Part shown: positions 1 to 64,000 of the stretch, piece after piece
Layout of the letters: each line of letters starts with the position of its first letter
Position numbering within the stretch: position 1 is the stretch's first letter
NCBI RefSeq assembly: GCF_003334255.1
Contig: NZ_QOWU01000010.1
Direction: 5' to 3' (one strand)
From: Escherichia coli
Lineage (GTDB): Bacteria > Pseudomonadota > Gammaproteobacteria > Enterobacterales > Enterobacteriaceae
DNA length: 64,000 nucleotides
Notes under the pieces: model-generated
Seen by the model: the letters and a program-made list of their open reading frames with translations, nothing else
Database searches by the model: none
What the model was told of the DNA's origin: nothing
Position numbers and translations under genes: made by a program

Positions 1-333
1 GAAGGTTTACAGGCGGCAAAACGTATTACCGAATGCCTGTTCAGCGGTTCTTTGAGTGCGCTGAGTGAAGCGGACTTCGAACAGCTGGCGCAGGACGGCG
101 TACCGATGGTTGAGATGGAAAAGGGCGCAGACCTGATGCAGGCACTGGTCGATTCTGAACTGCAACCTTCCCGTGGTCAGGCACGTAAAACTATCGCCTC
201 CAATGCCATCACCATTAACGGTGAAAAACAGTCCGATCCTGAATACTTCTTTAAAGAAGAAGATCGTCTGTTTGGTCGTTTTACCTTACTGCGTCGCGGT
301 AAAAAGAATTACTGTCTGATTTGCTGGAAATAA
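1..333 (+). CDS. tyrS: tyrosyl-tRNA synthetase, C-terminal part (5' end lies outside window)
   Basis: Frame open from position 1; C-terminal sequence ...[41 protein letters not shown]; lies upstream of pdxY as in E. coli. Confidence 0.85.
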
Positions 334-391
334 TGCATTAAGTGGAAAGGGGGAGTGAGAAATCACTCCCCCTGGTTTTTATACAGGGAAC

Positions 392-1255
392 ATGATGAAA
401 AATATTCTCGCTATCCAGTCTCACGTTGTTTATGGTCATGCGGGTAACAGTGCGGCAGAGTTTCCGATGCGCCGCCTGGGCGCGAACGTCTGGCCGCTGA
501 ACACCGTTCAATTTTCTAATCACACCCAATACGGCAAATGGACTGGCTGCGTGATGCCGCCCAGCCATTTAACCGAAATTGTGCAAGGCATTGCCGCCAT
601 TGATAAATTACACACCTGTGATGCCGTATTAAGTGGCTATCTGGGATCGGCGGAGCAGGGTGAACATATCCTCGGTATCGTCCGTCAGGTGAAAGCCGCG
701 AATCCGCAGGCGAAATATTTTTGCGATCCGGTAATGGGTCATCCGGAAAAAGGCTGTATCGTTGCACCGGGTGTCGCAGAGTTTCATGTGCGGCACGGTT
801 TGCCTGCCAGCGATATCATTGCGCCAAATCTGGTTGAGCTGGAAATACTCTGTGAGCATGCGGTAAATAACGTCGAAGAAGCGGTTCTGGCAGCGCGCGA
901 ACTCATTGCGCAAGGGCCACAAATTGTGTTGGTTAAACACCTGGCGCGAGCTGGCTACAGCCGTGACCGTTTTGAAATGCTGCTGGTCACCGCCGATGAA
1001 GCCTGGCATATCAGCCGTCCGCTGGTGGATTTTGGTATGCGCCAGCCGGTAGGTGTTGGTGATGTGACGAGCGGTTTACTGCTGGTGAAACTGCTTCAGG
1101 GGGCAACGCTGCAGGAGGCGCTGGAACATGTGACCGCTGCAGTCTACGAAATCATGGTGACCACCAAAGCAATGCAGGAATATGAGCTGCAAGTGGTGGC
1201 TGCTCAGGATCGTATTGCCAAACCAGAACATTACTTCAGCGCAACAAAGCTCTGA
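392..1255 (+). CDS. pdxY: pyridoxal kinase 2
   Basis: 287-aa ORF, ribokinase-like PdxY sequence ([24 protein letters not shown]...); synteny tyrS-pdxY-gst. Confidence 0.93.
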
Positions 1256-1267
1256 AATATCTCATTT

Positions 1268-1291
1268 CGGCCCACAACGACCTGTGGGCCG
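1268..1291. terminator. stem-loop between convergent pdxY and gst (candidate bidirectional terminator)
   Basis: Inverted repeat CGGCCCACA-acgacc-TGTGGGCCG directly after pdxY stop and downstream of gst. Confidence 0.45.
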
Positions 1292-1298
1292 ATGGCTA

Positions 1299-1904
1299 TT
1301 ACTTTAAGCCTTCCGCTGACAGCGCGTCTTGTACTTCCGGACGTTCAGCCATACGTTGCATAAATGCTGCAATGTGCTCTAACCCTTCCAGATTCAGTTT
1401 CACCGCGTATGCCCAGCGCAGAACCGTAAACAGATAGGCATCAGCAATTGTAAATCTTTGCCCGCAGATCCAGTGCTCATCCTTCAGTGCCTCGTTCACA
1501 TATTGCAGCTTCTTCTCCAGCTGCGCGCGAACTGTCGGTTTGTACTCTTCCGGTGTATCAGGGCGAAACAGAGGTGTGAAACCTTTATGCAGCTCGGTGG
1601 CGATGTAATTCAGCCATTCGATGGTTTTATAGCGGGAAATACTGTTTACCGGTGCCAGCAACTGGCGGTCGGGGACGCTGTCGGCAAGATACTGCATAAT
1701 CGCTACGCCTTCCGTCAGCAAAGTACCGTCATCCAGCAGCAATGCAGGCACCTGCCCCTTAGGGTTAACGGCAAAGTAATCGTCACCGTTTTCGAGACGT
1801 TTTTTCATTAAATCCACACTGACGAGGGTAAAATCCTTTCCGCTCTCACGCAGGGTGATATGGGAAGCGAGAGAGCAGGCACCCGGTTTGTAGAACAATT
1901 TCAT
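1299..1904 (-). CDS. gstA: glutathione S-transferase
   Basis: 201-aa [25 protein letters not shown]..., GST fold; synteny. Confidence 0.93.
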
Positions 1905-1951
1905 CGGTAACTCCTTTTGTCTGTGGTTTAAAGTATGGTAGTGCGTTGCTG

Positions 1952-1988
1952 AACAAAAAAAAAGCCGCTAACGAAAAGTTAGCGGCTT
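1952..1988 (-). terminator. rho-independent terminator downstream of dtpA
   Basis: Hairpin AAGCCGCTAAC-gaaaa-GTTAGCGGCTT followed on the minus strand by a U-run (plus-strand A9). Confidence 0.6.
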
Positions 1989-2009
1989 GTAAAAGAGTTT
2001 CCCTGAATT

Positions 2010-3512
2010 TTACGCTACGGCTGCTTTCGCCGCTTTGTCTGCAGCGTCATCCTGCGTCATGCGGTGCAGTTTCGGCGCGGTCAGCAGCATCAGTACTGCA
2101 ATAACGGCAGTAGCGACACCAATCTGCAAGAATACGCGACCATAGACTTCCAGTGACATCAGCGGATCGGTAACGTTATCCGGCACAGCCATCATACCCG
2201 CAACATAACCACCAATCAGGTTTGCACCGGCAGTGGTCAGGAACCAGCTACCCATAATGAAGCCCATCAGACGCTGCGGAACGAGTTGAGCAACCATTGC
2301 CAGACCCAGACCAGAGATCATCAGTTCCCCGATGCTCTGCAGGCCATAGCTTGCGACCAGCCAGCTTACAGACACGATACCAGCGTCAGACGCGAATTTC
2401 GCACCCAGCGGCAGAATCAGGAACGCACCAGAACACATCACCATGCCGATTGCAAACTTGGTTGGCATCGGCAGGGTATCGCCCATCTTGTTATAGATAG
2501 CGGCCAGAATCGGACTACCGATGATGATCCAGAACGGGTTCAGTGCCTGATACTGCTCAGGTTCTACGGCCAGACCCAGAATGGAGTGCTCAACGTTACG
2601 AATCGCAAAGAAGTTCAGTGACGTTGGCATCTGGCTGTACAGCACGAAGAAGATAATGGCTTCGAGCATCAGGATGAAGGCAACGATCATTTTACGACGC
2701 GCAGCACCTTTCATCGCGAAGGCTTCTTTACCGAAGATAACCACGATACCGAAGGCAACAACGCCCAGCGCCATACGCGCAACTTCCTGATTGTGCAGCA
2801 GCCAGGTGGCGATAGCGATCAGTGCCACAACACCAATAATGGTCAGCAGCAGGTTACGGTAGTTGATAGGCTCGAAGTCTGGTTTTGAACCGTACTGTTT
2901 AACCCAGCGTTGGCAGAAGGCGAAGTTAACGATAGTGATCAGCAGGCCTACAACGCTCAACGCAAACGCAACACTCCAGCCGTATTTCGCGGCCAGCCAC
3001 GGCGTAGCAATCATAGAGAAGAAAGAGCCGATGTTGACGGACATGTAGTACATGGTGAATGCACCGTCCAGACGCGGGTCGTTTTTCTCATAGCATGTAG
3101 AAAGCAGAGAAGACGGGTTAGCTTTAAACAGGCCGTTACCGACCGCAATAGCCGCCATACCCATATAAACGATACCGGCGTCGTGACCAGACCAGGCAAC
3201 CAGAGCATAACCAATCGCCAGCACAATAGCGCCGAGCATAATTACGCGTTTAGTACCCAGTACCTTGTCACCTAACCAGCCGCCGATAGCGACCAGACCA
3301 TAAACCAGGGCACTAAAGGAAGAGAAAAGGGTGATTGAATCCGCTTCAGACATACCCAGTTGTTTAACCAGGTAAACAGCCATAATTCCTTGTAGGCCGT
3401 AATAACCAAAACGTTCCCATAACTCAATCGAGAAGATGAGATAGAACGCCTTCGGTTGTTTGAAAGCGTTCAAACTGACGCTTTCAGTTGGTTTTTGGTT
3501 TGCAGTGGACAC
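2010..3512 (-). CDS. dtpA: dipeptide/tripeptide:H+ symporter (POT family)
   Basis: 500-aa polytopic membrane ORF with POT-family features; synteny next to gst and nth. Confidence 0.92.
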
Positions 3513-4122
3513 TTTTACCTCTTTTTTTACATCCCATATTAACGGGGGTGCTTTCTCGCGTTATGTATAAAAAACATACGCGCAATTGTTATAGTGGGAG
3601 GGGAAACGGCAGGTAATGTTCACTATCTTGCACTTTCAGACAAGTCCTTTGTAATAATCTGTTACATATAACTGAGGCGGGGAATTCAACCATTCCGGGA
3701 AATGTTATCCAGCGTTAAATTTTTCAAAAAACGTAACGGCAGATTTTTTCACTGCACTGAGAGGGGGGTGATGGCTTAACGGCGATATGTTCTGCTATTT
3801 AGCGTTTTTACTAGTGAGATAGTCCAGTTTCTGAAAAATAGCCAGTGTAATGTTTTGTAGGTCAATATTTGTTGCGTGTGTAAATTTAAATGATTTTAAC
3901 CTGATTCTTGCAATGTTTTTACATTGCGACAGCATCGTGATCTTGATCACGAATGAATAGAAAATTTCGCTATTAAAAAAACAATTAACCTGCATTTTTG
4001 GTTATCCGCAAACGGATTACCTGATGATAACGCTAAGCAATGGCATCATTGACGTTAAAAAGATGTTTTAAAAGAGGATAAAGAAAGGTTATCAATGGGG
4101 TAATCGGTGTTACCCCTTTTCT

Positions 4123-4758
4123 TCAGATGTCAACTTTCTCTTTGTATTCACAAAGATCTTCAATAATACAAGAGCCACAGCGGGGCTTGCGGGCAATGCA
4201 GGTATAACGCCCGTGCAGGATCAACCAATGGTGGCAGTCGACTTTAAACTCTGCTGGAACCACTTTCAGTAGCTTTTCTTCTACCTGTTCGACGTTTTTC
4301 CCCGGCGCAAATTGAGTACGATTACAAACGCGGAAAATGTGCGTGTCGACAGCAATAGTCGGCCAGCCGAATGCAGTGTTTAATACGACGTTGGCTGTTT
4401 TACGACCTACGCCGGGCAGGGCTTCAAGCGCAGCACGATCTTCCGGAACCTCGCCATTATGCTGCTCCAGCAAGATACGGCAGGTTTTGATGATATTTTC
4501 TGCTTTGCTGTTATAAAGCCCAATCGTTTTGATATAGGTTTTCACCCCTTCAACGCCCAGTTCAAGCATCGCTGCAGGCGTATTCGCCACCGGGTAGAGT
4601 TTCGCCGTCGCCTTATTAACACTGACATCGGTCGCCTGAGCGGAAAGCAGTACGGCAATCAGCAATTCAAAAGGCGAACTGAAATTAAGCTCGGTGGTGG
4701 GATGAGGATTGTTCTCACGCAGGCGAGTGAGGATCTCCAGGCGTTTTGCTTTATTCAT
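4123..4758 (-). CDS. nth: endonuclease III (DNA glycosylase/AP lyase)
   Basis: 211-aa ORF with HhH motif and C-terminal 4Fe-4S motif C-X6-C-X2-C-X5-C (CIARKPRCGSCIIEDLCEY). Confidence 0.93.
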   Translation of the reverse strand: MNKAKRLEILTRLRENNPHPTTELNFSSPFELLIAVLLSAQATDVSVNKATAKLYPVANTPAAMLELGVEGVKTYIKTIGLYNSKAENIIKTCRILLEQHNGEVPEDRAALEALPGVGRKTANVVLNTAFGWPTIAVDTHIFRVCNRTQFAPGKNVEQVEEKLLKVVPAEFKVDCHHWLILHGRYTCIARKPRCGSCIIEDLCEYKEKVDI

Positions 4759-5453
4759 CAGACATTCCCTGTTTCACCGTTTGGCAATGCACGTTCTGCA
4801 GCTGCTTCAGCACGGCGCTTTTTCATTCTTTCATCAATCAGGTATTTTCCTGCCAGCATCAGTCCCAGGCCAATAAATGCACCTGGTGGCAGCATCGCCA
4901 GCAGGAAAGGGGAGTCGGTGTGGAAAATCTCCACGCGTAATACTTTTGCCCAGCTACCTAACAGCGCATCTGCACCGTCAAACAATGTGCCATTGCCGAT
5001 AATTTCGCGTAGTGAACCCAGCACGAACATGGCGCAGGTTGCGCCCATACCAATTGAAAAGCCGTCCAGTGCCGAAAGCGCCGGACCTTTTTTGGCGGCG
5101 AAGGCTTCAGCGCGGCCCACAACGATACAGTTAGTGACAATCAGCGGAATAAAAATCCCTAATGATTGATACAGGCCAAAGGCGTAGGCGTTGATCAGCA
5201 TCTGTACAGCGCTGACCACCGAGGCGATGATCATCACGTAAATGGGAATGCGGATCTCGGCTGGCGTCCAGTGACGCAGCGTCGAAATGGTCAGGTTGGT
5301 CAGCGTCAGTACCAGCGTAGTCGCAAGTCCTAAACCCAGAGCGTTAGTGGCAGTGGACGTGACCGCCAACAGAGGACAAAGGCCGAGCAACTGGACCAGC
5401 GCAGAGTTGTTTTTCCACAACCCCTGAACAATAACGTCTTTAATTTCGCTCAC
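4758..5453 (-). CDS. rsxE: Rnf/Rsx electron transport complex subunit E
   Basis: 231-aa membrane ORF, first gene upstream of nth in rsx operon order. Confidence 0.9.
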
Positions 5454-5456
5454 GCT

Positions 5457-6077
5457 TTATTCTCCACAGGCAGGAAGTTGAGAAAGTTGTGCCGGTAACG
5501 TCTGAGCGTACAATCCGGCGCGTTTTACCGCATTAACCACCGCGCGGGGAGTAATCGTCGCGCCGGTGAACTGGTCGAAATCACCACCATCTTTCTTCAC
5601 CGCCCAGTGCGCATCATCTGCACCACTGATTTTTTTACCCGCAAAATGGGTGATCCAGTCAGAAAGGCGCAGTTCGATTTTATCGCCAAGCCCTGGCGTT
5701 TCGTGGTGCTCTGTCACGCGCGTGCCAAGTACCGTGCCGTTAAAATCGGCTCCCACCAGCAGCTGAATCGCACCGGAATAGCCATCTGGCGCGGTTGCTT
5801 CCAGAACGGCGGCTACCGGTTTGTCATCCTGTTTGGCGATGTAAACCCGATGCTCACCTTTACCTAACTCTGGCGCAGTTACCAGATAGCAACTCTGTGC
5901 CAGCGCATTGTTATAGCGTTCGGCTGGCAGCACCTGATCAAATAACGCCTTTTGTTGCAGACTGGCCTGTTCAGCAATCGTCGTTTTGGTCATCTGGTTG
6001 ATGGCCGCAGTTAACCCTGTTGAACCCGCTGCAAATAGCGCCAACGTAATGCCGTGTTTTCGGATAGTTTTCAGCAT
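5457..6077 (-). CDS. rsxG: Rnf/Rsx complex subunit G
   Basis: 206-aa ORF with N-terminal signal/anchor, FMN-binding type; operon position. Confidence 0.9.
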
Positions 6078-6080
6078 GGT

Positions 6081-7139
6081 TTACCCTTTGCGATGGCCGT
6101 AGACGCGCGGACGCGTGTAGTAATCGATCAGAGGAACCGTGATGTTCGCCAGCAGGACGGCAAAAGCCACGCCGTCAGGATAGCCGCCGAAACTGCGGAT
6201 CAACCAGACTAATAAGCCCGCAAGCGCGCCGAAAATAAGACGACCACGATTGGTCGTAGAAGCGGTAACCGGGTCAGTCAAAATAAAGAATGCGCCGAGC
6301 ATGGTCGCTCCAGACAGCAGATGAATTTGCGGTGCTGCCAGTGTTTCTGGTGAGAACAACCAGCCCAACATTGCGCATAACGCCAGCGTTACTAAGAAGC
6401 TGAGGGGAATATGCCAGCGAATCGCTTTCTGCCATAGCAACCATACGCCGCCAGCCAGCCAGGCGAGATTTACCCATTGCCAACCAGCGCCCGCCAGAAT
6501 ACCGCTGTAGATCGGATATTGCATAATCTGTTCAACCGAATGACCGGCACGGACAGAGGTTTTAAATGTATCCAGCGGTGTCGCCTGACTAATGCCATCA
6601 ATACCTAAGCGTAGTGTGTTCATATCACCACCACTGGCGGTATGACCGCTAAAAATAACCTGGATGGCGTCGATAAAACCAGGGATGTTGACCGCAATTT
6701 CATGTGGCGGTAACCAGCTGGTCATCTGCACGGGGAAGGAGATCAGTAAGACCACATAACCAATCATTGCCGGATTAAACGGGTTTTGTCCCAGACCGCC
6801 ATACAACTGTTTAGCGATGATCACCGCAAACACCGTACCCAGCACGACCATCCACCATGGCGCGAGGGGGGGAATACTTACCGCCAGCAATAAGCCTGTC
6901 AGCAATGCTGAGTTATCTTTCAACGTTGCGGCTACCGACTGCTTGCGTAGTTTGAGTACGAGAGCTTCGGCTAACAGAGCACTAACCGATGCCAACAGGA
7001 TCTGAACGAGAGTACCCCAACCAAAAAACCACAGTTGCGCTGCGATTCCTGGCACGGCTGCGAGCAACACCAACAGCATAATGCGCGATGTCTGGCGCTG
7101 GTTATGGGTATAAGGGGAGCTAGCTATTCTGAATACCAT
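6081..7139 (-). CDS. rsxD: Rnf/Rsx complex subunit D
   Basis: 352-aa polytopic membrane ORF; operon position. Confidence 0.9.
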
Positions 7140-9932
<2,793 letters not shown>

Positions 9933-9933
<1 letters not shown>

Positions 9934-10514
9934 TACAACTTCACCAAACCACTAAAGCCCATAAAGGCCAGAGACATAAGACCTGCGGTAATTAACGCAA
10001 TGGCATTACCGCGAAAAGGTGCCGGGACATCAGCCACAGCAAGGCGTTCGCGGATGGCGGCGAAGAGCACCATCACCAGCGAGAAACCGACAGCGGCGGA
10101 AAAACCGTACAGCGCCGACTGCAAGAAATTGTGCCCGAGATTGATATTCAGCAACGCCACGCCGAGCACTGCACAGTTGGTGGTGATAAGCGGCAAAAAA
10201 ATCCCCAGCAGACGGTAAAGCACCGGGCTGGTTTTGCGCACCACCATCTCGGTGAACTGCACGACCACAGCAATCACCAGAATAAATGCCAGGGTGCGCA
10301 GGTAAATCAGATTAAGTGGGATCAAAATCCACGTATCGATAAGCCAGGCGCAAATAGACGCCAGCGTCATCACAAACGTTGTTGCCAGCCCCATGCCCAT
10401 CGCGGTTTCCAGTTTTTTGGAAACCCCCATAAACGGACAGAGACCGAGAAACTTGACCAGTACAAAGTTATTGACCAGTACAGTTCCGACAAACAGTAAC
10501 AGGTAGTCAGTCAT
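9933..10514 (-). CDS. rsxA: Rnf/Rsx complex subunit A
   Basis: 193-aa polytopic membrane ORF; first gene of rsx operon. Confidence 0.9.
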
Positions 10515-10590
10515 TTTTCGGCCTGAAATAAAAAAGCCGCCTATTATCCGTTAATCCAGAGCAGGCGACAACAGGTTAACTGTAAGGTTA

Positions 10591-11031
10591 TTACGGATTC
10601 ACAAACGTCGCTTTTACCCGCGACGAGCGTTTGAAATAGGGGACGATCAATGCGGTTGCCAACAAAGTAAACAGCAACTGGCGAACGGCTATGCCATCTT
10701 CCACGGGTGAAAAAGCGAATGCTTTTACTGCCAGCAATACGGAAATAAGCAGCCAGATAATATAGTGTTTAGGAACACAACGCCGACGTTTAAAGAAAGC
10801 GATGGTCAACCACAGTGTGTAATACCACAAGGCGATAGCGGTAATAAAAGAAACGCCCCATAAGATTTGTGTCGTCAGTGCTTGTCCGCCGAGCGTTTGA
10901 AATGTTTGCGGAGAAGATAACGCAGCGGTATACAGCAACAACGCCAGCGTCGTACTCAACAGAGCGACTAAAAGCCAGGCCAACGGGCCAAGCAACCAGC
11001 CTCCAATACGTTGTGGCGTTGTGGTGGTCAT
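10591..11031 (-). CDS. ydgK: inner membrane protein YdgK
   Basis: ORF 10591-11055 begins at TTG; likely ATG start MTTTTPQRIGGW at 11031 preceded by GGAGA; hydrophobic. Confidence 0.75.
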   Translation of the reverse strand: MTTTTPQRIGGWLLGPLAWLLVALLSTTLALLLYTAALSSPQTFQTLGGQALTTQILWGVSFITAIALWYYTLWLTIAFFKRRRCVPKHYIIWLLISVLLAVKAFAFSPVEDGIAVRQLLFTLLATALIVPYFKRSSRVKATFVNP

Positions 11032-11116
11032 AGGTTCTCCAGAATAGCGACGCAAACAGGCAAATCTAATTTTAGGGGCGTTATTATAAGGCTTTTATAA
11101 CCGATCGCTACTTTCT

Positions 11117-11332
11117 TTATTGGACATAGTGCCAGACGGACTTCGGTACCTGGCCGAGGTCAAACAAACGCCCGCCAGAAACCAGCTCTGCGCGACGGTG
11201 ATCGGCAGCACGATACATATTGATCAGTTCCTGATCGTCCGTCAGGGTGTAATTAAGATGGTCGTAGAGTTTTTCCAGACTTTCGAGTGAACTGATTTTG
11301 CGAAATTTTAATAAGTAGTCCTGAACAGTCAT
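11117..11332 (-). CDS. cnu: Hha-family nucleoid-associated protein Cnu (YdgT)
   Basis: 71-aa [53 protein letters not shown]... Confidence 0.9.
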
Positions 11333-11604
11333 AAAAGGTCCATAAAATAATTAATACCAAAGGGGTAGGTATTATTAGTGATGATAAAATTTCACCAAAA
11401 GTGAACGCTTGTGTTATTACAATAATAAGAATGCACTGATGGCAAATATTCAGGGATGAAAAACTGCTCTGAAAAGAGTAACGCGCTTTACTATCCCTGA
11501 CAATCACCAACAACATCGAACAAGATAATAAATTCCTGGTTTAATATCCGACAAGTGAAAACATGCACCCGGACGGGCAGCATGTCGCTCCACAAGTGCA
11601 GAGC

Positions 11605-11730
11605 TTACTTGTGTTGTACCGAAGCACTCTGTTCAGGTGGCTGATAGTTGTCAATGTGACTCGCCACGCCAAGAAGAATGACTGAAACGACAAGAACGAT
11701 CCAACCTGTTAATTCAATAAGACGATTCAT
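11605..11730 (-). CDS. blr: small membrane protein Blr (41 aa)
   Basis: Internal Met of ORF 11605-11805 gives MNRLIELTGWIVLVVSVILLGVASHIDNYQPPEQSASVQHK. Confidence 0.8.
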   Translation of the reverse strand: MNRLIELTGWIVLVVSVILLGVASHIDNYQPPEQSASVQHK

Positions 11731-11972
11731 TACAGCCCACATCTCTCTTGATTGATCCATTAACTTCAGGGGGTAAATGTTACTTAGCAATAATAGCTCC
11801 AGCAAGATTTTTACTGAGGTTTTTGCGATATTTAGCTTTTGTCGTTGGAAAATTCGCTATTTTTTTGACTTAAGTTAAACAACATCCCTTATTGCTGGCA
11901 GGTTATTAAACTGTTGAGCGTGGGTAAAGGATAGTGTCAAATAGCCATCATACTTCAATGAGAGGCAATGAC

Positions 11973-13013
11973 ATGAGCGACAACATCCGTGTTGGGTTGA
12001 TTGGGTATGGTTATGCGAGCAAAACCTTCCATGCGCCCCTGATTGCGGGCACGCCCGGGCTGGAACTGGCGGTAATCTCCAGCAGTGATGAAACAAAAGT
12101 AAAAGCCGACTGGCCAACGGTTACGGTTGTCTCTGAGCCGAAGCATCTGTTTAACGATCCCAACATAGACCTGATTGTCATTCCTACACCCAACGATACC
12201 CATTTCCCGTTAGCCAAAGCGGCGCTTGAGGCGGGTAAACATGTGGTCGTTGATAAACCCTTTACCGTGACACTGTCACAAGCGCGAGAGCTGGATGCGC
12301 TGGCAAAAAGCCTGGGGCGTGTGCTGTCTGTATTCCATAACCGTCGCTGGGATAGCGATTTCTTGACGCTAAAAGGTTTACTCGCGGAAGGCGTGCTGGG
12401 TGAAGTTGCTTACTTTGAGTCTCATTTTGACCGCTTCCGTCCGCAGGTGCGCGATCGTTGGCGTGAACAGGGCGGCCCAGGCAGCGGTATCTGGTACGAT
12501 TTAGCACCACATCTTCTTGATCAGGCCATTACGCTTTTTGGTTTACCGGTCAGCATGACGGTAGATTTGGCACAGTTACGGCCCGGAGCGCAGTCGACCG
12601 ATTATTTCCACGCCATCTTGTCCTATCCACAGCGGCGAGTCATTTTACACGGTACCATGCTGGCAGCCGCTGAGTCAGCACGGTATATCGTGCATGGATC
12701 CCTAGGCAGTTATGTGAAATATGGCCTCGATCCACAGGAAGAACGTCTGAAAAATGGCGAGCGTCTACCGCAGGAAGACTGGGGCTACGATATGCGTGAT
12801 GGCGTACTTACCCGCGTGGAAGGTGAGGAACGTGTCGAAGAAACGCTGTTGACGGTGCCTGGGAATTATCCGGCTTACTATGCGGCTATTCGTGATGCGT
12901 TAAATGGCGATGGTGAAAATCCGGTTCCGGCAAGCCAGGCAATCCAGGTAATGGAGTTGATTGAGCTGGGCATCGAATCCGCCAAACATCGCGCGACTTT
13001 GTGCCTTGCATGA
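11973..13013 (+). CDS. ydgJ: Gfo/Idh/MocA-family oxidoreductase
   Basis: ATG at 11973 (MSDNIRVGLIGYGYASKTFHAPLI, Rossmann N-terminus) preceded by GAGG; synteny. Confidence 0.85.
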   Translation: MSDNIRVGLIGYGYASKTFHAPLIAGTPGLELAVISSSDETKVKADWPTVTVVSEPKHLFNDPNIDLIVIPTPNDTHFPLAKAALEAGKHVVVDKPFTVTLSQARELDALAKSLGRVLSVFHNRRWDSDFLTLKGLLAEGVLGEVAYFESHFDRFRPQVRDRWREQGGPGSGIWYDLAPHLLDQAITLFGLPVSMTVDLAQLRPGAQSTDYFHAILSYPQRRVILHGTMLAAAESARYIVHGSLGSYVKYGLDPQEERLKNGERLPQEDWGYDMRDGVLTRVEGEERVEETLLTVPGNYPAYYAAIRDALNGDGENPVPASQAIQVMELIELGIESAKHRATLCLA

Positions 13014-13046
13014 AAAATGGATGGTGCATTTGCACCATCCATTTTG

Positions 13047-14048
13047 TTACTTCGCGGCGACTTTTTCTCGCAGTGCGCGTTTTTCCTCAGCGCTGAGGAA
13101 AGCCATTTCCAGACCATTAATCTGTGCCTGGCGGATTTGCTCGCGGGATAACCCAGCAGCTGGCGCGGCAACGGTATATTCGTGAATGATATCCACTCCC
13201 TGTACGCCGGGATCGTCAGTGTTAATGCTGGCACGAATGCCATGCTCAAGGAACGTTTTCAGCGGATGTGCAGCCAGCTCTGCTACGGTGCTGGTCTGAA
13301 TATTGGAGGTCAGACAGGATTCAATACCAATTTGTTGCTCGGCGAGAAAATCCATCAGCGCCCGATCTTCAATGGCTTTTACGCCATGTCCAATACGCTC
13401 CGCACCCAGTTCACGAATCGCCTGCCAGATGCTTTCCGGCCCGGCAGCTTCGCCTGCATGGACGGTAATATGCCAGCCCGCATCACGCGCGCGGTTGAAG
13501 TGAGAAAGGAACAGACTTCCCGGGAAACCAAGTTCATCACCGGCTAAATCAAGTGCGGTAATCTGGTCACGGTGGGCTAAAAAGGCCTCCAGCTCTTGCT
13601 GACAGGCGGCTTCGCCGAAGGTCCGGCTCATAATGCCGATAAGCTTCGCCTGCACACCAAAGGTGCGGCAACCTTCACGTACGCCATCGATCACCGCTTC
13701 GACAACACCCGCTACAGGCAGCTGATGTGCCATTGCCATGTAGCCTGGTGAAAAACGCAGCTCGACATAGTGCAGGCCGTGACGGGCTGCATCTTCAATG
13801 TTTTCAAATGCCACGCGGCGACAGGCATCAAGAGAGGCGAGAACTTTAACGCCCCAGTCAAGTTTGGTCAGAAAGCTCACCAGATCGGGTTCGTTGGCAA
13901 TGACCTGAACGTGGGGAATCAGTGTTTCCAGGGATTGTGCAGGAAGCGAGATATTATACTGGCGGCCAAGTTCAAGAATGGTCTGGGGACGAATGTTGCC
14001 ATCAAGGTGGCGATGGATATCAGTTAATGGCAGGGTGGTATCAATCAT
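13047..14048 (-). CDS. add: adenosine deaminase
   Basis: 333-aa [24 protein letters not shown]... with metal-binding HxHxD signature. Confidence 0.93.
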
Positions 14049-14151
14049 GGTCGCACTCTTTTTCTGGATATAAAAGTGCGCACCATTATAAAAACAAAGC
14101 AGGGTAAAAATCCACGATTGCGCAACGATTTTTTACGTTGCGCAATTGGGG

Positions 14152-15324
14152 TTAACGAACAGCGCGGATGGCGTTAATTAATCCAGCCACACCTTTTTCC
14201 AGTTTCGAACGTGGGCAGCCGGCATTGAGACGGACAAAACCACGACCTTCTTCACCGTAGGTATACCCCGGCATGATCGCGACTTTTTCTTGTTCGATAA
14301 GTGCTTTTTGCAACGCGTTGTCGTCAATATTCAACGGACGTAAATCAAGCCATGCCAGATAAGTGGATTGTGGGATCTGCCAGTTGAGTTCAGGAAACGC
14401 GGCGTTCATTTTATCTGCGATATACGTCAGGTTATCTTTCAGATAGATGCGTAAGGCATCCAGCCACGGCGCGCCTTGCTGATAGGCGGCGATATGGGCA
14501 GTTAACGCCAGTACCGAAGGGGAAGAAAGCCCATCACGGCCTTTCAGTGCCGATAAATAGGCATCGCGGCTACTGCTATTTTCTATAATCCCGTAAGCAC
14601 CGGTCAGGGCGGGAATATTGAAACTTTTCGAGCCCGACGTTAGCAACGCCCAGTCTCCGCGAGCCACATTACTCCAGGGAATATGCGGCTGCTCGCCCCA
14701 AACCATATCCATATGGATTTCATCGGAAATAACCCGCACACCATGACGCTCGCACAGGTCAGCCATGATCTCCAGCTCATCGCACGTCCACACTTTCCCG
14801 GTAGGATTCTGTGGGCTACACAGGAGCATAATTTTACATTCTGGTTTCGCCAACACGGCTTCCAACTTGCCCATATCGCAAAACCAACCATCAGCCTGCT
14901 TCTCTAAAGCAACGGGCATTACTGTGCGCTGGTTACCTTCAATGGCCTTGTAAAATGCGTCATAGGCGGGTGTGTGGATCACCACGCCTTCACCTGTTTC
15001 AGACCACTGACGAATCAGTTCTGAAACCATATAGATGACAGAAGGGCCATACACCACCGTCTGAGAATCGATGGCGGTGTAATGCTGGGTGGAAAACCAG
15101 TGGGCAATAGCCGCGAGAAACTCATCGTTTTTCCAGCGGCTGTAGCCAAATACGCCGTGCATCAGGCGCTGATTCAGCGCCTCGATAATGCAGGGGGCAG
15201 TGGCAAAATCCATGTCTGAAATCGTGAACGGTAACAGGTCAGCAGTGCCGAAACGGTCAGCGACATAATCCCACTGTGTACACCATGTGCCATGACGATC
15301 CACGACCTTTGAAAAATCGAACAT
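14152..15324 (-). CDS. malY: PLP-dependent cystathionine beta-lyase / MalT-interacting protein
   Basis: 390-aa aminotransferase-class ORF; downstream of malX in same orientation. Confidence 0.9.
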   Translation of the reverse strand: MFDFSKVVDRHGTWCTQWDYVADRFGTADLLPFTISDMDFATAPCIIEALNQRLMHGVFGYSRWKNDEFLAAIAHWFSTQHYTAIDSQTVVYGPSVIYMVSELIRQWSETGEGVVIHTPAYDAFYKAIEGNQRTVMPVALEKQADGWFCDMGKLEAVLAKPECKIMLLCSPQNPTGKVWTCDELEIMADLCERHGVRVISDEIHMDMVWGEQPHIPWSNVARGDWALLTSGSKSFNIPALTGAYGIIENSSSRDAYLSALKGRDGLSSPSVLALTAHIAAYQQGAPWLDALRIYLKDNLTYIADKMNAAFPELNWQIPQSTYLAWLDLRPLNIDDNALQKALIEQEKVAIMPGYTYGEEGRGFVRLNAGCPRSKLEKGVAGLINAIRAVR

Positions 15325-15333
15325 ATCTTATCC

Positions 15334-18129
<2,796 letters not shown>

Positions 18130-18240
18130 TCCTCTCTTTATCTGCTATACCTGGTAGTGTCCTTTCCTCAAGGTTAATGATAAAAAATGTGGCACACAGG
18201 CGGTGCCTTTTATTTTTACTGAAGTTCACAGGAGGTTTAT

Positions 18241-19008
18241 GTGTTTAATTCTGACAACCTGAGACTCGACGGAAAATGCGCCATCATCACAGGTGCGGGT
18301 GCAGGTATTGGTAAAGAAATCGCCATTACATTCGCGACAGCTGGCGCATCTGTGGTGGTCAGTGATATTAACGCCGACGCAGCTAACCATGTTGTAGACG
18401 AAATTCAACAACTGGGTGGTCAGGCATTTGCCTGCCGTTGTGATATTACTTCCGAACAGGAACTCTCTGCACTGGCAGACTTTGCTATCAGTAAGCTGGG
18501 TAAAGTTGATATTCTGGTTAACAACGCCGGTGGCGGTGGACCTAAACCGTTTGATATGCCAATGGCGGATTTTCGCCGTGCTTATGAACTGAATGTGTTT
18601 TCTTTTTTCCATCTGTCACAACTTGTTGCGCCAGAAATGGAAAAAAATGGCGGTGGCGTTATTCTGACCATCACTTCTATGGCGGCAGAAAATAAAAATA
18701 TAAACATGACTTCCTATGCATCATCTAAAGCTGCGGCCAGTCATCTGGTCAGAAATATGGCGTTTGACCTGGGTGAAAAAAATATTCGGGTAAATGGCAT
18801 TGCGCCGGGGGCAATATTAACCGATGCCCTGAAATCCGTTATTACACCAGAAATTGAACAAAAAATGTTACAGCACACGCCGATCAGACGTCTGGGCCAA
18901 CCGCAAGATATTGCTAACGCAGCGCTGTTCCTTTGCTCGCCTGCTGCGAGCTGGGTAAGCGGACAAATTCTCACCGTCTCCGGTGGTGGGGTACAGGAGC
19001 TCAATTAA
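18241..19008 (+). CDS. hdhA: 7-alpha-hydroxysteroid dehydrogenase (SDR family)
   Basis: 255-aa ORF, GTG start, TGAGAGIGKE Rossmann motif and SDR catalytic YxxxK. Confidence 0.9.
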   Translation: MFNSDNLRLDGKCAIITGAGAGIGKEIAITFATAGASVVVSDINADAANHVVDEIQQLGGQAFACRCDITSEQELSALADFAISKLGKVDILVNNAGGGGPKPFDMPMADFRRAYELNVFSFFHLSQLVAPEMEKNGGGVILTITSMAAENKNINMTSYASSKAAASHLVRNMAFDLGEKNIRVNGIAPGAILTDALKSVITPEIEQKMLQHTPIRRLGQPQDIANAALFLCSPAASWVSGQILTVSGGGVQELN

Positions 19009-19228
19009 TACACTAACGGACCGGTAAACAACCGTGCGTGTTGTTTACCGGGATAAACTCATCAACGTCTCTGCTAAATAACTGGCAGCCAAATCACGGC
19101 TATTGGTTAACCAATTTCAGAGTGAAAAGTATACGAATAGAGTGTGCCTTCGCACTATTCAACAGCAATGATAGGCGCTCACCTGACAACGCGGTAAACT
19201 AGTTATTCACGCTAACTATAATGGTTTA

Positions 19229-19819
19229 ATGATGGATAACATGCAGACTGAAGCACAACCGACACGGACCCGGATCCTCAATGCTGCCAGAGAGATTTTT
19301 TCAGAAAATGGATTTCACAGTGCCTCGATGAAAGCCATCTGTAAATCTTGCGCCATTAGTCCCGGGACGCTCTATCACCATTTCATCTCCAAAGAAGCCT
19401 TGATTCAGGCGATTATCTTACAGGACCAGGAGAGGGCGCTGGCCCGTTTCCGGGAACCGATTGAAGGGATTCATTTCGTTGACTATATGGTCGAGTCCAT
19501 TGTCTCTCTCACCCATGAAGCCTTTGGACAACGGGCGCTGGTGGTTGAAATTATGGCGGAAGGGATGCGTAACCCACAGGTCGCCGCCATGCTTAAAAAT
19601 AAGCATATGACGATCACGGAATTTGTTGCCCAGCGGATGCGTGATGCCCAGCAAAAAGGCGAGATAAGCCCAGACATCAACACGGCAATGACTTCACGTT
19701 TACTGCTGGATCTGACCTACGGTGTACTGGCCGATATCGAAGCGGAAGACCTGGCGCGTGAAGCGTCGTTTGCTCAGGGATTACGCGCGATGATTGGCGG
19801 TATCTTAACCGCATCCTGA
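19229..19819 (+). CDS. uidR: TetR-family repressor of the uid operon
   Basis: 196-aa ORF with TetR N-terminal HTH; immediately upstream of uidA. Confidence 0.9.
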   Translation: MMDNMQTEAQPTRTRILNAAREIFSENGFHSASMKAICKSCAISPGTLYHHFISKEALIQAIILQDQERALARFREPIEGIHFVDYMVESIVSLTHEAFGQRALVVEIMAEGMRNPQVAAMLKNKHMTITEFVAQRMRDAQQKGEISPDINTAMTSRLLLDLTYGVLADIEAEDLAREASFAQGLRAMIGGILTAS

Positions 19820-20158
19820 TTCTCTCTCTTTTTCGGCGGGCTGGTGATAACTGTGCCCGCGTTTCATATCGTAATTTCTCTGTGCAAAAATTATCCTTCC
19901 CGGCTTCGGAGAATTCCCCCCAAAATATTCACTGTAGCCATATGTCATGAGAGTTTATCGTTCCCAATACGCTCGAACGAACGTTCGGTTGCTTATTTTA
20001 TGGCTTCTGTCAACGCTGTTTTAAAGATTAATGCGATCTATATCACGCTGTGGGTATTGCAGTTTTTGGTTTTTTGATCGCGGTGTCAGTTCTTTTTATT
20101 TCCATTTCTCTTCCATGGGTTTCTCACAGATAACTGTGTGCAACACAGAATTGGTTAA

Positions 20159-23391
<3,233 letters not shown>

Positions 23392-23429
23392 TATTCAATA
23401 AAAATAATCAGAACATCAAAGGTGCAACT

Positions 23430-24695
23430 ATGAGAAAAATAGTGGCCATGGCCGTTATTTGCCTGACGGCTGCCTCTGGCCTTACCTCTGCTTATGCGGC
23501 GCAACTGGCTGACGATGAAGCGGGACTACGCATCAGACTGAAAAACGAATTGCGCAGGGCGGATAAGCCCAGTGCTGGCGCGGGAAGAGATATTTACGCA
23601 TGGGTACAGGGAGGATTGCTCGATTTCAATAGTGGTTATTATTCCAATATTATTGGCGTTGAAGGCGGGGCGTATTATGTTTATAAATTAGGTGCTCGTG
23701 CTGATATGAGTACCCGGTGGTATCTTGATGGTGATAAAAGTTTTGGCTTTGCCCTGGGGGCAGTAAAAATAAAACCCAGTGAAAATAGCCTGCTTAAATT
23801 AGGTCGCTTCGGGACGGATTATAGTTATGGTAGCTTACCTTATCGTATTCCGTTAATGGCTGGCAGTTCGCAACGTACATTACCGACAGTTTCTGAAGGA
23901 GCATTAGGTTATTGGGCTTTAACACCAAATATTGATCTGTGGGGAATGTGGCGTTCACGAGTATTTTTATGGACTGATTCAACAACCGGTATTCGTGATG
24001 AAGGGGTGTATAACAGCCAGACGGGAAAATACGATAAACATCGCGCACGTTCTTTTTTAGCCGCCAGTTGGCATGATGATACCAGTCGCTATTCTCTGGG
24101 GGCATCGGTACAGAAAGATGTTTCCAATCAGATACAAAGTATTCTCGAGAAAAGCATACCGCTCGACCCGAATTATACGTTGAAAGGGGAGTTGCTCGGC
24201 TTTTACGCGCAGCTCGAAGGTTTAAGTCGTAATACCAGCCAGCCCAATGAAACGGCGTTGGTTAGTGGACAATTGACCTGGAATGCGCCGTGGGGAAGTG
24301 TATTTGGCAGTGGTGGTTATTTGCGCCATGCAATGAATGGTGCCGTGGTGGATACCGACATTGGCTATCCCTTTTCATTAAGTCTTGATCGTAACCGTGA
24401 AGGAATGCAGTCCTGGCAATTGGGCGTCAACTATCGTTTAACGCCGCAATTTACGCTGACATTTGCACCGATTGTGACTCGCGGCTATGAATCCAGTAAA
24501 CGAGATGTGCGGATTGAAGGCACGGGTATCTTAGGTGGTATGAACTATCGGGTCAGCGAAGGGCCGTTACAAGGGATGAATTTCTTTCTTGCTGCCGATA
24601 AAGGGCGGGAAAAGCGCGATGGCAGTACGCTGGGCGATCGCCTGAATTACTGGGATGTGAAAATGAGTATTCAGTATGACTTTATGCTGAAGTAA
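23430..24695 (+). CDS. uidC: outer membrane porin for glucuronides
   Basis: 421-aa ORF with signal peptide and C-terminal aromatic residue typical of beta-barrels; operon position. Confidence 0.88.
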   Translation: MRKIVAMAVICLTAASGLTSAYAAQLADDEAGLRIRLKNELRRADKPSAGAGRDIYAWVQGGLLDFNSGYYSNIIGVEGGAYYVYKLGARADMSTRWYLDGDKSFGFALGAVKIKPSENSLLKLGRFGTDYSYGSLPYRIPLMAGSSQRTLPTVSEGALGYWALTPNIDLWGMWRSRVFLWTDSTTGIRDEGVYNSQTGKYDKHRARSFLAASWHDDTSRYSLGASVQKDVSNQIQSILEKSIPLDPNYTLKGELLGFYAQLEGLSRNTSQPNETALVSGQLTWNAPWGSVFGSGGYLRHAMNGAVVDTDIGYPFSLSLDRNREGMQSWQLGVNYRLTPQFTLTFAPIVTRGYESSKRDVRIEGTGILGGMNYRVSEGPLQGMNFFLAADKGREKRDGSTLGDRLNYWDVKMSIQYDFMLK

Positions 24696-24702
24696 AAAAT
24701 AA

Positions 24703-24730
24703 CGCCGGAGAGAAAAATCTCCGGCGTTTC
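24703..24730 (+). terminator. rho-independent terminator of uid operon
   Basis: CGCCGGAG-agaaaaat-CTCCGGCG hairpin followed by TTTC, 8 bp after uidC stop. Confidence 0.6.
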
Positions 24731-24758
24731 AGATTGTTGACAAAGTGCGCGTTTTTTA

Positions 24759-24857
24759 TGCCGGATGCGGCGTAAACGCCTTATCCAGCCTACAAAAACT
24801 CATAAATTCAAAGTGTTGCAGGAAAAGGTAGGCCTGATAAGCGTAGCGCATCAGGCA
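24759..24857. repeat. REP/BIME element (two inverted REP units)
   Basis: TGCCGGATGCGGCGTAAACGCCTTATCCAGCCTAC and inverted GTAGGCCTGATAAGCGTAGCGCATCAGGCA, canonical enterobacterial REP consensus. Confidence 0.85.
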
Positions 24858-24874
24858 ATCTCTGGTTTGTTTTC

Positions 24875-24907
24875 AGATGAAAACGCCGGAGTGAAAATTC
24901 TCCGGCG
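24875..24907 (-). terminator. terminator downstream of ydgA
   Basis: Hairpin CGCCGGAG-tgaaaatt-CTCCGGCG with U-rich tract on the minus strand. Confidence 0.5.
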
Positions 24908-24920
24908 TTTTGGCCGTGAA

Positions 24921-26429
24921 TTACTGCTGCGGAATTGCCGGTACAGCCGGAACGTTAAGAGCTGGCATCGCAAACATGCCAACAAAATCTTCTAACGACA
25001 TTTTCTGCCCATTTAACGTTATCTGACCGTTAGCATATTGCAGGCTGGTGGTGATGGTATTGTCCTGCAAGGTGGTCAGACGGAACATCTGCCCCATTGC
25101 TGATGCACCTTCAACTTGCTGTTTCGCCAGTTTTTTCGCTTGATCTTCCTGATAACCTTCCAGCTTCGCTACCTGAGTCATAAACTCAGTTGCCATATCC
25201 ACCGGAATGGTCAGTTTCGCATCCAGAGATTTAACCGAACGATCTACTTCCTGCGCCAGCGTTTGCGGCGCTTCTTTAGTCGTTGCCGGATCTTTCAGGA
25301 ACAGCGACAGATTCAGGGCACTTTCACCCTGACTGTTTTTCCAGCTTAGCGGCGCGATAGTAATCACCGGATCGCCTTTCAGCATCAGCGGCAGGGCGCT
25401 AAAGAAGGCTTCCGTCACTTTCTCCTGATAAAGTTCGGGGTTGTTGGCAATTTCTGGCTGTGCCAGCAGCGCCTGAGTTTGCGCGTTATATTGCTGGCTA
25501 AACTGATGCCAGGCTTCACCATCAATCTGGCCGACTTTTAAAGTCAGCTTGCCGCTGCCCAGATCCTGATTCTGTACCTTCAGGCTGTTTAGCGAGTAAT
25601 CCAGTTGGCTATTGATCGTTTTACCGTCATTGACCAGATCCGATTTACCGCTGATCTCCATGCCTTCCAGCAGTGCCAGTTCTTTGCCTTCCACTGAAAT
25701 GGTCATTTTTTCCAGTGACAGTTTTTGATTTCCTACACGCTCACCAAAACTTGCCAGCGTGCTGGAACCGTCGGTTTTCAGATTATTAAAGGTCAACTGC
25801 ACTTTCTGGTTGTATTCGTTAACTGCGTCTATCCGACCACTTTGCGCCTCCCCGGAAAGGGAGATGGCTTTGCCGTCTCTGTCAGCATTTAACTGGAACT
25901 CGCCGCCGCTAAAGGCGACTTTTTCATCCTTTTGCTCGTAATTCAGTGGCTTGAGCGAAATATCGGAACTGGAATCACCGCTGTAACCAATGCGCGAGTT
26001 AATCTCAAAAGGCGTTTCACCTTTTGCCATATCAAACAGTGGTTTGCTTACTTCGTTATTAACCAGCGTGGTTTGAATTGATGCCATCGACGGGATCAGG
26101 TTCAGTTTTTTAAGCTGGGCAAGCGGGAAGGGACCATGATCAACCGATTCGTTGAAGATGACGCTCTGACCGCTTTTAATCCACGGATTTTCTTTCCCGG
26201 CAATGGGTTTCACCAACAGTTGCAACTGGCTGCTGAATACGCCGCGATGATAGTTTTGATAACTCACTTCCAGGTTGGATTCAGGAGCTGTCAGTTTGAG
26301 TTGCGCGTTCGCCTGCGCGACCATGTCTTCGAGATGGGTTTCAATCTTCTTGCCTGTATACCATGCGCCGCCTGTCCAGACTACGCCTAGCGCAACAATG
26401 ACGCCTACCGCTACCAGCGATTTATTCAT
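24921..26429 (-). CDS. ydgA: DUF945-family periplasmic/membrane-anchored protein YdgA
   Basis: 502-aa ORF with N-terminal anchor (MNKSLVAVGVIVALGVVWTGGAWY); synteny between uidC and manA. Confidence 0.8.
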   Translation of the reverse strand: MNKSLVAVGVIVALGVVWTGGAWYTGKKIETHLEDMVAQANAQLKLTAPESNLEVSYQNYHRGVFSSQLQLLVKPIAGKENPWIKSGQSVIFNESVDHGPFPLAQLKKLNLIPSMASIQTTLVNNEVSKPLFDMAKGETPFEINSRIGYSGDSSSDISLKPLNYEQKDEKVAFSGGEFQLNADRDGKAISLSGEAQSGRIDAVNEYNQKVQLTFNNLKTDGSSTLASFGERVGNQKLSLEKMTISVEGKELALLEGMEISGKSDLVNDGKTINSQLDYSLNSLKVQNQDLGSGKLTLKVGQIDGEAWHQFSQQYNAQTQALLAQPEIANNPELYQEKVTEAFFSALPLMLKGDPVITIAPLSWKNSQGESALNLSLFLKDPATTKEAPQTLAQEVDRSVKSLDAKLTIPVDMATEFMTQVAKLEGYQEDQAKKLAKQQVEGASAMGQMFRLTTLQDNTITTSLQYANGQITLNGQKMSLEDFVGMFAMPALNVPAVPAIPQQ

Positions 26430-26529
26430 AATGATTATCCATAAAATGAAATCAGGCGGACTGGCCGCCTGAAGGTGTTATAAGCCTTTAATAAGCTTAG
26501 CAAGAGATGTTAATTTTTTCAGTAAGCTC

Positions 26530-27705
26530 TTACAGCTTGTTGTAAACACGCGCTAAACGGCCGTGGCCTTTGACAGTCACCGGTGATTCGTTGGCGGCAA
26601 TAAACGCTGATTCACCCGGTTTAAGCTGTAACTGCTGAGAACCTTTCCACAACGTTGCATCGCCTTCGACGCAGAACAAAATGGCGGCACTCTGCTGGCT
26701 AATGGTGGTTTCTTTATCACTAAGGTCATGCAGCGAGAAGGCAAAATCATCCACTGGAATCGGGAAGTCCAGTTCTGCACCTTGTTTCACCGGCTGGGTC
26801 AACAACTGGTTAGCCGGTTTGGCTTCGAATTTCACATTGGCAACCAGTTCCGGAATATCAATGTATTTAGGCGTCAGACCCGCACGCAGCACGTTATCGG
26901 AGTTTGCCATCACTTCCAGCGCCACGCCTTGCAGGTAAGCGTGCGGTGTTTCAGCGAACAGGAACATCGCTTCGCCAGGGTTCAATTTCACCACATTCAG
27001 CAATAGCGGGGAGAACAGACCGCTGTCTTCCGGGTAAAATTCAGAAATTAAACGAATCGTTTGCCACGGTTCACCCTGCTGGCTATCGAGGGCCGATTTT
27101 AAAATCGCCAGCGCGCGGGATTTTTCTTCACCCTGCATATTCAACAGGCTGGCGAACAGTTCGCTTAAACGTTCGGCATCAGGCTGTTGTAAAAAGTGAG
27201 CAATCGCCGGATGTGCACCTGCGACCGGCTGGAGTAGGGAGACAATCTCGGAAAATTCACGAAACGCGTTCATCGCAAGGAAAGGCGTCAGCGCAAAAAC
27301 CAGCTCCGGCTTGTGGTTAGGATCTTTATAGTTACGCTCGGCGGCATCCATCGGGATACCTGCGGCATTTTCTTTGGCAAAACCGATTTCAGAATTGTGT
27401 TTGTTTGGATGAACCTGAATGGAGAGTGGCTGTGCTGCGCATAATACTTTGAACAGGAAAGGCAGTTCGCCAAAGCGTTTGGCAACGGCCTCTCCGAGCA
27501 GAGTCGATTTATCACTCTCAATCACATCACGCAGTGAAACGATATCTCCGGCGGCATTCTGCACTCGTGAACTGCTTTTCGGATGTGCGCCCATCCACAG
27601 CTCGGCCATCGGCTGGCTGGACGGATTTTCCATACCATAAAGTTCAGTCAACGCCGTTTTGCTGCCCCAGGCATAGTTTTGCACTGAGTTAATGAGTTTT
27701 TGCAT
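26530..27705 (-). CDS. manA: mannose-6-phosphate isomerase
   Basis: Start at internal ATG 27705 (MQKLINSVQNYAWGSKTALTELYG...), 391 aa; the ORF-track 5' extension is unlikely. Confidence 0.92.
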   Translation of the reverse strand: MQKLINSVQNYAWGSKTALTELYGMENPSSQPMAELWMGAHPKSSSRVQNAAGDIVSLRDVIESDKSTLLGEAVAKRFGELPFLFKVLCAAQPLSIQVHPNKHNSEIGFAKENAAGIPMDAAERNYKDPNHKPELVFALTPFLAMNAFREFSEIVSLLQPVAGAHPAIAHFLQQPDAERLSELFASLLNMQGEEKSRALAILKSALDSQQGEPWQTIRLISEFYPEDSGLFSPLLLNVVKLNPGEAMFLFAETPHAYLQGVALEVMANSDNVLRAGLTPKYIDIPELVANVKFEAKPANQLLTQPVKQGAELDFPIPVDDFAFSLHDLSDKETTISQQSAAILFCVEGDATLWKGSQQLQLKPGESAFIAANESPVTVKGHGRLARVYNKL

Positions 27706-27903
27706 GATCAATCCCTGTTTTAATGTGGAAATTAATCCCACTATTAAAGCAAGAATCCTACGGGAAGTAACCTGGAGCCGCAAAAAGTCGTACTAGTCTC
27801 AGTTTTTGTTAAAAAAGTGTGTAGGATATTGTTACTCGCTTTTAACAGGGCAACGGAACACCCGCCCAGAGCATAACCAAACCAGGCAGTAAGTGAGAGA
27901 ACA

Positions 27904-29550
27904 ATGTCAAACAAACCCTTTCATTATCAGGCTCCTTTTCCACTCAAAAAAGATGATACTGAGTATTACCTGCTAACCAGCGAACACGTTAGCGTATCTG
28001 AATTTGAAGGGCAGGAGATTTTGAAAGTCGCACCCGAAGCGTTAACTCTGTTGGCGCGCCAGGCGTTTCATGATGCGTCGTTCATGCTGCGTCCGGCGCA
28101 CCAACAACAGGTGGCCGACATTCTGCGTGACCCGGAGGCCAGCGAAAATGATAAATATGTGGCGCTGCAATTCCTGCGTAACTCCGACATCGCGGCGAAA
28201 GGCGTTCTGCCAACCTGTCAGGATACCGGCACCGCGATTATTGTTGGTAAAAAAGGGCAGCGTGTATGGACCGGTGGTGGTGATGAAGCGGCGCTGGCGC
28301 GCGGTGTCTATAACACTTATATCGAAGATAATCTGCGCTACTCGCAAAACGCGCCGCTGGATATGTATAAAGAAGTGAATACCGGCACCAATCTGCCAGC
28401 GCAGATCGATCTTTATGCCGTTGATGGCGACGAATACAAATTCCTCTGTATCGCCAAAGGTGGTGGTTCGGCAAACAAGACGTATCTCTATCAGGAAACC
28501 AAAGCGTTACTGACGCCGGGGAAACTGAAAAATTACCTGGTTGAGAAGATGCGCACGCTGGGTACGGCGGCCTGTCCTCCGTATCATATTGCGTTCGTTA
28601 TTGGTGGAACTTCTGCAGAAACGAACCTTAAAACGGTGAAACTGGCTTCCGCGAAATACTATGATGAACTGCCAACGGAAGGGAATGAGCACGGTCAGGC
28701 GTTCCGCGATGTGGAACTGGAAAAAGAATTGCTGATCGAAGCGCAAAATCTTGGTCTGGGTGCGCAGTTTGGTGGTAAATACTTCGCTCACGACATCCGC
28801 GTGATTCGCCTGCCACGTCACGGCGCATCCTGCCCGGTCGGTATGGGCGTCTCCTGCTCTGCTGACCGTAATATCAAAGCGAAGATCAACCGTCAGGGGA
28901 TCTGGATCGAAAAACTGGAACATAATCCAGGCAAATATATCCCGGAAGAGCTGCGCAAAGCGGGAGAAGGCGAAGCGGTGCGCGTTGACCTTAACCGTCC
29001 GATGAAAGAGATCCTCGCACAGTTGTCGCAGTATCCCGTTTCTACACGCTTATCGCTTAACGGCACGATTATCGTCGGTCGTGATATTGCTCACGCCAAA
29101 CTGAAAGAGCGGATGGATAACGGTGAAGGGCTGCCGCAGTACATCAAAGATCATCCGATTTACTACGCGGGTCCGGCCAAAACGCCGGAAGGTTATGCCT
29201 CCGGTTCTCTTGGCCCAACGACCGCCGGACGGATGGATTCTTATGTCGATCAACTGCAAGCGCAGGGCGGAAGTATGATCATGCTGGCGAAAGGCAACCG
29301 CAGCCAGCAGGTGACGGATGCCTGTAAAAAACACGGCGGCTTCTACCTTGGCAGTATCGGTGGTCCGGCCGCTGTATTGGCGCAGGGAAGTATTAAGTGC
29401 CTGGAATGTGTTGAATATCCGGAACTGGGAATGGAAGCCATCTGGAAAATTGAAGTGGAAGATTTCCCGGCGTTTATCCTTGTGGATGATAAAGGAAATG
29501 ACTTCTTCCAGCAGATACAACTCACACAATGCACCCGCTGTGTGAAATAA
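27904..29550 (+). CDS. fumA: fumarate hydratase class I (aerobic)
   Basis: 548-aa ORF, class I Fe-S fumarase. Confidence 0.92.
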
Positions 29551-29554
29551 ACAG

Positions 29555-29580
29555 AGCCGCCCTTCGGGGCGGTTTTTTTA
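29555..29580 (+). terminator. rho-independent terminator after fumA
   Basis: GCCGCCC-ttcg-GGGCGGT hairpin followed by T7. Confidence 0.65.
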
Positions 29581-29692
29581 CATGGCACGAAAGACCAAAC
29601 ATTTGTTATCAAATGGTAAATAATAAGTGAGCTAAAAGTTGCTTAACGAAAGCAAAACAGAAAGAAAAAATTAATCAGGTGAGGAGCAGGTC

Positions 29693-32055
<2,363 letters not shown>

Positions 32056-32097
32056 TTATAGCACAGTCGTGGTGACTTGACCATCGTGCGCGTAGTG

Positions 32098-33399
32098 TCA
32101 GGCAGAGGTAAATTGCGGGATGTTATGCCATAACGGCCAGCTAAACGAGAAGCGGGCACCACCCAGTTCGCTGGTGTCACAATTAACCGTACCGCCCATT
32201 GCCAGTGCTATAGAGTGGACAATTGCCAGCCCCAGCCCGCAGCCGCCGGTTGAGCGATCCCGGCTGGGATCGAGGCGAACAAAAGGTTCAAAGATATGTT
32301 CGCGGTTTTCTGGGGCAATCCCTGGGCCATCATCCTCAACAATTAATGTCGCTCTATTCCCCGACAGTAGCAGGCTGGTTTCAACCGTTGAATGGCAGTA
32401 CCGCAGGGCGTTATTGAGCAAATTATCCAGCACGCGCTCCATTAAGCGCATATCCAACGCCGCATAATGGCCTTGCACGAGCGTTTTTATCCGTACCGTT
32501 TTATCGGGCGTTACTGCCTGAATATCTGCCAGATGCGTTGACAGCCACAACGGCAGGTCTGGTTCGCTAAGATGAAGCTCGTTTTGTGGGCGATCGAGTC
32601 GGGCATAAGTCAGCAGCTCTTCAATTAAAGCTTCAAGTTGACTGATATCACGATTCAACGCCTGGGATTCGGCGGCGCTCAGGTTATCGCTCATCTCCAG
32701 TCGATAACGCAGGCGCACTAACGGTGTTCGCAGTTCGTGAGCGATACCGTCAATAAGCTGTTTTTTGCTGGCAATTAAGGCGTTGATATTGTCCGCCATC
32801 TGGTTAAATGCGACGCCAAGTCGTTCAAAGCTCGAACCCTCATCAAAGTGGATACGTTCATTGAGATGCCCATCGCCAAATCGTTGCGCCGCTGCTTCCA
32901 GTTTTAACATATCCTGCCAGTGCGGACGCATCCAGATAAACACCGGAAAGGCGAGGGAAATAGCAATAAAAGCGATCAGGGCGATATCCAGCAATCGCAT
33001 CTGATGGAGATAATAAAGATAAGGAACAGGACCAACTGCCAGCACGTAGTGGCTGCGCGGGATACGCTGCAAAAACGTGTACTGATCGTCCAGGGCGACA
33101 ATTTCGCCGCCACGCAGTCGGTGCATGGAAATATCATCAAGATGGTATTTACTCAGTGGCTCGACACGCAGATCGAAAGAGAGATTTAAATCCATCTCTT
33201 TCAGAGTTTTACCCCAGTCGTGTGGGGGGATCTCACGCAATTCGCTGCGCATCAGATACAGCGAACTGTTCATCAAATCATCCAGCGACTGTTTGCCCGC
33301 GCGTTCGGCGGTAAATTTGTACACCAGCCCAACCAGCAGAGACATCACAAGGAAGCAGACAAACAATAACAGGTAAAACTGGATAAACAGTTTTTTCAT
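32098..33399 (-). CDS. rstB: two-component sensor histidine kinase
   Basis: 433-aa ORF with 2 TM segments, HAMP and H-box (HELRTPL) plus ATPase domain. Confidence 0.92.
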   Translation of the reverse strand: MKKLFIQFYLLLFVCFLVMSLLVGLVYKFTAERAGKQSLDDLMNSSLYLMRSELREIPPHDWGKTLKEMDLNLSFDLRVEPLSKYHLDDISMHRLRGGEIVALDDQYTFLQRIPRSHYVLAVGPVPYLYYLHQMRLLDIALIAFIAISLAFPVFIWMRPHWQDMLKLEAAAQRFGDGHLNERIHFDEGSSFERLGVAFNQMADNINALIASKKQLIDGIAHELRTPLVRLRYRLEMSDNLSAAESQALNRDISQLEALIEELLTYARLDRPQNELHLSEPDLPLWLSTHLADIQAVTPDKTVRIKTLVQGHYAALDMRLMERVLDNLLNNALRYCHSTVETSLLLSGNRATLIVEDDGPGIAPENREHIFEPFVRLDPSRDRSTGGCGLGLAIVHSIALAMGGTVNCDTSELGGARFSFSWPLWHNIPQFTSA

Positions 33400-33402
33400 C
33401 GC

Positions 33403-34122
33403 TTATTCCCATGCATGAGGCGCAAAAAGATAGCCTTTGTTACGCACAGTTTTAATGCGATAAGGTTCTGCGGCGTTATCGAGCAGTTTTTTTCTTAACC
33501 GCGAAATAGCCACGTCCACGCTACGATCCAGTCCGTCATAACTGACGCCGCGTAAATTTTTCAGCAATGCATCGCGGTCCATGATTTGCCCGGCATGGGT
33601 AGCTAATTCCCACAATAATTCGAAATCAGCTGTCGAGAGCGAGATTTCAGTGTTAGCCAGGGTGACTACGCGGTTGATGGGATCGATGGTCAACGTGCCG
33701 AAATGCAGGGCTTTGTAGGGAGTCAGAGACGTTTCCTGAAGACCTTTGGTCAGTGTGGCTTGCTCATTCTGACGCAAATGCAAACGTAAACGCGCTAGCA
33801 AAACAGCAGGGGGCGTCGTTTTGAGAATATAGTCGCAGGCACCCATTTCCAGTGCCAGGATGTGGTTCATATCGCTATCGAGAGAGGTTAGAAGAACAAT
33901 CGGTCCAGACCACTTTGCGCGTAAATCACGACAAATGGTCATGCCGTCCTTGCCTGGTAGCATGATGTCGAGTAACACCAAATCCGGATTTTCTCGCAAA
34001 ATGGTTTCTTCGGCCTGGTCGCCGCGCGGCTCTACGGTAACCTGCATATCATGTTTTGCCAGGTACGCGGCAATCAGTGAACCGACTTCCGCATCATCTT
34101 CCACAAATACGATAGTGTTCAT
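33403..34122 (-). CDS. rstA: OmpR-family response regulator
   Basis: Start at ATG 34122 (MNTIVFVEDDAEVG...), 239 aa; receiver plus winged-helix domain. Confidence 0.9.
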   Translation of the reverse strand: MNTIVFVEDDAEVGSLIAAYLAKHDMQVTVEPRGDQAEETILRENPDLVLLDIMLPGKDGMTICRDLRAKWSGPIVLLTSLDSDMNHILALEMGACDYILKTTPPAVLLARLRLHLRQNEQATLTKGLQETSLTPYKALHFGTLTIDPINRVVTLANTEISLSTADFELLWELATHAGQIMDRDALLKNLRGVSYDGLDRSVDVAISRLRKKLLDNAAEPYRIKTVRNKGYLFAPHAWE

Positions 34123-34250
34123 AACATTCACGGTAGATATAAAAACGTCACAATACACCGCGCTGTTTTTACTTACTATCAATCGTTTCTAAACAAGTTT
34201 TCATCAGGTATTCTACTGATGACTTGTTATGGAAGTGTTAAGGTAAAAAG

Positions 34251-34586
34251 ATGGGGCTGGTAATCAAAGCCGCGCTCGGTGCGCTGGTAGTGCTGTTGAT
34301 TGGTGTTTTAGCAAAAACGAAAAATTATTATATCGCCGGGCTGATTCCACTTTTCCCGACCTTTGCGCTTATCGCGCATTATATTGTTGCCAGCGAACGC
34401 GGCATTGAAGCCTTACGCGCAACCATCATTTTTAGTATGTGGTCGATTATTCCCTATTTTGTTTACCTGGTGTCGCTGTGGTATTTCACCGGAATGATGC
34501 GCTTGCCCGCCGCTTTTGTTGGTTCTGTTGCGTGTTGGGGGATAAGCGCATGGGTGTTGATTATATGCTGGATAAAGCTGCATTAA
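34251..34586 (+). CDS. ydgC: GlpM-family inner membrane protein
   Basis: 111-aa ORF with 4 predicted TM helices; synteny. Confidence 0.8.
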   Translation: MGLVIKAALGALVVLLIGVLAKTKNYYIAGLIPLFPTFALIAHYIVASERGIEALRATIIFSMWSIIPYFVYLVSLWYFTGMMRLPAAFVGSVACWGISAWVLIICWIKLH

Positions 34587-35305
34587 CGCAGATGACGACC
34601 GCCATCAAGTGGGAAACTGCGTCCGGTGACAAAGCAACTGGTAAGTAAGTAATCGACCAGGTCGATCACTTCTTTCTCGCCAGGCGCGGTTTTCATCAGT
34701 GATTTATTCAGCGCCTGTTGTCGATATTCGGCATCATCATGTTCATTAAACAGGATCAGCGATGGCGCAATAGAATTCACTTTCACTTCCGGTGCCAGCT
34801 TGCGGGCAAACGAGCGGGTCATATTATCCAGTGCCGCTTTGCTTGCAGCATACGCAATATGTTTGTCGCTACCGCGCTCCACCACATAATCGGTAAAGTG
34901 AATGATATCGCTGGCGGCGTGTCCGTGCCCACGCAGTAATCTTTCCAGCGCATGGTTGAGCAGGTATGGGGTATTAACGTGGATCTGCATCATGCAAGCC
35001 AGTACGTCGGCCAGTGGCGCACCCGGTTTTTCCGCCATCCACGCACTGGCGTTATGCAAAATAGCACGCAGACCATGGGTGCTTTTTAGTACTTCATCGG
35101 CAAACGCCATCACACCGTCGTTGGTCGAAAAATCAGCCTGAATACACTGCGCACCTGCATTAATCAGTCCATCAATGGCTGGATAGTGTGTCCGATAGCT
35201 GACAATCACCGGTTGCTTTTGATTAATGAAATGCCATGCGAGGGCGAGGCCGATGCGACGACCTCCGCCAGTAATTAATATTGGCAAGGGCTGGGTTTTA
35301 CCCAT
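34583..35305 (-). CDS. folM: dihydromonapterin reductase (SDR family)
   Basis: 240-aa ORF with Rossmann motif ITGGGRRIG; synteny. Confidence 0.88.
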   Translation of the reverse strand: MGKTQPLPILITGGGRRIGLALAWHFINQKQPVIVSYRTHYPAIDGLINAGAQCIQADFSTNDGVMAFADEVLKSTHGLRAILHNASAWMAEKPGAPLADVLACMMQIHVNTPYLLNHALERLLRGHGHAASDIIHFTDYVVERGSDKHIAYAASKAALDNMTRSFARKLAPEVKVNSIAPSLILFNEHDDAEYRQQALNKSLMKTAPGEKEVIDLVDYLLTSCFVTGRSFPLDGGRHLR

Positions 35306-35341
35306 CGTTATCTCCTTTGCTATCCAACGATGGGATGAACG

Positions 35342-36724
35342 TTATCCCACCAGCATCCAGGTCGCCGGAACTGAGGCAATTAACAGCATGCCAATCAGCA
35401 CCATTTCCTGACGGTTCAGTACATTATCATGGGTATGCGTTTTGCGCGCGTACAGGAAAACCAGCAGCCCCGGTGCATACAGAACAACGGATAACAGCAA
35501 GTGCATTGGACCAGAGGCGTACAATAACCATAAGCCATAAATGCAGGCACCGACACCTACCGCTTTATGCAGTGGACGGGTTGCGATTTTCAGCAAGAAC
35601 GCGCCGACCAGGAAATAGGGCACCAGAATCATTTCTGAGGCGATGGTCAGCAACGTGTTGTAATCGGAACCGGTCAGCCAGATGAGTACCAGACAAATTT
35701 GCACGCAGATGTTGGTCAACCACAGTGAGGCGGATGGCGCAGCTTGTGCGTTCTGGCGCGCAAAAATGCGCGGGAATGCTTTATGAGTGGCGGCCAGGAA
35801 CGGTACTTCTGCTGCCATGATGGTCCAGCTTAAGTACGCGCCGCAAACGGAAACGATCAAACCGGCAGCGATGATGATTTCGCCCCATGGTCCCATCATT
35901 TCCACCATCAGACCGGCCATTGACGGGTTACGAATTTCAGCCAGTTCAGGACGTGCCACCACACCCAGCGAAAGCAGCGTTACCAGCAAGTAAACGCCCA
36001 GAGCGGAGAGAACCGCCAGCAGTGTCGCTTTGCCAACATCACGTTTATTACGCGCACGCGCAGAAACAACCACGGCACCTTCCACACCAATGAAAACCCA
36101 CAGGGTGATCAGCATGGTGTTTTTCACCTGTTCCCAAACGGGTACGCCAAGTGCAAGTCCGGTGAAGTCGAGCTTGAAGGTATCCAGTTTGAACATCATC
36201 ATCGCCAGCACAACAAACAGACCCAGCGGCAACAATTTTGCCAGTGTCGCCACCAGGTTAATGCTGGCAGCGGTTTGCACCCCGCGCAGGATCAAAAAGT
36301 GAACAATCCACAATAAAGCCGATGCACCGACTATCGATTGCCAGGTATTACCATCGCCAAACAGGCGCAATTCCGGCGTGTCCGTAAAAAAGCTTAACGC
36401 GGAAAAAACGATCACCAGATAGGAGACGTTGGCGATGACTGCGCACAGCCAGTATCCCCATGCGGAACAAAAGCCGATTAGCTCGCCAAACCCTTCGCGG
36501 GCATAGGTAAAGATACCGCCGTCAAGTTCGGGACGAATGCGCGTGAGGATCAGCATGGCAAAGGCCAGCAATAAAATGCCAGCGCCAGTAATACCCCAGC
36601 CGATGAGCAGTGCTGCCGGGCTGGCAACTGCCGCCATATTTTGCGGCAGACTGAAAACACCCGCGCCCAGCATTGAGCTTAATACCAGCGCGGTGAGTGC
36701 GCTCAGTCCCAGTTTCTTTTCCAT
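35342..36724 (-). CDS. ydgI: APC-family putative arginine/ornithine antiporter
   Basis: 460-aa ORF with ~12 TM helices; synteny. Confidence 0.8.
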   Translation of the reverse strand: MEKKLGLSALTALVLSSMLGAGVFSLPQNMAAVASPAALLIGWGITGAGILLLAFAMLILTRIRPELDGGIFTYAREGFGELIGFCSAWGYWLCAVIANVSYLVIVFSALSFFTDTPELRLFGDGNTWQSIVGASALLWIVHFLILRGVQTAASINLVATLAKLLPLGLFVVLAMMMFKLDTFKLDFTGLALGVPVWEQVKNTMLITLWVFIGVEGAVVVSARARNKRDVGKATLLAVLSALGVYLLVTLLSLGVVARPELAEIRNPSMAGLMVEMMGPWGEIIIAAGLIVSVCGAYLSWTIMAAEVPFLAATHKAFPRIFARQNAQAAPSASLWLTNICVQICLVLIWLTGSDYNTLLTIASEMILVPYFLVGAFLLKIATRPLHKAVGVGACIYGLWLLYASGPMHLLLSVVLYAPGLLVFLYARKTHTHDNVLNRQEMVLIGMLLIASVPATWMLVG

Positions 36725-36909
36725 CGATATCCAGTGATTAAAACGTGATAAGAAGAATAAATATTAGGGCAAAACGCATAAAAATGGAGTTTGCCACTGA
36801 AGCGCGGGATTTTACGAAGAGATGTGTCTGCATGCAATGGTCGCGGGGAAATTTGTGACTAAAAATGCGAAAGGCGGCATCAAGCCGCCTTATAGGAGTA
36901 ACTGAATAG

Positions 36910-37854
36910 TTATTTATACAGATCTGCGCTGACGGTCAGGTTATTACCACGTTCCTGCCACTGGCGGGTGATGTGGTAATACTTAGCACCTTTCTTCGCG
37001 GCACGTTTCGCAACCTGATAGGAGACTTCGGTCATGTTGCCGTAGTTGCCAGAGAATTTGATGCTGTCGAACGGGACCATCATCGCTGCGGTCGCTTTGT
37101 TCAGTTCTTCGACTTTAGTGCCATCCGGGAGCGTGACGGTGTAACGCCCGCCTTTTGATGACTGGGTTTCAAAGAAGCGACCGACTTCAGAACTTGGTGA
37201 TGCGGTAGTCGCAACACCCGGGATCTCAACTTTCTTCGCGGCTTCGCCACCGGCAGCCAGAGCTGCACGTCCTGCTTCGGAATCTGCCGGGATCACATCC
37301 GGGCTCTGGACGATACGTTTCTTAGCATCTTTTTTATAGATGAATGCAGTAATACGCTGGTTGCCGCCCTGGTTGGCATCGATTTGACGAACGATGTAGA
37401 AAGAGTAGGCACCTTTCGCTTTTGCCGCTTTGGTGATGGCATCATTGACTTCTGGCTGGCTACGATAGAAGCCCTGGACGGTGACCGTGTCAAACGGTTC
37501 AATCAGAACAGCCTGATCTTTCGGCAGTTCGACAACACCGTTAATTACGCGATTACTTGTTTCTTCTGCTTTTTCAGCATCGGCTTTATAGAGGTCAGCG
37601 ACCACACGCCAGTTACCGCTGTTACCAAAATCAGAAGTGTCGACAACATAAAAAGAGGCGGCACCTTCTTTATCTGCGCGACGAGAAACGGCTTTCACCG
37701 CTTCGCCAATAGCATTAAAACGACCGGTAACCACTACACGGTCAAAAGGTTTAACCGCTGCCGCTTGCTCCGGTGTCAGTTCTGTTGCTGCGTTAACGGA
37801 GAATGCCGTAGCAGAAAGCAGTGCCGACGCCAGGAGGGTGTTCTTAAGCTTCAT
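36910..37854 (-). CDS. ydgH: DUF1471-repeat periplasmic protein YdgH
   Basis: 314-aa ORF with signal peptide and three internal repeats; synteny. Confidence 0.8.
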   Translation of the reverse strand: MKLKNTLLASALLSATAFSVNAATELTPEQAAAVKPFDRVVVTGRFNAIGEAVKAVSRRADKEGAASFYVVDTSDFGNSGNWRVVADLYKADAEKAEETSNRVINGVVELPKDQAVLIEPFDTVTVQGFYRSQPEVNDAITKAAKAKGAYSFYIVRQIDANQGGNQRITAFIYKKDAKKRIVQSPDVIPADSEAGRAALAAGGEAAKKVEIPGVATTASPSSEVGRFFETQSSKGGRYTVTLPDGTKVEELNKATAAMMVPFDSIKFSGNYGNMTEVSYQVAKRAAKKGAKYYHITRQWQERGNNLTVSADLYK

Positions 37855-38314
37855 AAAAATAATCCTTCGCCTTGCGCAAACCAGGTACTGGTATTGTTAT
37901 TAACGAGAAACGTGGCTGATTATTGCATTTAAACGGTGTAACTGTCTGCGTCATTTTTCATATCACATTCCTTAAGCCAATTTTAATCCTGCTCAAATGA
38001 CCGTCTATGCTTAAAAAACAGCCGTATCAGCATCATTACTACTGAAGCAACTGAATTGTATAAGTTAATTTAATGTTAAGTAGTGATTCGTGCCGGGGCG
38101 ATGTCTCGTTTTACCCGACCGTCGAAGACAATTATCAGTCTTTATCCGGCGTTCTAAGGTGTTTATCCCACTATCACGGCTGAATCGTTAATATTTTGCG
38201 AGTTCACGCCGAAATACTGATTTTTGGCGCTAGATCACAGGCATAATTTTCAGTACGTTATAGGGCGTTTGTTACTAATTTATTTTAACGGAGTAACATT
38301 TAGCTCGTACATGA

Positions 38315-39910
<1,596 letters not shown>

Positions 39911-39917
39911 GGGGTAA

Positions 39918-41309
<1,392 letters not shown>

Positions 41310-41313
41310 CCCT

Positions 41314-41335
41314 GACGGCCTCTGCTGAGGCCGTC
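41314..41335. terminator. stem-loop between convergent pntB and tqsA
   Basis: GACGGCCTC-tgctg-AGGCCGTC hairpin immediately after pntB stop. Confidence 0.45.
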
Positions 41336-42240
41336 ACTCTTTATTGAGATCGCTTAACAGAACGGCGATGCTTTGACCTCCCGCTGTTTGTTCAAGCGCA
41401 ATTTTGACAATAATTGTCAACGGCACGGAAAGCAGCATACCCACCGGTCCTAACAACCATCCCCAAAAAATCAACGACAAAAATACCACCAATGTGGAAA
41501 GCCCCAGCCCACGCCCCATGATACGCGGCTCCAGAATATTGCCGAAGACCAGATTAATCAGCAGATATCCCGCCAGCACCAGCAACGCTTCGTAGAAGCC
41601 ATTAAACACCAGTACCTGAGCGATAGGGGGGATTGCCGCGAGGACTGAACCAATATTCGGGATGTAATTAAGCGCAAAGGCCAGCAATCCCCAGACAAAA
41701 GCGAAGCGAACATCGAGTGCGGCGAGCATCGCCCAGGCGACCAGGCCGGTGATGATGCTGATGGCTGTTTTCAGCACCAGATAATGAGAAACACTGTCAA
41801 TCGCACGTTGAATCGCCGCCATCCCTTCAACCGGACGCGCCATCATTTGCTGAAATTTTCCGGGCAATTGTGGCACTTCGAGCAGCATAAACAGCACCGT
41901 CAGCAGCAATAAAAATATTGATGACATGGCATTAGATAACTGCGTCAATAAGTTGGTGAGCAACGTCATCGCCGCGTTCGGATCAATATAATGCGCCAGC
42001 TGGTCAACTGAGACGTCAATCCCTACGCGTTGCAACAACGGTTCAAGCGCTTGCAGCGGCGTCATAATAGAGTTGCGATATTGCGGTAACGTCCGCGTCA
42101 ACTCGTTGAGCGCGGAACCCAGATAAGCTAATAGCAACACCATCGCCATCACGATGATGGTCATCAAAATCGACACCGCCAGTACACGCGGCACACGCCA
42201 GCGGACCATGTGTTGCACCAGCGGGTTAAGAATAACAGCA
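41334..42240 (-). pseudogene. tqsA: tqsA (AI-2 exporter) 3' fragment, separated from its 5' end by the island
   Basis: Frame encodes ...[26 protein letters not shown]... to the normal C-terminus (SDLNKE); upstream of codon AVI the frame hits TGA/TAA stops in island DNA. Confidence 0.85.
42232..42240. repeat. left copy of 9-bp direct repeat (att core / target duplication)
   Basis: ATAACAGCA; identical copy at 57098-57106; both lie within tqsA codons 43-46. Confidence 0.7.
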
Positions 42241-42367
42241 TTTTATCATTTAGTGTTTTTTGCTGTTTCATAATGTTTCAGGCTGTGCATTATGTTTTTG
42301 ATTATCAACAGATTTGTGATTTTCCTTGTTCCAGCTTGTTTCACGTTGTAGCCCTTTGTGCAACGAT

Positions 42368-42391
42368 CGGTGTAGTCACTGGTGTAGTCAC
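42368..42391. promoter_or_regulatory. tandem GGTGTAGTCAC repeat near left end (candidate integrase arm-type site)
   Basis: CGGTGTAGTCACTGGTGTAGTCAC; near-identical copy at 57001-57024 near the right end. Confidence 0.4.
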
Positions 42392-42415
42392 TTTTTCGTA
42401 AAGAGGGGGTAAAAC

Positions 42416-43645
42416 GTGAGCAGAGCAATGAACAAACTGAGCGATACCTTGCTAAGGAAACTTCATGGTAAGCCAGCGGAGAAAAACACGTTTTATAGTG
42501 ATGGCGGAAACCTGAGCGTGAAATATTTAACATCAGGGAAATTGACCTGGTATTTCACATACAGGGCCGGAACGGGAAGGGAGACACGACCCGAACGCAT
42601 TAAGCTGGGAAGTTATCCTGATCTGAGCCTGAAAGCAGCCAGGGAAAAAGCCGCACAGTGTCGCACATGGCTGGCTGAGGGGAAAAATCCACGTCATGAG
42701 ATGAATTACACCGTACAGGAAGCGTTAAAGCCCGTAACGGTTGGCGATGCGCTCACCTACTGGCTTGAGTATTACGTAAAGGAAAACCGCGTGGATTATA
42801 TCGCCCTGAAAAGGCGACTTAATAATCACGTAATACAGCAGATTGGTGCTATGCCGCTGGATAAATGCGAGCTACGGCACTGGCTGGCCTGTTTTGACCA
42901 GGTGGCAAAGCGAACGCCTGTTACTGCCGGATTCGTGCTACAGGCGTGCAAACAGGCGCTTAAGTTCTGCCGTAGGCGGCGCTATGCAATCAGCAACGTT
43001 CTGGACGATCTGAACGTGGCGGACGTTGGGAAAAAACCGGATATAAGCGAACGTGTCTTAAGTAACAAAGAACTTGGCGAATTATTGCAGGCACTGGACA
43101 AAAAAATATTTTCCCCTTACTACGTCGCGTTAATCCGCCTCCTGATTGTCTTCGGAGCCAGGACGGTAGAACTGAGGCTATCGGAGATCGGGGAGTGGGA
43201 TTTTACGGAAATGCTATGGACCGTTCCGAAGGAGCACAGCAAAACGAAGGTCGCAATATTCCGGCCCATACCGGAAGCGATCCTGCCGTTCGTCACGCAG
43301 CTGGTGGAGCAGAACAGGCACACGGGCTTATTGCTGGGGGAAGTGAAACAGGAGGCCAGCGTATCGCAGTATGGAAGATTAGCGCACAGGAGGCTTAATC
43401 ATCCTCACTGGTCACTGCATGACATCCGGCGCACCTTTACAACCATGCTGAACGATTTAGGCGTTGATCCGCATGTCGTGGAGCAGCTTACAGGTCATCA
43501 GATGCCAGGAATGCAGCGAGTTTATAATCATTCCCGTTATCTGGATGCTAAACGCAATGCGCTGGATATGTGGATGGAGCGGTTAGGGATACTGGCGGGA
43601 ACACATGAAAACGTAACCACGCTACCAGTAGCCAGAAGAAAATAA
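42416..43645 (+). CDS. int: tyrosine integrase, P4-type
   Basis: 409-aa ORF, GTG start after AGAGGGGG; N-terminal arm-binding domain, C-terminal catalytic region with HDIRRT and downstream Tyr (RVYNHSRY). Confidence 0.9.
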   Translation: MSRAMNKLSDTLLRKLHGKPAEKNTFYSDGGNLSVKYLTSGKLTWYFTYRAGTGRETRPERIKLGSYPDLSLKAAREKAAQCRTWLAEGKNPRHEMNYTVQEALKPVTVGDALTYWLEYYVKENRVDYIALKRRLNNHVIQQIGAMPLDKCELRHWLACFDQVAKRTPVTAGFVLQACKQALKFCRRRRYAISNVLDDLNVADVGKKPDISERVLSNKELGELLQALDKKIFSPYYVALIRLLIVFGARTVELRLSEIGEWDFTEMLWTVPKEHSKTKVAIFRPIPEAILPFVTQLVEQNRHTGLLLGEVKQEASVSQYGRLAHRRLNHPHWSLHDIRRTFTTMLNDLGVDPHVVEQLTGHQMPGMQRVYNHSRYLDAKRNALDMWMERLGILAGTHENVTTLPVARRK

Positions 43646-43832
43646 TTTTTTTCGTGTTTTTTCAGTATGCGCATACTGGATATGCGAACAGATACAACAT
43701 GCAACAATGAGCAACAATGCGGAACAACTACGAACAAGAGACGAAAAAGTGTACGGATTTATAAGTAGCTGATTTTTAATGTGTTACTGGTTTTTTATAC
43801 ACTAGCGAATCACTCTTTAAATAGCGAGAAAA

Positions 43833-43859
43833 AAGGCATGAAACAATATTTTATGCCTT
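43833..43859. terminator. stem-loop in int-alpA intergenic region (terminator-like, orientation ambiguous)
   Basis: AAGGCAT-gaaacaatatttt-ATGCCTT; T-run on the minus-strand side (TTTTTTCTCGC), weaker T-rich tract on plus side. Confidence 0.35.
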
Positions 43860-44019
43860 TGTATTAACATGAATTTAAATGATTTTATCCTGATTATTCC
43901 TGTTTCTGTAAACCATACGACCTCAACATTTGCCAACTCTGAATCATCCTGACACAATCAGACACATCCCAACGCAATAGAACACGAAATAACTCTTTAA
44001 GAAACGAAAGGGGGCAATA

Positions 44020-44208
44020 GTGTTAAGCACTGATCGGTTTATACGTGAAAAAGAATGCGAAAAGCTAACAGGCCTTAGCCGCTCATGCCGCTACCGCCTG
44101 GAAAAGGCCGGACAATTCCCATCACGTCGTAAACTTGGCGGTCGTTCCGTTGGCTGGTCTTTATCCGAGGTTCTGGCCTGGAAGGATAGCTGCAAGGCAG
44201 TTCATTAA
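44020..44208 (+). CDS. alpA: AlpA-family phage transcriptional regulator / excision activator
   Basis: 62-aa ORF, GTG start after AAGGGGG; MLSTDRFIREKECEKLTGLSRSCRYRLEKAGQFPSRRKLGGRSVGWSLSEVLAWK matches AlpA/Vis-type HTH proteins. Confidence 0.85.
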   Translation: MLSTDRFIREKECEKLTGLSRSCRYRLEKAGQFPSRRKLGGRSVGWSLSEVLAWKDSCKAVH

Positions 44209-44351
44209 TCACGCTGGCGGCACACAGCCGCCACACATCAATCATCTGAACACAGAGCTATAACCATGAAGATTGAATATACGCCAGAACGTGGGCGGGG
44301 ATTCGTTCGCCCTGGTGAGACTGGAAAACCACAAAATTGGGGTTTTTCAGG

Positions 44352-44388
44352 CATAAAAAAAGCGGCCCCGAAATGGAGCCGCCTTTCT
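44352..44388 (-). terminator. rho-independent terminator for minus-strand island transcript
   Basis: On minus strand: AAAGGCGGCTCC-atttc-GGGGCCGCTTT followed by T7. Confidence 0.45.
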
Positions 44389-44477
44389 GAACAGATAACA
44401 CGCTGCGCCGTTTGTGTGTGTGATCCCAAACATAAGCACGGGGATGATAGCCGCTATCAGGCTGGTGGGCAATGCAA

Positions 44478-44651
44478 TCAGTCTGGTTCAGTTCGTTGCC
44501 ATACCTGCAATGAGCGCTTTTCCCTGTACTCTTTAAGGAATTGCTCAAGGGCAAAAGCACATGGCGCGAATCTTTCTGATTCATGCTCTATCTTTCTGCG
44601 CCGTCTTTTCCGTGCCGGTGATAATGTTTTGGTCAATTCTTTATCGGTCAT
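44478..44651 (-). CDS. hypothetical small basic protein (57 aa)
   Basis: MTDKELTKTLSPARKRRRRKIEHESERF...; ATG preceded by AGGA; downstream of orf101 on same strand, before the minus-strand terminator. Confidence 0.3.
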   Translation of the reverse strand: MTDKELTKTLSPARKRRRRKIEHESERFAPCAFALEQFLKEYREKRSLQVWQRTEPD

Positions 44652-44708
44652 TGTGTTGTCCTGCATAGCAATGCGCCGTAATACCTCACACCACGGCGCT
44701 GATAGTGA

Positions 44709-45014
44709 TTATTCTGATTCTTTGGCCTTGCGGCGCTGTAGTTCTTCACGAGCGATGGCGATAAGTTGCCCGAGTTCTTCCGTAGCTTTAATACCAATTT
44801 TTTCCACTTGCGCCAATGCATCGAGAGAAGAAATCAGAGGATTTTCACTGCTTCCTTCTGCCTGGCGGCGGGCGATCTCCCCGCGCATGGCGGTTACTAT
44901 GAATCCGGCGTTGCTTTCGCCGTCCAGTTTTACGGATTCCATGCCATCAAAAGCATCATGTGGGATACGAATTGAAATCTGTTTTGATTTGTCGTTGATA
45001 GTGTTTTTTGCCAT
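44709..45014 (-). CDS. hypothetical protein (101 aa), candidate island regulator
   Basis: MAKNTINDKSKQISIRIPHDAFDG...; ATG preceded by AGGAGA; reads away from paired operator-like inverted repeats. Confidence 0.55.
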   Translation of the reverse strand: MAKNTINDKSKQISIRIPHDAFDGMESVKLDGESNAGFIVTAMRGEIARRQAEGSSENPLISSLDALAQVEKIGIKATEELGQLIAIAREELQRRKAKESE

Positions 45015-45036
45015 GTGCATTCTCCTAAACAAAAGA

Positions 45037-45112
45037 TGTGATTCAGTATACACAAAAAAGAATCACAAAAAACACTTGACCTGTGATTCAGTTGAATTTA
45101 ATTTAAATCACA
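45037..45112. promoter_or_regulatory. divergent promoter region with two operator-like inverted repeats
   Basis: TGTGATTC-N15-GAATCACA (45037-45067) and TGTGATTC-N16-AATCACA (45082-45112); TTGACC -35-like hexamer at 45076-45081. Confidence 0.55.
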
Positions 45113-45201
45113 CCTCAGTAAGAGGATGTAAACGACAACGCCCCGAACTGTTTGCGGCAGTAGCGGGGCGTCTAACCAAACCGTTAACAGGAGTAACGAT
45201 T

Positions 45202-45399
45202 ATGGCTGGAACACAGCATACCCCACGTCTGGCGCACACACAAACTGCCTTTGTGTGGCGTTTTCTGGCACTAAGTGCCGGAGAATCTCAAATCATCCAC
45301 GTAACCGCCTGGACGGAACGCGAAGCGCGTAGCCGTTGCCCGTCCGGTTGTGTTGCTGTATTCGCCGCCCGTATTCGTCAGGGGGTGTGCCATGCCTGA
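45202..45399 (+). CDS. small protein (65 aa), possibly Icd/Ash-like
   Basis: MAGTQHTPRLAHTQTAFVWRFLALSAGESQ...; ATG after AGGAG (45189-45193); first gene rightward of the operator region; family assignment from memory only. Confidence 0.45.
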   Translation: MAGTQHTPRLAHTQTAFVWRFLALSAGESQIIHVTAWTEREARSRCPSGCVAVFAARIRQGVCHA

Positions 45400-45712
45400 C
45401 ATGACCAATTACCAGTACCTGATTAATCCGCATTTTAACTGTGAGCATGATATTGCTAAAAAGGTTTATTCCGCTGCGGATGGGGCTACTGACAATATAT
45501 CAATGGCTGTTTCGTCAATTGGTAGCCTGATGTGGTATGCGTCAGAAAATAAGGAATATGACGAAAAGGCCATGCGCATTGATATGGGTAATATTGGTTT
45601 GTTACTGGCAATGCTTGGACATTTTGATATTTCGTTACGGTGCACCATTGAAAATGCCACAGATGCATTAAATGCTATAAAGAAAGCGAATACTGATTCA
45701 AATCGGGGATAA
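45392..45712 (+). CDS. hypothetical protein (106 aa)
   Basis: MPDMTNYQYLINPHFNCEHDIAKKVYSAADG...; start overlaps previous stop; no family recognised. Confidence 0.5.
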   Translation: MPDMTNYQYLINPHFNCEHDIAKKVYSAADGATDNISMAVSSIGSLMWYASENKEYDEKAMRIDMGNIGLLLAMLGHFDISLRCTIENATDALNAIKKANTDSNRG

Positions 45713-45718
45713 ATAATC

Positions 45719-46018
45719 ATGAGAACGTATTTATCTGGCTTTACTGCCAGCGGTTATGCACACCCCAAAATTATCCCCGGCGCTATTTATCTGGATAAGA
45801 ACGGTAACAGAGTAACGGTAAAAGAACTGATGTTTGACCGTGTGTATTTTATTCGTGATGGCTATTCATTTCATAGTTCGCTGAACGTGGAGATCTTTAT
45901 TAGCAGATTCCGGCGGGAAATCCCGCTTTCCAGAAATAACCATGTGTCATGTATGGATGTTGATAAAAAACTACAGGAACTGAAAAACATGATTGCCGCG
46001 TGGAGAGAGCAGAAATGA
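45719..46018 (+). CDS. hypothetical protein (99 aa)
   Basis: MRTYLSGFTASGYAHPKIIPGAIYLDKNGNRVTVKELMFDRVYFIRDGYSF...; stop overlaps primase start (ATGA). Confidence 0.5.
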   Translation: MRTYLSGFTASGYAHPKIIPGAIYLDKNGNRVTVKELMFDRVYFIRDGYSFHSSLNVEIFISRFRREIPLSRNNHVSCMDVDKKLQELKNMIAAWREQK

Positions 46019-47832
46019 AAAAAGCGCCAAATTTAAAACACCAGCCGCGTGACAAAATGACGGAAGTCATCATTTTTGCGGGTAGTGATGCGTGGGCACA
46101 TGCGAAGCAGTGGCAGGAACAGGACGGGCGACTGGCTGGCGATAACGTGCCACCTGTCTGGCTTGGAGAGCAACAACTTGCCGAACTGGACAACCTGCAA
46201 ATCGTACCGGACGGACGCTATCGCGTGCGTCTCTACCAGGCGGGGTTATTGCGTCCGGGGCTTGTTAATACCATCGGGCAGAAACTGGCAGCGGCAGGTG
46301 TCAGGGATGCTGATTATTACCCTGAAGGAATGCACAGCCAGAAACGGGAGAACTGGCGCGAATATCTGGAACGTGAGCGGGGAGAGCTGGCGGAAAAGAA
46401 AAAGGTAGTTGAACTGCCTGTAAAGAAAAAAGAGCGGGTAAAAGACGATAACGCTTCATCACTGGCGCTTAACCAGATGGGAGCAAGTCAACGCGGCGAA
46501 GTTCTCCTGGCACATTATGGCGGTGAACTGGCGATTCATGCTGACTCTGACACTGTTCACTATTACAACGGCGTTGTATGGGAGCCAGTACAGGATAAAG
46601 AATTACAGCGAGCTATGGCGCAGATTTTCATTGATGCGGAGATCAGCTATTCGCAGAACGCCATTAAATCGGCGGTCGATACCATGAAGTTAAGTTTGCC
46701 TGTAATGGGGAATACAGCCCGTAACCTGATTGGATTCAGTAACGGTGTTTTTGATACCCGGACAGGCGATTTTCGGGAGCATAACAAAAACGACTGGTTG
46801 TTAATTGCCAGTGAATTACCTTTCAGCCCACCAGCAGAGGGGGAAACGCTGGCAACACATGCGCCGAATTTCTGGAAGTGGTTACGCCGTTCGGTGGCTG
46901 AGAATGACCGCAAGGCGGATCGCGTACTGGCTGCATTATTCATGGTGCTGGCGAACCGGTACGACTGGCAGTTATTCATTGAGGTAACAGGTCCAGGGGG
47001 AAGTGGTAAAAGCGTGATGGCGGAGATTTGCACCATGCTGGCGGGTAAGGCCAACACGGTATCGGCAAGCATGAAGGCGCTGGAAGATGCCAGGGAACGC
47101 GCGTTAGTGGTTGGCTTTTCGCTGATTATCATGCCGGATATGACCCGTTACGCTGGTGATGGCGCAGGAATTAAGGCCATTACAGGCGGTGACAAGGTGG
47201 CAATCGACCCGAAGCATAAAGCCCCCTACTCAACACGCATTCAGGCGGTAGTGTTGGCGGTGAACAATAACGCCATGTCATTCAGTGACCGCAGCGGGGG
47301 GATTTCACGTCGTCGGGTGATATTCAATTTTTCGGAGGTTGTACCGGAAAACGAACGCGACCCCATGCTGGCAGAAAAAATAGAAGGAGAGCTGGCGGTT
47401 GTGATTCGCCACCTGCTTACTCGTTTTTCTGACCAGGACGCAGCTAAACGCCTGCTGTATGAGCAGCAGAAATCAGAAGAAGCTCTGGTGATAAAACGCG
47501 AGGGCGATTCGCTGGTGGACTTCTGCGGCTATCTCATGTCGTCGGTAATGTGTGATGGTCTGTTAGTGGGTAATGCCGAAATTATTCCGTTCAGTCCGCG
47601 CAGGTATCTTTATCACGCCTATCTGGCATATATGAGGGCACACGGATTCGGTAAACCTGTAACACTGACGCGCTTCGGTAAAGATATGCCGGGGGCAATG
47701 GCGGAATATGGCAGGGAGTATATGAAACGGAAAACGAAGCACGGTTTGCGTTCAAACGTGACACTGACGGAGGAATCAGAAGACTGGATGCCATCATGTG
47801 TATCGGTCACTAATGACGATAGCAAAAATTAA
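46015..47832 (+). CDS. P4 alpha-like replication protein (primase/NTPase, P-loop)
   Basis: 605-aa ORF with Walker A GPGGSGKS and Walker B-like region; followed immediately by TGTTCACC iteron cluster. Confidence 0.8.
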   Translation: MKKAPNLKHQPRDKMTEVIIFAGSDAWAHAKQWQEQDGRLAGDNVPPVWLGEQQLAELDNLQIVPDGRYRVRLYQAGLLRPGLVNTIGQKLAAAGVRDADYYPEGMHSQKRENWREYLERERGELAEKKKVVELPVKKKERVKDDNASSLALNQMGASQRGEVLLAHYGGELAIHADSDTVHYYNGVVWEPVQDKELQRAMAQIFIDAEISYSQNAIKSAVDTMKLSLPVMGNTARNLIGFSNGVFDTRTGDFREHNKNDWLLIASELPFSPPAEGETLATHAPNFWKWLRRSVAENDRKADRVLAALFMVLANRYDWQLFIEVTGPGGSGKSVMAEICTMLAGKANTVSASMKALEDARERALVVGFSLIIMPDMTRYAGDGAGIKAITGGDKVAIDPKHKAPYSTRIQAVVLAVNNNAMSFSDRSGGISRRRVIFNFSEVVPENERDPMLAEKIEGELAVVIRHLLTRFSDQDAAKRLLYEQQKSEEALVIKREGDSLVDFCGYLMSSVMCDGLLVGNAEIIPFSPRRYLYHAYLAYMRAHGFGKPVTLTRFGKDMPGAMAEYGREYMKRKTKHGLRSNVTLTEESEDWMPSCVSVTNDDSKN

Positions 47833-47846
47833 ACTTATGGAATAAC

Positions 47847-48076
47847 TGTTCACCACTGTTCACCCTGTCATAAATATCTTTTGTATCAGTATGTTATAGG
47901 GTGAACAGTTATTTATGAACTGTTCACCAAACTATTCACTGTTCACCTTTTTGATTGTTTATTGAGCTTCAAGGGTGAACAGTGGTGAATAGTTGGTGAA
48001 TAGTTTTTGTGAAACTGTTCACCCCTTAACATTATGAATTAAAAGATAAAATATCAAAAGGTGAACAGGTGAAGGG
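47847..48076. repeat. iteron cluster (TGTTCACC / GGTGAACA), candidate origin of replication
   Basis: At least 8 exact 8-mers in both orientations (47847, 47857, 47899, 47921, 47940, 47974, 48016, 48060) plus degenerate GGTGAATA copies in an AT-rich 230-bp non-coding stretch. Confidence 0.8.
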
Positions 48077-48119
48077 TTAAAACGCAAAAATTTTAATTTA
48101 CTGCTGTGAGATAAAGCCT

Positions 48120-48365
48120 ATGACAGCGAAGCACACAAAAAAATCACAATCGCACGCCCTTGATTTGACGGAACACTGGTTAAGGGTGTCGATAAAAATC
48201 ATCGACCGCAACGCCGGGGAAGGATATGCGAAAGCACATCCCGAACTGATTAGCTCATTCATGACAACGGCAGCTGCAAACTTTGCCACGCTGACAGAAC
48301 GGGAGATTGCCGAAGCGGAACAGGTGACAACCATCAACGTTAAAACCGGAGAGCAGACAGCATGA
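48120..48365 (+). CDS. hypothetical protein (81 aa)
   Basis: MTAKHTKKSQSHALDLTEHWLRVSIKIIDRNAG...; stop overlaps start of the SSB-like gene. Confidence 0.45.
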   Translation: MTAKHTKKSQSHALDLTEHWLRVSIKIIDRNAGEGYAKAHPELISSFMTTAAANFATLTEREIAEAEQVTTINVKTGEQTA

Positions 48366-48772
48366 CAGCACAGATAGCAGCTTACGGGCGGCTGGTGGAC
48401 GACCCGCAGGTAAAACAGACCAGTAAGGGCACACCGATGACGCTGGCGCGTATGGCGGTATCGTTGCCATGTAGTCAGGCGCAGGATGGGCAGGCGACGT
48501 TATGGCTATCGGTCATCGCATTTGGTAAGCAGGCCGACTTCCTGGCTAAACATCAAAAAGGCGACGTTGCCAGCGTATCCGGCACGATGCAGGTCAGCCA
48601 GTGGACCGGACAGAACGGGGAAACGCGGCAGGGTTATCAGGTTATTGCAGACAGCGTAATCAGTGCCCGTGCGGCACGTCCTGGCGGGAACAGACGCAAA
48701 ACCACAGGCACACAGGGTAATCAGCCACCAGCGGGAGGCGATGACCCTTACGGTGACGGTATTCCGTTCTGA
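48362..48772 (+). CDS. single-stranded DNA-binding protein-like (OB fold with acidic C-terminal tip)
   Basis: 136-aa ORF with Gly/Gln-rich linker and C-terminal DDPYGDGIPF resembling the SSB DDDIPF tail. Confidence 0.7.
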   Translation: MTAQIAAYGRLVDDPQVKQTSKGTPMTLARMAVSLPCSQAQDGQATLWLSVIAFGKQADFLAKHQKGDVASVSGTMQVSQWTGQNGETRQGYQVIADSVISARAARPGGNRRKTTGTQGNQPPAGGDDPYGDGIPF

Positions 48773-48782
48773 GGGGGTGGCG

Positions 48783-49055
48783 ATGGTACATGACCGCATA
48801 GCGGAAGAACTCGAGGCGAAAGGCTTTTACCGGAGGGCGGCGGCGCGATGGGGTGAAGTCATGCTGCTGGTGGAGACAGACAAGGAACGGCATCAGGTTA
48901 CGATGCGACGGCTGGAATGTTCCAGGAAGGCACAGAAGCCACCGGAGCCGCCGGATAACTTCGGAGACCTGAGAAAGGCAGTAGATCGCACTTATGCTGA
49001 AATGGGTATAGATGGTGTAAGCGATGAAATATGGCGTAATTACCCAGACAGCTAA
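48783..49055 (+). CDS. PerC-family transcriptional regulator-like protein
   Basis: 90-aa ORF MVHDRIAEELEAKGFYRRAAARWGEVMLLVETDKERHQVTMRRLEC...; the AExLExKGxxRRAAxRWxEVM pattern is typical of PerC/Pch proteins; ATG after GAGGGGG. Confidence 0.55.
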   Translation: MVHDRIAEELEAKGFYRRAAARWGEVMLLVETDKERHQVTMRRLECSRKAQKPPEPPDNFGDLRKAVDRTYAEMGIDGVSDEIWRNYPDS

Positions 49056-49060
49056 TCAAC

Positions 49061-49084
49061 AGCCGGAGAAATCCGGCTTTTTTT
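49061..49084 (+). terminator. rho-independent terminator
   Basis: AGCCGGAG-aa-ATCCGGCT hairpin followed by T7. Confidence 0.65.
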
Positions 49085-49179
49085 GCACCAGTTGAAACGG
49101 TATGGCGCATTACCGGGTTTTCGTCACGGTCAGGCATAGTTACTATCTGAAACAAACAGACACAACAGAGGAAAAAACA

Positions 49180-49404
49180 ATGCCGATGAAATTTGATGAG
49201 ATATTAAAACAGCGTGATAAATACCATGCTGACAACATGGAGACGATGAGCATCAATGATTACCGCGCATTCCTGGAGACGGGCGCACTGATTGAAAAGG
49301 ATCAGCATGGTTTTGTGAGATGTGCTCTGTCCGGTGAAATGCTGGCGGTAAATCCTGAACAGATAGATGCATTGATAGAATTTCTGAAAGGGATCAGGGA
49401 CTGA
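49180..49404 (+). CDS. hypothetical protein (74 aa)
   Basis: MPMKFDEILKQRDKYHADNMETMSINDYRAFLETG...; ATG after AGGAAAAAA; followed by a terminator. Confidence 0.45.
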   Translation: MPMKFDEILKQRDKYHADNMETMSINDYRAFLETGALIEKDQHGFVRCALSGEMLAVNPEQIDALIEFLKGIRD

Positions 49405-49414
49405 GCACGCATAC

Positions 49415-49436
49415 AGCCGGAGCAATCCGGCTTTTT
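49415..49436 (+). terminator. rho-independent terminator (near-duplicate of 49061-49084)
   Basis: AGCCGGAG-caa-TCCGGCT hairpin followed by T5. Confidence 0.65.
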
Positions 49437-49696
49437 GTCATTTTTTGTAAATTATTTGTTCGTGGTTGTTCCACGTTGTTCACTGACAGGATCGGCATAT
49501 TTTACCCGAACTGAATCATGAGTATTCTCGCCCGTGGTGCCAGGACGCTGGGGCCACTTTCCCGCCTGTTAATGTGCTCGCCAATATTCATTACCAGGCG
49601 GGAAAACGATCGGTGCGATTGCTGATTTCCTTATGAAAAACGGTTGAGTTTTTGCCGCGTCCTGGAGTTCCTTACTTAACCCCAGGACTTTTTTTT

Positions 49697-50854
49697 ATGC
49701 CGAGAATAATCGAATTACGCCAGCAGAAAACCGCCATTAAAAATCAGATGCGCGACATGCTGGAGAACGCGGAAAAAGAAAACCGCAGCCTTAACGATGC
49801 AGAGGGCGCAAAATTTGACGAATTACGCGCTAAAGCTGAATCCCTCGATAAAGACATTTCCCGCCTTGAAGCCATTGCAGACGAAGAGCGCAGCAAGCCA
49901 GGTAAAAGCAGCCAGACCACTGACCCGGCAGAACTCCGCAACTACATCCTGACAGGTGAAACCCGCGCATTAAGTACAGGCGTTCCCGCTGATGGTGGTT
50001 ATACCGTTATCCCCGAACTGAACACCGAAATCATGCGAATGCTGACGGATGAATCCACCATGCGCCGCATCTGTACCGTGAAGAAAATCAGCAGCAACGA
50101 GTTTAAGCAGCTTGTTTCCGCTGGCGGTGCGACCGTTAACCACGGTGAAGAGGGTAAGACACGCGAACAGACCAGCACCCCGCAGATTAACGAGGTGAGC
50201 ATTAAGCTGTATCCGGTCTATGCGTACCCGCGCACCACACAGGAAATCGTGGATTTTTCCGATGTGGACATCCTTTCATGGCTGACGGGTGAGATTGGCG
50301 ACACCTTCACGGAAACCGAAGAAAGCGATCTGGTTGTGGGCGACGGTGACAAAAAAGCAAAAGGTTTTTTATCCGTACCCCGTGCAGAGAAGAACGACAA
50401 AGAGCGTGATTTTGGTACGTTGCAGGTAATTAAACCTTCCGAATCTCTGGCGTGGACATCTGCGGACCCGCTGATCGACCTGAAATTTGCATTACGTAAA
50501 AAATACCGCAAAAACGCGGTCTGGGTGGTTAACTCCACGACGGCGGCAAAACTTCAGAAGGTGAAGAACGCGAACGGTGATTACATCTGGCGCGACCGTT
50601 TACAGGCGGGTGATCCTGATACGTTGCTGGGCCTTCCGGTCGAATATCTGGAGTTTATGCCTGATAACGTTATTGCCCTGGGTGACTTCAAACGCGGTTA
50701 CTACATTGTTGATCACGAAACAGGTGTTCGCACCAGACCGGACAACCTCACAGAGCCGGGCTTCATCAAAATTTTCACGCAGAAATATTTAGGCGGTGGC
50801 GTGGTGGATTCGAACGCGATCAAGATTCTGGAACTGCCACAGGACGACGATTAA
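49697..50854 (+). CDS. major capsid protein, HK97 fold, with N-terminal coiled-coil (delta/scaffold-like) region
   Basis: 385 aa from ATG 49697 (MPRIIELRQQKTAIKNQMRDMLENAEKENRSLNDAEGAKFDELRAK...); capsid-family core follows. Confidence 0.85.
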   Translation: MPRIIELRQQKTAIKNQMRDMLENAEKENRSLNDAEGAKFDELRAKAESLDKDISRLEAIADEERSKPGKSSQTTDPAELRNYILTGETRALSTGVPADGGYTVIPELNTEIMRMLTDESTMRRICTVKKISSNEFKQLVSAGGATVNHGEEGKTREQTSTPQINEVSIKLYPVYAYPRTTQEIVDFSDVDILSWLTGEIGDTFTETEESDLVVGDGDKKAKGFLSVPRAEKNDKERDFGTLQVIKPSESLAWTSADPLIDLKFALRKKYRKNAVWVVNSTTAAKLQKVKNANGDYIWRDRLQAGDPDTLLGLPVEYLEFMPDNVIALGDFKRGYYIVDHETGVRTRPDNLTEPGFIKIFTQKYLGGGVVDSNAIKILELPQDDD

Positions 50855-50864
50855 CAGCATACAG

Positions 50865-50893
50865 AAGGGGCTTAAAAGCCCCTTTAGTGTTTT
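50865..50893 (+). terminator. stem-loop after capsid gene (attenuator/terminator)
   Basis: AAGGGGCTT-aaa-AGCCCCTT followed by TAGTGTTTT. Confidence 0.5.
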
Positions 50894-51466
50894 ATGGGTG
50901 AAAAAATTATGAAGAGTATGGAAATCCGGTCATCGGAAATCACCACCAGCGCCAGCAACACGCTTACAGGCTACGTTGTTCGCTGGGATAAGCTTTCAGA
51001 GCTGCTATGGGGGGAGTTTTACGAAAAATTCCAGCGGGGAGCGTTTACTGAATGGCTTGCGGCGGGTAATGACGTTCGCGGCCTGTATGAGCATGACCAC
51101 AGCATGTTGCTGGGGCGTACCCGTTCCGGCACGCTGAAACTGGAAGAGGACGAAACAGGGTTACGCTTTGAACTGACCCCACCGGATACCAGTACAGGGC
51201 GCGACGTTATCGAACTGGTTAAGCGTGGGGACATCTCGGGGATGAGCTTTGGCTTTCGCTCCCGTAAGGATGTATGGGATACCACAACAGATCCATGCGT
51301 GCGCACCGTGCTGGTGGCGGAACTGTACGAAATTACCGTTACATCGGTACCGGCTTACCCCGATTCCGGCGTGGAGCTGGCCCGCCGTTCCCTGTATGAG
51401 CAGCACCCCGAAAAAATGCCGCGTGCGGATAATCGCCGCTGGTGGGTGGATTTAGCGGGGGTGTGA
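50894..51466 (+). CDS. prohead maturation protease, HK97 family
   Basis: 190-aa ORF (true start may be ATG 50909); GAFTEWLAAGNDVRGLYEHDHSMLLGRTRSGTLKLEEDETGLRFELTPPDTSTGRD...GDISGMSFGF matches HK97-type prohead protease. Confidence 0.8.
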   Translation: MGEKIMKSMEIRSSEITTSASNTLTGYVVRWDKLSELLWGEFYEKFQRGAFTEWLAAGNDVRGLYEHDHSMLLGRTRSGTLKLEEDETGLRFELTPPDTSTGRDVIELVKRGDISGMSFGFRSRKDVWDTTTDPCVRTVLVAELYEITVTSVPAYPDSGVELARRSLYEQHPEKMPRADNRRWWVDLAGV

Positions 51467-51467
51467 T

Positions 51468-52679
51468 ATGTGGCTTTTCAGAAGAAAAAAAGAGCAGCGC
51501 AGCATGACGCTTGATGAATTTATGGCGCTGGCTGGCACATCGAACACGGGGGCGGGTGAGTACGTATCATCGGGGACAGCGGAATCACTGCCCGCCGTCA
51601 TGAACGCCGTGACGGTCATCTCTGAGGCGGTGGCTACCATGCCGTGTTACCTGTACCTGGTACGCAATGAGAAGGGGAAGGAGGCCCGCGAGTGGCTTGA
51701 TTCTCATCCGGTCGATCACATCCTCAACGAGCGCCCGAACGCGTGGCAGACTCCCTACCAGTTTAAGCGAATGATGATCCGCCACTGCCTGTTAAACGGT
51801 AATGCTTATGCGGTGATTCAGTGGGGGCGTGATGGTTTTCCGGTGGCTTTACATCCTTACCCGCCGCAGTCGGTGAACGTGGAGCAGACAGGCGAACACA
51901 ACTGGCGCTACTGCATCACTGACGCCTACACCGGAAACACCCGCAACTATTTACCGTGGGAGGTTCTCCACCTTCGTTACTCCACGGATGACGGTTTTAT
52001 GGGGCGCTCACCTGTAACCATCTGCCGCGAATCGCTGGGGCTTGGGCTGGCCCAACAACGCCACGGCGCGAGCGTGATGCGTGATGGCATGATGGCGGCA
52101 GGGGTTATCACGTCAGGCGAATGGCTGGACGGCGTGAAGGGCAAACAGGCATTAGCCGCACTGGAACGCTACAAAGGGGCCAGAAACGCCGGAAAAACGC
52201 CCATCCTTGAAGGGGGTATGAGCTATCAGCAGCTGGGCATGAGTAATCAGGATGCTGAATGGCTGGCCTCCCGTCGCTTCACCATTGAAGACATCGCCCG
52301 AATGTTCAACGTCTCGCCGATTTTTCTGCAGGAATACAGCAACAGCACCTACAGCAATTTCAGCGAGGCAAGCCGCGCATTTCTCACCATGACAATGCGC
52401 CCGTGGCTGGCGAACTTTGAGCAGCAGATAAAAAACGCCCTGCTGGTGGCCTCGCCTGTACCTGGTATCCGGTATCAGGTGGAGTTTGACAGCGCGGACC
52501 TGTTACGGGCCACACCTGGCGAACGCTTTGCCACCTATGAACGCGGCATCAAATCCGGCGTTATGTGCCCGAACGAAGCCCGCGAACGTGAAGGGCTGTC
52601 CCCGCGTGATGGTGGTGATGAGTTCAGCCAGGCATGGAAACAGGAAGTAAAAATCAGCGAGGGAGAAAAACCGGAATGA
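51468..52679 (+). CDS. portal protein, HK97 family
   Basis: 403-aa ORF; N-terminal region ...MPCYLYLVRNEKGKEAREWLDSHPVDHILNERPNAWQTPYQFKRMMIRHCLLNGNAYAV typical of HK97-like portals. Confidence 0.8.
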   Translation: MWLFRRKKEQRSMTLDEFMALAGTSNTGAGEYVSSGTAESLPAVMNAVTVISEAVATMPCYLYLVRNEKGKEAREWLDSHPVDHILNERPNAWQTPYQFKRMMIRHCLLNGNAYAVIQWGRDGFPVALHPYPPQSVNVEQTGEHNWRYCITDAYTGNTRNYLPWEVLHLRYSTDDGFMGRSPVTICRESLGLGLAQQRHGASVMRDGMMAAGVITSGEWLDGVKGKQALAALERYKGARNAGKTPILEGGMSYQQLGMSNQDAEWLASRRFTIEDIARMFNVSPIFLQEYSNSTYSNFSEASRAFLTMTMRPWLANFEQQIKNALLVASPVPGIRYQVEFDSADLLRATPGERFATYERGIKSGVMCPNEAREREGLSPRDGGDEFSQAWKQEVKISEGEKPE

Positions 52680-53014
52680 ACATAGGGCGACTGCGTGACA
52701 GGGTAACGATTCAGACCCTGAAACAGACCAGGGATATAACCGGCGAAATACTCGAAACGTGGGAGGACGGTCACACACTCTGGGCAAGCGTGAACATGAT
52801 CAGCAGCAAGGAGGCCATTTCATCGGGTGCAGAGCTGGCGATTGGTACCGTAAGGATCTGGATACGGTACCGGAAGGACATCAATGCCACCAGCCGGATA
52901 AAGGTCAGTACGGGGCCGCTGGCGGGGCGTGTACTGAATATCATCGGGCAGCCGCTGCCGGATGCCGCCAGGACACGCCTTGAAATTCTTTGTCGTGAGG
53001 GCGCGGAAAAATGA
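52676..53014 (+). CDS. head-tail adaptor / head closure protein
   Basis: 112 aa from ATG 52676 overlapping portal stop (MNIGRLRDRVTIQTLKQTRD...). Confidence 0.65.
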   Translation: MNIGRLRDRVTIQTLKQTRDITGEILETWEDGHTLWASVNMISSKEAISSGAELAIGTVRIWIRYRKDINATSRIKVSTGPLAGRVLNIIGQPLPDAARTRLEILCREGAEK

Positions 53015-53307
53015 CAGAAGAACTTATCACCCTGGAAGAAGTGAAACTCCATTGCCGCATCGATGGCGACGAGGAAGACCAGTTAATCAGCGGATACATC
53101 GCCGCATCGCTTGAGGCGTGCCAGATACACATAGGCAGGCGCTTTGATGACGGGCTGGAGTTCACGCCAGCCATAAAGATTGGCTGCATGATGTTTATCG
53201 CTCACCTGTATGAAAATCGCCAGATTGTCGCGGATAACGCAAAAACACGCGTACCCATGACGATTGGTGCACTCTGGACGGCTTACCGTGATGTGGGGGT
53301 GTACTGA
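53011..53307 (+). CDS. gp6-like head-tail connector protein
   Basis: 98-aa ORF MTEELITLEEVKLHCRIDGDEEDQLISGYIAASLEACQIHIGRRF... Confidence 0.65.
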   Translation: MTEELITLEEVKLHCRIDGDEEDQLISGYIAASLEACQIHIGRRFDDGLEFTPAIKIGCMMFIAHLYENRQIVADNAKTRVPMTIGALWTAYRDVGVY

Positions 53308-53747
53308 TGCCGTGGCAACCATTAAGACGATGCACAGAACCAGGCTGTAACAGGCGCGTGAAGTCCGGCAAGTGTGAGGAGCACAGGCGGGCGGCATGGC
53401 GTGCAGAGGATGCCAGACGAGGACACCGCCGCGCGCGTGGGTACTCCAGACAGTGGGACAAATACCGCGCCATGTATCTGAGTAAAAACCCGTTATGCGT
53501 GCGATGCCTTGAGAAGGGGATATATACGCCCGCCGTGGTGGTGGATCACATTATCCCGATTAATGGCGGTGATGATGTTCTCTTCTGGCCCGAATGGAAC
53601 CATCAGCCATTGTGCCAGGCGTGCCATAACCAGAAAACGAAATGGCTTGATCCGGCAACAAAAAGCAAGCGTGCCGCAGGTGGATTTCGTGAAGAGGAAG
53701 AACGGGCCGCTAACCGCAATAACTGGATGTATGACGCTGATGAATGA
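53307..53747 (+). CDS. HNH endonuclease (packaging-associated)
   Basis: 146-aa ORF with Cys pairs (CTEPGCNRRVKSGKCEEH, CVRC) and HNH core VVDHIIPINGG...NHQPLCQACHNQKT. Confidence 0.85.
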   Translation: MPWQPLRRCTEPGCNRRVKSGKCEEHRRAAWRAEDARRGHRRARGYSRQWDKYRAMYLSKNPLCVRCLEKGIYTPAVVVDHIIPINGGDDVLFWPEWNHQPLCQACHNQKTKWLDPATKSKRAAGGFREEEERAANRNNWMYDADE

Positions 53748-53913
53748 GCGGGAACAAAACCGCCTTATCCGTGGACTTATAAGGCAGCGTGACGCATGGA
53801 AGACACAGGAAACAGGGCATAAAGATAAAGCGTCAGGACGCGCAGAACGCATCACAGCGAAGCGATTAACCGACCGTGACCGCGAGGTTATGGAATGTTT
53901 CCGCAATCGCTGA
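53740..53913 (+). CDS. possible small charged protein (57 aa), translationally coupled to HNH gene
   Basis: ATG overlaps HNH stop; MNEREQNRLIRGLIRQRDAWKTQETGHKDKASGRAERITAKRLTDRDREVMECFRNR; no RBS evidence. Confidence 0.25.
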   Translation: MNEREQNRLIRGLIRQRDAWKTQETGHKDKASGRAERITAKRLTDRDREVMECFRNR

Positions 53914-54035
53914 TGAGGCTGTATGACGGGGTGGGGGGCGTTTTCAGGACAAACCCGACCCCGCCGGGCACCGACCGCCTCCTCAAATTTTTATGCACGG
54001 GAATTTTTTGAAAAATAATCTGACGAAAAATAAGC
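53914..54035. other. candidate cos/packaging-initiation region between HNH and terS
   Basis: Non-coding stretch with G/C-rich blocks (ACGGGGTGGGGGGCG, CCCGACCCCGCCGGGCACCGACCGCC) directly upstream of terS; HNH-cos-TerS arrangement is typical of HK97-like cos packaging. Confidence 0.3.
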
Positions 54036-54392
54036 ATGGCAAGACCACCGAAAGCCCCCGCCTACCTGGATGACATCGCCGTGAAGCAGTGGCGGGAAAA
54101 ATCGCGGCAGCTTGCGGAACGGGGAGACCTGACCCCCGCCGACTGGAGCAATCTGGAACTGTATTGTGTCAACTACTCCATTTACCGGAAAGCCGTCGCA
54201 GACCTTGCGGCGCGCGGGTTCAGCATTGTTAACAGTCAGGGCGGCGAGAGCAGAAACCCCGCATTAAGCGCGAAATCAGACGCTGAAAGGGTGATGATAA
54301 AAATGGCCTCCTTGCTCGGTTTTGACCCGATAAGCCGCCGTAAAAACCCACCGGAAACAGAAGAAGAGGACGAGCTTGACCGCCTGGAATAA
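54036..54392 (+). CDS. terminase small subunit (P27-like)
   Basis: 118-aa ORF MARPPKAPAYLDDIAVKQWREKSRQLAERGDLTPADWSNLELYCVNYSIYRKA...; overlaps terL start. Confidence 0.7.
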   Translation: MARPPKAPAYLDDIAVKQWREKSRQLAERGDLTPADWSNLELYCVNYSIYRKAVADLAARGFSIVNSQGGESRNPALSAKSDAERVMIKMASLLGFDPISRRKNPPETEEEDELDRLE

Positions 54393-56037
54393 GTACGCAG
54401 AAGACGTAAAAACGGGCAAAATTCAGGCCTGTAAACGGTTAAAACAGGCCGTTAAACGGTACTTTTCGGACCTTAAAAGCCCCCTTTACACGTTCGATCG
54501 TGAGGTTGTGGATCGGTTTATTGCCTTTTCCAGGGTGTGCCCGCACGTAAAAGGGCCGATGCGTGGCAGACCCATTGAGCTGGAGCCGTGGCAGCAGTTC
54601 GCCTTTGCGTGCATCCTCGGCTTTAAGGTTAAGGCCACCGGACGGCGCAAATATACGAGCGCCTTTATCGAAGTGCCGCGCAAAAATGCTAAATCAACGA
54701 CCGCCGCGATTCTGGCTAACTGGTTTCTGATTATGGAGAACGGTCAGCAGGATATTTACACCGCAGCGGTGAGCCGTGACCAGGCGAGGATCGTATTTGA
54801 TGATGCGCGTCAGATGTGCATTTTATCCCGACCGTTACGCAGGCGGGTGAATATTCAGGCGCATAAGGTGATACACCCGAAAACCAACAGCCTGTTAAAG
54901 CCGCTGGCAGCAAAAGCGGCAACTATCGAGGGCACAAACCCCAGTCTTTCTATCGTGGACGAATACCACCTACACCCCGACAACGGCGTATATTCTGCGC
55001 TTGAACTGGGGATGGGGGCACGTCCCGAAGGGCTGTTATTTGCCATTACCACATCGGGAAGTAACGTCGTTTCAGCCTGTAAGCAGCATTATGATTATTG
55101 CTGCCAGATCCTGGACGGCGAAGAGGTTAACGAATCGCTTTTTGTGCTGATTTACGAACTGGACGACGAAAACGAGGTTGATGATCCGGAGATGTGGATA
55201 AAGGCGAACCCTAATATCGATGTTTCCGTGGATCGTGAAAAACTGGCCTCAACCATTCAGAAAGCGCGGGGTATTCCGTCGCAATGGGTGGAGATGATGA
55301 CAAAGCGATTTAATATCTGGTGTCAGGGGACTACCCCGTGGATGGGTAATGGTGCATGGGCTGAGTGTGCCGGAACGTTCACGGAGGAAGATTTACACGG
55401 TCAGGAGTGTTACGCGGGGCTGGACTTATCATCAACCAGCGATATTTCCAGCGTGTGCTATGCCTTTCCGGTCGGTAAAACCATTATGATGATTTCCCGT
55501 CATTATCTGCCGGAGTTCCAGCTACAGAACCCCGCCAATAAAAACCGCGCTGTCTATCGTCAGTGGGCTAAAGCAGGCTGGATACGCACAACGCCTGGCG
55601 ACTGCATTGATTACGACCGGATCAGAGATGACATCATGCAGGACGCGGAGAAATTTAATATCAGGCTGGTGGGCTTTGATACGTGGAACGCCACGCATCT
55701 CAGAACGCAATTACAGGGGGCAGGTTTTGAGGTGGAGCCGTTCCCGCAAACCTACCTCAGATTCAGTCCGGCGGCGAAATCGTTCGAAGTTTTTGTTAAC
55801 CGCAGGGTGATTGTGCATCGTGGCGATCCGGTGTTGTCCTGGTCGATGAGTAACGTCGTGATGCAGAGTGACGCGAACGCCAATATCAAGCCGAACAAGA
55901 AAAAATCACCGAACAAGATAGACCCGAGCGTGGCGGCGCTGATGGCGTTTGGTACATTCCAGGCAGAGCATGAGGATTTTGCTTTTGATATAAGCGACAG
56001 CCACCGCCAGAAACTGGAAGAATTTAGCGGGGTGTAA
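54376..56037 (+). CDS. terminase large subunit
   Basis: 553-aa ORF with ATPase P-loop region (VPRKNAKSTTAA) and C-terminal nuclease-type domain. Confidence 0.85.
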   Translation: MTAWNKYAEDVKTGKIQACKRLKQAVKRYFSDLKSPLYTFDREVVDRFIAFSRVCPHVKGPMRGRPIELEPWQQFAFACILGFKVKATGRRKYTSAFIEVPRKNAKSTTAAILANWFLIMENGQQDIYTAAVSRDQARIVFDDARQMCILSRPLRRRVNIQAHKVIHPKTNSLLKPLAAKAATIEGTNPSLSIVDEYHLHPDNGVYSALELGMGARPEGLLFAITTSGSNVVSACKQHYDYCCQILDGEEVNESLFVLIYELDDENEVDDPEMWIKANPNIDVSVDREKLASTIQKARGIPSQWVEMMTKRFNIWCQGTTPWMGNGAWAECAGTFTEEDLHGQECYAGLDLSSTSDISSVCYAFPVGKTIMMISRHYLPEFQLQNPANKNRAVYRQWAKAGWIRTTPGDCIDYDRIRDDIMQDAEKFNIRLVGFDTWNATHLRTQLQGAGFEVEPFPQTYLRFSPAAKSFEVFVNRRVIVHRGDPVLSWSMSNVVMQSDANANIKPNKKKSPNKIDPSVAALMAFGTFQAEHEDFAFDISDSHRQKLEEFSGV

Positions 56038-56050
56038 TGAGGTCAGCAGC

Positions 56051-56332
56051 ATGACAGAAGCCGAAATAACGGGATTAATCCGCCGCGTTGCCGGAATCAG
56101 CCAGCAGGCTGACGAACAGGCCACGCAGCCGGACAGCGTGACAGCCGAAAACTATGCGCGTGTTGTTGCTGAGGTGATGCGCCGTGATGGTATAGAACTT
56201 AATGGCGTGGATATGCGCAACATACGAACCAGAGTTCTTGAGTTGCTGGCCTACCGTCGCCGCGTGGAGATGTATCGGGAGAAGGAGAAAATAACGTACC
56301 ACTGGAAGAAGCCGGAGCGGTTGCGGCGGTAA
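56051..56332 (+). CDS. hypothetical protein (93 aa)
   Basis: MTEAEITGLIRRVAGISQQADEQATQPDSVTAENYARVVAEVMRRDGIEL...; ATG after GAGGT, 14 bp downstream of terL stop. Confidence 0.5.
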   Translation: MTEAEITGLIRRVAGISQQADEQATQPDSVTAENYARVVAEVMRRDGIELNGVDMRNIRTRVLELLAYRRRVEMYREKEKITYHWKKPERLRR

Positions 56333-56419
56333 CTGGTTGATATTCCCGACGGACCAAAAATGGGTGGCTACATCCCTCGCTTCTGAGGACTGTTAACAAG
56401 CTGCCTGAAAGACAGTCAC

Positions 56420-56890
56420 AAACTACGAAATTTTCGCAGTTTAATTAATGATCAGCTTAATCGCTAACCCGCTGATATTTTCGGAAACCTCAATTTGAGG
56501 AAGTCGGCGCGGTAACTCGCTGAACTTTAAGCAAAGTGCAAAATTGCGCTTGCTGAATAATCATTATGATTACGCAGATGATTAAGGAATGACCGAAGGC
56601 GGAAATTCGCCTGTGGTTAATGGGGGAGTTGCAGATCTGCAACTCGACCATGAAACTACGGAAACTACCCGTAGTTTGGGTAGTAAGAGTAACACCCAGA
56701 TTTTGGGTCTTACTCGTGATACCCAAATTTGGGGTATCAGTGGCAACCATAACGACTTTCGTTACGGTTGATGCTTTTACCCCATTGGGGGAAAGGTATT
56801 ACGATAATCATAACACCTACCGAACAGGTAAAGCCCACCAGCCTGATTAACGTTTAACCGGAAAAAAATTCCGGTAGGTGGGGATCCCCA
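56420..56890. other. palindrome-dense non-coding region at island right end
   Basis: Ten dyad-symmetric elements including perfect 20-bp palindrome GAGTTGCAGATCTGCAACTC (56626-56645) and three TACCC..GGGTA-type dyads about 25 bp apart; overlapping small ORFs lack RBS. Confidence 0.6.
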
Positions 56891-57000
56891 TATCGACATT
56901 AACGCCCCTCATGAATTGGTGCGCTTCCCCCTGGAAAGATGATCCGCCTGTATATTTCTTGTGTCTATTTGTTCCACGTTGTTTCATACAGTGCACCGAA

Positions 57001-57024
57001 CGGTGTAGTCACTGGTGTAGTCAT
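57001..57024. promoter_or_regulatory. tandem GGTGTAGTCA repeat near right end (candidate integrase arm-type site)
   Basis: CGGTGTAGTCACTGGTGTAGTCAT, counterpart of 42368-42391. Confidence 0.4.
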
Positions 57025-57097
57025 TTTGCGATTTTTGGCACTTTTTGCGGTGAAAATTATTTAATTAAATCAACGTGTTATGTGAAATAAGTTATAT

Positions 57098-57106
57098 ATA
57101 ACAGCA
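57098..57106. repeat. right copy of 9-bp direct repeat (att core)
   Basis: ATAACAGCA, identical to 42232-42240. Confidence 0.7.
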
Positions 57107-57234
57107 ATAAATAATGCGAGAATAAACGGCACGATGATCTCGGCGGCAAAACGGATACCGCAGAGAATAATGACCAGCATTCCCAACATAATGACGATTT
57201 TTAGGCCATTGAGCGTGATGATCGGCTTTGCCAT
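57098..57234 (-). pseudogene. tqsA: tqsA 5' fragment (codons 1-46) separated from the rest of the gene
   Basis: Minus-strand ATG at 57234 encodes [46 protein letters not shown] then runs into island DNA (YNLFHITR, stop). Confidence 0.85.
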
Positions 57235-57645
57235 GCTTGTCCCCGTTTTTTCTTCCTTTGCTAATAATAATGTCTTTTTCGCTCCGTCATCATAACGAAA
57301 ATCAAACCGCTCAGGTAAAGAAGTGAAAATATTTTGAGTTAATTCTTAAGCTATGATACAAATCAGGCGTGTTCAACTACCGAGGACAATTATCATCCGC
57401 GATGACGAGAAGCAACACTGCGGATAATTGTAATATTATGGACAATTTGTTCAGGACGTTATTTTCTACATTTACCCATCTTCGTACCTCATCCACTATC
57501 TTGCTCGTAGGTGAGCAGCACTGGCGCAACGCGCTTTAGTCCTTTCTTCTGCCAAAGCTTGCGCTATGCGCGGGGCTTGACCACTTTACTTTGGTTTCGC
57601 TGAATTAAGCGAAAATTAAAATAATTCTCTTGCAGGAGAAGGACA

Positions 57646-58011
57646 ATGTATATTTATTGGATTTTATTAGGTCTGGCTATTGCTACAGAAATTACCGGTA
57701 CGCTGTCAATGAAATGGGCGAGCGTCAGTGAGGGAAATGGCGGCTTTATTTTAATGCTGGTGATGATTTCTCTGTCGTATATATTTCTCTCTTTCGCCGT
57801 TAAAAAAATCGCCTTAGGCGTAGCTTATGCGCTGTGGGAAGGTATCGGTATTTTATTTATTACCTTGTTTAGCGTTTTGTTATTCGACGAAAGTTTATCG
57901 CTGATGAAAATTGCCGGGTTAACCACCCTGGTCGCCGGGATTGTGTTGATAAAATCAGGTACCCGTAAAGCGCGTAAACCTGAACTGGAGGTGAACCATG
58001 GCGCAGTTTGA
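57646..58011 (+). CDS. mdtJ: SMR-family spermidine export protein subunit
   Basis: 121-aa 4-[35 protein letters not shown]... Confidence 0.9.
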
Positions 58012-58327
58012 ATGGGTTCACGCCGCCTGGCTGGCATTGGCAATCGTGCTGGAAATCGTTGCTAACGTCTTTTTGAAATTTTCTGACGGCTTTCGTCGCA
58101 AAATATTTGGCTTGCTCTCCCTGGCGGCGGTGCTGGCTGCCTTTAGTGCGCTTTCTCAAGCCGTTAAAGGGATCGACTTGTCTGTCGCTTATGCATTGTG
58201 GGGCGGGTTTGGTATTGCCGCCACGTTAGCCGCAGGTTGGATCTTGTTTGGTCAACGGTTAAATCGTAAAGGCTGGATTGGCCTGGTCTTGCTGTTGGCT
58301 GGAATGATCATGGTGAAACTTGCCTGA
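57998..58327 (+). CDS. mdtI: SMR-family spermidine export protein subunit
   Basis: 109-aa 4-TM ORF overlapping mdtJ 3' end. Confidence 0.9.
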
Positions 58328-58365
58328 TGAAGACGCTGCCCGCGCTGTCGGGCAGCGTTTGAACA

Positions 58366-59187
58366 TTATTTTTGCGACAGTTGATCCAGCTTGTCGCGAA
58401 AACCGGTAACAGAAATGGCCCGGTTATCGGCGCGCCAGCGATCTTTCGCGGCAGGAGCCGAACTTTGCACCCCAATTAATTGCCAGCCGTCATCGGTATG
58501 CAACATCAGAGGCGAACCGCTGTCACCCGGCAAGGTATCGCACTGATGTGACATCACCGACGTTTGCGCCCAGCCAGTCACTTCACAGTTTTGATGACTG
58601 TACAACGTATCGAGATGATCTTCAGGGTAGCCTGCCTGAGTCACTTTACGACCTGCCGCTTTTAATGCGGCGGTAAGCGCGGCTTTATCTCCCTCAAATA
58701 ACGGCAACGGCGTAATGCCAGAAGGGGGATTACGTAGCACAATCAATCCGAAGTCCCACGGCGCGGCTGCGGGAGGTACAATCCAACCATCCCCATCTGC
58801 TTTTAACCGCTTTCCCAGTGTCGGATCAACGCGGCCTTCTATGTCGTGGATCTCATAGCGCCAAAGACCTTTATTTGACACAAAACGCAGCGCCACTGCT
58901 TTATCGGCTTTACCCTTTGGAGGTGTCAATAAACAGTGTCCTGCCGTTAATGCCAGATTGGGTGCAATCAGCGTCGCCGTACATAAATTGCCGCTGGCCG
59001 TTTCCAGTTGCCCAACCGCATCCCACGGTGATTGGGTCGTGTCATTCACTGGCACACGATCATCATGACCAAAAAACAGGGTGCTGACCTCATCGTTTGC
59101 CGATCTGGCAACGTCTGGTTTATCTGCAAACACAAAAGCAGACGTCAAACTAATTGCACCCAACACTACAGCAATGGTTGTACGCAT
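58366..59187 (-). CDS. ydgD: putative secreted trypsin-like serine peptidase
   Basis: 273-aa ORF with signal peptide and His (TAGHC) / Ser (GDSGSP) active-site motifs. Confidence 0.85.
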
Positions 59188-59286
59188 ATCACACTCTGGT
59201 GGGTAATTATGATTATTAAAAGCAAACCCTCATAAATACTATAGACGGGACGGGATGAAAGTGGGAGTAAAATCAGATAACTACAA

Positions 59287-59370
59287 TCAGGAAAGATAAA
59301 AACGGGCGGCAATCAGTGCGCATAAAATAAGGATGATCAGAATGAACTCAAAGCGATAACGGCCCACCAT
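59287..59370 (-). CDS. ydgU: small membrane protein YdgU (27 aa)
   Basis: ATG preceded by GGAGGG; MVGRYRFEFILIILILCALIAARFYLS. Confidence 0.6.
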   Translation of the reverse strand: MVGRYRFEFILIILILCALIAARFYLS

Positions 59371-59462
59371 ACTACCCTCCGCTAAAGGCGGTGCTAAACG
59401 TTACCCGCTTAGCACCGTAATTTTCAGGCGCGAGGGGGCGCGCCAGCATTACTGTTGAAAAC

Positions 59463-59771
59463 TTACGCTGCGGGTTGTGCAGCAGGTTTTGCCGGTTGCT
59501 GATGGCTGTGTTTCTTGGCGTGTTTCTTCGCTGCCTGCGCTTTTTGTTCAGGGGCTTTCTGTTCAGCTTTCGTATTTTTATGATGCTTTTTAGCCGCCTG
59601 CGCTTTCTGGGCAGGTGCTGCTTTATGCTGTTTTTTATGATGTGTAGTTTTCGCCGGCGCTGCTTTGGTGGTCGTCGCAGTCGGAGCAGGTGTGGTCGTA
59701 GTCTCTGCAGCAAAGGCGGCAGAAGACAGACCCATAGCAGCGGCAACAACCAGAGCTAATACTTTTTTCAT
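59463..59771 (-). CDS. asr: acid shock protein
   Basis: Start at internal Met ([21 protein letters not shown], signal peptide), 102 aa, repetitive Lys/Ala/Gln/His-rich periplasmic protein. Confidence 0.88.
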
Positions 59772-60194
59772 TGTCATACCCTCAATTTGTTTTTTCATTT
59801 AACCCCACTGCGGGGCCGTTGAAATAACTATATCCCTGGGAATGGCAGACTTCCGTGAGTGGTTGGTTTCAGCGTGTAACGATATGTACAAACGCTGAAT
59901 AAATTACAGCGTTGATAATAACGTATTGTGACTTAAGGAAAATTTAGCTACCAATAATAGTAGTCTTGATCGGGTTAACTATTTTACTACTTACAAAGCA
60001 GTAGAATAACTGCGCATCAGTAATAAATGACACACAGCAAAATGAATCCGTTTATTTGGGTACTTATAATCCTGATGACGCTAGACGCGCTGCGGGAATT
60101 GGCTGGCGCTTCGTCTATTTTAGGATGGCTATTAACGTTGGTTTGAGCTGGCAATAAGTCCGGACGGGTATTTACCGCAGTCCGGACTTATTTT

Positions 60195-61448
60195 TCAGGC
60201 GTGCAGACGACGATGCAAACGCGTCCCGACCAGCAGAGCAATGACCAGCATCAGAGCAATAAATGCGCCGACGCCGTTCCAGCCATAGTTATGCCAGAAA
60301 ACACCACCCAGCGTCCCGGCAATACTCGACCCCAGATAGTAACTGAACAGATACAGCGAGGAGGCCTGGCCTTTAGCGCGTTTTGCGCGGGGGCCGATCC
60401 AGCTGCTGGCTACTGAGTGGGCTGCGAAGAATCCTGCTGAGAAGAGTAACATTCCGGCAAAGATCAGCCACAGCGAGCTGAATAAGGTCATCAGTAAACC
60501 AAACAGCATAACCCCCGTCGAAAACAACATCACTGGACCACGCCCATAGCGGGTGGTCATGGTTCCGGCTTTGGGTGAGCTCCATGTACCGGTCAAATAA
60601 GCCAGCGATAATAAGCCAACCACGGCCTGACTGACATGCCAGGGGGAGAGCATCAACCGATAGCCGATGTAATTAAACAGCGTGACGAACGACCCCATCA
60701 GAAAAAAGCCTTCTGCGAACAATAACGGTAATCCCCGGTCACGCCAGTGCAGACGAAAGTTGATAAACAACGTCTTAGGGCGCAGCGAAGTCGGGCGAAA
60801 ATGGCGTGATTCAGGGAGGATTTTCCAGAACATCAACGCCGAGGCCAGCGCGAAACAACCGATTGCCGCCAGAGCAATTCGCCAGTTGAAAAAGTCCGTG
60901 AAGACACCGCTAATTAAGCGTCCGCTCATGCCGCCAATTGAGTTGCCGCTGATATACAACCCCATTGAAAAGGCCACGAAACTGGGATGGATTTCCTCGC
61001 TAAGATAAGTCATGCCAACAGCTGCCACGCCACTTAACGAAAGCCCAATCAAGGCGCGCATAATCAAAATGCCGTGCCAGCTGGTCATCATTGTCGAAAG
61101 TAACGTACAAATGGAGGCCAACAGTAGCGCCGTGACCATCACTGGTTTGCGACCAATGGCATCGGATAGCGGGCCAGTAAACAGCAAACCAATAGCCAAC
61201 ATCGCCGTGGAAATGGACAGTGAAATACTACTGTTCGCGGGGGTTAAGCCAAACTCCTGCGAAAGCACCGGAAGGATAGGCTGCACACAATAGAGAAGTG
61301 CAAATGTTGCCAGTCCGGCAGAGAACAGCGCCAGGGTGACGCGCATAAATTGCGGCGTACCGCGTTTAATAAATTGATTTGGCTGAGAAATGCTTTGCTT
61401 GTCAGTGTCGCTTGCCGGAGCGCCATCAACAGTTGTAGTACGGCTCAC
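60195..61448 (-). CDS. ynfM: MFS transporter
   Basis: 417-aa 12-TM ORF; divergent from LysR-type gene ynfL. Confidence 0.85.
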   Translation of the reverse strand: MSRTTTVDGAPASDTDKQSISQPNQFIKRGTPQFMRVTLALFSAGLATFALLYCVQPILPVLSQEFGLTPANSSISLSISTAMLAIGLLFTGPLSDAIGRKPVMVTALLLASICTLLSTMMTSWHGILIMRALIGLSLSGVAAVGMTYLSEEIHPSFVAFSMGLYISGNSIGGMSGRLISGVFTDFFNWRIALAAIGCFALASALMFWKILPESRHFRPTSLRPKTLFINFRLHWRDRGLPLLFAEGFFLMGSFVTLFNYIGYRLMLSPWHVSQAVVGLLSLAYLTGTWSSPKAGTMTTRYGRGPVMLFSTGVMLFGLLMTLFSSLWLIFAGMLLFSAGFFAAHSVASSWIGPRAKRAKGQASSLYLFSYYLGSSIAGTLGGVFWHNYGWNGVGAFIALMLVIALLVGTRLHRRLHA

Positions 61449-61554
61449 TTGAAATCCTTGCTAAATATGCCTGTAGATCAGGCTTATACATAGGGTAGGA
61501 AAATCGAATTGTTCTGTCTAATATATTAATAATCTCAAATAAGATGTTTTAAAT

Positions 61555-62448
61555 ATGAATATTGAACTTCGTCATCTGCGTTACTTTGTTGCTGTTGCGG
61601 AAGAGCTGCATTTCGGGCGCGCCGCTGCCCGCCTGAATATTTCGCAACCGCCGCTAAGTCAGCAGATTCAGGCGCTGGAGCAACAAATTGGTGCCCGACT
61701 GCTGGCACGAACCAATCGCAGTGTATTGCTGACGGCAGCAGGAAAACAGTTTCTTGCAGATAGTCGGCAAATCCTGTCTATGGTGGATGACGCTGCCGCT
61801 CGCGCTGAAAGGCTGCATCAGGGTGAAGCGGGGGAGTTGCGCATTGGTTTTACTTCGTCGGCTCCTTTTATTCGGGCGGTGTCCGATACGTTATCGCTGT
61901 TTCGCCGTGATTATCCTGATGTCCATTTACAAACCCGCGAAATGAACACTCGCGAGCAAATCGCTCCGCTCATTGAAGGAACGCTGGATATGGGATTGCT
62001 GCGTAACACAGCGTTACCGGAGTCGCTTGAACACGCAGTCATCGTCCATGAACCGCTTATGGCGATGATCCCGCACGATCATCCCCTGGCAAATAACCCG
62101 AATGTAACGCTGGCTGAACTGGCGAAAGAACCCTTTGTCTTTTTTGATCCGCACGTCGGGACAGGGCTGTATGACGATATTCTCGGGCTGATGCGACGTT
62201 ACCATTTGACGCCCGTCATCACTCAGGAGGTGGGCGAGGCAATGACCATCATCGGTCTGGTTTCCGCCGGTCTGGGTGTTTCAATTTTGCCTGCGTCATT
62301 TAAACGTGTTCAGCTCAACGAAATGCGCTGGGTGCCGATTGCTGAAGAGGATGCGGTTTCTGAAATGTGGTTGGTCTGGCCGAAACATCATGAACAAAGT
62401 CCGGCTGCGCGTAACTTTCGTATTCATCTGCTGAATGCTCTCAGGTGA
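61555..62448 (+). CDS. ynfL: LysR-family transcriptional regulator
   Basis: 297-aa ORF with N-terminal HTH (LRHLRYFVAVAEELHFGRAAARLNISQPPLSQQIQALE). Confidence 0.88.
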   Translation: MNIELRHLRYFVAVAEELHFGRAAARLNISQPPLSQQIQALEQQIGARLLARTNRSVLLTAAGKQFLADSRQILSMVDDAAARAERLHQGEAGELRIGFTSSAPFIRAVSDTLSLFRRDYPDVHLQTREMNTREQIAPLIEGTLDMGLLRNTALPESLEHAVIVHEPLMAMIPHDHPLANNPNVTLAELAKEPFVFFDPHVGTGLYDDILGLMRRYHLTPVITQEVGEAMTIIGLVSAGLGVSILPASFKRVQLNEMRWVPIAEEDAVSEMWLVWPKHHEQSPAARNFRIHLLNALR

Positions 62449-62548
62449 GGGAAATTTCAGCGAAAAAGCCCGAAAAATGTGCTGTTAATCACATGCCTAA
62501 GTAAAAATTTGACGACACGTATTGAAGTGCTTCACCATAGCCTACAGA

Positions 62549-62569
62549 TTATTTCGGAGCGCGAAAATA
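62549..62569. promoter_or_regulatory. Mlc/NagC-type operator palindrome in mlc promoter (autoregulation)
   Basis: TTATTTCGGAGCGCGAAAATA dyad 14 bp upstream of the mlc GTG start. Confidence 0.5.
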
Positions 62570-62582
62570 TAGGGAGTATGCG

Positions 62583-63803
62583 GTGGTTGCTGAAAACCAG
62601 CCTGGGCACATTGATCAAATAAAGCAGACCAACGCGGGCGCGGTTTATCGCCTGATTGATCAGCTTGGTCCAGTCTCGCGTATCGATCTTTCCCGTCTGG
62701 CGCAACTGGCTCCTGCCAGTATCACTAAAATTGTCCGTGAGATGCTCGAAGCACACCTGGTGCAAGAGCTGGAAATCAAAGAAGCGGGGAACCGTGGCCG
62801 TCCGGCGGTGGGGCTGGTGGTTGAAACTGAAGCCTGGCACTATCTTTCTCTGCGCATTAGTCGCGGGGAGATTTTCCTTGCTCTGCGCGATCTGAGCAGC
62901 AAACTGGTGGTGGAAGAGTCGCAGGAACTGGCGTTAAAAGATGACTTGCCATTGCTGGATCGTATTATTTTCCATATCGATCAGTTTTTTATCCGCCACC
63001 AGAAAAAACTTGAGCGTCTAACTTCGATTGCCATAACCTTGCCGGGAATTATTGATACGGAAAATGGTATTGTACATCGCATGCCGTTCTACGAGGATGT
63101 AAAAGAGATGCCGCTCGGCGAGGCGCTGGAGCAGCATACCGGCGTTCCGGTTTATATTCAGCATGATATCAGCGCATGGACGATGGCAGAGGCCTTGTTT
63201 GGTGCCTCACGCGGGGCGCGCGATGTGATTCAGGTGGTTATCGATCACAACGTGGGGGCGGGCGTCATTACCGATGGTCATCTGCTACACGCAGGCAGCA
63301 GTAGTCTCGTGGAAATAGGCCACACACAGGTCGACCCGTATGGGAAACGCTGTTATTGCGGGAATCACGGCTGCCTCGAAACCATCGCCAGCGTGGACAG
63401 TATTCTTGAGCTGGCACAGCTGCGTCTTAATCAATCCATGAGCTCGATGTTACATGGACAACCGTTAACCGTGGACTCATTGTGTCAGGCGGCATTGCGC
63501 GGCGATCTACTGGCAAAAGACATCATTACCGGGGTGGGCGCGCATGTCGGGCGCATTCTTGCCATCATGGTGAATTTATTTAACCCACAAAAAATACTGA
63601 TTGGCTCACCGTTAAGTAAAGCGGCAGATATCCTCTTCCCGGTCATCTCAGACAGCATCCGTCAGCAGGCCCTTCCTGCGTATAGTCAGCACATCAGCGT
63701 TGAGAGTACTCAGTTTTCTAACCAGGGCACGATGGCAGGCGCTGCACTGGTAAAAGACGCGATGTATAACGGTTCTTTGTTGATTCGTCTGTTGCAGGGT
63801 TAA
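62583..63803 (+). CDS. mlc: ROK-family global repressor Mlc (DgsA)
   Basis: 406-aa ORF, GTG start; N-terminal HTH, ROK sugar-kinase-like core with Zn motif (HTQVDPYGKRCYCGNHGCLE). Confidence 0.93.
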   Translation: MVAENQPGHIDQIKQTNAGAVYRLIDQLGPVSRIDLSRLAQLAPASITKIVREMLEAHLVQELEIKEAGNRGRPAVGLVVETEAWHYLSLRISRGEIFLALRDLSSKLVVEESQELALKDDLPLLDRIIFHIDQFFIRHQKKLERLTSIAITLPGIIDTENGIVHRMPFYEDVKEMPLGEALEQHTGVPVYIQHDISAWTMAEALFGASRGARDVIQVVIDHNVGAGVITDGHLLHAGSSSLVEIGHTQVDPYGKRCYCGNHGCLETIASVDSILELAQLRLNQSMSSMLHGQPLTVDSLCQAALRGDLLAKDIITGVGAHVGRILAIMVNLFNPQKILIGSPLSKAADILFPVISDSIRQQALPAYSQHISVESTQFSNQGTMAGAALVKDAMYNGSLLIRLLQG

Positions 63804-63927
63804 CATTTTTTAACTGTTCTACCAAAATTTGCGCTATCTCAATTTGGGCCAGGAAAGCATAACTTAGACTTTCAAGGTTAATTATTTTCCTGGTTTATAT
63901 TTGTGAAGCATAACGGTGGAGTTAGTG

Positions 63928-64000
63928 ATGCTGAAGCGTTTCTTTATTACCGGTACAGACACTTCTGTAGGGAAAACGGTGGTTTCCCGCGCATTGCTAC
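63928..64000 (+). CDS. ynfK: dethiobiotin synthetase paralog, N-terminal part (3' end outside window)
   Basis: ATG at 63928; MLKRFFITGTDTSVGKTVVSRALL with P-loop GTDTSVGKT. Confidence 0.8.
   Translation, partial: MLKRFFITGTDTSVGKTVVSRALL

Follow-up and report, generated by a model that had tools for sequence, protein, structure and literature searches.

Two short open reading frames, here termed ORF106 and ORF99, lie between the switch region and the replication gene of a phage satellite in Escherichia coli (contig NZ_QOWU01000010.1), within a window (the whole stretch of DNA analysed) of 64,000 nucleotides. We propose that both are early genes of the satellite's replication operon, with ORF99 coupled to the replication protein Rep, and, the roles being partly a matter of reasoning from context, we give this reading a probability of roughly 0.55. 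The pair does not constitute a new system, although the allele class to which ORF99 belongs is new within a known family. The result is thus mostly a clarification: a member of a known family is accompanied by a member of an uncharacterised satellite family.

The element that carries the two genes is a capsid-forming PICI (cf-PICI) of the EcCIEDL933 type, inserted in tqsA (ydgG), which adjoins pntB. It possesses int, alpA, rep with an adjacent ori and its own capsid, protease, portal, connector and terminase genes, as befits a cf-PICI, and no tail genes were found among the ORFs of the window. EcCIEDL933, the prototype cf-PICI, is organised likewise (bioRxiv 10.1101/2022.09.08.507074) and is identical with O-island 51 (OI-51), or Sp7, of E. 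coli O157:H7. An annotated island in E. coli G1/2 is near-identical to the one in the window.

The left end of the island is formed by a tyrosine integrase gene (42416..43645, plus strand; 100% identical to that of the G1/2 island). It is followed by a gene for an AlpA-type regulator/excisionase (44020..44208, plus strand; phrog_2790, 2e-17; 98-100% identical to the alpA genes of related islands) and by a divergent gene of the YlcI/YnfO family (44709..45053, minus strand; NF041551, 4e-18; phrog_6522, 3e-57), a candidate switch regulator. Repeat analysis of the switch region between the divergent operons (45037..45117) revealed operator-like repeats, namely two copies of TGTGATTCAGT plus the inverted copies GAATCACA and AATCACAC. 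The plus-strand operon opens with a gene for an Icd-like protein of 65 aa (icd, 45202..45399; NF033153, 5e-18) and continues with ORF106 (45392..45712), ORF99 (45719..46018) and rep (46015..47832), which encodes a protein of 605 aa annotated as a 'primase'. An iteron field (47840..48080) with at least 10 copies of CTGTTCACC / GGTGAACAG in both orientations comes next and is the probable replication origin of the satellite. Beyond it lie ssb, a PerC-like gene and then the capsid, protease, portal, connector, HNH and terminase genes. A preliminary description of this DNA had the operon ending in the primase gene; no terminator-like site was found 3' of that gene, and same-strand genes continue past it.

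ORF106 and ORF99 are genuine protein-coding genes, and the coordinates (45392-46018) and lengths first given for them (106 and 99 aa) proved exact. Each begins with ATG and is preceded by a purine-rich Shine-Dalgarno site (GGGGG for ORF106, GGGGA for ORF99, with GGAGAG before rep), and their products are acidic (pI 4.95) and basic (pI 9.7), respectively. Translational coupling by overlapping stops and starts, as originally supposed, is borne out at both outer junctions: icd and ORF106 share 8 nt at stop and start (ATGCCTGA), and ORF99 and rep share 4 nt (ATGA). It does not extend to the junction between the two ORFs, which are separated by 6 nt (TAAATAATCATG). Because its stop codon overlaps the start of rep, ORF99 is translated in obligatory coupling with Rep. 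A consensus promoter scan detected no plus-strand promoter-like site inside either ORF, and an Rfam scan detected no RNA family in either.

A check of conservation, which had been recommended at the outset, showed that the 627-bp block spanning ORF106 and ORF99 is kept at an identity of at least 90% in 474 of 5,426 complete E. coli genomes. In approximately 75 related loci from viral contigs, ORF106 was represented by 53 unique alleles and ORF99 by 50, and an internal stop or an indel occurred in none of them. The ratio dN/dS was 0.34 for ORF106 and 0.31 for ORF99, as against 0.22 for the N-terminal domain of Rep and 0.05 for the remainder of Rep. It is these alleles without stops or indels, together with a dN/dS near 0.3, that identify both ORFs as real coding genes. 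Both are AT-rich, with GC contents of 0.40 and 0.42 against 0.50-0.58 in their neighbours, which suggests separate acquisition and speaks against the reading as operon genes.

No motif had been recognised in either protein. This holds for ORF106, which has no match in Pfam, NCBIfam or PADLOC, but not for ORF99, residues 16 to 67 of which align with positions 1-52 of the 53 in the Pfam model DUF4222 (PF13973; E = 1e-16). ORF99 also matches phrog_285, and in a Foldseek search of AFDB50 its matches were almost exclusively DUF4222 proteins. Sequence comparison places ORF99, as a divergent allele class, in the RgdR (ECs1581)/DUF4222 family, a published family (PMC3378721), so that its listing as an unknown payload gene has to be given up.

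RgdR is a 99-aa protein of OI-51 in E. coli O157:H7 (Flockhart et al. 2012, PMC3378721). It acts as an activator of LEE1 and type III secretion and as a repressor of motility, and its binding to DNA is non-specific (PMC3378721). Its expression increases Congo red binding as well as repressing motility, deletion of rgdR lowers type III secretion, and deletion of the whole of OI-51 lowers colonisation of sheep (PMC3378721). LEE activation has been linked to an RGD motif at residues 20-22; a commensal allele from strain ED1a with CGD in its place, 94% similar and at the same integration site, is inactive and does not bind DNA (PMC3378721). RgdR has been said to be encoded by all E. coli PICIs analysed (Fillol-Salom et al. 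2018, PMC6092414).

ORF99 resembles RgdR in being a basic DUF4222 protein of 99 aa whose gene comes last before the replication gene and overlaps it as ATGA. It lies, moreover, immediately upstream of a replication gene similar to that for P4 alpha in an island of the OI-51 type; in Sp7 of strain Sakai, ECs1581 likewise sits directly before the replication gene and overlaps it. The two proteins align without gaps over 99 residues (29% identity, 44% positives, E = 4e-12), which leaves ORF99 below the limit of >77% similarity to ECs1581 over 99 aa that defines the published set of RgdR orthologues (PMC3378721). The RGD of RgdR is replaced in ORF99 by P20-G21-A22, and only G21 of this triplet is conserved across the DUF4222 family. 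Since mosaic alleles joining ORF99-type (hereafter o99-type) and RgdR-type segments exist, the two types represent allele classes at one locus.

A structure model of ORF99 predicts a Tudor/SH3-like beta-barrel followed by a C-terminal helix. Small beta-barrels are a very common fold. Tudor-like domains that interact with RNA polymerase (the CarD/CdnL N-domain, the UvrD/PcrA C-terminal domain, Mfd RID and NusG/Spt5 KOW) are 8-15% identical to ORF99, and the modelled likeness may be taken as a lead rather than as a sign of family membership. Profiles of the ORF106 and ORF99 families and of the Rep N-terminal domain retrieved nothing significant in a sequence search of the PDB.

The product of rep carries the Pfam domains D5_N, DUF5906 (an SF3 helicase) and Pox_D5 and is 48% identical to residues 290-771 of P4 alpha. 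No primase domain was recognised in this 'primase', as both the preliminary description and the annotation name it. The first 140 residues of Rep (46015-46434, plus strand) correspond to the N-terminus of phrog_2850 and have no match in Pfam. It is with this N-terminal domain that DUF4222 proteins are associated. The 231 loci fetched contain 222 DUF4222 ORFs, of which 216 have a length of exactly 99 aa, and the gene that follows encodes a window-type Rep N-domain (its first ~140 residues) in 216 of the 222. The stop of the DUF4222 gene and the start of the replication gene overlap as ATGA in 219 of 220 testable copies.

The Rep N-domain is joined to at least three types of C-terminal region: P4-alpha-like, DUF927-type and AAA_25-type. 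Iterons of the CTGTTCACC kind lie 3' of P4-alpha-like Rep genes whether the allele upstream is of the o99 type (59 loci) or the RgdR type (7 loci), and 14 loci where an o99-type allele precedes one of the other Rep types lack them, with one chance copy at most. The DUF4222 allele type is thus independent of Rep-ori specificity, and we rejected the allele as a determinant of origin specificity. That the iterons track the C-terminal type of Rep excludes an origin-specific role for ORF99 and weakens the case for a direct role in replication.

DUF4222 also occurs in lambdoid phages. A tblastn search of 50,697 phage records with RgdR matched 43 of them; only the RgdR-type query reached phage DUF4222 ORFs, and the same search with ORF99 returned nothing. 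In the phages and prophages inspected (SfIV, the e14 prophage, and lambdoid phages of Klebsiella and E. coli), a short DUF4222 ORF is situated between a cII-like gene and the replication gene, whose start it overlaps by 11 nt in e14 and SfIV. The e14 ORF matches DUF4222 in Pfam with an E-value of 9.5e-19. These ORFs share with ORF99 the domain and the place immediately upstream of a replication initiator gene. They differ in being 56-73 aa long and without the C-terminal helix, and the gene 3' of them encodes a replication protein of the O/primosomal type in place of a P4-alpha-like helicase. Often they carry no annotation, or ymfM-like genes run across them in a different frame. Annotated YmfM is itself no DUF4222 protein (hhalign probability 0.1, no Pfam match); at ymfM the DUF4222 domain is encoded in another reading frame than YmfM.

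For ORF106, the proposed search for remote homology led to a family that is uncharacterised. The protein matches phrog_15327 over its entire length (residues 1-106 of 106; 2e-71) and phrog_6805 weakly. Single-sequence searches found almost only close relatives from E. coli; a profile search yielded 136 clusters of proteins of 100-108 aa, all from Enterobacterales. Residues G44, L46, M47, Y56, G69 and N88 are conserved in the family (phrog_15327 / phrog_6805), and ORF106 conforms to this pattern. The AlphaFold2 model is a helical hairpin (helices 19-51 and 58-105, pLDDT 85), for which Foldseek returned only generic helical hairpins from the PDB (E >1) and no specific neighbour. Matches to repeat proteins in the single-sequence searches were discarded as non-homologous, the score of the TPR-repeat protein P0058 being inflated by its 12 repeats. 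Many relatives of ORF106 in NCBI-sourced records are named 'ubiquinol-cytochrome C reductase'. Since no match to that effect was found in Pfam (40 members searched), PDB sequences or NCBIfam, this name appears to be a propagated mis-annotation.

Three divergent queries from the family found nothing in the 50,697 phage records (tblastn), for which reason the family appears, as far as database sequences go, to be restricted to satellites of Enterobacterales; it could serve as a PICI marker. Homologues with 30-43% identity keep the operon position between the Icd-like and Rep genes (loci L003-L010 and L238-L241). In four metagenomic satellites (L003-L006) an Icd-like gene, with an 8-nt overlap, is followed by an ORF106-like gene, a gene for a phrog_6610 protein and an AAA_25 Rep gene, and in four others (L007-L010) the ORF106-like gene keeps its position beside a DUF927-type replication protein. 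In Kluyvera the ORF106-like gene accompanies a D5_N Rep, and in helper-embedded islands of Klebsiella the order is ORF106-like gene, 72-aa ORF, DUF4222 and D5_N Rep. Retention of this position at 30-40% identity and next to different Rep types marks a module gene and does not fit cargo.

Between icd and the DUF4222 gene there is, at the same time, a variable slot. Its length runs from 0 to ~1.9 kb, with at least 10 size classes, and the small ORFs inside it are unrelated; all the occupants tested are uncharacterised, and ORF106 is one of them. Where ORF106 precedes ORF99 in the window, ECs1578-1580 precede RgdR in Sp7; the breakpoints fall precisely on the stop of icd and immediately ahead of the start of the DUF4222 gene. 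ECs1578-1580 were rejected as homologues of ORF106 (no significant similarity by blastp or HMM), a cluster link between them being an artefact of over-extended ORF calls. Such variability has the look of cargo or arms-race genes and counts against the reading of ORF106 as part of a module. Inheritance of the block argues the other way. ORF106 stands directly upstream of o99-type alleles in 74 of 74 cases, and ORF106, ORF99 and the Rep N-domain remain 92-99% identical in islands where int, alpA, icd and ssb have diverged to 25-70%, with or without capsid genes nearby. The segment from ORF106 through ORF99 to the Rep N-domain therefore behaves as a recombination module with the replication gene at its centre.

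Phage P4 offers a further comparison. The order of its left operon is epsilon, ORF151, cnr (ORF106, DUF5375) and alpha, so that P4 and the window have in common small genes between the immunity region and an alpha-type replication gene. P4 Cnr also has 106 aa and is encoded just upstream of alpha, but its equal length with our ORF106 is a coincidence: comparisons of the window proteins with epsilon, ORF151 and Cnr gave nothing better than E = 0.1 by blastp or HMM. Unlike P4 alpha, the Rep of the window is without the primase domain. The N-terminus of P4 ORF151 ('PGEIYRSAG') looks like DUF4222 to the eye and was rejected on HMM E-values of 0.1 or worse.

The preliminary description had regarded both ORFs as candidate accessory payload, that is, as proteins (ORF106 especially) that act on the helper, on rival phages or on host defences. 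We consider this possible but unlikely, and judge the same of its wider scope, which takes in interference, helper exploitation, derepression or anti-defence by functions dispensable for satellite replication. It draws on the slot, with its ten or more alternative and uncharacterised contents, and on the DUF4222 classes, whose 29% identity between conserved flanks and whose mosaics are typical of specificity or arms-race genes. An acidic, helical ORF106 also resembles many small protein inhibitors. The idea that satellites carry accessory genes at this position finds a parallel in P4, where the helper-derepression gene epsilon has an analogous place, but the documented hot spots of immunity genes in PICIs are elsewhere, at either end of the island (5' and 3') and downstream of pri (PMC11364771), and epsilon, as noted above, is not similar in sequence to either protein. 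EcCIEDL933, which is experimentally functional and is induced and transferred by helper phages (bioRxiv 10.1101/2022.09.08.507074), is without ORF106 and has three other small genes in the slot. ORF106 is thus not generally required for the cf-PICI cycle, as expected of payload. Absence from otherwise identical functional islands, with no phenotype on deletion, had been named in advance as grounds for rejecting a payload function, and it was found in part, for ORF106 in this one cf-PICI. Against payload, PADLOC-DB v2, searched with ORF106, ORF99 and the neighbouring genes, gave no match to a defence system at E-values up to 1; the position of the ORF106 family is kept across distant satellites; a dN/dS near 0.3 reveals no positive selection within the allele class; and DUF4222 is near-universal, coupled to rep and present in phages too. 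What survives of the claim for this site is the variable slot and an uncharacterised ORF106 family with no phage match, but not ORF99, which is locked to rep in 219 of 220 copies. The payload hypothesis keeps some probability, mainly for ORF106.

Alternatively, ORF99 might be kept for the reprogramming of host transcription in the lysogen, as a 'moron', with ORF106 an unrelated passenger. The deletion and expression phenotypes of RgdR and OI-51 (type III secretion, colonisation, motility and Congo red binding; PMC3378721) are in keeping with this, as is a PerC-family regulator encoded in the same island. We nevertheless regard it as improbable: the allele in the window is 29% identical to RgdR and has PGA for RGD at residues 20-22, when even the 94%-similar ED1a allele (CGD) is inactive and fails to bind DNA (PMC3378721); DUF4222 proteins also occur where there is no LEE, in strains as well as in phages; and a benefit to the lysogen leaves the near-universal ATGA coupling to rep unexplained. 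The pair could also be imagined as a toxin-antitoxin or abortive-infection system in which acidic ORF106 neutralises basic ORF99. The genes are adjacent and small, their pI values (4.95 and 9.7) are complementary in this sense, and ORF106 never fails to precede an o99-type allele. This is highly improbable, however, because each family occurs with other partners: DUF4222 follows unrelated upstream genes in 139 loci and none in one, relatives of ORF106 pair with phrog_6610 proteins instead of DUF4222, and in Klebsiella the two have an additional gene between them. Neither PADLOC nor Pfam gave a toxin or antitoxin signature, and cloned RgdR was expressed alone with no toxicity reported (PMC3378721).

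We therefore return to ORF106 and ORF99 as early genes of the replication operon, and for their biochemical roles we infer the following. ORF99 would most likely be a general helper of the satellite's early or replication programme, perhaps a low-specificity factor associated with DNA or RNA polymerase and not a factor of origin specificity. The pleiotropic phenotypes of RgdR might then arise from a spill-over of such activity onto host transcription. ORF106 may be a protein-binding modulator that acts beside ORF99 and the Rep N-domain, or on a host or helper target. The synteny with the replication gene could also reflect the timing of co-expression alone.

The literature presents RgdR as a virulence regulator of EHEC and has never explained what it does for the island that encodes it. 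Coupling to rep, the lambdoid parallel and independence of the ori reframe RgdR-like proteins as factors of an early or replication module. A bolder and rather doubtful version holds that DUF4222/RgdR proteins are a dedicated class of replication-coupled early factors of lambdoid phages and their satellites alike, made in stoichiometry with the initiator, which would work on RNA polymerase or the nucleoid by way of a CarD-like Tudor domain and license replication of the element. Its corollary, about which we are equally tentative, is that the virulence phenotypes of RgdR are side effects and that ORF106 is a satellite-only partner which tunes the factor or redirects it to the helper. On the same reasoning the SfiC/YmfM filamentation of e14 is possibly a side effect too, because ymfM hides an out-of-frame DUF4222 ORF.

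The gene annotated as a 'primase' in the icd-ORF106-ORF99-Rep operon encodes Rep, a P4-alpha-like replication initiator in which a Pfam search found no primase catalytic domain. Its first 140 codons (46015-46434) specify an N-terminal domain with no match in Pfam or the PDB. Across satellites, this domain was found joined to at least three replication types (P4-alpha-like helicase, DUF927 and AAA_25), and its immediate upstream neighbour was always a DUF4222 gene, as with ORF99 here, or a phrog_6610 gene. A dense field of iterons, comprising at least 10 copies of CTGTTCACC / GGTGAACAG in both orientations together with long imperfect palindromes, begins 8 nt past the Rep stop codon (47840-48080) and is the probable replication origin of the satellite. 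In a comparison of at least 200 loci, the iterons were found to track the C-terminal type of Rep.

Upstream of icd, operator-like repeats (two copies of TGTGATTCAGT, with inverted GAATCACA and AATCACAC) were located at 45037-45117, where they separate the icd operon from a divergently oriented YlcI/YnfO-like gene. This region is likely to be the switch of the island. In the E. coli G1/2 island, which is near-identical elsewhere, a different sequence replaces it. A candidate plus-strand open frame of 377 aa (44266-45399) continues in frame into icd and overlaps two minus-strand genes that are well supported (44478-44666 and 44709-45053). The initial portion of this frame appears in the annotations of Sakai (ECs1576) and G1/2 as a hypothetical protein of 247 aa, and certain gene callers merge the frame with icd or with the gene for the predicted helical-hairpin protein ORF106 (proteins P0002 and P0057). 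Among relatives of ORF106, dozens of clusters in the family (P0072-P0165; Klebsiella, Erwinia, Raoultella and others) bear the source name 'ubiquinol-cytochrome C reductase'. This name has no backing from Pfam, NCBIfam or the PDB and looks like a propagated annotation error.

An unannotated DUF4222 ORF of 59 aa (Pfam 9.5e-19) was detected in the K-12 e14 prophage (L234:4002-4181; NC_000913.3 about 1204001-1204180), with corresponding ORFs in phage SfIV (L232:3938-4159) and in three further loci (L235-L237). The e14 ORF shares 11 nt with the beginning of ymfN/oweE, the replication gene. It lies, in another reading frame, within ymfM, a gene whose annotation reads 'cell division inhibitor YmfM' (SfiC), and is confined to the 3' half of that gene. 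When E. coli phages are compared with Klebsiella phages, the overlap region is, as judged by eye, ~90% conserved in the DUF4222 frame and ~50% in the YmfM frame. A ymfM clone has been described to cause filamentation (bioRxiv 10.1101/2020.11.19.390815); such a clone would include nearly the entire DUF4222 domain, and in the part of that preprint consulted the phenotype is not tied to either single reading frame.

Genes for an ORF106-like protein, DUF4222 and a D5_N Rep also occur together in a Klebsiella island (3258-9532 of contigs L238/L239). The island is flanked by phage head genes on one side and tail genes on the other, which makes it a helper-embedded PICI like those described previously (PMC10111431).

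Follow-up and report, generated by a model that had tools for sequence, protein, structure and literature searches.

The 287-bp intergenic region at positions 47833–48119 of the window, the 64,000-nt stretch of Escherichia coli DNA analysed here, very probably serves a 14.65-kb capsid-forming PICI (cf-PICI), integrated in tqsA, as its vegetative replication origin, as judged from comparative sequence analysis. The region runs from the stop codon of a CDS annotated as a 'primase' (46015–47832, + strand) to the next gene (48120–48365, + strand). It carries twelve iteron sites, eight of them exact TGTTCACC/GGTGAACA octamers and four degenerate copies, and the first site begins 15 bp past the stop codon of the upstream gene, hereafter rep (Table 1). 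An earlier note, made from the sequence, had placed an iteron cluster at 47847–48076, directly downstream of the primase gene, and had described at least eight exact octamers plus degenerate copies, in both orientations, in AT-rich non-coding DNA. Mapping and counting of the sites inside the gap bear out both the placement and the description.

Table 1. Features of the island, of its putative replication origin and of a variant origin used for comparison; positions are those of the window unless another record is named.
Feature	Position	Strand	Remarks
Left 23-bp direct repeat CGGTGTAGTCACTGGTGTAGTCA	42368–42390		Probable attL in tqsA
Integrase	42416–43645	+	Tyrosine recombinase
Small helix-turn-helix regulator	44020–44208	+	At the usual PICI AlpA position
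DUF4222 gene	45719–46018	+	Directly upstream of rep
Rep initiator	46015–47832	+	Annotated 'DNA primase family protein'
Rep domain layout	aa 1–130; 162–291; 325–433; 496–593		In order: domain without family; D5_N; SF3 helicase, Walker A GPGGSGKS; winged helix
Winged-helix origin-binding domain (putative), coding region	47500–47793 (aa 496–593)	+	1KA8 match, AF2 model, iteron covariation
Wing hairpin	47725–47754 (aa 571–580)		AF2 model; K575/H576 at tip
Whole intergenic origin region (putative)	47833–48119		Two inverted iteron modules plus flanks
Left module	47847–47947	−	Doublet 47847, 47857; opposite single 47900; triplet 47921, 47933, 47940
IHF-like site TATCAGTATGTTA	47884–47896	+	Perfect match to IHF consensus WATCARNNNNTTR; beside left single iteron
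Central AT-rich spacer, 26 bp	47948–47973		Between triplets; palindrome centre
Right module	47974–48075	+	Triplet 47974, 47984, 47995; inverted single 48016; doublet 48060, 48068
Exact TGTTCACC	47847, 47857, 47921, 47940, 48016	+	
Exact TGTTCACC	47900, 47974, 48060	−	
Degenerate copy GGTGAATA	47984, 47995		
Degenerate copy TATTCACT	47933		
Degenerate copy GGTGAAGG	48068		
81-aa gene	48120–48365	+	phrog_1231; first past the origin
Island single-stranded-DNA-binding protein (SSB)	48362–48772	+	TIGR00621 above cut-off; annotation
HK97-type head/packaging module	49652–56037	+	Capsid, protease, portal, head-closure, connectors, HNH, TerS, TerL
Right 23-bp direct repeat	57001–57023		Probable attR
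Variant origin (L061)	4691–4985 of IMGVR_UViG_2784132061_000002		

The backbone of the window is core chromosome from tyrS to mlc, 98.3–98.8% identical to that of O157:H7 PV15-279. The island splits tqsA, and the 23-bp direct repeats at 42368 and 57001 bound about 14.65 kb; as the sole flanking repeat found, this 23-bp sequence is probably the att site. It is itself a tandem duplication of GGTGTAGTCA, and consensus IHF-like sites lie near the right end of the island at 56330, 56465 and 57068. Gene names were taken from the annotation of a near-identical O157 locus. The first part of the island comprises, in order, the integrase, the small helix-turn-helix regulator, an Icd-like gene, the DUF4222 gene, the 'primase' gene and the iterons. 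Past the iterons follow the 81-aa ORF, SSB, PerC, the major capsid protein, an HK97-type protease and the portal, and the last part encodes head-closure and connector proteins, HNH, TerS and TerL. The regulator would be AlpA, going by its position only. No tail or lysis genes occur in the island according to the annotation of the O157 locus.

This gene set, namely an integrase, a small regulator, rep and the island's own head and packaging genes, free of tail and lysis genes and spanning 14.65 kb (range about 10–18 kb), matches the published definition of capsid-forming PICIs (10.1101/2022.09.08.507074; PMC10085698). Going by its gene content, the island in tqsA is thus a capsid-forming PICI of 14.65 kb. 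Helper-phage-dependent induction, and transfer with helper tails, have been shown for EcCIEDL933 (10.1101/2022.09.08.507074). The HK97-type head module annotated in the same island also agrees with the earlier proposal that a P4-like replicon is paired here with HK97-like capsid genes.

Outside the island, the alignment to O157:H7 PV15-279 breaks in rsxC, at 7186–7716 of the window, where tandem repeats of about 96 bp are found, which suggests that their copy number differs from that in PV15-279. About 150 bp of the ydgA–uidC interval (window positions ~24730–24881) are missing in PV15-279; GC-rich short repeats CGCCGGAG lie close by, and the segment may be a REP/BIME-type insertion.

Eight of the eleven exact copies of TGTTCACC in the 64-kb window fall in the gap (shuffles of the window gave 2.0 on average and never more than 5), where 0.005 would be expected from the gap's own base composition, and the octamers form the most repeated 8-mer cluster per 230 bp across the whole window. 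Their extended consensus is ACTGTTCACC. The GC content of the iteron gap is 27–37%, compared with about 50–60% in the flanks. ORFs that cross the repeats do not exceed 29 aa, and neither a DnaA box (up to two mismatches) nor GATC is present in the iteron region. Low GC content, and nothing else, speaks for a chance cluster in AT-rich DNA. Eight octamers against the 0.005 expected speak against it, as does the retention of the cluster both in IMG/VR loci and in 648 of 5426 complete E. coli genomes, this being the number matched by a 501-bp query around the origin. The same 501 bp are 100% identical to loci of O157:H7, O26 and O103 strains. Enrichment, presence in relatives and the constraint on iteron columns described below rule out a chance origin of the cluster.

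The twelve sites form two modules of about 100 bp, inverted relative to each other and with six sites each, around a 26-bp AT-rich centre. Outward from this centre, each module consists of a triplet with 10–11 bp phasing, a spacer of about 13 bp, a single site in the opposite orientation, an AT-rich spacer and a doublet. In each module the single site is followed by ...TAAC..., and the starts of single and doublet are 43–44 bp apart. Site spacings are 10, 11, 21, 44 and 8 in the right module, compared with 10, 11, 22, 43 and 10 in the P4 ori core (NC_001609, 9310–9413), whose site orientations match those of the right module. The left module reads 10, 43, 21, 12 and 7, that is, 7, 12, 21, 43 and 10 as the mirror image in the sense of the right module, and aligns collinearly with P4 ori, P4 crr and the right module. 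When the two window modules are aligned together with P4 ori, the two 120-bp repeats of P4 crr and the two modules of the satellite vB_KppS-Ant, the result is likewise collinear, with invariant iteron columns. Since the modules are inverted, a single strand of the region folds as one long imperfect hairpin (dG −61 kcal/mol, z = −10.45). The 26-bp central spacer is one candidate for the site of first melting.

The iteron region holds only one consensus IHF-like site, TATCAGTATGTTA, which sits within a conserved spacer motif, TAAC-N5-6-TGAWWT; its right-module counterpart (about 48026–48040) is a poorer match to the consensus. The spacer motif adjoins the single inverted iteron across all iteron classes, even where the iteron word is different, and the modules that share its position include those of P4, EcCICFT073 and Pmp7.

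P4 replication needs two cis elements, ori and crr. The classical work on P4 ori, crr and alpha is reportedly that of Flensburg and Calendar in 1987 and of Ziegelin and colleagues in 1993. The octamer of P4 is identical to that of the window, being annotated as 'ori type 1 repeat' in both ori and crr of the P4 GenBank record NC_001609, and the P4 ori module is alike in site number, orientation and spacing. The earlier identification of the octamer as a P4 type-1 iteron therefore holds, both for the word itself and for the collinearity of the modules with ori and crr. The arrangement of the elements differs. P4 has two loci about 4.5 kb apart, with one module in ori and two direct 120-bp repeats in crr, whereas the window has one locus with two inverted modules, and this locus occupies the crr position of P4, 3′ of the gene, and not the ori position. 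Octamers in both orientations, the ori module geometry and an alpha-type SF3 helicase with a winged helix are thus found as in P4, but searches of the island and the window found neither a Toprim primase domain in the initiator nor separate ori and crr. The facts on P4 used here were drawn in part from the annotation of NC_001609 and from PMC2777425.

Gram-negative PICIs have their origin directly 3′ of pri-rep, with two iteron sets around an AT-rich region (PMC6092414). A rep–ori segment of EcCICFT073 maintained a plasmid, and deletion of rep or ori impaired maintenance (Fillol-Salom et al. 2018, PMC6092414); for the ori deletion, a significant drop in plasmid maintenance is reported, and abolition is not stated. 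The window region is placed in the same way, immediately 3′ of pri-rep, with its two inverted six-site modules on either side of the 26-bp AT-rich centre. In the EcCICFT073 locus that we retrieved, a 2-1-3 / 3-1-2 site layout 3′ of the gene is identical to that of the window, although the iteron word is TGTCTACC instead of TGTTCACC. Neighbouring genes are also shared, with DUF4222 upstream and a small ORF, ssb and perC downstream. EcCICFT073 Rep is 48% identical to the window Rep and has the same N-terminal domain, but its winged-helix domain has diverged. Furthermore, EcCICFT073, a classical PICI, is packaged in helper capsids, whereas the window island encodes its own capsid. As the two loci agree in layout and position, the window region can be regarded as homologous, in both respects, to an origin that has been tested. 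The placement of the island's origin in the earlier note is in line with this, since PICI origins, the experimentally tested one among them (PMC6092414), have this position and layout.

That study called the likeness of Pri-Rep to P4 'distant' (PMC6092414); in the lineage of the window the likeness is, by our alignments, close, reaching the iteron word and the module geometry. The SaPI origin follows the same concept, an AT-rich region 3′ of rep lying between iteron sets (PMC6092414), and the helicase core of SaPI Rep (SaPI5 PriRep, PDB 7OLA) is distantly related to that of the window Rep (E = 1.2e-10). The SaPI iterons and DNA-binding domain, however, are unrelated to those of the window, and the SaPI host is Gram-positive.

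The resemblance to P4 also raises the question of whether the cluster could be a crr-like cis-acting enhancer or organiser only, with synthesis starting elsewhere in the island. It does lie at the exact place of P4 crr, directly 3′ of an alpha-type gene, and the dual requirement of P4 would fit such a role. We nonetheless consider this unlikely. An octamer search found no second iteron cluster in the island or in the rest of the window; the sites of the right module line up with those of the P4 ori core in both number and spacing, a closer fit than with crr; and the equivalent single locus of EcCICFT073 is the ori element that was deleted in the replication test (PMC6092414).

The sites also lie between rep and the next operon, and could mainly be regulatory Rep-binding sites, acting in autoregulation, in control of ORF81–ssb–perC or in handcuffing, beside or instead of an origin. 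Plasmid iterons often have secondary regulatory roles. Neither a sigma-70-like promoter nor an intrinsic terminator was found in 47600–48400. As no terminator follows rep (in P4, one separates alpha from crr), read-through transcription would cross the iterons, which speaks for such a role; the lack of a promoter speaks against it. An operator, moreover, needs no two-module geometry of the kind common to P4 ori and the tested PICI origin, and regulatory binding is in any case compatible with origin function. A mainly regulatory role is, in our view, very unlikely, and we retain the reading of the region as an origin.

Rep, the putative initiator, has Pfam matches to D5_N, DUF5906 and Pox_D5. 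Over aa 145–595 (~450 aa), covering the helicase and the winged helix, it is 51% identical to P4 alpha, and residues 497–593 match the P4 alpha origin-binding domain 1KA8, a solved winged helix, with E = 1e-24. The 1KA8 structure is said to come from Yeo and colleagues in 2002. In an AF2 model of the Rep winged helix (pLDDT 89), residues 571–580 form a β-hairpin wing. In the domain comparison, the DnaG-type Zn-ribbon/Toprim primase domain, which is N-terminal in P4 alpha, is absent from Rep. The label 'primase' is thus probably a misnomer, since no primase domain is recognisable. Accordingly, the 'primase' of the earlier note stands in so far as the protein is an alpha-type helicase with a winged helix, but not in respect of the primase domain itself.

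To relate the iterons to the protein, we compared 83 loci, comprising 80 from IMG/VR (Rep 88–100% identical) and L001–L003. All but one have 5–9 exact octamers within 340 bp past the rep stop codon. Among the very close IMG/VR relatives alone, conservation gives a weak signal (MWU p = 0.026; Fisher not significant). Between the window and another E. coli PICI whose origin is 78% identical (L084), iteron columns are 94% identical, compared with 71% elsewhere (p = 3e-6), and between the window and the Ant satellite the values are 78% and 54% (p = 1e-4).

The two-module layout is retained at one IMG/VR locus, L061, where the sites read TGTTCAT[T/C]. At iteron positions 7–8, 22 of 24 bases differ from the window (CC to TT/TC), whereas identity is 92% at positions 1–6 and 75% in the spacers. 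The L061 Rep and the window Rep differ at 32 positions overall. Seven of these lie in the folded winged-helix domain, five of them within residues 572–578 (R572K, K573R, K575T, H576A and L578V) and two outside, I524L and E587D; five further changes lie in the C-terminal tail. Every TGTTCACC-type protein examined, P4 alpha included, keeps T-K-x-G at the wing tip. No further iteron variant of the L061 type was found in complete E. coli genomes, and L061 is unique in IMG/VR.

Other iteron words occur at the same place. These are ACTCTCCGC, in two inverted modules on a cf-PICI-like contig; ACCCTACA, in a Toprim-bearing P4-like element; and ACTATACACC, in a metagenomic contig; a further word, AAAAGTGCAA, is found in Serratia phage Scapp. 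Across relatives, so far as alignments can tell, the iterons change together with the winged-helix domain, and the wing tip (K575/H576) is a candidate specificity determinant for iteron positions 7–8.

Several of the loci collected have features of their own. In Scapp (L088, 2911–3408; the genome record is the full 43 kb), a P4-alpha-like primase is followed by a terminator and then by at least six AAAAGTGCAA repeats. The Pasteurella satellite Pmp7 (L087, 3256–3428) has one P4-type module 3′ of its rep gene. In L178 (4607–4816), a free-standing 69-aa ORF with a Pox_D5 (winged-helix) match lies downstream of a P4-like primase, and may act with the origin-binding domain as a Cnr-like partner. 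In E. coli Iso00041 (NZ_CP095155.1; L086, 1880–3000), IS903B sits inside the homologous origin, directly past the second iteron, so that most of the sites are cut off from Rep; a HEPN-domain gene then follows.

The hairpin fold of the region suggests one more reading, in which it is a structured transcript, either an attenuator or a long hairpin RNA, or else what is left of a palindromic mobile element after decay, with the octamers a by-product of the palindrome. Besides the strength of the fold, weak scores of Rfam miRNA-hairpin models on the region point this way. Every Rfam match, however, is far under its gathering score, and such weak matches arise because the modules form a palindrome. 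Conservation tracks the octamers and not their pairing partners, and in L061 the iterons on both arms switch word in step with the DNA-binding wing. A hairpin also leaves unexplained the tandem sites within one arm, with their 10–11 bp phasing. We therefore hold this reading to be extremely unlikely and continue with that of a replication origin.

Prophage Sp7 of strain Sakai offers a comparison at the level of the whole island. It is 97.7% identical to the island over 48180–56344 and 92% identical over the int region, but lies in the roxA–phoQ gap, whereas the window island lies in tqsA. The cf-PICI prototype, EcCIEDL933, and Sp7 are probably one and the same element. The sole segment replaced between island and Sp7, about 46380–48180, comprises the helicase, the winged helix and the iterons. 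The Sp7 cassette encodes a 710-aa replicase that shares only its N-terminal ~140 aa with the window Rep (71% identity), and, like the window island, Sp7 has an iteron cluster 3′ of the replicase, here with 11 copies of TAACCCGCA. The 2018 supplement (Fillol-Salom et al., PMC6092414) lists a 15.5-kb HNH/terL element at roxA–phoQ in EDL933, and the same in Sakai; the link drawn above between Sp7 and EcCIEDL933 comes in part from this entry. From these alignments, rep and its iterons evidently move as one cassette between otherwise near-identical satellites.

In the mechanism that we propose, a helper phage would induce the island, Rep would be made, and its winged helices would dock on the twelve iterons. 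Rep hexamers would then assemble. Here we purely infer that the six sites of each module could fit one hexamer, and that the inverted modules could fit a head-to-head pair. AT-rich DNA, either at the centre or in the 43-bp spacers, would melt and the helicase would unwind in both directions, after which the island SSB would coat the strands and the host Pol III replisome would copy them. Since Rep has no recognisable primase domain, priming would probably be provided by host DnaG.

A broader and more tentative proposal, which we think possible though rather doubtful, is that P4-like satellites and this PICI/cf-PICI lineage share one origin code, consisting of the identical octamer, the six-site module geometry and the T-K-x-G wing tip in the initiator, with cross-firing or blocking between them. 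On the same proposal, the inverted modules would template an SF3 double hexamer, the head-to-head six-site modules being likened to SV40 or papillomavirus origins, and specificity would be reset through just one or two residues of the wing tip (K575/H576).

The accepted view of PICI or P4 replication is unchanged by these results, as this type of origin has already been described for PICIs. The new points are modest. They are the homology, at module level, of the PICI double module to P4 ori, the cassette swap in the Sp7-containing cf-PICI lineage, the candidate specificity determinant at the wing tip and a 'primase' that appears to lack a primase domain. For annotation, the last of these amounts to a correction, and such islands probably rely on host priming. 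For the biology of the satellites, a probable cis-acting origin and its initiator are located for a widespread cf-PICI lineage, together with a testable rule for origin specificity that links wing-tip residues to iteron positions 7–8. Should the shared origin code prove true, satellites of the two families, which are often found in the same E. coli hosts, could replicate each other through their initiators or be incompatible.

Follow-up and report, generated by a model that had tools for sequence, protein, structure and literature searches.

A bacterial-type SSB and a predicted helical-hairpin protein encoded beside the P4-like replication origin of a capsid-forming PICI in Escherichia coli

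In satellite phage P4 the replicase gene alpha is directly followed by an iteron block (crr), the octamer TGTTCACC is annotated as an 'ori type 1 repeat', and the genome carries neither an SSB gene nor a relative of the small gene, ORF81, that is described below. In Gram-negative PICIs the origin is placed downstream of pri, and the survey of Mageeney et al. 2023 puts 'Primase, SSB and DUF5906' in the Replication category of these islands on the basis that the genes colocalise with mapped origins (PMC10111431). The classical PICI EcCICFT073 has an SSB gene in such a position, after pri and the origin and before perC. For the capsid-forming PICIs (cf-PICIs) of the proteobacterial group, a gene set and a gene order have been published for EcCIEDL933 (bioRxiv 10.1101/2022.09.08.507074). 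An SSB is not mentioned in the cf-PICI papers that were checked for SSB terms, and no experimental work on the SSB described here, or on the SSB of any PICI, was found in the literature.

Two other SSBs offer a comparison at the protein level. The chromosomal SSB of E. coli (178 aa) consists of an OB fold, a disordered linker rich in Gly, Gln and Pro, for which PMC7145534 gives a length of about 56 residues, and an acidic tip ending in IPF. According to PMC3045619 and PMC7145534, this tip binds the chi subunit of Pol III as well as many other partners. The SSB of phage SPP1, G36P, is a mobile-element protein of bacterial type with a host-type tail; it is 48% identical to the SSB of its host, supports phage replication, blocks the host replisome in vitro and needs its C-terminal tail to work with parts of the host replisome (PMC3561973).

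The DNA studied here is a 64-kb stretch of the E. coli genome (64,000 nt, hereafter the window) which is collinear with a locus of E. coli G1/2 (L001) at 99.8-99.9% identity, one variable segment excepted, and the gene names used for the element are those of the RefSeq annotation of that locus. The element covers positions 42240-57090 (+ strand), is about 14.9 kb long and is inserted in tqsA, two fragments of which border it on either side in the annotation of L001. Its left half reads int, an alpA-type HTH gene, an icd-like gene, DUF4222, replicase, ori, ORF81, ssb and perC, and its right half capsid, HK97 prohead protease, portal, head closure, head-tail connector, HNH, terS and terL. Thus int, alpA and the replicase gene are co-oriented, the origin lies 3' of the replicase gene, and the size falls within the 10-20 kb or so expected of a cf-PICI. 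From perC to the right tqsA fragment the island has its own capsid, protease, portal, connector, HNH, TerS and TerL genes, and in this interval the L001 annotation contains no tail genes. A cf-PICI would also be expected to depend, for induction and transfer, on a helper phage that provides the tails. The order agrees with the one published for EcCIEDL933. The island is a capsid-forming PICI, a phage satellite, and a first-pass annotation that had spoken of the SSB as island-encoded was correct in this respect. It differs from the classical EcCICFT073 in that it carries capsid, portal and terminase genes of its own. Islands 98.4% identical across a 1.6-kb query are carried by O157:H7 genomes, and a search with Rfam across the whole island gave nothing at gathering score. 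Alignment to the E. coli G1/2 island fails at one place only, 44706-45235, where the minus strand carries a 114-aa ORF (44709-45053). A 23-nt sequence, CGGTGTAGTCACTGGTGTAGTCA, which is a tandem of GGTGTAGTCA, was observed in identical form just inside the two island ends (42368-42390 and 57001-57023), and these end repeats may be integrase arm-type sites.

The replicase gene (46000-47832, + strand) encodes a 610-aa 'pri-rep' protein of the P4 alpha family, an SF3 helicase and origin-binding protein by PHROG, NCBIfam and Pfam searches and by the comparison with P4; in L001 its RefSeq name is 'DNA primase family protein'. It matches phrog_864 (E 1e-193), and TIGR01613 with E 7e-28 and 97.4 bits, which is under the cut-off of 108.7 bits. 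Pfam finds D5_N, DUF5906 and Pox_D5 in the protein and leaves residues 1-166 without assignment. With residues 290-771 of P4 alpha the replicase shares 48% identity, whereas the N-terminal third of alpha has no counterpart in the island protein: no primase catalytic domain was detected in it by Pfam, and it gave no alignment to alpha residues 1-289. The replicase may therefore be a helicase and origin binder that depends on host priming. The replication origin follows at 47846-48068, where the repeat count and the match to the P4 repeat reveal ten iterons of the form GGTGAAYAG / CTRTTCACC in both orientations. The whole window contains 11 matches, ten of them in this block, compared with 0.81 expected per whole window. 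The core octamer of the iterons is identical to the TGTTCACC of P4, and the block stands directly after the replicase gene as crr does after alpha. Of what characterises a P4 alpha-type replicon, the locus has the alpha-homologous replicase together with TGTTCACC type-1 iterons, and no N-terminal primase catalytic domain is recognisable in its replicase.

ORF81 (48120-48365, + strand), coding for a small conserved protein of 81 aa that matches phrog_1231, begins 52 nt after the last iteron. It is followed by the SSB ORF (48362-48772, + strand) of 136 aa, whose product ends in GGDDPYGDGIPF. Both reading frames lie on the strand and at the positions that the first-pass annotation had given them, and the overlap it had described between the start of the SSB gene and the stop of an unrecognised 81-aa ORF is also real: the two genes share an ATGA (48362-48365, + strand) in which the ssb ATG (48362-48364) overlaps the ORF81 TGA (48363-48365), the end of ORF81 reading ...ACA GCA TGA. 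The two genes are thus translationally coupled, and a GGAG-type Shine-Dalgarno sequence, GGAGAG, is found at 48348-48353, 8 nt 5' of the ssb ATG. The overlap is likewise annotated in L001, and the 4 nt are kept in two divergent satellites (L002, L003), namely EcCICFT073 and a PICI adjoining clpS, both of which carry the pair. In EcCICFT073 it appears as a hypothetical 85-aa protein and an SSB between a P4-family primase and PerC, and the CFT073 copy is 94% identical in DNA.

The run of genes ends with perC (48783-49055, + strand), which is annotated as a PerC-family regulator in L001 and matches phrog_994 and transcriptional-activator PHROGs. A terminator-like hairpin, AGCCGGAGAAATCCGGCT, followed by a T-run is located 6 nt 3' of perC (49061-49078, + strand). 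There is no terminator-like site on the + strand from the replicase stop to ORF81, and no sigma-70-like promoter was detected within 47700-49700. On these grounds we infer that ORF81, ssb and perC are transcribed by read-through from the early operon. The hairpin after perC has a near-identical counterpart after the next small ORF (49415-49432), both being of the form AGCCGGAG(A/C)AATCCGGCT with a T-run. In RefSeq, a 116-nt pseudogene named 'trigger factor, frameshifted' (49024-49139; L001 13175-13290) overlaps the 3' end of perC, and this looks like an annotation artefact.

The 136-aa protein had been called SSB-like with a host-like tip, and a profile search for the OB fold of SSB had been proposed as a check. 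The search bears this out: Pfam SSB (PF00436) covers residues 5-99 with E 5.6e-17, and TIGR00621 is matched with 57.7 bits against a cut-off of 53.95. The protein matches phrog_44, 'single strand DNA binding protein', over its full length (E 1.3e-39), phmmer matched it to 26 solved SSB sequences, and the best 50 matches of its AlphaFold2 model in the PDB, as found by Foldseek, are all bacterial SSBs. The RefSeq entry for an identical gene is named 'single-stranded DNA-binding protein' (WP_000126692.1). On the profile, sequence and model matches together, the ORF can be regarded as a genuine bacterial-type SSB, and the identification as secure. The identity of the protein was already in RefSeq and the presence of an SSB in the replication module was already in the satellite literature, so the finding confirms existing annotation.

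The protein can be divided into an OB-fold domain (residues 1-103; 48362-48670, + strand), matched by PF00436 and modelled by AlphaFold2 as a beta-barrel with one helix at a pLDDT of about 90, a short and basic disordered linker (residues 104-126; 48671-48739, + strand) and a C-terminal tip, DDPYGDGIPF (residues 127-136; 48740-48772 with the stop codon, + strand), that is recognised from the sequence and the family consensus. Residues 105-136 form a disordered tail in the model, with pLDDT below 50 from residue 105 onwards. The linker has a calculated pI of 12, and its length and composition differ among alleles. This architecture of OB fold, disordered linker and acidic tip ending in IPF is shared with E. 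coli SSB, and the two proteins also have in common an aromatic residue six positions before the C-terminal Phe (F in E. coli, Y in the satellite protein). Of the four aromatic residues with which E. coli SSB stacks on ssDNA, three are present: W48, F54 and W81 of the satellite SSB, which do not vary within the family, stand at the positions of W54, F60 and W88. No residue matches the fourth, W40, owing to a shortened loop.

The differences between the two proteins are nevertheless considerable. Identity to E. coli SSB is 26% (BLASTP, E 3e-10), which is lower than the 48% between SPP1 G36P and its host protein. The first-pass annotation was accurate in calling it shorter than host SSB (136 aa against 178 aa), and the difference is mainly due to a linker of 23 residues, basic in character, in place of one of about 56, and to a shorter L23 loop. 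The tip reads DGIPF where E. coli has DDIPF. The consensus among the SSB relatives is DDP[YF][GS]D[DNG]IPF, and the residue preceding IPF is D in 76, N in 26, G in 4, S in 1 and E in 1 of 108 representatives, so that with a glycine found in only 4 of these the tip in the window is a minority variant. The tetramer-interface residue H55 of E. coli SSB is replaced by Leu in the satellite protein. With Gly before IPF, Leu for H55 and no W40, behaviour identical to that of host SSB cannot be assumed. The idea that the gene is a decaying copy was rejected, as the OB domain and the tip are kept across hundreds of variants.

Of 5426 complete E. coli genomes, 1839 match the 653-nt ORF81-ssb pair, with at least 80% of the query covered in 1445 of them. 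Hundreds of variants of the SSB came up in protein searches; their sources are E. coli, Shigella and E. albertii, and practically every one bears the name SSB. A set of 50,697 phage records gave 427 SSB matches, the best 25 of which are at most 35% identical. As all 427 are below 60% identity, the SSB lineage looks satellite-specific. A scan of IMG/VR viral contigs gave only close E. coli relatives and is the basis of the adjacency count rather than of distant context: in 79 of 80 related loci the SSB gene stands directly 3' of ORF81, and the remaining locus stops short of the gene.

Several variant loci were observed. In many related islands (L012-L035 and other IMG/VR loci) ORF81 is 96-100% and the replicase about 94-99% identical, while the SSB is only 76-79% identical and PerC gives no match, a pattern that points to a breakpoint of recombination in ssb or at its border. 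A satellite of a different type in E. coli C51 (L095, 3853-7785) encodes a TOPRIM-DUF927 replicase, a 58%-identical SSB and PerC. The SSB gene of this satellite, whose product has the tip ...DDETPF, comes after the replicase gene and a gap of 389 nt and before perC; ORF81 is absent, though SSB and PerC hold the same relative position. As a 58%-identical SSB stands behind a TOPRIM-DUF927 replicase, the SSB by its gene order tracks origin and replicase and not one replicase family. A 92-aa protein (P0251) consists of residues 1-47 of ORF81 fused to residues 30-74 of the 74-aa ORF downstream of perC (100% match), which corresponds to positions 48120-48260 of the window joined to 49267-49404. This fusion implies island variants in which ssb and perC were deleted at an AF(M/L) microhomology. 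With such a loss, ssb may be dispensable in some relatives and would not be strictly essential to every one of them.

By its position after the replicase gene and the TGTTCACC iteron origin, on the same strand, the SSB gene is assigned to the replication module of the cf-PICI. The first-pass annotation had suggested that the protein may support island replication, and both this position and the published listing of SSB in the Replication category of Gram-negative PICIs fit that suggestion. We think it fairly probable that the SSB coats single-stranded DNA at the satellite origin and forks and that it recruits, with its tip, host proteins that recognise the SSB C-terminus, a group to which chi, DnaG, PriA and ExoI belong. 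According to this model, a helper phage would induce the satellite, and the early operon would be transcribed through replicase gene, origin, ORF81, ssb and perC. The satellite helicase would then unwind the origin, and the SSB would coat the resulting single-stranded DNA and recruit host proteins such as the chi subunit of Pol III or the DnaG primase with its tip. The satellite would in this way have its own supply of SSB during concurrent replication of the helper phage. Because no primase catalytic domain is recognisable in the replicase, it would be useful if the SSB tip brought in host DnaG, which may be needed for satellite priming.

The first-pass annotation had also named competition with host SSB for partner proteins. 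A host-like tip could bind the same partners to the disadvantage of the host, and the satellite SSB might then be mainly a competitor that biases replication resources to the satellite and off the host or the helper, be it by mixed tetramers that poison host SSB, by titration of SSB-interacting proteins or by coating the ssDNA of the helper phage. The low identity of the OB domain to host SSB (26%), together with the much shorter and basic linker, means that its properties at the fork may differ, and SPP1 G36P, which acts both for its phage and against the host replisome, gives a precedent. However, the gene lies in the replication module and not among accessory or interference genes, and no PADLOC defence model matched ORF81, the SSB, PerC or neighbouring genes. 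PICI interference is known mainly at the level of packaging. The sequence contains nothing that would separate interference from plain support of replication, and we regard interference as the main role, in any of these modes, as unlikely.

More can be said about the small protein encoded upstream of the SSB. ORF81, which is a hypothetical protein in the RefSeq annotation of L001, matches phrog_1231, a family of unknown function, over residues 1-80 of 81 (E 8.3e-49), and a HMMER scan of 1.84 billion cluster representatives gave 122 relatives at E of at most 0.001, most of them 60-130 aa long. The family motif is I-D-x3-G-x-G-Y-A-K-x-H-P-E-L-I-x-A-F-M-x-T-A-A. In the alignment P41 is invariant, and I28, D29, G33, G35, A37, H40 and L43 reach 90% conservation or more; the conserved loop, GxGYAKxHPEL in the family, reads GEGYAKAHPEL in the copy of the window (residues 33-43). 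The possibility of a spurious ORF was dismissed, since the family counts 122 clusters (50% identity level) that share a near-invariant motif. AlphaFold2 (mean pLDDT 86.5) places two long helices at residues 4-32 and 41-80, joined by the conserved loop, and the protein is thus predicted to be a helical hairpin. No Pfam match was obtained with the single sequence or with 92 family members, the ORF81 profile gave only noise against PDB sequences (E 0.057 or higher), and with Foldseek the model found nothing below E 4 in the PDB. In AFDB50 it found only uncharacterised members of the family. Two of these are labelled DUF3144, a label that is unsupported by the Pfam scan of the family alignment. 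No P4 gene, the small replication regulator ORF106/cnr included, showed homology to ORF81 even at E 10, and the phage records contained a single weak partial match, in Pseudomonas phage KT1.

A narrow-alignment profile search of genome contigs gave only three loci, so that the taxonomic sample for ORF81 is thin. Distant relatives with a shared gene context were seen in Nitrosomonas oligotropha (L092) and on two contigs, one from an NCBI assembly (L004) and one from JGI. In all three places, alpA is followed by the ORF81 relative, with a 4-nt overlap of the two genes in L004 and the JGI contig. On the 3' side come an ORF of about 290-300 aa, preceded in L004 and L092 by one of about 60 aa, and then a DUF927 replicase of about 945-960 aa. 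No SSB is detectable within the flanks of these loci. From its conservation and this gene order, ORF81 can be taken as a genuine gene that belongs to the early/replication operon in islands of AlpA type.

The first-pass annotation had implied a functional tie between ORF81 and the SSB, and one could go further and suppose that the two proteins are a dedicated unit, in which ORF81 is, for example, a chaperone or regulator and translational coupling provides for a stoichiometric complex. The ATGA overlap kept in divergent E. coli PICIs and the adjacency of the genes in 79 of 80 loci speak for such a unit. Outside this group the tie does not hold generally, as relatives of ORF81 in Nitrosomonas and metagenomic islands stand between alpA and DUF927 replicase genes with no SSB in the flanks, and the SSB of the E. 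coli C51 satellite occurs without ORF81. Even among E. coli loci, many pair an identical ORF81 with an SSB that is only about 78% identical. In two of them (L045, at 6243-6548, and L078) a 101-aa ORF is located between ORF81 and ssb, its start overlapping the ORF81 stop. This genomic context weakens the case for a dedicated ORF81-SSB complex, which we consider quite improbable. With distant relatives that have no SSB, with inserts and with mixed alleles, the pairing belongs to one E. coli PICI lineage and is not obligate, and ORF81 is, judged by these contexts, neither an obligate nor an SSB-specific partner.

A role of the SSB in recombination-dependent replication or single-strand annealing, which would supply concatemers for packaging through recombinases of the helper or the host recognising the SSB tip, is very unlikely, for although SSB C-terminal tails set the compatibility with RecT-type recombinases, according to bioRxiv 10.1101/2020.04.14.041095, and the satellite packages with its own terminase and hence needs suitable substrates, the satellite encodes no recombinase in the L001 annotation and the place of ssb beside origin and replicase gene points to a function at the fork.

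Replication support by the SSB at the satellite fork is therefore the reading that we prefer, and ORF81 has to be placed beside it. The near-neutral pI of ORF81 (6.4) and its hairpin shape point to a partner protein rather than to DNA as its ligand, and most likely ORF81 acts by binding protein in the early/replication operon of AlpA-type islands. With low confidence, it could be a small adaptor or modulator that acts on the replicase or on a host replication protein. A broader proposal is that ORF81 represents an undescribed, widespread helical-hairpin family that functions in the early/replication operon of AlpA-regulated islands and satellites, for instance as an adaptor from the replicase or the SSB to a host replication protein, and that the PICI SSB lineage has specialised in drawing SSB-interacting proteins of the host to the satellite fork and does not merely duplicate host SSB. 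We put this forward tentatively and consider it, taken as a whole, rather doubtful.

Phage satellites are widespread in enterobacteria, and their efficient replication alongside a helper phage is only partly understood. Roughly every third complete E. coli genome carries the ORF81-SSB pair, which is thus a common part of the satellite replication module. If it were shown that the SSB tip recruits parts of the host replisome, or that ORF81 takes part in initiation, this would fill a gap in satellite biology.

Follow-up and report, generated by a model that had tools for sequence, protein, structure and literature searches.

pchE, a PerC-family gene in a replication-proximal cassette of a capsid-forming satellite of Escherichia coli, with a most likely role in host conversion

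Introduction

Why does a phage satellite carry a virulence regulator of the PerC family? PerC of the EPEC plasmid pMAR2/EAF and PchA/B/C of EHEC make up group 1 of these proteins and activate LEE1/ler by relieving H-NS silencing. Group 1 genes ride on a plasmid or on lambdoid prophages, whereas PchE, the group 3 protein, is carried by a satellite. A preliminary description of the DNA analyzed here (a 64,000-nucleotide stretch from E. coli, called the window throughout) placed a small PerC-like gene on a satellite and proposed that this island may alter host gene expression. Much of the surrounding picture is already known: pchE was named in 2004, its family and its location on OI-51/Sp7 have been published (PMC3378721), the carrier is recognized as a satellite, and E. 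coli PICIs carry PerC alleles (PMC6092414; PMC11773190). The copy in the window differs from the known pchE only in its carrier, a mosaic variant of a capsid-forming PICI (cf-PICI) at a different attachment site. To this we add figures for the fixity of the cassette around pchE across 80 related elements with or without capsid genes, a measure of purifying selection, the extreme rarity of the family among sequenced phages, and a sub-threshold similarity between PerC and ANR proteins. Our overall reading, which we hold with good though not full confidence, is that pchE is the last gene of an orf81-ssb-pchE unit by the origin of a cf-PICI and has a host-conversion function.

An intact group 3 PerC homolog

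The gene is a 90-codon open reading frame (ORF) with an ATG start on the + strand (48783..49055, stop codon included), and its translation is MVHDRIAEELEAKGFYRRAAARWGEVMLLVETDKERHQVTMRRLECSRKAQKPPEPPDNFGDLRKAVDRTYAEMGIDGVSDEIWRNYPDS. It had been assigned to the PerC/Pch family on the pattern AExLExKGxYRRAAxRWxEVM, which residues 7-27 (AEELEAKGFYRRAAARWGEVM) match exactly, and the Pfam profile search that was proposed as a check bears the assignment out. Residues 1-89 align to positions 1-89 of the 90-position PerC model (PF06069, E=3.4e-45), an end-to-end match at a significance that cannot be due to chance. PHROGs returns phrog_994 (E=3e-46) and weaker matches to families labelled transcriptional activator. 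Residues 7-23 (AEELEAKGFYRRAAARW) carry the PerC signature A-E-x-L-E-x-x-G-x-Y-R-R-A-A-x-R-W, and C46 and G75 are present. We aligned 60 homologs, with members down to 24% identity, all of which also match Pfam PerC. Within this alignment A19 is invariant and A7, L10, E11, G14, R17, R18, R22, W23, C46 and G75 are each at least 90% conserved; all of these residues are invariant among PchE, PerC and PchA/B/C.

The window protein is identical at 90/90 residues to PchE (ECs_1588, NP_309615.1) of E. coli O157:H7 Sakai. It belongs to the same length class as the group 1 proteins and shares 40% identity over its whole length with PchA and 39% with PerC of pMAR2. Its identity to ECs_1588 and its matching flanking genes are those of the PchE ortholog group, and on these sequence grounds the window gene is pchE, a genuine group 3 PerC homolog.

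Signals around the gene are compact. We set aside a longer, GTG-started ORF of 130 aa (48663..49055) in favor of the 90-aa version, because its ATG at 48783 is where Pfam match and family alignment alike start. A strong ribosome-binding site and a terminator belonging to the gene itself had been proposed, and both are found. The ribosome-binding site GAGGGGG (48771..48777, + strand, read from the sequence) lies 5 nt before the ATG and shares the last two bases of the stop codon of ssb, which occupies 48770-48772, 10 nt upstream of the pchE start. An intrinsic-terminator-like hairpin, AGCCGGA-GAAA-TCCGGCT followed by T7 (49061..49085, + strand), was picked up by consensus scan and folding 6 nt past the stop codon; its 7-bp GC-rich stem and GAAA loop fold at -15.3 kcal/mol (z = -3.2 vs shuffles). 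A promoter belonging to pchE is not evident: the consensus scan returned no sigma-70-like site in 47700-49800. Rfam, searched at gathering thresholds over the whole window, gave zero matches.

Annotators of this locus should be aware of a recurrent call at its 3' end. In many genomes RefSeq/PGAP places a 'trigger factor, frameshifted' pseudogene of 116 nt (about 49024-49139) across the end of pchE and its terminator. This call is almost certainly an annotation artefact, because it is only 116 nt long and overlies the terminator.

We next consider how pchE varies and where it occurs. From related elements we collected 29 distinct full-length pchE alleles, 28 of which allowed dN/dS to be computed against the window's allele. 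Values are mostly 0.05-0.4, and about 0.2 for the more diverged alleles; one closely similar allele stands at 0.70. pchE is under purifying selection. The PerC family as a whole is small and unevenly distributed: a search of 1.84 billion representative proteins gives 102 clusters at E<=0.001, tblastn finds matches in 2/50,697 records of sequenced phages, and 137 plasmids have matches. pchE-like DNA is present in 1268/5426 complete E. coli genomes, and truncated pchE copies also exist in databases.

The carrier is a capsid-forming PICI in tqsA

The preliminary description spoke of a satellite, and the element can be delimited more closely. By its direct repeats, its gene content and the split tqsA gene, the carrier is a 14.9-kb cf-PICI (42241..57106, + strand) of the EcCIEDL933/Sp7/OI-51 type. 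A 9-bp direct repeat, ATAACAGCA, stands at 42232-42240 and again at 57098-57106, flanked by the two halves of tqsA. Between these repeats the order is int, alpA, an Icd-like gene, a DUF4222/RgdR-like gene, a P4-type primase gene, the origin, orf81-ssb-pchE, orf74 and the capsid module. This last module comprises genes for the major capsid protein, prohead protease, portal, head closure protein, connector, HNH endonuclease (confirmed by our own family search), TerS and TerL. Tail and lysis genes are absent from the island, as judged from the RefSeq annotation of the 99.8%-identical island of strain G1/2 and from tblastn synteny. The 14.9-kb size, and int, alpA and primase genes followed by iterons, are the size (10-15 kb) and gene content of a cf-PICI.

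EcCIEDL933, which is the same element as Sakai Sp7, CP-933C and O-island 51, is the described cf-PICI prototype. AlpA is its demonstrated master activator: a helper phage has been shown to induce the element through AlpA, and the element to move in capsids of its own making that are fitted with helper tails. The variant in the window may be induced and transferred by the same route. Islands 99.8% identical to that of the window sit in tqsA of three human commensal isolates; O26 and other strains carry islands with 97.9% identity. The identical regulator thus travels on a mobile satellite both in EHEC and in commensal-type E. coli, which gives its annotation practical value. Given that pchE lies on such a satellite and that similar DNA is so widespread among complete E. 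coli genomes, helper phages would thereby move a modulator of curli, biofilm and motility between strains.

Two other roles for the region were considered and dropped. The G+C content of the island is about 0.50, like that of the host, and AT-rich DNA is confined to short spots at the origin and the ends; composition therefore gives no hint that the island needs PchE for its own de-silencing. An anti-phage defense role was rejected after PADLOC returned no match for pchE, orf74, orf81 or two other small ORFs of the island.

A short repeat inside the island ends is recorded here for completeness. The sequence CGGTGTAGTCACTGGTGTAGTCA (23 bp) is found as a direct repeat at 42368 and 57001, a short way in from each end, and may be an arm site for integrase or excisionase.

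pchE closes a stable cassette beside the presumed origin

The AT-rich spacer that separates the primase gene from orf81 holds a dense iteron field (47844..48068), in which CTGTTCACC / GGTGAACAG recurs at least 10 times, in either orientation, and builds long imperfect palindromes. We presume that this field is the replication origin of the satellite; an origin placed right after the primase gene is the layout described for PICIs (PMC6092414). Three genes follow on the + strand: orf81 (48120..48365; ECs1586-like, phrog_1231), ssb for a single-stranded-DNA-binding protein (48362..48772; phrog_44, E=1e-39, and ssb in RefSeq), and pchE. At the O157:H7 locus, RNA-seq and 5' RACE revealed one RNA over ECs1586, ECs1587 (ssb) and pchE, with its 5' end about 10 nt upstream of ECs1586 (PMC7369912). 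This published polycistronic RNA, the 10-nt gap between ssb and pchE and the lack of a promoter-like site nearby all argue that pchE is expressed as part of an operon. The equivalent of the published start in the window falls just past the iteron field, at its downstream edge, and for this reason origin activity and pchE transcription may be coupled.

Downstream of pchE is orf74 (49180..49404, + strand; phrog_1957), an optional gene before the capsid gene, followed by a second terminator-like hairpin found by the consensus scan (AGCCGGAGCAATCCGGCT plus T5; 49415..49437, + strand). The stem-loops after pchE (49061-49078) and after orf74 (49415-49432) are identical at 17/18 positions. Many related loci have no orf74, and there the pchE stop runs straight into the second terminator copy. 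The orf74 unit of about 354 bp therefore behaves as a cassette that is acquired or dropped between the two hairpin copies.

To see how fixed this neighborhood is, we compared 80 related loci from IMG/VR with PchE identities of 76-100%. In the 73 that extend far enough upstream, ssb directly precedes pchE in 69 and orf81 is present in 72. What lies beyond is far less constant. Downstream of pchE a capsid module is found in 32 loci, and at least 2.2 kb of other sequence without a capsid gene, the classical PICI arrangement, in 43; the integrase, AlpA and primase modules upstream range from 25% to 100% identity. Because its neighbors are fixed while the flanking modules vary, orf81-ssb-pchE forms a stable cassette, shuffled from one satellite to another.

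The association extends, less strictly, beyond E. coli. Searching one genome per species with a single pattern, G[LF]YRRAAxRW, taken from a 14-sequence alignment, we found 22 PerC loci in at least 12 Enterobacterales genera, a count that is a lower bound. An ssb homolog lies upstream of perC in 9/22 of these loci, adjacent in most and 1-2 kb away in three. In Pantoea, Erwinia, Lonsdalea and Chimaeribacter, perC directly follows an ORF of about 930 aa that is, by position, a candidate P4-type primase, and RgdR-like or AlpA homologs lie further upstream in three of these four loci. Two distant homologs (P0049 and P0061) were traced by exact-protein look-up to contigs of only 550-740 bp, too short to be informative on context.

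PchE most likely serves host conversion

The proposal that the island may alter host gene expression agrees well with published work on the identical protein. With pchE expressed from a plasmid, csgD is repressed more than 7-fold, curli-dependent binding of Congo red is lost and biofilm drops about 7-fold, effects that do not depend on ler; deletion of pchE slightly raises curli-dependent dye binding at 37 C, and an SOS-inducing antibiotic lowers pchE mRNA more than 6-fold (PMC6265319). On over-expression eae, lpfA1 and stpA also go down, flhDC, fliC and motility go up, ler increases more than 2-fold, and the bacteria adhere less to HEp-2 cells (PMC7369912). Nearly all of these phenotypes come from plasmid over-expression, the deletion phenotype being slight. 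The source strain of the window may lack the LEE, in which case only the effects on curli and flagella could apply.

The AlphaFold2 model of PchE (mean pLDDT 87.3) has four helices, at residues 5-13, 16-29, 33-50 and 60-74, without strands and with no recognizable helix-turn-helix. Searches of solved structures by sequence, using PchE singly and the 60-sequence profile, gave no significant match, and neither did a Foldseek search of the model against the PDB. The best Foldseek hits there were MIT/TPR-like helical bundles at E 2.2, at which no structural analogy can be claimed. Of the best 50 matches listed from AFDB50, 35 have E<=0.001, and nearly all of the 50 are PerC-family proteins.

How might such a protein act? 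Activation of LEE1 by PchA is wholly dependent on silencing by H-NS/StpA/Hha/YdgT, and PchA lowers H-NS occupancy at LEE1 both in vivo and in a reconstituted complex (PMC4764244). On account of its homology to PchA, at 40% identity, PchE most likely acts in a comparable way: instead of being a classical activator with sequence specificity, it would remodel silencing complexes of the H-NS/StpA type at certain promoters. Different PerC paralogs could then activate or repress, depending on the target. In our reading, pchE is the last gene of a three-gene unit starting beside the cf-PICI replication origin; for the identical protein, published work shows expression that is low and steady in the lysogenic state and falls on SOS induction. 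The product, predicted to be small and all-helical without a recognizable DNA-binding fold, re-programs the surface behavior of the host when over-expressed, with csgD/curli, eae and lpfA1 down and flhDC/fliC and motility up. For the satellite, the most likely role of pchE is that of a host-conversion ('moron'-like) function that has become fixed in a replication-proximal module.

PchE has a parallel in EcCIMP1_025, encoded by the classical PICI EcCIMP1 (ISME J 2025). Like PchE, it is a PICI-borne PerC-family protein that alters host virulence-gene expression, and it shares about 40% identity with the EcCIEDL933 homolog (PMC11773190). The two differ in that EcCIMP1_025 silences LEE1 in C. rodentium, which is not reported for PchE, and in that EcCIMP1 has no capsid module (PMC11773190).

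Similarity to ANR anti-regulators

The alternative that survives best makes PchE an anti-regulator like the ANR proteins (Aar of EAEC, Rnr of EPEC and C. rodentium), with an N-terminal three-helix module that would bind H-NS- or AraC-family regulators, and with no DNA contact by PchE itself. Like PerC proteins, ANRs are small and all-helical, and Aar and Rnr act by binding AraC-family regulators and H-NS/Ler. Their published signature is A10, E14, A22, W26, A29, W43 and R47, followed by an aromatic residue and Cys. The NCBIfam ANR model NF033650 (54 positions) matches PchE at residues 7-51 with E=0.0021 and 17.9 bits, below its curated cut-off of 32 bits. We ran ten further PerC-family proteins, PerC and PchA among them, against the same model; nine score 13.6-30.1 bits and one is without a match. 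Matches are thus seen in 10/11 PerC-family proteins (E 0.046 to 3e-7), all over residues ~7-52 and in one register, and every one of them stays under the cut-off. By this model PchE is not a member of the ANR family.

A profile-profile comparison by hhalign, of 60 PerC proteins with 9 Rnr-like ANR proteins, gave an alignment of the N-terminal ~45 residues (E=0.0023) at a probability of 12.7%. Here A7, E11, G14, Y16, W23, R43 and C46 of PchE fall on conserved positions of Rnr, and the published signature, written as A..E...A...W....R...C, has matching spacing. In addition, UniProt gives the ANR family label to a Salmonella protein of 108 aa that shares 40% identity with PchE, and the authors who found that the PICI-borne EcCIMP1_025 represses LEE1 proposed an ANR-like function for it (PMC11773190). 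Together these alignments suggest a three-helix module shared by PerC and ANR proteins, and distant homology of the PerC N-terminal module to ANR is plausible.

Against an ANR-like mode of action stand the sub-threshold scores, the low hhalign probability and the behavior of PchA. While ANRs bind AraC-family regulators and H-NS/Ler, PchA did not co-precipitate H-NS and did not bind Ler (authors' unpublished observations), and it occupied DNA at many chromosomal sites in ChIP (Fukui et al., PMC4764244). Furthermore, PerC proteins have an additional conserved C-terminal helix and an MG..FRNY tail, both missing in the shorter ANRs (about 40-80 aa). We therefore regard an ANR-like action of PchE as unlikely, if still worth keeping in view.

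We give similarly low credence to a broader proposal built on the same module. It holds that PerC proteins would be ANR-type three-helix modules with a C-terminal helix added, that orf81-ssb-perC would be a conserved core unit of Enterobacterales PICI/P4-like satellites, and that PchE-type proteins would bind host or helper regulators of the H-NS or AraC family for the benefit of the satellite, effects on LEE, curli and flagella being secondary. If true, it would unite two families of small virulence regulators that have been described apart from each other, and would explain why paralogs appear as activators (PerC, PchA), repressors (EcCIMP1_025) and pleiotropic modulators (PchE).

A role in the satellite life cycle or in LEE activation

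A less probable alternative is that pchE is a life-cycle gene of the satellite. On induction it might, for example, turn on the packaging/capsid operon or act on factors of the helper phage or the host. Its position invites this idea: pchE closes the replication-proximal cassette in 69/73 E. coli loci, a fixed place whatever flanks it, an ssb homolog precedes perC in 9/22 loci of other Enterobacterales, and in four more perC follows the ORF of about 930 aa. The rarity of the family in sequenced phages (2/50,697 phage records) fits as well. In addition, two or three terminator-like hairpins and zero sigma-70-like promoters lie between pchE and the capsid gene, which implies that the capsid operon needs an activating or antiterminating input. 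This arrangement suggests that capsid-operon expression depends on read-through or on an activator, possibly AlpA. AlpA is known as an antiterminator in Pseudomonas.

For PchE itself such a role is hard to sustain. Transcription of pchE falls on SOS/prophage induction, the opposite of what a late activator should do (PMC7369912, PMC6265319); the cassette is equally common in PICIs without a capsid operon (43 loci); AlpA is already the demonstrated master activator of the satellite; and the satellite literature examined assigns no role to pchE.

The leader of the capsid gene has some features of its own. It spans about 260 nt between the second terminator and the capsid start at 49697, and carries three TTGTTC repeats at 10-nt spacing (49457-49484). 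No sigma-70-like promoter was found near it (49440-49700). Right before the capsid ATG, GUCCUGG...CCAGGAC forms a predicted hairpin with U8 behind it (local fold -19.7 kcal/mol, z -2.4); the hairpin would sequester the AGGA ribosome-binding site.

Still less probable is that PchE activates the LEE through ler, as EPEC PerC and EHEC PchA/B/C do. Membership in the same Pfam family at 39-40% identity over the full length would lead one to expect this, and one study saw ler rise more than 2-fold on over-expression (PMC7369912). Activation of LEE1/ler, however, defines group 1 and not the PerC sequence family, and PchE ("group 3") opposes group 1 by repressing eae and reducing adherence (PMC7369912). 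As cited by later authors, Iyoda & Watanabe 2004 and Porter et al. 2005 report little or no effect of pchE on the LEE, and LEE1-lacZ fusions did not respond to the PerC-like genes of EcCIEDL933 and EcCICFT073 (Porter et al. 2005 as cited in PMC11773190). Since little or no LEE effect is reported for pchE, the one study with raised ler aside, the LEE/ler reporter named in the preliminary description is the wrong primary read-out for this paralog.

That pchE is a decaying, non-functional remnant, as the long-standing annotation of the element as a cryptic or defective prophage and the truncated copies in databases might imply, we consider next to negligible, with a full-length, intact ORF at a dN/dS of about 0.2, transcription (PMC7369912) and phenotypes (PMC6265319) demonstrated for the identical protein, and a carrier of a type proven to be a mobile satellite.

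A mosaic relative of Sakai Sp7

The closest described relative of the island is Sakai Sp7/EcCIEDL933. The two share a 100% identical PchE, orf81-ssb upstream of it, and orf74 and the capsid module downstream, and their DNA agrees at 97.7% over positions 48180-56344 of the window. Similarity drops to 92% at the integrase end. Sp7 occupies a site between roxA and phoQ with the core GGACATATTT, whereas the window island sits in tqsA with the core ATAACAGCA, an unrelated repeat; despite these different sites, the two integrases are 91% identical as proteins. The segment from alpA to the primase gene differs as well, the window encoding a 610-aa primase in place of the larger Sakai one and an RgdR-like protein with only 29% identity.

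Two observations concern this variable segment. The DUF4222 protein (45719-46018, + strand) takes the place of RgdR (ECs1581), an OI-51 protein published as a regulator of the LEE and of motility, and the 29% identity is to the Sakai protein; it has PGA where the RGD motif stands in RgdR. The island thus carries a very different allele of the host-regulating RgdR, yet its PchE is unchanged relative to Sakai.

The second lies in the region of the Icd-like gene. A 377-aa ORF on the + strand (44266-45399) matches a known family over no more than its last ~65 residues (Icd-like, NF033153, E=1e-16), and RefSeq calls a 744-nt + strand 'hypothetical protein' in this region of related islands. Inside the 377-aa ORF, on the opposite strand, is a complete gene of the YlcI/YnfO family (44709-45053, - strand; phrog_6522 E=3e-57, NF041551 E=4e-18). 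The RefSeq call on the + strand is probably wrong, lying antisense to this real, divergently transcribed gene.

Follow-up and report, generated by a model that had tools for sequence, protein, structure and literature searches.

Which kind of mobile element carries the block of phage-type head and packaging genes found at positions 49697 to 56037 of the 64-kb Escherichia coli window (the whole stretch of DNA that was analyzed)? The original prediction had delimited this block as a head and packaging module, and its coordinates are exact, with the capsid ATG at position 49697 and the terL stop codon ending at position 56037. We are highly confident that the block is the head-building and DNA-packaging operon of a capsid-forming phage-inducible chromosomal island (cf-PICI), and that this island is a close variant of the published E. 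coli element EcCIEDL933. We found no feature of the sequence that contradicts this assignment.

Strain EDL933 has an empty tqsA site, and alignment with it set the borders of the element. The island has inserted into tqsA and measures 14,857 bp between two 9-bp att repeats, a size within the range of att-bounded cf-PICIs (~10–18 kb), and the packaging block makes up its right half. The att core ATAACAGCA is found at 42232..42240 (attL, the left junction inside tqsA) and again at 57098..57106 (attR, the right junction), a 9-bp duplication compared with the empty site. At the left end we find the integrase, AlpA-type regulator and primase of a cf-PICI, all on the + strand, namely a tyrosine integrase (42416..43645; phrog_1, 6.3e-72; so annotated by RefSeq in near-identical islands), an AlpA-family regulator/excisionase (44020..44208; phrog_2790, 1.7e-17; PF05930 on the identical gene) and a D5-type primase/replicase (46015..47832; phrog_864, 2.1e-193). 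The Pfam domains on the identical left-arm genes are Phage_integrase, Phage_AlpA and D5_N, and the arm also carries genes for SSB and PerC. A cluster of iterons with the sequence (A/C)ACTGTTCACC in both orientations, forming direct and inverted repeat families, spans 47826..48068, and judging from this repeat arrangement it is the probable replication origin.

The gene identities given in the original prediction were borne out by PHROGs matches for all eight packaging genes, and the scores against the NCBIfam equivalog models lie above the curated cut-offs. All eight genes are on the + strand. The HK97-type major capsid protein of 385 aa (49697..50854; PHROGs 1.8e-88; TIGR01554) scores 295 bits against major_cap_HK97 (cut-off 27.5). 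It is followed by an HK97-family prohead protease of the S78 type (50894..51466; phrog_80, 7.6e-67; TIGR01543; proheadase_HK97, 179 bits, cut-off 59) and the portal protein (51468..52679; phrog_12, 1.1e-116; TIGR01537; portal_HK97, 244 bits, cut-off 112). The head-closure protein Hc1 (PF05521), which publications on cf-PICIs call the 'head-tail adaptor', lies at 52676..53014 (phrog_25, 1.3e-34; TIGR01563; gp16_SPP1, 54 bits, cut-off 20.6); it most likely starts at 52676, giving 112 aa as in RefSeq, rather than at 52634. Next come the gp6-like head-tail connector Ad1 (PF05135; 53011..53307; phrog_40, 7.9e-36; TIGR01560; put_DNA_pack, 92 bits, cut-off 24), the HNH endonuclease (53307..53747; phrog_144, 8.1e-45), the small terminase TerS of the P27 family (54036..54392; phrog_83, 2.6e-39; TIGR01558; sm_term_P27, 60 bits, cut-off 45.6) and the large terminase TerL with a TTG start codon (54376..56037; phrog_9, 1.8e-179). 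Downstream of terL a 93-aa ORF is encoded on the same strand (56051..56332; phrog_1561, 2.9e-56), which follows terL in most relatives and was detected in 57 of 80 loci. The eight packaging genes and the three left-arm genes add up to 11 components. SatelliteFinder requires 11 components for its Type A, and by our own reading those of the island match its component list.

No island ORF matches a scaffold family in PHROGs, in agreement with the predicted lack of a separate scaffold gene, and neither the annotation nor PHROGs revealed tail or lysis (holin) genes among the island ORFs. The prediction had further proposed that the island builds its own small, self-scaffolded procapsid. This proposal is well supported, since the capsid protein is identical at 385 of 385 residues to PDB 9GYI, the EcCIEDL933 capsid, for which cryo-EM has revealed the HK97 fold and a T=4 particle of 47.5 nm; maturation strips the first 92 residues from the prototype protein, so that the mature chain begins at residue 93, within an SxGxxAD motif (10.1101/2025.02.11.637232). 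Here this motif reads S93-T-G-V-P-A-D99, and with the published mature start the delta or scaffolding domain corresponds to residues 1–92 (49697–49972, + strand). The assignment of a small T=4 capsid to the present island is made by this sequence identity alone. In a BLASTP comparison with HK97 gp5 the capsid protein gave no significant match (E 0.085), and the fold relationship therefore rests on the solved structure.

With the phages HK97 and HK106 the island shares the absence of a scaffold gene, a capsid protein of HK97 fold whose N-terminal delta domain is cleaved off, the S78 protease, portal, Ad1 and Hc1, and the TerS/TerL pair together with an HNH gene adjoining cos (in the island, the probable cos). 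HNH-assisted cos packaging is the mode of HK97-type machinery. Judged by their alignments, HNH (39% identical to HK97 gp74, E 2e-19), TerL (27% identical to gp2 over nearly the full length, E 3e-47) and the portal (26% identical to gp3) are distant but clear homologues of the HK97 proteins. The capsids differ, that of HK97 being T=7 and the published EcCIEDL933 capsid T=4 and free of covalent crosslinks. Unlike these phages, the island lacks tail and lysis genes as well as the immunity or lysogeny-switch module, and its gene order is also not that of a complete HK97-like temperate phage. In HK97 and HK106 the order is terS-terL-portal-protease-capsid-Ad1-Hc1 with HNH last, whereas the island runs capsid-protease-portal-Hc1-Ad1-HNH-terS-terL. 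This is not a simple circular permutation, as capsid-protease-portal and Hc1-Ad1 are each reversed with the strand unchanged. The order had been called atypical, and this holds with respect to HK97 and HK106. Among proteobacterial cf-PICIs, however, exactly this succession of capsid, protease, portal and connectors, then hnh, terS and terL, is the conserved, published hallmark, and we find it in 80 of 80 IMG/VR relatives.

The closest relative with known biology is EcCIEDL933, the prototype cf-PICI of E. coli O157:H7 EDL933, in which mutation of each module gene abolished island transfer, except that a mutant in gene 1792 was still severely affected; the island makes the small capsids and needs only tails from the helper (Alqurainy et al., bioRxiv 10.1101/2022.09.08.507074). 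Published experiments also show its induction by the helper phage via AlpA and its dependence on helper tails for infectivity. Over 6.94 kb the two modules are 97.7% identical at the nucleotide level, with the same nine genes in the same order. The nine proteins are of equal length, free of stops and 96–100% identical: capsid, Ad1, TerS and the 60-aa orf60 product are the same in both (100%), and the others (96–99%) deviate slightly, among them the protease (98.9%), HNH (99.3%), TerL (98%, eleven substitutions) and Hc1 (96.4%, four substitutions). The changes in Hc1 and TerL could in principle alter the compatibility with tails or cos. Upstream of the module SSB, PerC and orf75 are also 100% identical, and the 93-aa ORF is 87% identical. 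Integrase (91%) and AlpA (98.4%) are similar as well. Between alpA and the replicase gene the two islands differ, and the D5-type primase of the present island is replaced in EcCIEDL933 by a DUF927 protein. The two replicases share 28.6% identity, and therefore the replication module has been swapped. At 14.86 kb the present island falls into one size class with EcCIEDL933 (15.4 kb), and the two occupy different sites, EcCIEDL933 being inserted between roxA and phoQ in a chromosome with an intact tqsA.

A decayed HK97-like prophage, left as a non-functional remnant without tail, lysis and early genes, would also contain proteins of HK97-type families and lack tail genes. We regard this explanation as highly improbable. 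All genes are intact and have the lengths found in functional EcCIEDL933, and the left half is an integrase/AlpA/primase module of the PICI type. The compact architecture recurs in all 80 relatives and at two att sites, tqsA and roxA/phoQ, where islands with exactly the same capsid protein are seen, and in the assembly collection 13,523 indexed blocks contain this exact protein. In addition, the capsids and TerL of cf-PICIs form deep clades apart from phages in published phylogenies.

The gap between HNH and terS had been described as non-coding. This is correct for the 122-bp intergenic spacer at 53914..54035, but the preceding stretch (53731..53913, + strand) codes for orf60, a basic, conserved 60-aa ORF (phrog_3173, 7.5e-37; RefSeq WP_000174068.1) which overlaps the HNH stop codon and is found in 80 of 80 related loci. 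Counting from the capsid gene as gene 1786, orf60 is probably gene 1792 of EcCIEDL933. The predicted packaging by HNH-aided cos cleavage is supported as well, being published for EcCIEDL933 with its near-identical module, and cohesive ends have been published for a related cf-PICI. The spacer, GGGGTGGGGGG ... GTTTTCAGGAC ... GACCGCCTCCTCAAATTTTT, is the candidate cos region, and the cos site probably lies within it, upstream of terS. The linear record LR881103 breaks directly after GTTTTCAGGAC. The record of vB_KppS-Ant is linearised within the equivalent spacer and has ~57 nt fewer than the E. coli elements, and because of these missing nucleotides its ends may be a choice of assembly or curation. 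Among 63 distinct relatives the spacer is conserved to the same degree as the flanking coding DNA and no higher, and these sequences have diverged too little to pinpoint a site. Alignment of the spacer with the HK97 genome ends was not significant; a weak resemblance to the right end consists of a G-run followed ~40–50 nt later by GACCGCC..CC..AAA. Between the G-run and the C-rich segment we considered a conserved hairpin, but dropped it because the second clade does not keep the pairing. Possibly the spacer holds a cos site unlike that of the helper in sequence, and the orf60 protein might be a cos-binding specificity factor for TerS/HNH.

Immediately upstream of the capsid gene the sequence and its RNA fold show a terminator-like hairpin with a U8 tract ending at the capsid ATG (49659..49696, + strand; z = -4.99 for the leader fold). 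The hairpin is retained in the clade of EcCIEDL933-type capsids and missing from the other clade. Rfam gave no match anywhere in the window. Being joined directly to the start codon, the hairpin might make expression of the head genes dependent on antitermination. That both ideas hold together, orf60 and the spacer restricting packaging to island DNA and the leader hairpin imposing antitermination on the head genes, we consider rather unlikely.

The published experiments on the near-identical EcCIEDL933 suggest how the present island would work. A helper phage would trigger AlpA, upon which the island would excise from tqsA and replicate. Starting from the island portal, the capsid protein would then form a small T=4 procapsid, its delta domain (residues 1–92) taking the place of a scaffold protein until the S78 protease cuts it off. 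TerS, TerL and HNH, aided by the orf60 protein, would recognise and cut cos on island concatemers, and one island genome of ~15 kb would be packaged per head. Finally Ad1 and Hc1 would close the portal and form the docking surface for the tails of an HK97-like helper, e.g., HK106; the 64-kb window itself contains no prophage. In this division of labour heads and packaging specificity would come from the island, and induction, tails and lysis from the helper.

The island resembles the classical PICIs (EcCICFT073, SaPIs) and P4 in its integrase/AlpA/primase left arm, its helper-induced cycle and its small capsids. These satellites remodel the capsid proteins of the helper and borrow its TerL; unlike them, the present island has genes of its own for capsid, protease, portal, connectors and TerL. 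Classical PICIs and P4 hamper helper packaging and a related cf-PICI blocks its helper, which would fit a module serving chiefly to interfere with infecting phages, with capsid and terminase as defence or decoy, instead of spreading the island. According to published experiments, however, EcCIEDL933 transfers at high frequency; it leaves helper reproduction unreduced, and helper transfer is unaffected in packaging-gene mutants. With a module 96–100% identical to that of EcCIEDL933, a chiefly interfering role is very improbable here, and island spread remains the preferred function.

To sum up, the EcCIEDL933-type biology has already been worked out in publications, the present module is of a known kind, and the general picture of cf-PICIs gains nothing new from this copy. 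Such islands spread chromosomal DNA, also across species, by means of their own heads and borrowed tails. What the present island shows is that the packaging module of EcCIEDL933 also occurs in company with another integrase and replicase; its site here is tqsA, an AI-2 transporter gene that the insertion disrupts. The finding is mainly useful for annotation, in which this region should appear as a cf-PICI and not as a defective prophage.

The region 49697-56037 is a compact run of plus-strand reading frames, most of which overlap or abut their neighbors. It starts exactly at the ATG of the capsid gene and ends exactly at the stop codon of terL, as had been proposed for the head and packaging module. 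Matches to PHROGs identified the major head protein (49697-50854, E 1.8e-88), the head maturation protease (50894-51466, E 7.6e-67), the portal (51468-52679, E 1.1e-116), the head closure protein Hc1 (52676-53014, E 1.3e-34), the head-tail adaptor Ad1 (53011-53307, E 7.9e-36), the HNH endonuclease (53307-53747, E 8.1e-45), the small terminase (54036-54392, E 2.6e-39) and the large terminase (54376-56037, E 1.8e-179), all on the plus strand. Scores far over the curated cut-offs were obtained with the NCBIfam equivalog models of the HK97 capsid, prohead protease and portal, and likewise with those of SPP1 gp16 head closure, the gp6-like connector and the P27-family small terminase. No reading frame in or around the block matched a scaffold, tail or lysis family. 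Both the gene calls and the absence of a separate scaffold gene are borne out. Downstream of terL there is a 93-aa reading frame (56051-56332, phrog_1561) which was found in 57 of 80 relatives.

The gene order had been described as atypical. This is correct with respect to the phages HK97 and HK106, where the order is terS, terL, portal, protease, capsid, Ad1, Hc1 and tail genes, with HNH last before the right end. The difference is more than a circular permutation, because capsid-protease-portal and Hc1-Ad1 are each inverted in order with the strand unchanged. Within those phage-inducible chromosomal islands that are capsid-forming (cf-PICIs), however, the order of the module is the typical one. 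On the protein level TerL shares 27% identity with HK97 gp2 along almost its full length (E 3e-47), HNH 39% with gp74 (E 2e-19) and the portal 26% with gp3 (E 7e-35). The capsid protein showed no detectable similarity to gp5 in BLASTP (E 0.085), consistent with the remark of low sequence homology and a near-identical fold made by the authors of the capsid structure (10.1101/2025.02.11.637232).

The original prediction further assumed that no coding sequence lies between HNH and terS. This holds for 53914-54035, a 122-bp intergenic spacer, but not for 53731-53913, which encodes a strongly basic protein of 60 aa (orf60) and overlaps the HNH stop by 17 nt. This protein matches phrog_3173 (E 7.5e-37), is annotated as WP_000174068.1 in RefSeq copies of near-identical islands and was detectable in 80 of 80 related loci. 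Since the capsid gene of the prototype cf-PICI EcCIEDL933 is gene 1786 (10.1101/2025.02.11.637232), consecutive numbering would make terS 1793, terL 1794 and orf60 probably gene 1792. Mutation of this hypothetical gene severely affected transfer of EcCIEDL933 without abolishing it (10.1101/2022.09.08.507074).

The feature as such is already known. cf-PICIs have been defined with EcCIEDL933 as prototype (Alqurainy et al., bioRxiv 10.1101/2022.09.08.507074), which is located between roxA and phoQ in the EDL933 chromosome. It carries int, alpA and rep together with capsid, protease, portal, head-tail connectors, HNH, TerS and TerL and is without tail genes (10.1101/2022.09.08.507074). Over 6.94 kb, aligned with a single gap, our module is 97.7% identical to it on the nucleotide level. 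Protein identity is 100% for capsid, Ad1, orf60 and TerS, 99.3% for HNH and portal, 98.9% for protease, 98.0% for TerL and 96.4% for Hc1; all module proteins have the same lengths as in the prototype and none is interrupted by a stop codon. Outside the module SSB, PerC and an upstream 74-aa reading frame are also 100% identical. The integrase shows 91% identity, in keeping with the different att site, and the replicase is a D5-type primase here and a DUF927 protein in EcCIEDL933 (28.6% identity). Judged by these sequences, the window island is a mosaic sibling of EcCIEDL933 and shares its head and packaging module.

Chain B of PDB 9GYI, which is the capsid of EcCIEDL933 as modeled by cryo-EM, is identical to our capsid protein in 385 of 385 residues; the EcCIEDL933 protein has the HK97 fold and forms a 47.5-nm T=4 shell without decoration proteins and covalent crosslinks (10.1101/2025.02.11.637232). 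Next by sequence among the solved structures come the gene transfer agent capsid of Rhodobacter capsulatus (6TB9) and a related HK97-family capsid (6TBA), at E ~3e-46; the HK97 capsid is not among the closest structures. The mature EcCIEDL933 chain begins at residue 93 inside an SxGxxAD motif that HK97 also has (10.1101/2025.02.11.637232), which reads S93-T-G-V-P-A-D99 in our protein. Residues 1-92 are charged and contain Pro or Gly only at P2, G37, P68 and G69, a composition that fits a helical delta domain. The proposed self-scaffolding delta domain, small procapsid and HNH-aided cos packaging agree with the results published for this 96-100% identical protein set.

The capsid leader (49558-49605, 49659-49696) has an unusually strong predicted fold (z = -4.99). 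At 49659-49696 a terminator-like hairpin with U8 has its 3′ end exactly at the capsid ATG, and no Shine-Dalgarno sequence is visible before this ATG. The EcCIEDL933-type capsid clade retains the stem, also in a relative whose capsid is 69% identical and whose loop differs; the other clade lacks the stem and carries an ordinary ribosome-binding site. Further terminator-like hairpins are found at 49061-49078, 49415-49432 and, directly 3′ of the capsid gene as in HK97, at 50864-50885.

An island inserted in the AI-2 transporter gene tqsA carries the block as its right half. Alignment of the empty, intact tqsA of E. coli EDL933 to the window defined the junctions, a 9-bp duplication ATAACAGCA at 42232-42240 and 57098-57106, which gives an element of 14,857 bp. 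Genes for a tyrosine integrase, an AlpA-family regulator, a DUF4222 protein, the D5-type primase, SSB and a PerC-family activator lie in the left half together with small ORFs, and tail, holin and endolysin genes are absent from the island. Such a layout is that of a phage-inducible chromosomal island plus a head and packaging module. For this copy the sequence shows intact genes, identity to the prototype, the island boundaries and the absence of tail genes. A decayed prophage is an unlikely reading of this locus.

Directly downstream of the primase gene (47826-48068) we observed a dense iteron cluster of (A/C)ACTGTTCACC in both orientations with long imperfect palindromes, probably the island replication origin. 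About 80-150 nt inside the island ends a 76-nt imperfect direct repeat (42319-42394 and 56952-57027, 76% identity) contains tandem GGTGTAGTCACTGGTGTAGTCA in both copies and may represent arm-type binding sites of the integrase. The rightmost ~765 bp (56333-57097) are AT-rich, without an annotated gene in near-identical RefSeq copies and without an Rfam match; adjacent imperfect hairpins stand in a row at 56617-56784. A 377-aa plus-strand ORF (44266-45399) lying over a minus-strand gene (44709-45053, phrog_6522) is probably spurious; this region is variable, differently annotated among close relatives and ~167 bases longer than in strain G6/7. tqsA is interrupted ~137 nt into its coding sequence, and for other strains carrying this insertion RefSeq lists both pieces (41334-42240 and 57098-57234) as pseudogenes; AI-2 transport is therefore probably lost.

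On our reading of the component list, the island has 11 of the 11 core components of the SatelliteFinder cfPICI definition, which forbids tails and holins; Type A elements occur in 13% of Enterobacteriaceae genomes (PMC10085698). The capsid and TerL of cf-PICIs form deep clades apart from phages (10.1101/2022.09.08.507074). The exact capsid sequence is very common, being indexed in 13,523 blocks of a public assembly collection, and tqsA and roxA/phoQ are the two att sites in use among the places shown. Of 5,426 complete E. coli genomes, ~1,900 match the island in some part. Three database entries filed under phages are apparently cf-PICI-like satellites, namely vB_KppS-Ant (LR881103.1, 16.5 kb) and Pasteurella Pmp8 and Pmp7 (OR544139.1 and OR544138.1, 15.3 and 10.7 kb). 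Integrase and primase genes are present in vB_KppS-Ant, which starts at terS and has the capsid-to-HNH order of the window; the 765-aa ORF 3′ of its terL, labeled tape measure protein, may be mis-annotated.

In the literature texts available to us we found no mapped cos for cf-PICIs of this kind; cohesive cos ends are reported for a related one (10.1101/2025.02.11.637232). By analogy with HNH phages of the HK97 type it is reasonable to place cos within 53914-54035, where GGGGTGGGGGG, GTTTTCAGGAC and GACCGCCTCCTCAAATTTTT are present. We compared 63 distinct sequences from 80 IMG/VR relatives, which comprise two TerS clades (99-100% and ~89% identity). Conservation of the spacer is on a par with that of the coding DNA on either side (minor-allele fraction 0.085 versus 0.074 and 0.060), and the divergence is too shallow to single out an individual site. 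LR881103, ~70% identical, is linearized in the equivalent spacer right after GTTTTCAGGAC (corresponding to window position 53950); these ends may not be physical ones because ~57 nt found in the E. coli elements are missing. In HK97 a G-run is followed 42 nt on by GACCGCCGCCAAA at the right terminus, and in our spacer the end of GACCGCCTCCTCAAA comes 49 nt after a G-run; on its own, the 7-mer in common does not reach significance. Taken together, the observation is confirmed and its interpretation supported with three corrections: the order is family-typical, the gap is part coding and the spacer upstream of terS is a candidate region for cos.

Mutation of each EcCIEDL933 packaging gene except 1792 abolished island transfer and left the helper unaffected; the small capsids are island-derived and helper tails are the sole helper part required (10.1101/2022.09.08.507074). 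A primarily defensive role of the module is unlikely. Most likely the window module would follow the published cf-PICI cycle, the functional steps of which we infer from the prototype. Ad1 and Hc1 set tail compatibility (10.1101/2025.02.11.637232), and with an Ad1 identical to that of EcCIEDL933 and an Hc1 at 96% identity, the module would be expected to receive its tails from an HK106-type phage.

Follow-up and report, generated by a model that had tools for sequence, protein, structure and literature searches.

A predicted HK97/SfV-type cos site and an adjoining small gene in the packaging module of a capsid-forming phage-inducible chromosomal island of Escherichia coli

The island and its packaging module

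We analysed a window of 64,000 nucleotides of Escherichia coli DNA (contig NZ_QOWU01000010.1 of assembly GCF_003334255.1; all coordinates refer to this window). Positions 42368-57023 are occupied by a capsid-forming phage-inducible chromosomal island (cf-PICI) of the EcCIEDL933 type, for which tqsA is the insertion gene. The island, 14.6 kb in length, lies between two copies of a 23-bp att direct repeat: the left copy (CGGTGTAGTCACTGGTGTAGTCA, 42368-42390) forms the left boundary within tqsA and is an exact match to the right copy at 57001-57023, which forms the right boundary. In the 100% identical record NZ_CP060083 (E. coli G1/2), pieces of a split tqsA pseudogene are found on both sides of the island. 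The PGAP annotation of that record gives the order integrase, regulator, primase, SSB, major capsid protein, HK97-family protease, portal, head closure protein, connector, HNH protein, a 60-aa hypothetical protein, P27-family small terminase, large terminase and a 93-aa hypothetical protein. No tail or lysis genes are annotated in the island in this record.

We took as a cf-PICI an element of 10-18 kb with an integrase and a replication module, in which the genes for capsid, protease, portal and connectors are followed by hnh-terS-terL and in which tail and lysis genes are absent. The annotation and the att spacing showed each of these features in the island. Its gene set and gene order are also those described for the EcCIEDL933 cf-PICIs, and EcCIEDL933 and KpCIDSM30104 belong to the same element family. 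These cf-PICIs were reported to be cos packagers that use HNH-TerS-TerL and form concatemers through inferred cohesive ends (bioRxiv 10.1101/2022.09.08.507074; 10.1101/2025.02.11.637232), and the transfer of EcCIEDL933 was abolished by mutations in HNH, terS or terL (bioRxiv 10.1101/2022.09.08.507074 / 10.1101/2025.02.11.637232). The texts on EcCIEDL933 and KpCIDSM30104, in the parts that are available, give neither the position of cos nor the sequence of the cohesive end.

Three genes of the packaging module frame the region of interest. The HNH endonuclease gene (53307-53747, plus strand), annotated by PGAP, encodes a homologue of HK97 gp74 (39% identity, E 2e-19) and belongs to PHROG 144 (E 8e-45); its stop codon is the TGA at 53745-53747. 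The small terminase gene terS (54036-54392, plus strand) is of the P27 family, with a score of 60.1 bits against TIGR01558 (above the cutoff of 45.6) and membership of PHROG 83, and its product shares 36% identity with the TerS proteins of SfV, SfI and ST64B. The large terminase gene terL (54376-56037, plus strand) was assigned by PGAP, and in the relatives its product carries the Pfam domains TerL_ATPase and TerL_nuclease.

A distance of 288 bp separates the end of the HNH gene from the first base of terS (54036), in good agreement with the figure of about 290 bp in an earlier, sequence-only reading of this DNA, which had proposed a cos site in the interval together with a charged, possibly spurious small open reading frame. 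The two G/C-rich blocks on which that proposal was built are present as well (ACGGGGTGGGGGGCG at 53926-53940 and CCCGACCCCGCCGGGCACC at 53954-53972). However, their surroundings are not AT-rich as had been stated: the island has a GC content of 51% and the flanking coding DNA of 50-68%, the segment 53914-53981 reaches 69%, and only 53982-54035 is AT-rich, with 28% GC.

The micro-ORF between HNH and cos

The first part of the interval is taken up by a micro-ORF of 57 codons (53740-53913, plus strand). Its ATG lies inside GATGAATGA and the frame overlaps the end of the HNH gene by 8 nt (ATGAATGA), an overlap of ATG and stop that the earlier reading had noted, and 26 of the 57 residues are charged (12 R, 4 K, 6 E and 4 D; net charge about +6). 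PGAP takes the same frame from an ATG at 53731, which yields a 60-aa protein (WP_000174068.1). We observed a full-length match to the PHROG 3173 profile (E 7.5e-37), in which residues 4-60 of the 60-aa form correspond to positions 1-57 of the 57 profile positions; the match begins at the ATG at 53740, the start of the 57-aa form. The AlphaFold2 model (pLDDT 76.5) has a long helix joined by a loop to a short helix at the C-terminus. A Foldseek comparison of this model with the PDB gave no matches, and neither Pfam nor NCBIfam contains a matching family.

Of 194 sequences, 193 share the 8-nt stop-start overlap with HNH, and a GAGG motif precedes the micro-ORF in about two-thirds of them. The copy in the island has no upstream Shine-Dalgarno motif, which makes it plausible that its translation is coupled to the termination of HNH. 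In L293, a distant member of the family, the micro-ORF is preceded by an AAGGAG ribosome-binding site of its own and does not overlap the HNH stop.

The family is a narrow one. An HMM search of 1.84 billion representative proteins returned 24 matches, nearly all of 32-89 aa, and most of these end in ...RDRE(L/V)x(E/D)(C/A)(F/M)RNR; the exceptions were an unrelated repeat protein of 279 aa (P0042) together with a few copies that are truncated or frameshifted. A word search of 5.8 billion proteins recovered only close relatives from E. coli. In the phage collection, the protein occurs exclusively in cf-PICI-like records and is absent from SfI, SfV, ST64B and HK97. Three of the most distant members are found in the same gene order, protease-portal-connector-HNH-[ORF]-terS-terL.

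About six lineages have lost the micro-ORF while retaining all the elements of the cos site described below, and a few further copies are frameshifted. Loss of the gene where cos is kept marks it as accessory. We also compared micro-ORF subfamilies with cos variants and found no co-variation beyond phylogeny; subfamilies A and B share cos variants, and hence there was no sign that the protein reads the variable parts of cos. The micro-ORF product is most likely a non-essential packaging accessory, which might act as a DNA-binding protein or as a cofactor of HNH or of the terminase.

A different possibility, though an unlikely one, is that the protein acts outside packaging, as a regulator of late genes or as an anti-helper factor that, for example, blocks the helper terminase. 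A basic, helical protein could serve in this way, and its dispensability in some lineages, its failure to co-vary with the cos variants and its absence from SfI and SfV, in which HNH ends 75 nt before the cohesive end, are all in keeping with such a function. Against it, the micro-ORF is always located between HNH and cos/terS with a stop-start overlap, and EcCIEDL933 reportedly does not interfere with its helper phage.

Within the preferred role in packaging, we put forward only tentatively, as a rather doubtful proposal, that the 50-58-aa protein is a satellite-specific packaging factor, the C-terminal motif of which (RDRE-x-x-E-C-F-R-N-R, described as invariant) would bind the island cos DNA or the HNH-terminase complex. 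Such a factor would help to separate the packaging of the island from that of HK97-like helpers sharing its cos architecture, and would explain why the protein is present in cf-PICI modules and absent from the related true phages of the phage collection.

That the frame encodes no functional protein, being open by chance or through constraint on the cos-adjacent DNA, appears improbable. It is true that the micro-ORF is very small and belongs to no Pfam or NCBIfam family, that some of its copies are deleted or frameshifted, that its three codon positions are equally variable in the raw nucleotide alignment, and that its dN/dS of 0.35 exceeds those of terS (0.04) and HNH (0.20). However, this purifying selection is specific to the frame, as the Nei-Gojobori dN/dS in the other two frames is 1.36 and 1.29. 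The micro-ORF is open in 164 of 171 unique relatives, and the differences in length (50, 57 or 58 aa) are all in frame. The start codon (ATG) and the motif at the C-terminus are retained, with changes that are synonymous, the HMM matches only small proteins of similar size and motif, and the distant members keep the gene order, one of them with the AAGGAG site of its own. Judged by these features, the micro-ORF is a real gene, narrowly distributed and tightly linked to HNH and cos, and the earlier suspicion that it might be spurious does not survive them.

In the EcCIEDL933 study, a mutant of 'hypothetical gene 1792' was severely impaired, and every other gene of the packaging module was essential for transfer (bioRxiv 10.1101/2022.09.08.507074 / 10.1101/2025.02.11.637232). 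The small gene receives no discussion in the available portions of the EcCIEDL933 and KpCIDSM30104 texts, unless gene 1792 is the one in question. Gene 1792 would correspond either to the micro-ORF or to the 93-aa ORF that follows terL. The RefSeq locus tag of the micro-ORF is out of series (RS26570, between RS10455 and RS10460), which suggests that older annotations lacked the micro-ORF and makes the ORF after terL the more likely candidate for 1792.

Anatomy and conservation of the non-coding gap

The remainder of the interval is a non-coding gap of 122 bp between the micro-ORF and terS (53914-54035), which resolves into four parts. We measured conservation in 93 unique relatives that had been retrieved through the first codons of terS alone, so that the set carries no bias towards the gap. 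The upstream conserved block (53928-53950) is composed of the G-run GGGGTGGGGGG, then CG, then TTTTCAGGAC, and has a mean column identity of 0.945. It is followed by a spacer (53951-53971) that is variable in sequence and fixed in length, with a column identity of 0.725 over 53951-53968. Next comes the C-rich 10-mer CGACCGCCTC (53972-53981; column identity 0.876), the predicted 10-nt 3' cohesive end, and then the downstream A/T-rich block CTCAAATTTTTATGCACGGGAATTTTTTGAAAAATAA (53982-54019; mean column identity 0.944). In the same relatives, the mean column identity is 0.777 for HNH, 0.775 for the micro-ORF and 0.764 for the third codon positions of terS. As the G-run and A/T-rich blocks are more conserved than the neighbouring genes, both blocks are constrained as DNA.

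The spacing is conserved as well. Of 188 sequences, 182 have CTCAAATTTTT at 44 nt from the G-run, in spite of the variable sequence in between, and such a pattern would be expected of a protein complex that measures the distance between its recognition element and the place of its cut. Composition, on the other hand, carries no such signal: GGGGNGGGGG occurs once in the 64-kb window, where 0.53 occurrences are expected, and at least one match was found in 35 of 100 shuffles. With a frequency so near to chance, composition alone is not significant and the significance of the block comes from its conservation. The G-run block is probably a recognition element rather than a nick site. Of the two G/C-rich blocks which the sequence-only reading had regarded as terminase nicking or binding sites, the first can accordingly be retained as a probable recognition element at a fixed distance from the cut; the second (53954-53972) consists mostly of variable spacer and touches the 10-mer at 53972-53981 by only 1 nt.

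Lambda cos has the arrangement cosQ-cosN-cosB, with a nick site, an upstream element and a downstream terminase-binding region that lies beside the small-terminase gene. By analogy, the upstream G-run block of the island occupies the position of cosQ and is a candidate recognition element, whereas the A/T-rich block, in the position of cosB, may be a region of TerS binding or of bent DNA. The A/T-rich block is also shared with Pasteurella Pmp8 (z = 13) and with ST64B (z = 7.4).

Instead of taking part in cleavage, conserved blocks situated directly upstream of terS could serve in the transcriptional control of terS-terL, whether as late promoter, activator site or terminator/attenuator. The island copy of the gap does contain an imperfect 10-bp inverted repeat (I5; CGGGGTGGGG / CCCGACCCCG), which we considered as a hairpin and rejected, since the repeat is lost in relatives and the predicted RNA fold is no more stable than that of shuffled sequence (z = 0.09). 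The scan of the gap region revealed no sigma-70-like promoter on the plus strand, the terminator scan found none within the gap, and Rfam gave no match. Having neither a conserved stable stem-loop nor an Rfam match, the gap is not to be classed as an intrinsic terminator or a structured RNA element. Together with the homology of the blocks to experimentally mapped cos sites and the ends of contigs at the gap (see below), this makes a role in control instead of cleavage very improbable. A dual role, in control as well as in cleavage, is possible.

Position of the predicted cohesive end

Evidence for where the DNA is cut came from linear sequence records of relatives. The linear contig IMGVR_UViG_3300022664_000095 (15,518 nt) is a complete cf-PICI of the Klebsiella type; in our collection it is represented by the loci L038 and L016, the lengths of which sum exactly to that of the contig. 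It starts with CTCAAATTTTTACGCACGG..., opening with CTCAAATTTTT, and ends with ...CAGGACAAAACCCAAGCCGCAAGGCAC, closing with AAGGCAC. Integrated relatives carry exactly CACCCGCCCC between this end and this start, and the contig is without these 10 nt. The Klebsiella-type CACCCGCCCC is homologous to the island 10-mer CGACCGCCTC. An exact 10-nt gap at the ends of a unit-length linear assembly is the outcome expected when end-repair acts on 10-nt 3' overhangs, whereas the filling-in of a 5' overhang would duplicate its sequence; the gap thus points to 3' polarity. The exact 10-nt gap was seen in one contig, which is metagenomic and of the Klebsiella type, and its transfer to the island is a prediction.

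By this comparison, the cohesive end of the island is predicted to be CGACCGCCTC at 53972-53981, probably as a 3' overhang. The nicks would then fall at 53981|53982 on the top strand and opposite 53971|53972 on the bottom strand.

Virion-derived records offer weaker supporting evidence for this cut site. One is that of the 16.5-kb cf-PICI vB_KppS-Ant (LR881103), deposited as an 'induced prophage', whose sequence opens 22 nt ahead of terS and closes with ...TTTTCAGGAC. Relative to identical integrated copies it lacks 69 nt, of which 37 lie left of the predicted nick and 32 lie right of it. In the chimeric record PQ569648, the cf-PICI part spans from the start of terS to the end of the micro-ORF. 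Among contigs of the E. coli type, only one has an end near the site: L261, from an isolate assembly, stops at the position equivalent to 53972, which differs from the prediction by 1 nt, and it is ambiguous, as its other end falls exactly on a gene start. In a metagenome scan of 81 loci, no contig started at the motif of the left cos end, and a second scan of IMG/VR for terminal contigs added only L261.

Relation to the cos sites of SfI, SfV, ST64B, HK97 and lambda

The island, the Klebsiella and Pasteurella cf-PICIs and the phages SfI, SfV, ST64B and HK97 have a common layout, namely a G-run, 31-32 nt, a C-rich 10-mer, a T-rich block and terS. From the G-run to the cohesive end, we counted 31 nt in the island and 31-32 nt across SfI, ST64B and HK97. 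For SfI, run-off sequencing of virion DNA revealed a 10-nt gap, 5'-TGCCCGCCCC-3' (PMC3636060). In the SfI record, TGCCCGCCCC forms the last 10 nt and is followed by GTCGTTTTTTTATACCCGCG; ST64B has the same 10-mer with its flanks, followed by CTCGAATTTTTATACCCGCG. This mapped gap aligns with the island 10-mer CGACCGCCTC. When the island gap was aligned with the ST64B cos region across the 10-mer segment, z was 7.4 and none of 1000 dinucleotide shuffles scored as well, and for the Klebsiella-type cf-PICI against the ST64B cos region z was 8.9. The direct DNA alignment of the island with SfI is by itself not significant.

In SfI, SfV and ST64B, as in the island, cos lies between the HNH gene and a terS of the P27 family, with the G-run 31 nt upstream of the C-rich 10-mer and the T-rich block after it. 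The differences are that the 10-mer reads TGCCCGCCCC in these phages and CGACCGCCTC in the island, that the phages have no micro-ORF and their HNH genes end about 75 nt before the cohesive end, and that they are complete phages of 37-40 kb, whereas the island is a satellite of 14.6 kb.

HK97 cos has a 10-nt 3' overhang, and cleavage by TerL is stimulated by the HNH protein gp74 and by TerS (PMC9410871). Its layout is that of the island, with a G-run, 32 nt, the cohesive end, a T-rich block and terS. A direct alignment between the gap of the island and the cos junction of HK97 is not significant, as 408 of 1000 shuffles scored as well; the link to HK97 is made only through ST64B and through L295, a cf-PICI relative with a micro-ORF. 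About 60 nt upstream of and including the G-run are homologous between L295 and HK97 (z = 15.1), and in the end-to-end alignment of the two, the HK97 record ends exactly at the predicted top-strand nick, with its last 10 nt aligned to the 10-mer. BLASTP detected no similarity between the island TerS and HK97 gp1. In the place between gp74 and cos where the island has the micro-ORF, HK97 carries a different, unannotated ORF.

Three lines of evidence, the gap of the Klebsiella-type contig, the mapped gap of SfI and the end of the HK97 record, converge on one and the same 10-mer, and this supports the predicted position of the cut. A cos site of the HK97/SfV type is placed between the HNH endonuclease gene and terS in the same packaging module and is homologous to an experimentally mapped cos. 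The island gap has this placement, and it has this homology, to ST64B with the SfI 10-mer and, by way of L295, to HK97. The type is further defined by unique ends of the packaged DNA with a 10-nt single-stranded 3' extension, to which the gap in the contig of the Klebsiella-type relative corresponds, and by site-specific TerL cleavage that requires HNH and TerS or is stimulated by them. These comparisons show that the predicted cos site of the island descends from the HK97/SfV cos type.

The likeness to lambda cos is of another kind. Packaging of lambda proceeds towards the terminase genes; its overhangs are 5' and 12 nt long, an HNH protein is not needed, and a Nu1-type TerS acts with IHF. 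The island site resembles lambda cos in its presumed working only and has no sequence relationship to it, and we place it outside the lambda type.

Headful packaging, with the conserved blocks as a pac recognition site and without fixed ends, can be almost wholly discounted: TerS recognition sites of pac phages likewise lie in or near terS, but an HNH gene beside terS is a hallmark of HK97-type cos systems, cf-PICI DNA concatemerises through cohesive ends, the unit-length linear contig has a precise 10-nt gap, and SfI and SfV, with their homologous 10-mer, are cos phages.

A model for cleavage and packaging of the island

Taken together, these results make it probable that the 122-bp gap is the cos of the cf-PICI, of the HNH-dependent HK97/SfV type and cut around CGACCGCCTC, and that the micro-ORF encodes a real small basic protein, likely a packaging accessory. 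The sequence-only reading was right, by comparison with other elements, to look for cos in this interval; the details have changed, as it had missed both the cohesive end and the A/T-rich block.

We propose the following mechanism. The TerS-TerL terminase of the island, aided by the HNH protein, would recognise concatemeric island DNA at the gap. Staggered nicks would flank the C-rich 10-mer and leave 10-nt 3' cohesive ends. The terS/terL side would become the left end, which would probably be the first to enter the capsid, and the HNH/micro-ORF side would become the right end. The G-run block, at its fixed distance of 31 nt upstream of the 10-mer, and the A/T-rich block immediately downstream are the likely protein-recognition elements, roughly in the positions of cosQ and cosB. 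The micro-ORF would supply a small basic helical protein that is found only in this kind of packaging module, with its translation probably coupled to HNH termination.

Satellites of the cf-PICI kind are widespread; they make capsids of their own and package no DNA but theirs, and this exclusivity depends on where and how the DNA is cut. With cos predicted at the level of single bases, as a 10-nt cohesive end with its G-run at a set distance upstream and its A/T-rich block downstream, mutagenesis and assays of cleavage in vitro can be aimed directly at the site, and packaged cf-PICI genomes can be recognised in virome data. The micro-ORF may account for a part of the specificity of the satellite, or may be the 'hypothetical gene' whose mutation lowered transfer. 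This type of cos was already known from HK97 and SfI, and the result is largely what a specialist would expect of a cf-PICI; the precise prediction of the cohesive end, the architecture of fixed spacing and the flagging of the small gene are useful additions, and the micro-ORF is a modest lead on an orphan protein.

Distribution of the module in E. coli

Among 5,426 complete genomes of E. coli, 515 carry the stretch from HNH to terS, with identities of 83-100%, and these include O157:H7 strains. The micro-ORF and TerS proteins of the O157:H7 copy are identical to those of the island. The two differ in their location on the chromosome: the island described here sits in tqsA, whereas the EcCIEDL933-type copies of O157:H7 adjoin phoQ.

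Integration site and internal annotation of the island

The island interrupts tqsA, the gene of an AI-2 transporter, and splits it into two pseudogene pieces on the minus strand (41501-42406 and 57091-57234), and a 23-bp direct repeat (att; 42368-42390 and 57001-57023) marks both island boundaries. In O157:H7 strains, an element whose micro-ORF and TerS proteins are identical to those of the island adjoins phoQ instead. Therefore, we concluded that this cf-PICI family uses more than one integration site. Within the island, PGAP annotated a frameshifted 'trigger factor' pseudogene of 116 bp (49024-49139; 7725-7840 of the locus L001). This pseudogene, which overlaps a PerC-family regulator gene at the end of the latter, is a probable artefact of annotation.

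Packaging module

We observed that the surroundings of the predicted cohesive end, CACCGACCGCCTCC (53969-53982), recur as an imperfect copy 77 nt downstream, CACCGAAAGCCCCC (54046-54059; 79% identity), where the second copy lies within the first codons of terS. The DNA of the terS start is also highly conserved, a measure that is biased and does not judge this conservation fairly, because the loci were fetched through this same sequence.

In HK97, an unannotated ORF of 67–83 aa (39346-39597; 447-698 of L037, the HK97 locus) is present between gene 74 (HNH) and cos. Its position is equivalent to that of the island micro-ORF and it likewise overlaps the end of the HNH gene, whereas the two sequences, compared by eye alone, appear unrelated.

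Directly 3' of terL, the only ORF in the window is one of 93 aa (56051-56332; PHROG 1561), whereas in some of the Klebsiella-type cf-PICIs this position is taken by a large gene (2036-4333 of L013, the vB_KppS-Ant record; from 4825 of the locus L296), either annotated as tape-measure-like or matching Pfam PhageMin_Tail. Such a gene is odd in cf-PICIs, which are described as elements without tail genes.

Related elements in public records

Several GenBank records named as phages are cf-PICIs, namely vB_KppS-Ant (LR881103.1), which is 16.5 kb long, and the Pasteurella elements Pmp7 and Pmp8; the loci behind this and the following observation are L013, L014/L297 (PQ569648.1) and L226 (OR544139.1). 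The record of Klebsiella phage P12620-1 (PQ569648.1), deposited as a 106.5-kb 'complete genome', appears to be chimeric, with a cf-PICI fused to a large phage. Its cf-PICI part begins with base 2 of the terS start codon (ATG) and stops within the final codons of the micro-ORF. The metagenome contig ERZ1023299 NODE-94 (L146) has the size of a cf-PICI (15,632 nt), a very high coverage (454x) and an internal cos motif; its probable source is an island that was replicating or circularised in a gut sample.

Follow-up and report, generated by a model that had tools for sequence, protein, structure and literature searches.

What does a 93-aa open reading frame do when it lies directly behind the large terminase gene (terL) of an Escherichia coli island? 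A preliminary description of this DNA offered two answers, a packaging or head-completion accessory protein or a cargo gene. The question reaches beyond one locus: phage satellites of the PICI type carry virulence and defence genes from one enterobacterium to another, and int, alpA, and pri are the genes accepted as their core. We analyzed this reading frame (ORF93) in the window, the whole 64,000-nt stretch of DNA, and compared it with its homologues in other satellites.

Coding evidence and island context of ORF93

As read from the annotated identical region of E. coli G1/2, the element that bears ORF93 is a capsid-forming PICI (cf-PICI) of the EcCIEDL933 type, about 14.9 kb long and inserted in tqsA, the AI-2 exporter gene. 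It has int, an alpA-type regulator, and a primase gene on the left, a module running from capsid to terL, a specific att site, and a size of about 15 kb, and the annotation of the identical region holds no tail genes. The gene order is tqsA', int, AlpA-type regulator, Icd-like gene, DUF4222, primase, SSB, and PerC, followed by capsid, protease, portal, head closure, connector, HNH, 60-aa ORF, terS, terL, and ORF93; about 770 nt without genes then lead to the other piece of tqsA. The features of the island that concern ORF93 are as follows.

42236-42243: attL copy of the 8-bp core ATAACAGC
53731-53913, + strand: 60-aa ORF between hnh and terS
53914-54000, + strand: probable cf-PICI cos region (G-rich ... 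TTCAGGAC ... C-rich), some 2.1 kb 5' of ORF93
54036-54392, + strand: terS (P27 family) of the cf-PICI
54376-56037, + strand: terL of the cf-PICI, here the upstream neighbour of ORF93
56039-56043, + strand: RBS (GAGGT) of ORF93, 7 nt 5' of the ATG
56051-56332, + strand: ORF93 (93 aa, PHROG 1561 family), ATG at 56051 and TAA at 56330-56332
57001-57023, + strand: probable arm-type sites of the integrase, formed by GGTGTAGTCA repeats in tandem; an identical 23-mer occurs at 42368-42390 near attL
57097-57104, + strand: attR core ATAACAGC inside tqsA

The island length of about 14.9 kb follows from the two ATAACAGC copies that mark attL and attR. The linear Klebsiella cf-PICI record vB_KppS-Ant ends in sequence that aligns at about 53950 and starts with terS; by this comparison, the cos site of the window's island most likely lies between the 60-aa ORF and terS, near 53950. 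Positions 47908-48015 match plant microRNA precursors of Rfam weakly (E 0.02-0.035), which denotes a long hairpin; they fall between the primase gene and the next gene, a place for which PICI replication origins have been reported. EcCICFT073 and the O157 island, which are sited next to phoQ, share GGTGTAGT(T/C)A-type repeats and have a similar TTTAATTAAATCAA motif just inside attR.

Since 108 ORFs of at least 40 aa occur within 14 kb, ORF length alone is no evidence of coding. The preliminary description had taken ORF93 for a real gene with a good RBS that lies close behind terL and is the last coding gene before a palindrome-rich region, and these points held: the RBS lies 7 nt from the ATG, the terL ORF ends 13 nt before the ORF93 start, and ORF93 is the final ORF before the palindrome-rich non-coding stretch. 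The identical CDS is annotated in RefSeq as the hypothetical protein WP_000133423.1. ORF93 aligns end to end with the PHROG 1561 profile (residues 1-93 to positions 1-93, E 2.9e-56), and the C-terminal two thirds match PHROG 7271 more weakly (E 5.6e-8). Both families are without an assigned function, so the match supplies a family name and explains nothing. The homologous proteins fall into 1028 clusters. Among five diverged copies, third codon positions differ about twice as often as positions 1 or 2, and the numbers of synonymous and non-synonymous codon changes are roughly equal, a substitution pattern that points to purifying selection on the protein. Taken together, the PHROG 1561 match, the 1028 clusters, the codon pattern, and a C-terminal peptide that is kept despite DNA divergence confirm, at the sequence level, that ORF93 is a genuine protein-coding gene under purifying selection.

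The absence of a recognizable motif, also pointed out in the preliminary description, was borne out. A Pfam profile search with ORF93 returned nothing, even at E 10, and searches of NCBIfam, PADLOC, and PDB sequences gave zero matches. An exhaustive phmmer search of 1.84 billion representatives recovered only the ORF93 family, fragments, and two long repetitive proteins, and two more homologue searches added only 'hypothetical' proteins from Citrobacter, Salmonella, and further E. coli. Remote homology and structure prediction, which had been proposed as a check, thus provided a family (PHROG 1561) and a three-helix model, described below, and no functional or fold relative.

Distribution and right-end position in satellites

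ORF93 homologues are present in 1567 of 5426 complete E. coli genomes (29%), with up to six copies per genome, and in a single one of 50,697 phage records, a Klebsiella record in which the match lies directly 3' of a cf-PICI-type terL and 5' of an integrase gene. Because of these counts, and because the one exception sits beside cf-PICI genes, the family is, as far as its distribution in these collections goes, satellite-specific.

The genes upstream of the homologues vary. Across 80 IMG/VR loci, the nearest upstream gene encodes a lambda-Nu1-like TerS in 36, a cf-PICI TerL in 22, RppA in 12, and none of these in 10; in the latter, 260-660 nt of non-coding DNA separate the homologue from a 137-aa gene or a capsid gene. 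Annotated neighbourhoods show the homologue after terL in cf-PICIs at phoQ and fis sites, after a DUF1441 (RppC-type) gene at clpS and tRNA-Ile/mug sites, and after a full-length lambda-Nu1-like small terminase gene at thiM and clpS; the last arrangement also occurs in satellites embedded in P2-like and lambda-like prophages. The L006 satellite is located beside the gene for baseplate assembly protein V in a P2-like prophage.

What stays the same is the end position. The homologue is the last satellite gene before attR, next-to-last in one case (L008), and this holds in Citrobacter, Klebsiella, one further enterobacterial genome, and EcCICFT073; ORF93 is present at this position in all island types sampled, including satellites with four packaging arrangements (cf TerL, Nu1-like TerS, RppA, and RppC). 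In locus L008, whose satellite is embedded in a lambda-like capsid gene, an abortive-infection gene (5679-6440) lies between the homologue and attR, and variable genes occur as insertions on either side of ORF93 homologues. In one Klebsiella cf-PICI, a short ORF93 form overlaps the terL stop, and in the Klebsiella satellite vB_KppS-Ant, 2.5 kb of other or cargo genes separate terL from the ORF93 form, which adjoins attP and int. The gap between the upstream gene and the homologue is only 2-14 nt in many loci, and from the close spacing in most loci examined we infer that ORF93 may be co-transcribed with the packaging genes. Collectively, these comparisons give good support to the view that ORF93 is a conserved right-end gene of many enterobacterial cos-packaged PICIs, whatever their packaging genes; in the loci compared, the constant feature is the right-end position in the satellite and not the adjacency to terL.

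Both proposals of the preliminary description fit this distribution least well and are disfavoured by it. In cf-PICIs, ORF93 adjoins terL, as might be expected of a structural protein that completes or stabilizes the cf-PICI head. However, most homologues belong to satellites with a Nu1-like TerS, RppA, or RppC, which are without terL, portal, and connector genes, build no capsid of their own, and use helper heads, and in the 10 exceptional IMG/VR loci a packaging-specificity gene is missing upstream altogether. Closure and connector proteins are already among the products of the cf-PICI, and ORF93 has no Pfam/NCBIfam profile match or fold match to the gpW, connector, closure, or head-tail joining families. 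A head protein, or any role specific to terL, is therefore hardly to be expected. As for cargo, ORF93 behaves as a fixed backbone gene: it is carried by 29% of complete E. coli genomes, is under purifying selection, and keeps the same right-end position in all four packaging arrangements.

A position next to attR could also indicate an accessory of integration and excision, namely, an architectural or directionality factor acting on the adjacent att arm. ORF93 is the satellite gene nearest to the attR side (second-nearest in L008), it stays beside attP and int where cargo splits it from terL, and the phoQ-site variants (L002 and L013) are closest to each other despite their different packaging types. 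On the other hand, the proteins of L003 (clpS site) and L007 (tRNA-Ile/mug site) are 99% identical although their att sites differ, which indicates that ORF93 does not track the integrase and weakens this reading. Comparison of ORF93 variants with att site and with packaging type gave a mixed result overall, a sign of mosaic recombination. The excisionase role in these islands is already filled by AlpA, and ORF93 is all-helical, with no Pfam match to the HTH_17/excisionase profiles (Xis/AlpA-type winged helix) and no strand in its model. Thus, we consider such a factor quite improbable.

Published experiments on two related islands bear on the remaining readings. EcCIEDL933, the prototype cf-PICI, resembles the window's island in carrying capsid, protease, portal, closure, connector, hnh, small ORF, terS, terL, and ORF93 in the same arrangement, and the O157:H7 copy of ORF93 has about 89-90% DNA identity to the copy studied here; however, EcCIEDL933 adjoins phoQ, whereas the window's island lies in tqsA. 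According to the accessible part of the published account, all packaging-module genes of EcCIEDL933 were mutated, and transfer was abolished in each case except for the gene 1792 mutation, which reduced it severely. The same part gives gene 1786 as the capsid gene, and counting from there we infer that 1792 is the 60-aa ORF between hnh and terS, 1794 is terL, and 1795 is ORF93. On this count the mutated range is 1786-1794, and a mutation of 1795 is not reported in that text.

In EcCICFT073, a 93-aa gene, probably c1504, follows rppA (c1503); a 144-aa gene at 21660-22094 of this locus (L013) fits RppA. The product of the 93-aa gene has the same length as ORF93 and 85% protein identity to it, and the gene holds the same right-end position, here next to phoQ. 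It differs from the window's gene in what precedes it, namely, rppA and a lambda-type cos site in reverse orientation rather than terL, and EcCICFT073 uses helper capsids and helper terminase. When the post-ori genes of EcCICFT073 were overexpressed singly, only c1503 (rppA) blocked lambda, and the ORF93 homologue is probably among the genes that did not interfere. A search of the literature on c1504 found no data.

These results matter for the idea that ORF93 is an effector directed at the host or the helper (counter-defence or interference, i.e., cargo in a broad sense). Such a role would suit a small protein without a known fold from a family found in satellites and not in phage records, bar the one match beside cf-PICI genes. 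It would also suit the location, since the flanks of the packaging module have been described as places for immune genes, and an abortive-infection gene adjoins the homologue in L008. In a later paper, the DNA beyond the packaging module is termed 'variable', and immune genes are predicted for it; ORF93, however, is the part of this DNA that is conserved. It has no PADLOC match, no post-ori gene of EcCICFT073 other than c1503 blocked lambda, and EcCIEDL933 is reported to leave its helper unharmed. We therefore think an effector role unlikely.

Downstream DNA, hairpins, and cos sites

The DNA between ORF93 and attR in the window contains four features.

56330-56369, + strand: conserved DNA at and after the ORF93 stop (TAACTGGTTGATATTCCCGA), followed by a short hairpin whose loop is A-rich
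56462-56553, + strand: repeats of the post-stop motif, followed by a GCAAAATTGCG-type hairpin
56488-56527, + strand: degenerate lambda cosN-like sequence in reverse-complement orientation (CCTCAATTTGAGGAAGTCGGCGCGGTAACTCGCTGAACTT)
56621-56790, no strand assigned: run of imperfect palindromes with a folding z-score of -9.2 on the + strand and -10.3 on the - strand

The post-stop hairpin lies 15-21 nt 3' of the stop in 23 of 64 loci. Its stem exists in at least eight versions around an unchanging AAA(A/T) loop, a pattern suggestive of selection on the structure. This raises the possibility that ORF93 ends the late operon as a regulator that binds RNA or DNA; its arginine-rich segment (RRRxxxRR...K...YxWKK) would bind the A-loop hairpin and, in the excised form of the island, control termination or read-through to attP and int. 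Helix 3 and the tail of the protein are indeed rich in arginine, and circularization of the island places int 3' of ORF93 on the same strand. The scheme would loosely resemble lambda N with boxB, to judge by the arginine-rich stretch of ORF93, which ends in W-K, and the nearby hairpin with its variable stem and A-rich loop. The differences are considerable, however. The motif is C-terminal in ORF93 and N-terminal in N, a BLASTP comparison of ORF93 with lambda N produced no alignment, and the hairpin is missing from the other 41 of the 64 related loci. The Klebsiella forms have an ordinary terminator in its place. Hence, a regulator of this kind has a small chance of being correct.

The palindrome run at 56621-56790 is kept in 8 of 13 related satellites. 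It is absent from EcCICFT073, from the Citrobacter and Klebsiella satellites, and from phages, and has no Rfam match; as EcCICFT073 and the Citrobacter and Klebsiella satellites bear ORF93, the run is not tied to the protein.

Every sampled satellite with an identified cos site has one of the lambda type or the P27/SfV type. In 39 of the 80 IMG/VR loci, the start of the homologue is preceded, at a distance of about 76 nt, by an intact lambda cosN in reversed orientation. The window has, 3' of ORF93, only degenerate lambda-like cos remnants and the repeats of the post-stop motif. In EcCICFT073, two inverted lambda-type cos sites (L013, 21559 and 22298) flank rppA, the second of them 65-76 nt before the start of the ORF93 homologue, and this pair probably corresponds to the published cos1 and cos2. 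Across EcCICFT073 and the 39 IMG/VR loci, the gene flanked by the inverted pair is rppA or terS. In L003 (6520-6602), and also in L004 and L011, a cos site of the SfV/ST64B/phiP27 type is located downstream of the ORF93 homologue. Satellites with such a downstream site have, in addition, an upstream lambda-type cos site and an Rpp or TerS gene, and judging by these two cos types, helpers of two unrelated families might be able to package them.

Predicted structure, conserved tail, and possible role

The AlphaFold model of ORF93 has three helices (residues 3-14, 28-45, and 52-82), no strand, and a disordered linker at residues 15-27. Its mean pLDDT is 77 and exceeds 90 for residues 30-70, and the helix hairpin (residues 28-82) is confidently predicted. 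The alignment of homologues shows conservation at the hairpin turn (G47, L50, N51, and D54) and of arginines in helix 3 (R59, R61, and R70/71), and the protein, of 10.9 kDa, is basic by its net charge. The strongest conservation is in the tail, Y83-x-W85-K-K-P-E-R-L-R-R (YHWKKPERLRR in ORF93, PYxWKKPERLRR as the family motif), which is nearly invariant even at about 40% identity. According to the model and the alignment, the conserved core of the family is the helix hairpin plus this basic tail.

An invariant C-terminus could be a by-product of an overlapping DNA site, such as the post-stop motif or the cos-like repeats. This explanation was rejected. The tail peptide is kept across Escherichia, Citrobacter, and Klebsiella while the coding DNA diverges, and the Klebsiella and Citrobacter genes encode the same peptide with different codons, which places the constraint on the peptide and not on the DNA. 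The downstream post-stop motif of E. coli is partly or wholly missing in these genes.

Comparison of the ORF93 model with known folds gave no match, including none to a DNA-binding fold. The N-terminal winged helix-turn-helix of TerS and Rpp (lambda Nu1 type) is absent from ORF93, which is all-helical in its model and has no profile match; TerS and Rpp are encoded by separate genes upstream of the homologues. A linked-dimer model was poor (pLDDT 45, pTM 0.30) and is thus uninformative on oligomerization.

We tentatively favour, with low confidence, the view that ORF93 is a late-stage transfer accessory of cos-packaged PICIs that works with any terminase through a partner that is constant across packaging types. 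This view draws on the selection on the protein, the satellite specificity, the constant end position, the tight spacing, the cos sites, and the helical basic structure. It keeps the general part of the earlier packaging-accessory proposal, a packaging or transfer accessory, as the leading idea and gives up its head-completion and terL-specific part. ORF93 would then be needed for productive transfer by every cos-type PICI, whichever terminase is used. The helix hairpin would serve as a scaffold that presents arginine-rich surfaces and the C-terminal peptide, and PYxWKKPERLRR would dock on a partner identical in all these satellites, either nucleic acid of the satellite itself (its end region, as DNA or RNA) or a component of the host or helper that is conserved; TerL, TerS, and Rpp themselves would not be the docking partner. 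The N-terminal helix and the disordered linker would be dispensable, since they are missing from the Klebsiella forms, which have 62-65 aa and resemble the short PHROG 7271 family. Several findings count against a late-stage accessory: gene 1795 of EcCIEDL933 is, by counting, outside the mutated range, the EcCICFT073 homologue probably does not interfere with lambda, cargo lies between terL and the gene in vB_KppS-Ant, 10 of the 80 IMG/VR loci have no packaging gene upstream, ORF93 has no fold match, and the linked-dimer model is unconvincing. There is an appreciable minority chance that ORF93 has some role beyond those named here, or no function at all.

Given its distribution, ORF93 is a candidate additional core gene of Gram-negative PICIs. 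In a stronger and more doubtful form of this proposal, ORF93 could be an unrecognized core gene beside int, alpA, and pri, the tail of which engages a host or helper component or satellite nucleic acid, so that satellites of all packaging types would transfer poorly without the protein. A fourth conserved gene shared by four packaging modes would point to an undescribed step of satellite biology, and it would also be a simple marker for finding PICI islands; if dispensable, ORF93 would be one more conserved small ORF.

Islands of this kind also occur under phage names. A 16.5-kb record of a phage collection, 'Escherichia phage vB_KppS-Ant' (LR881103.1), contains the full cf-PICI gene set, and in the 106-kb 'Klebsiella phage P12620-1' (PQ569648.1) a short ORF93 homologue accompanies an integrase gene and a terL of the cf-PICI type.
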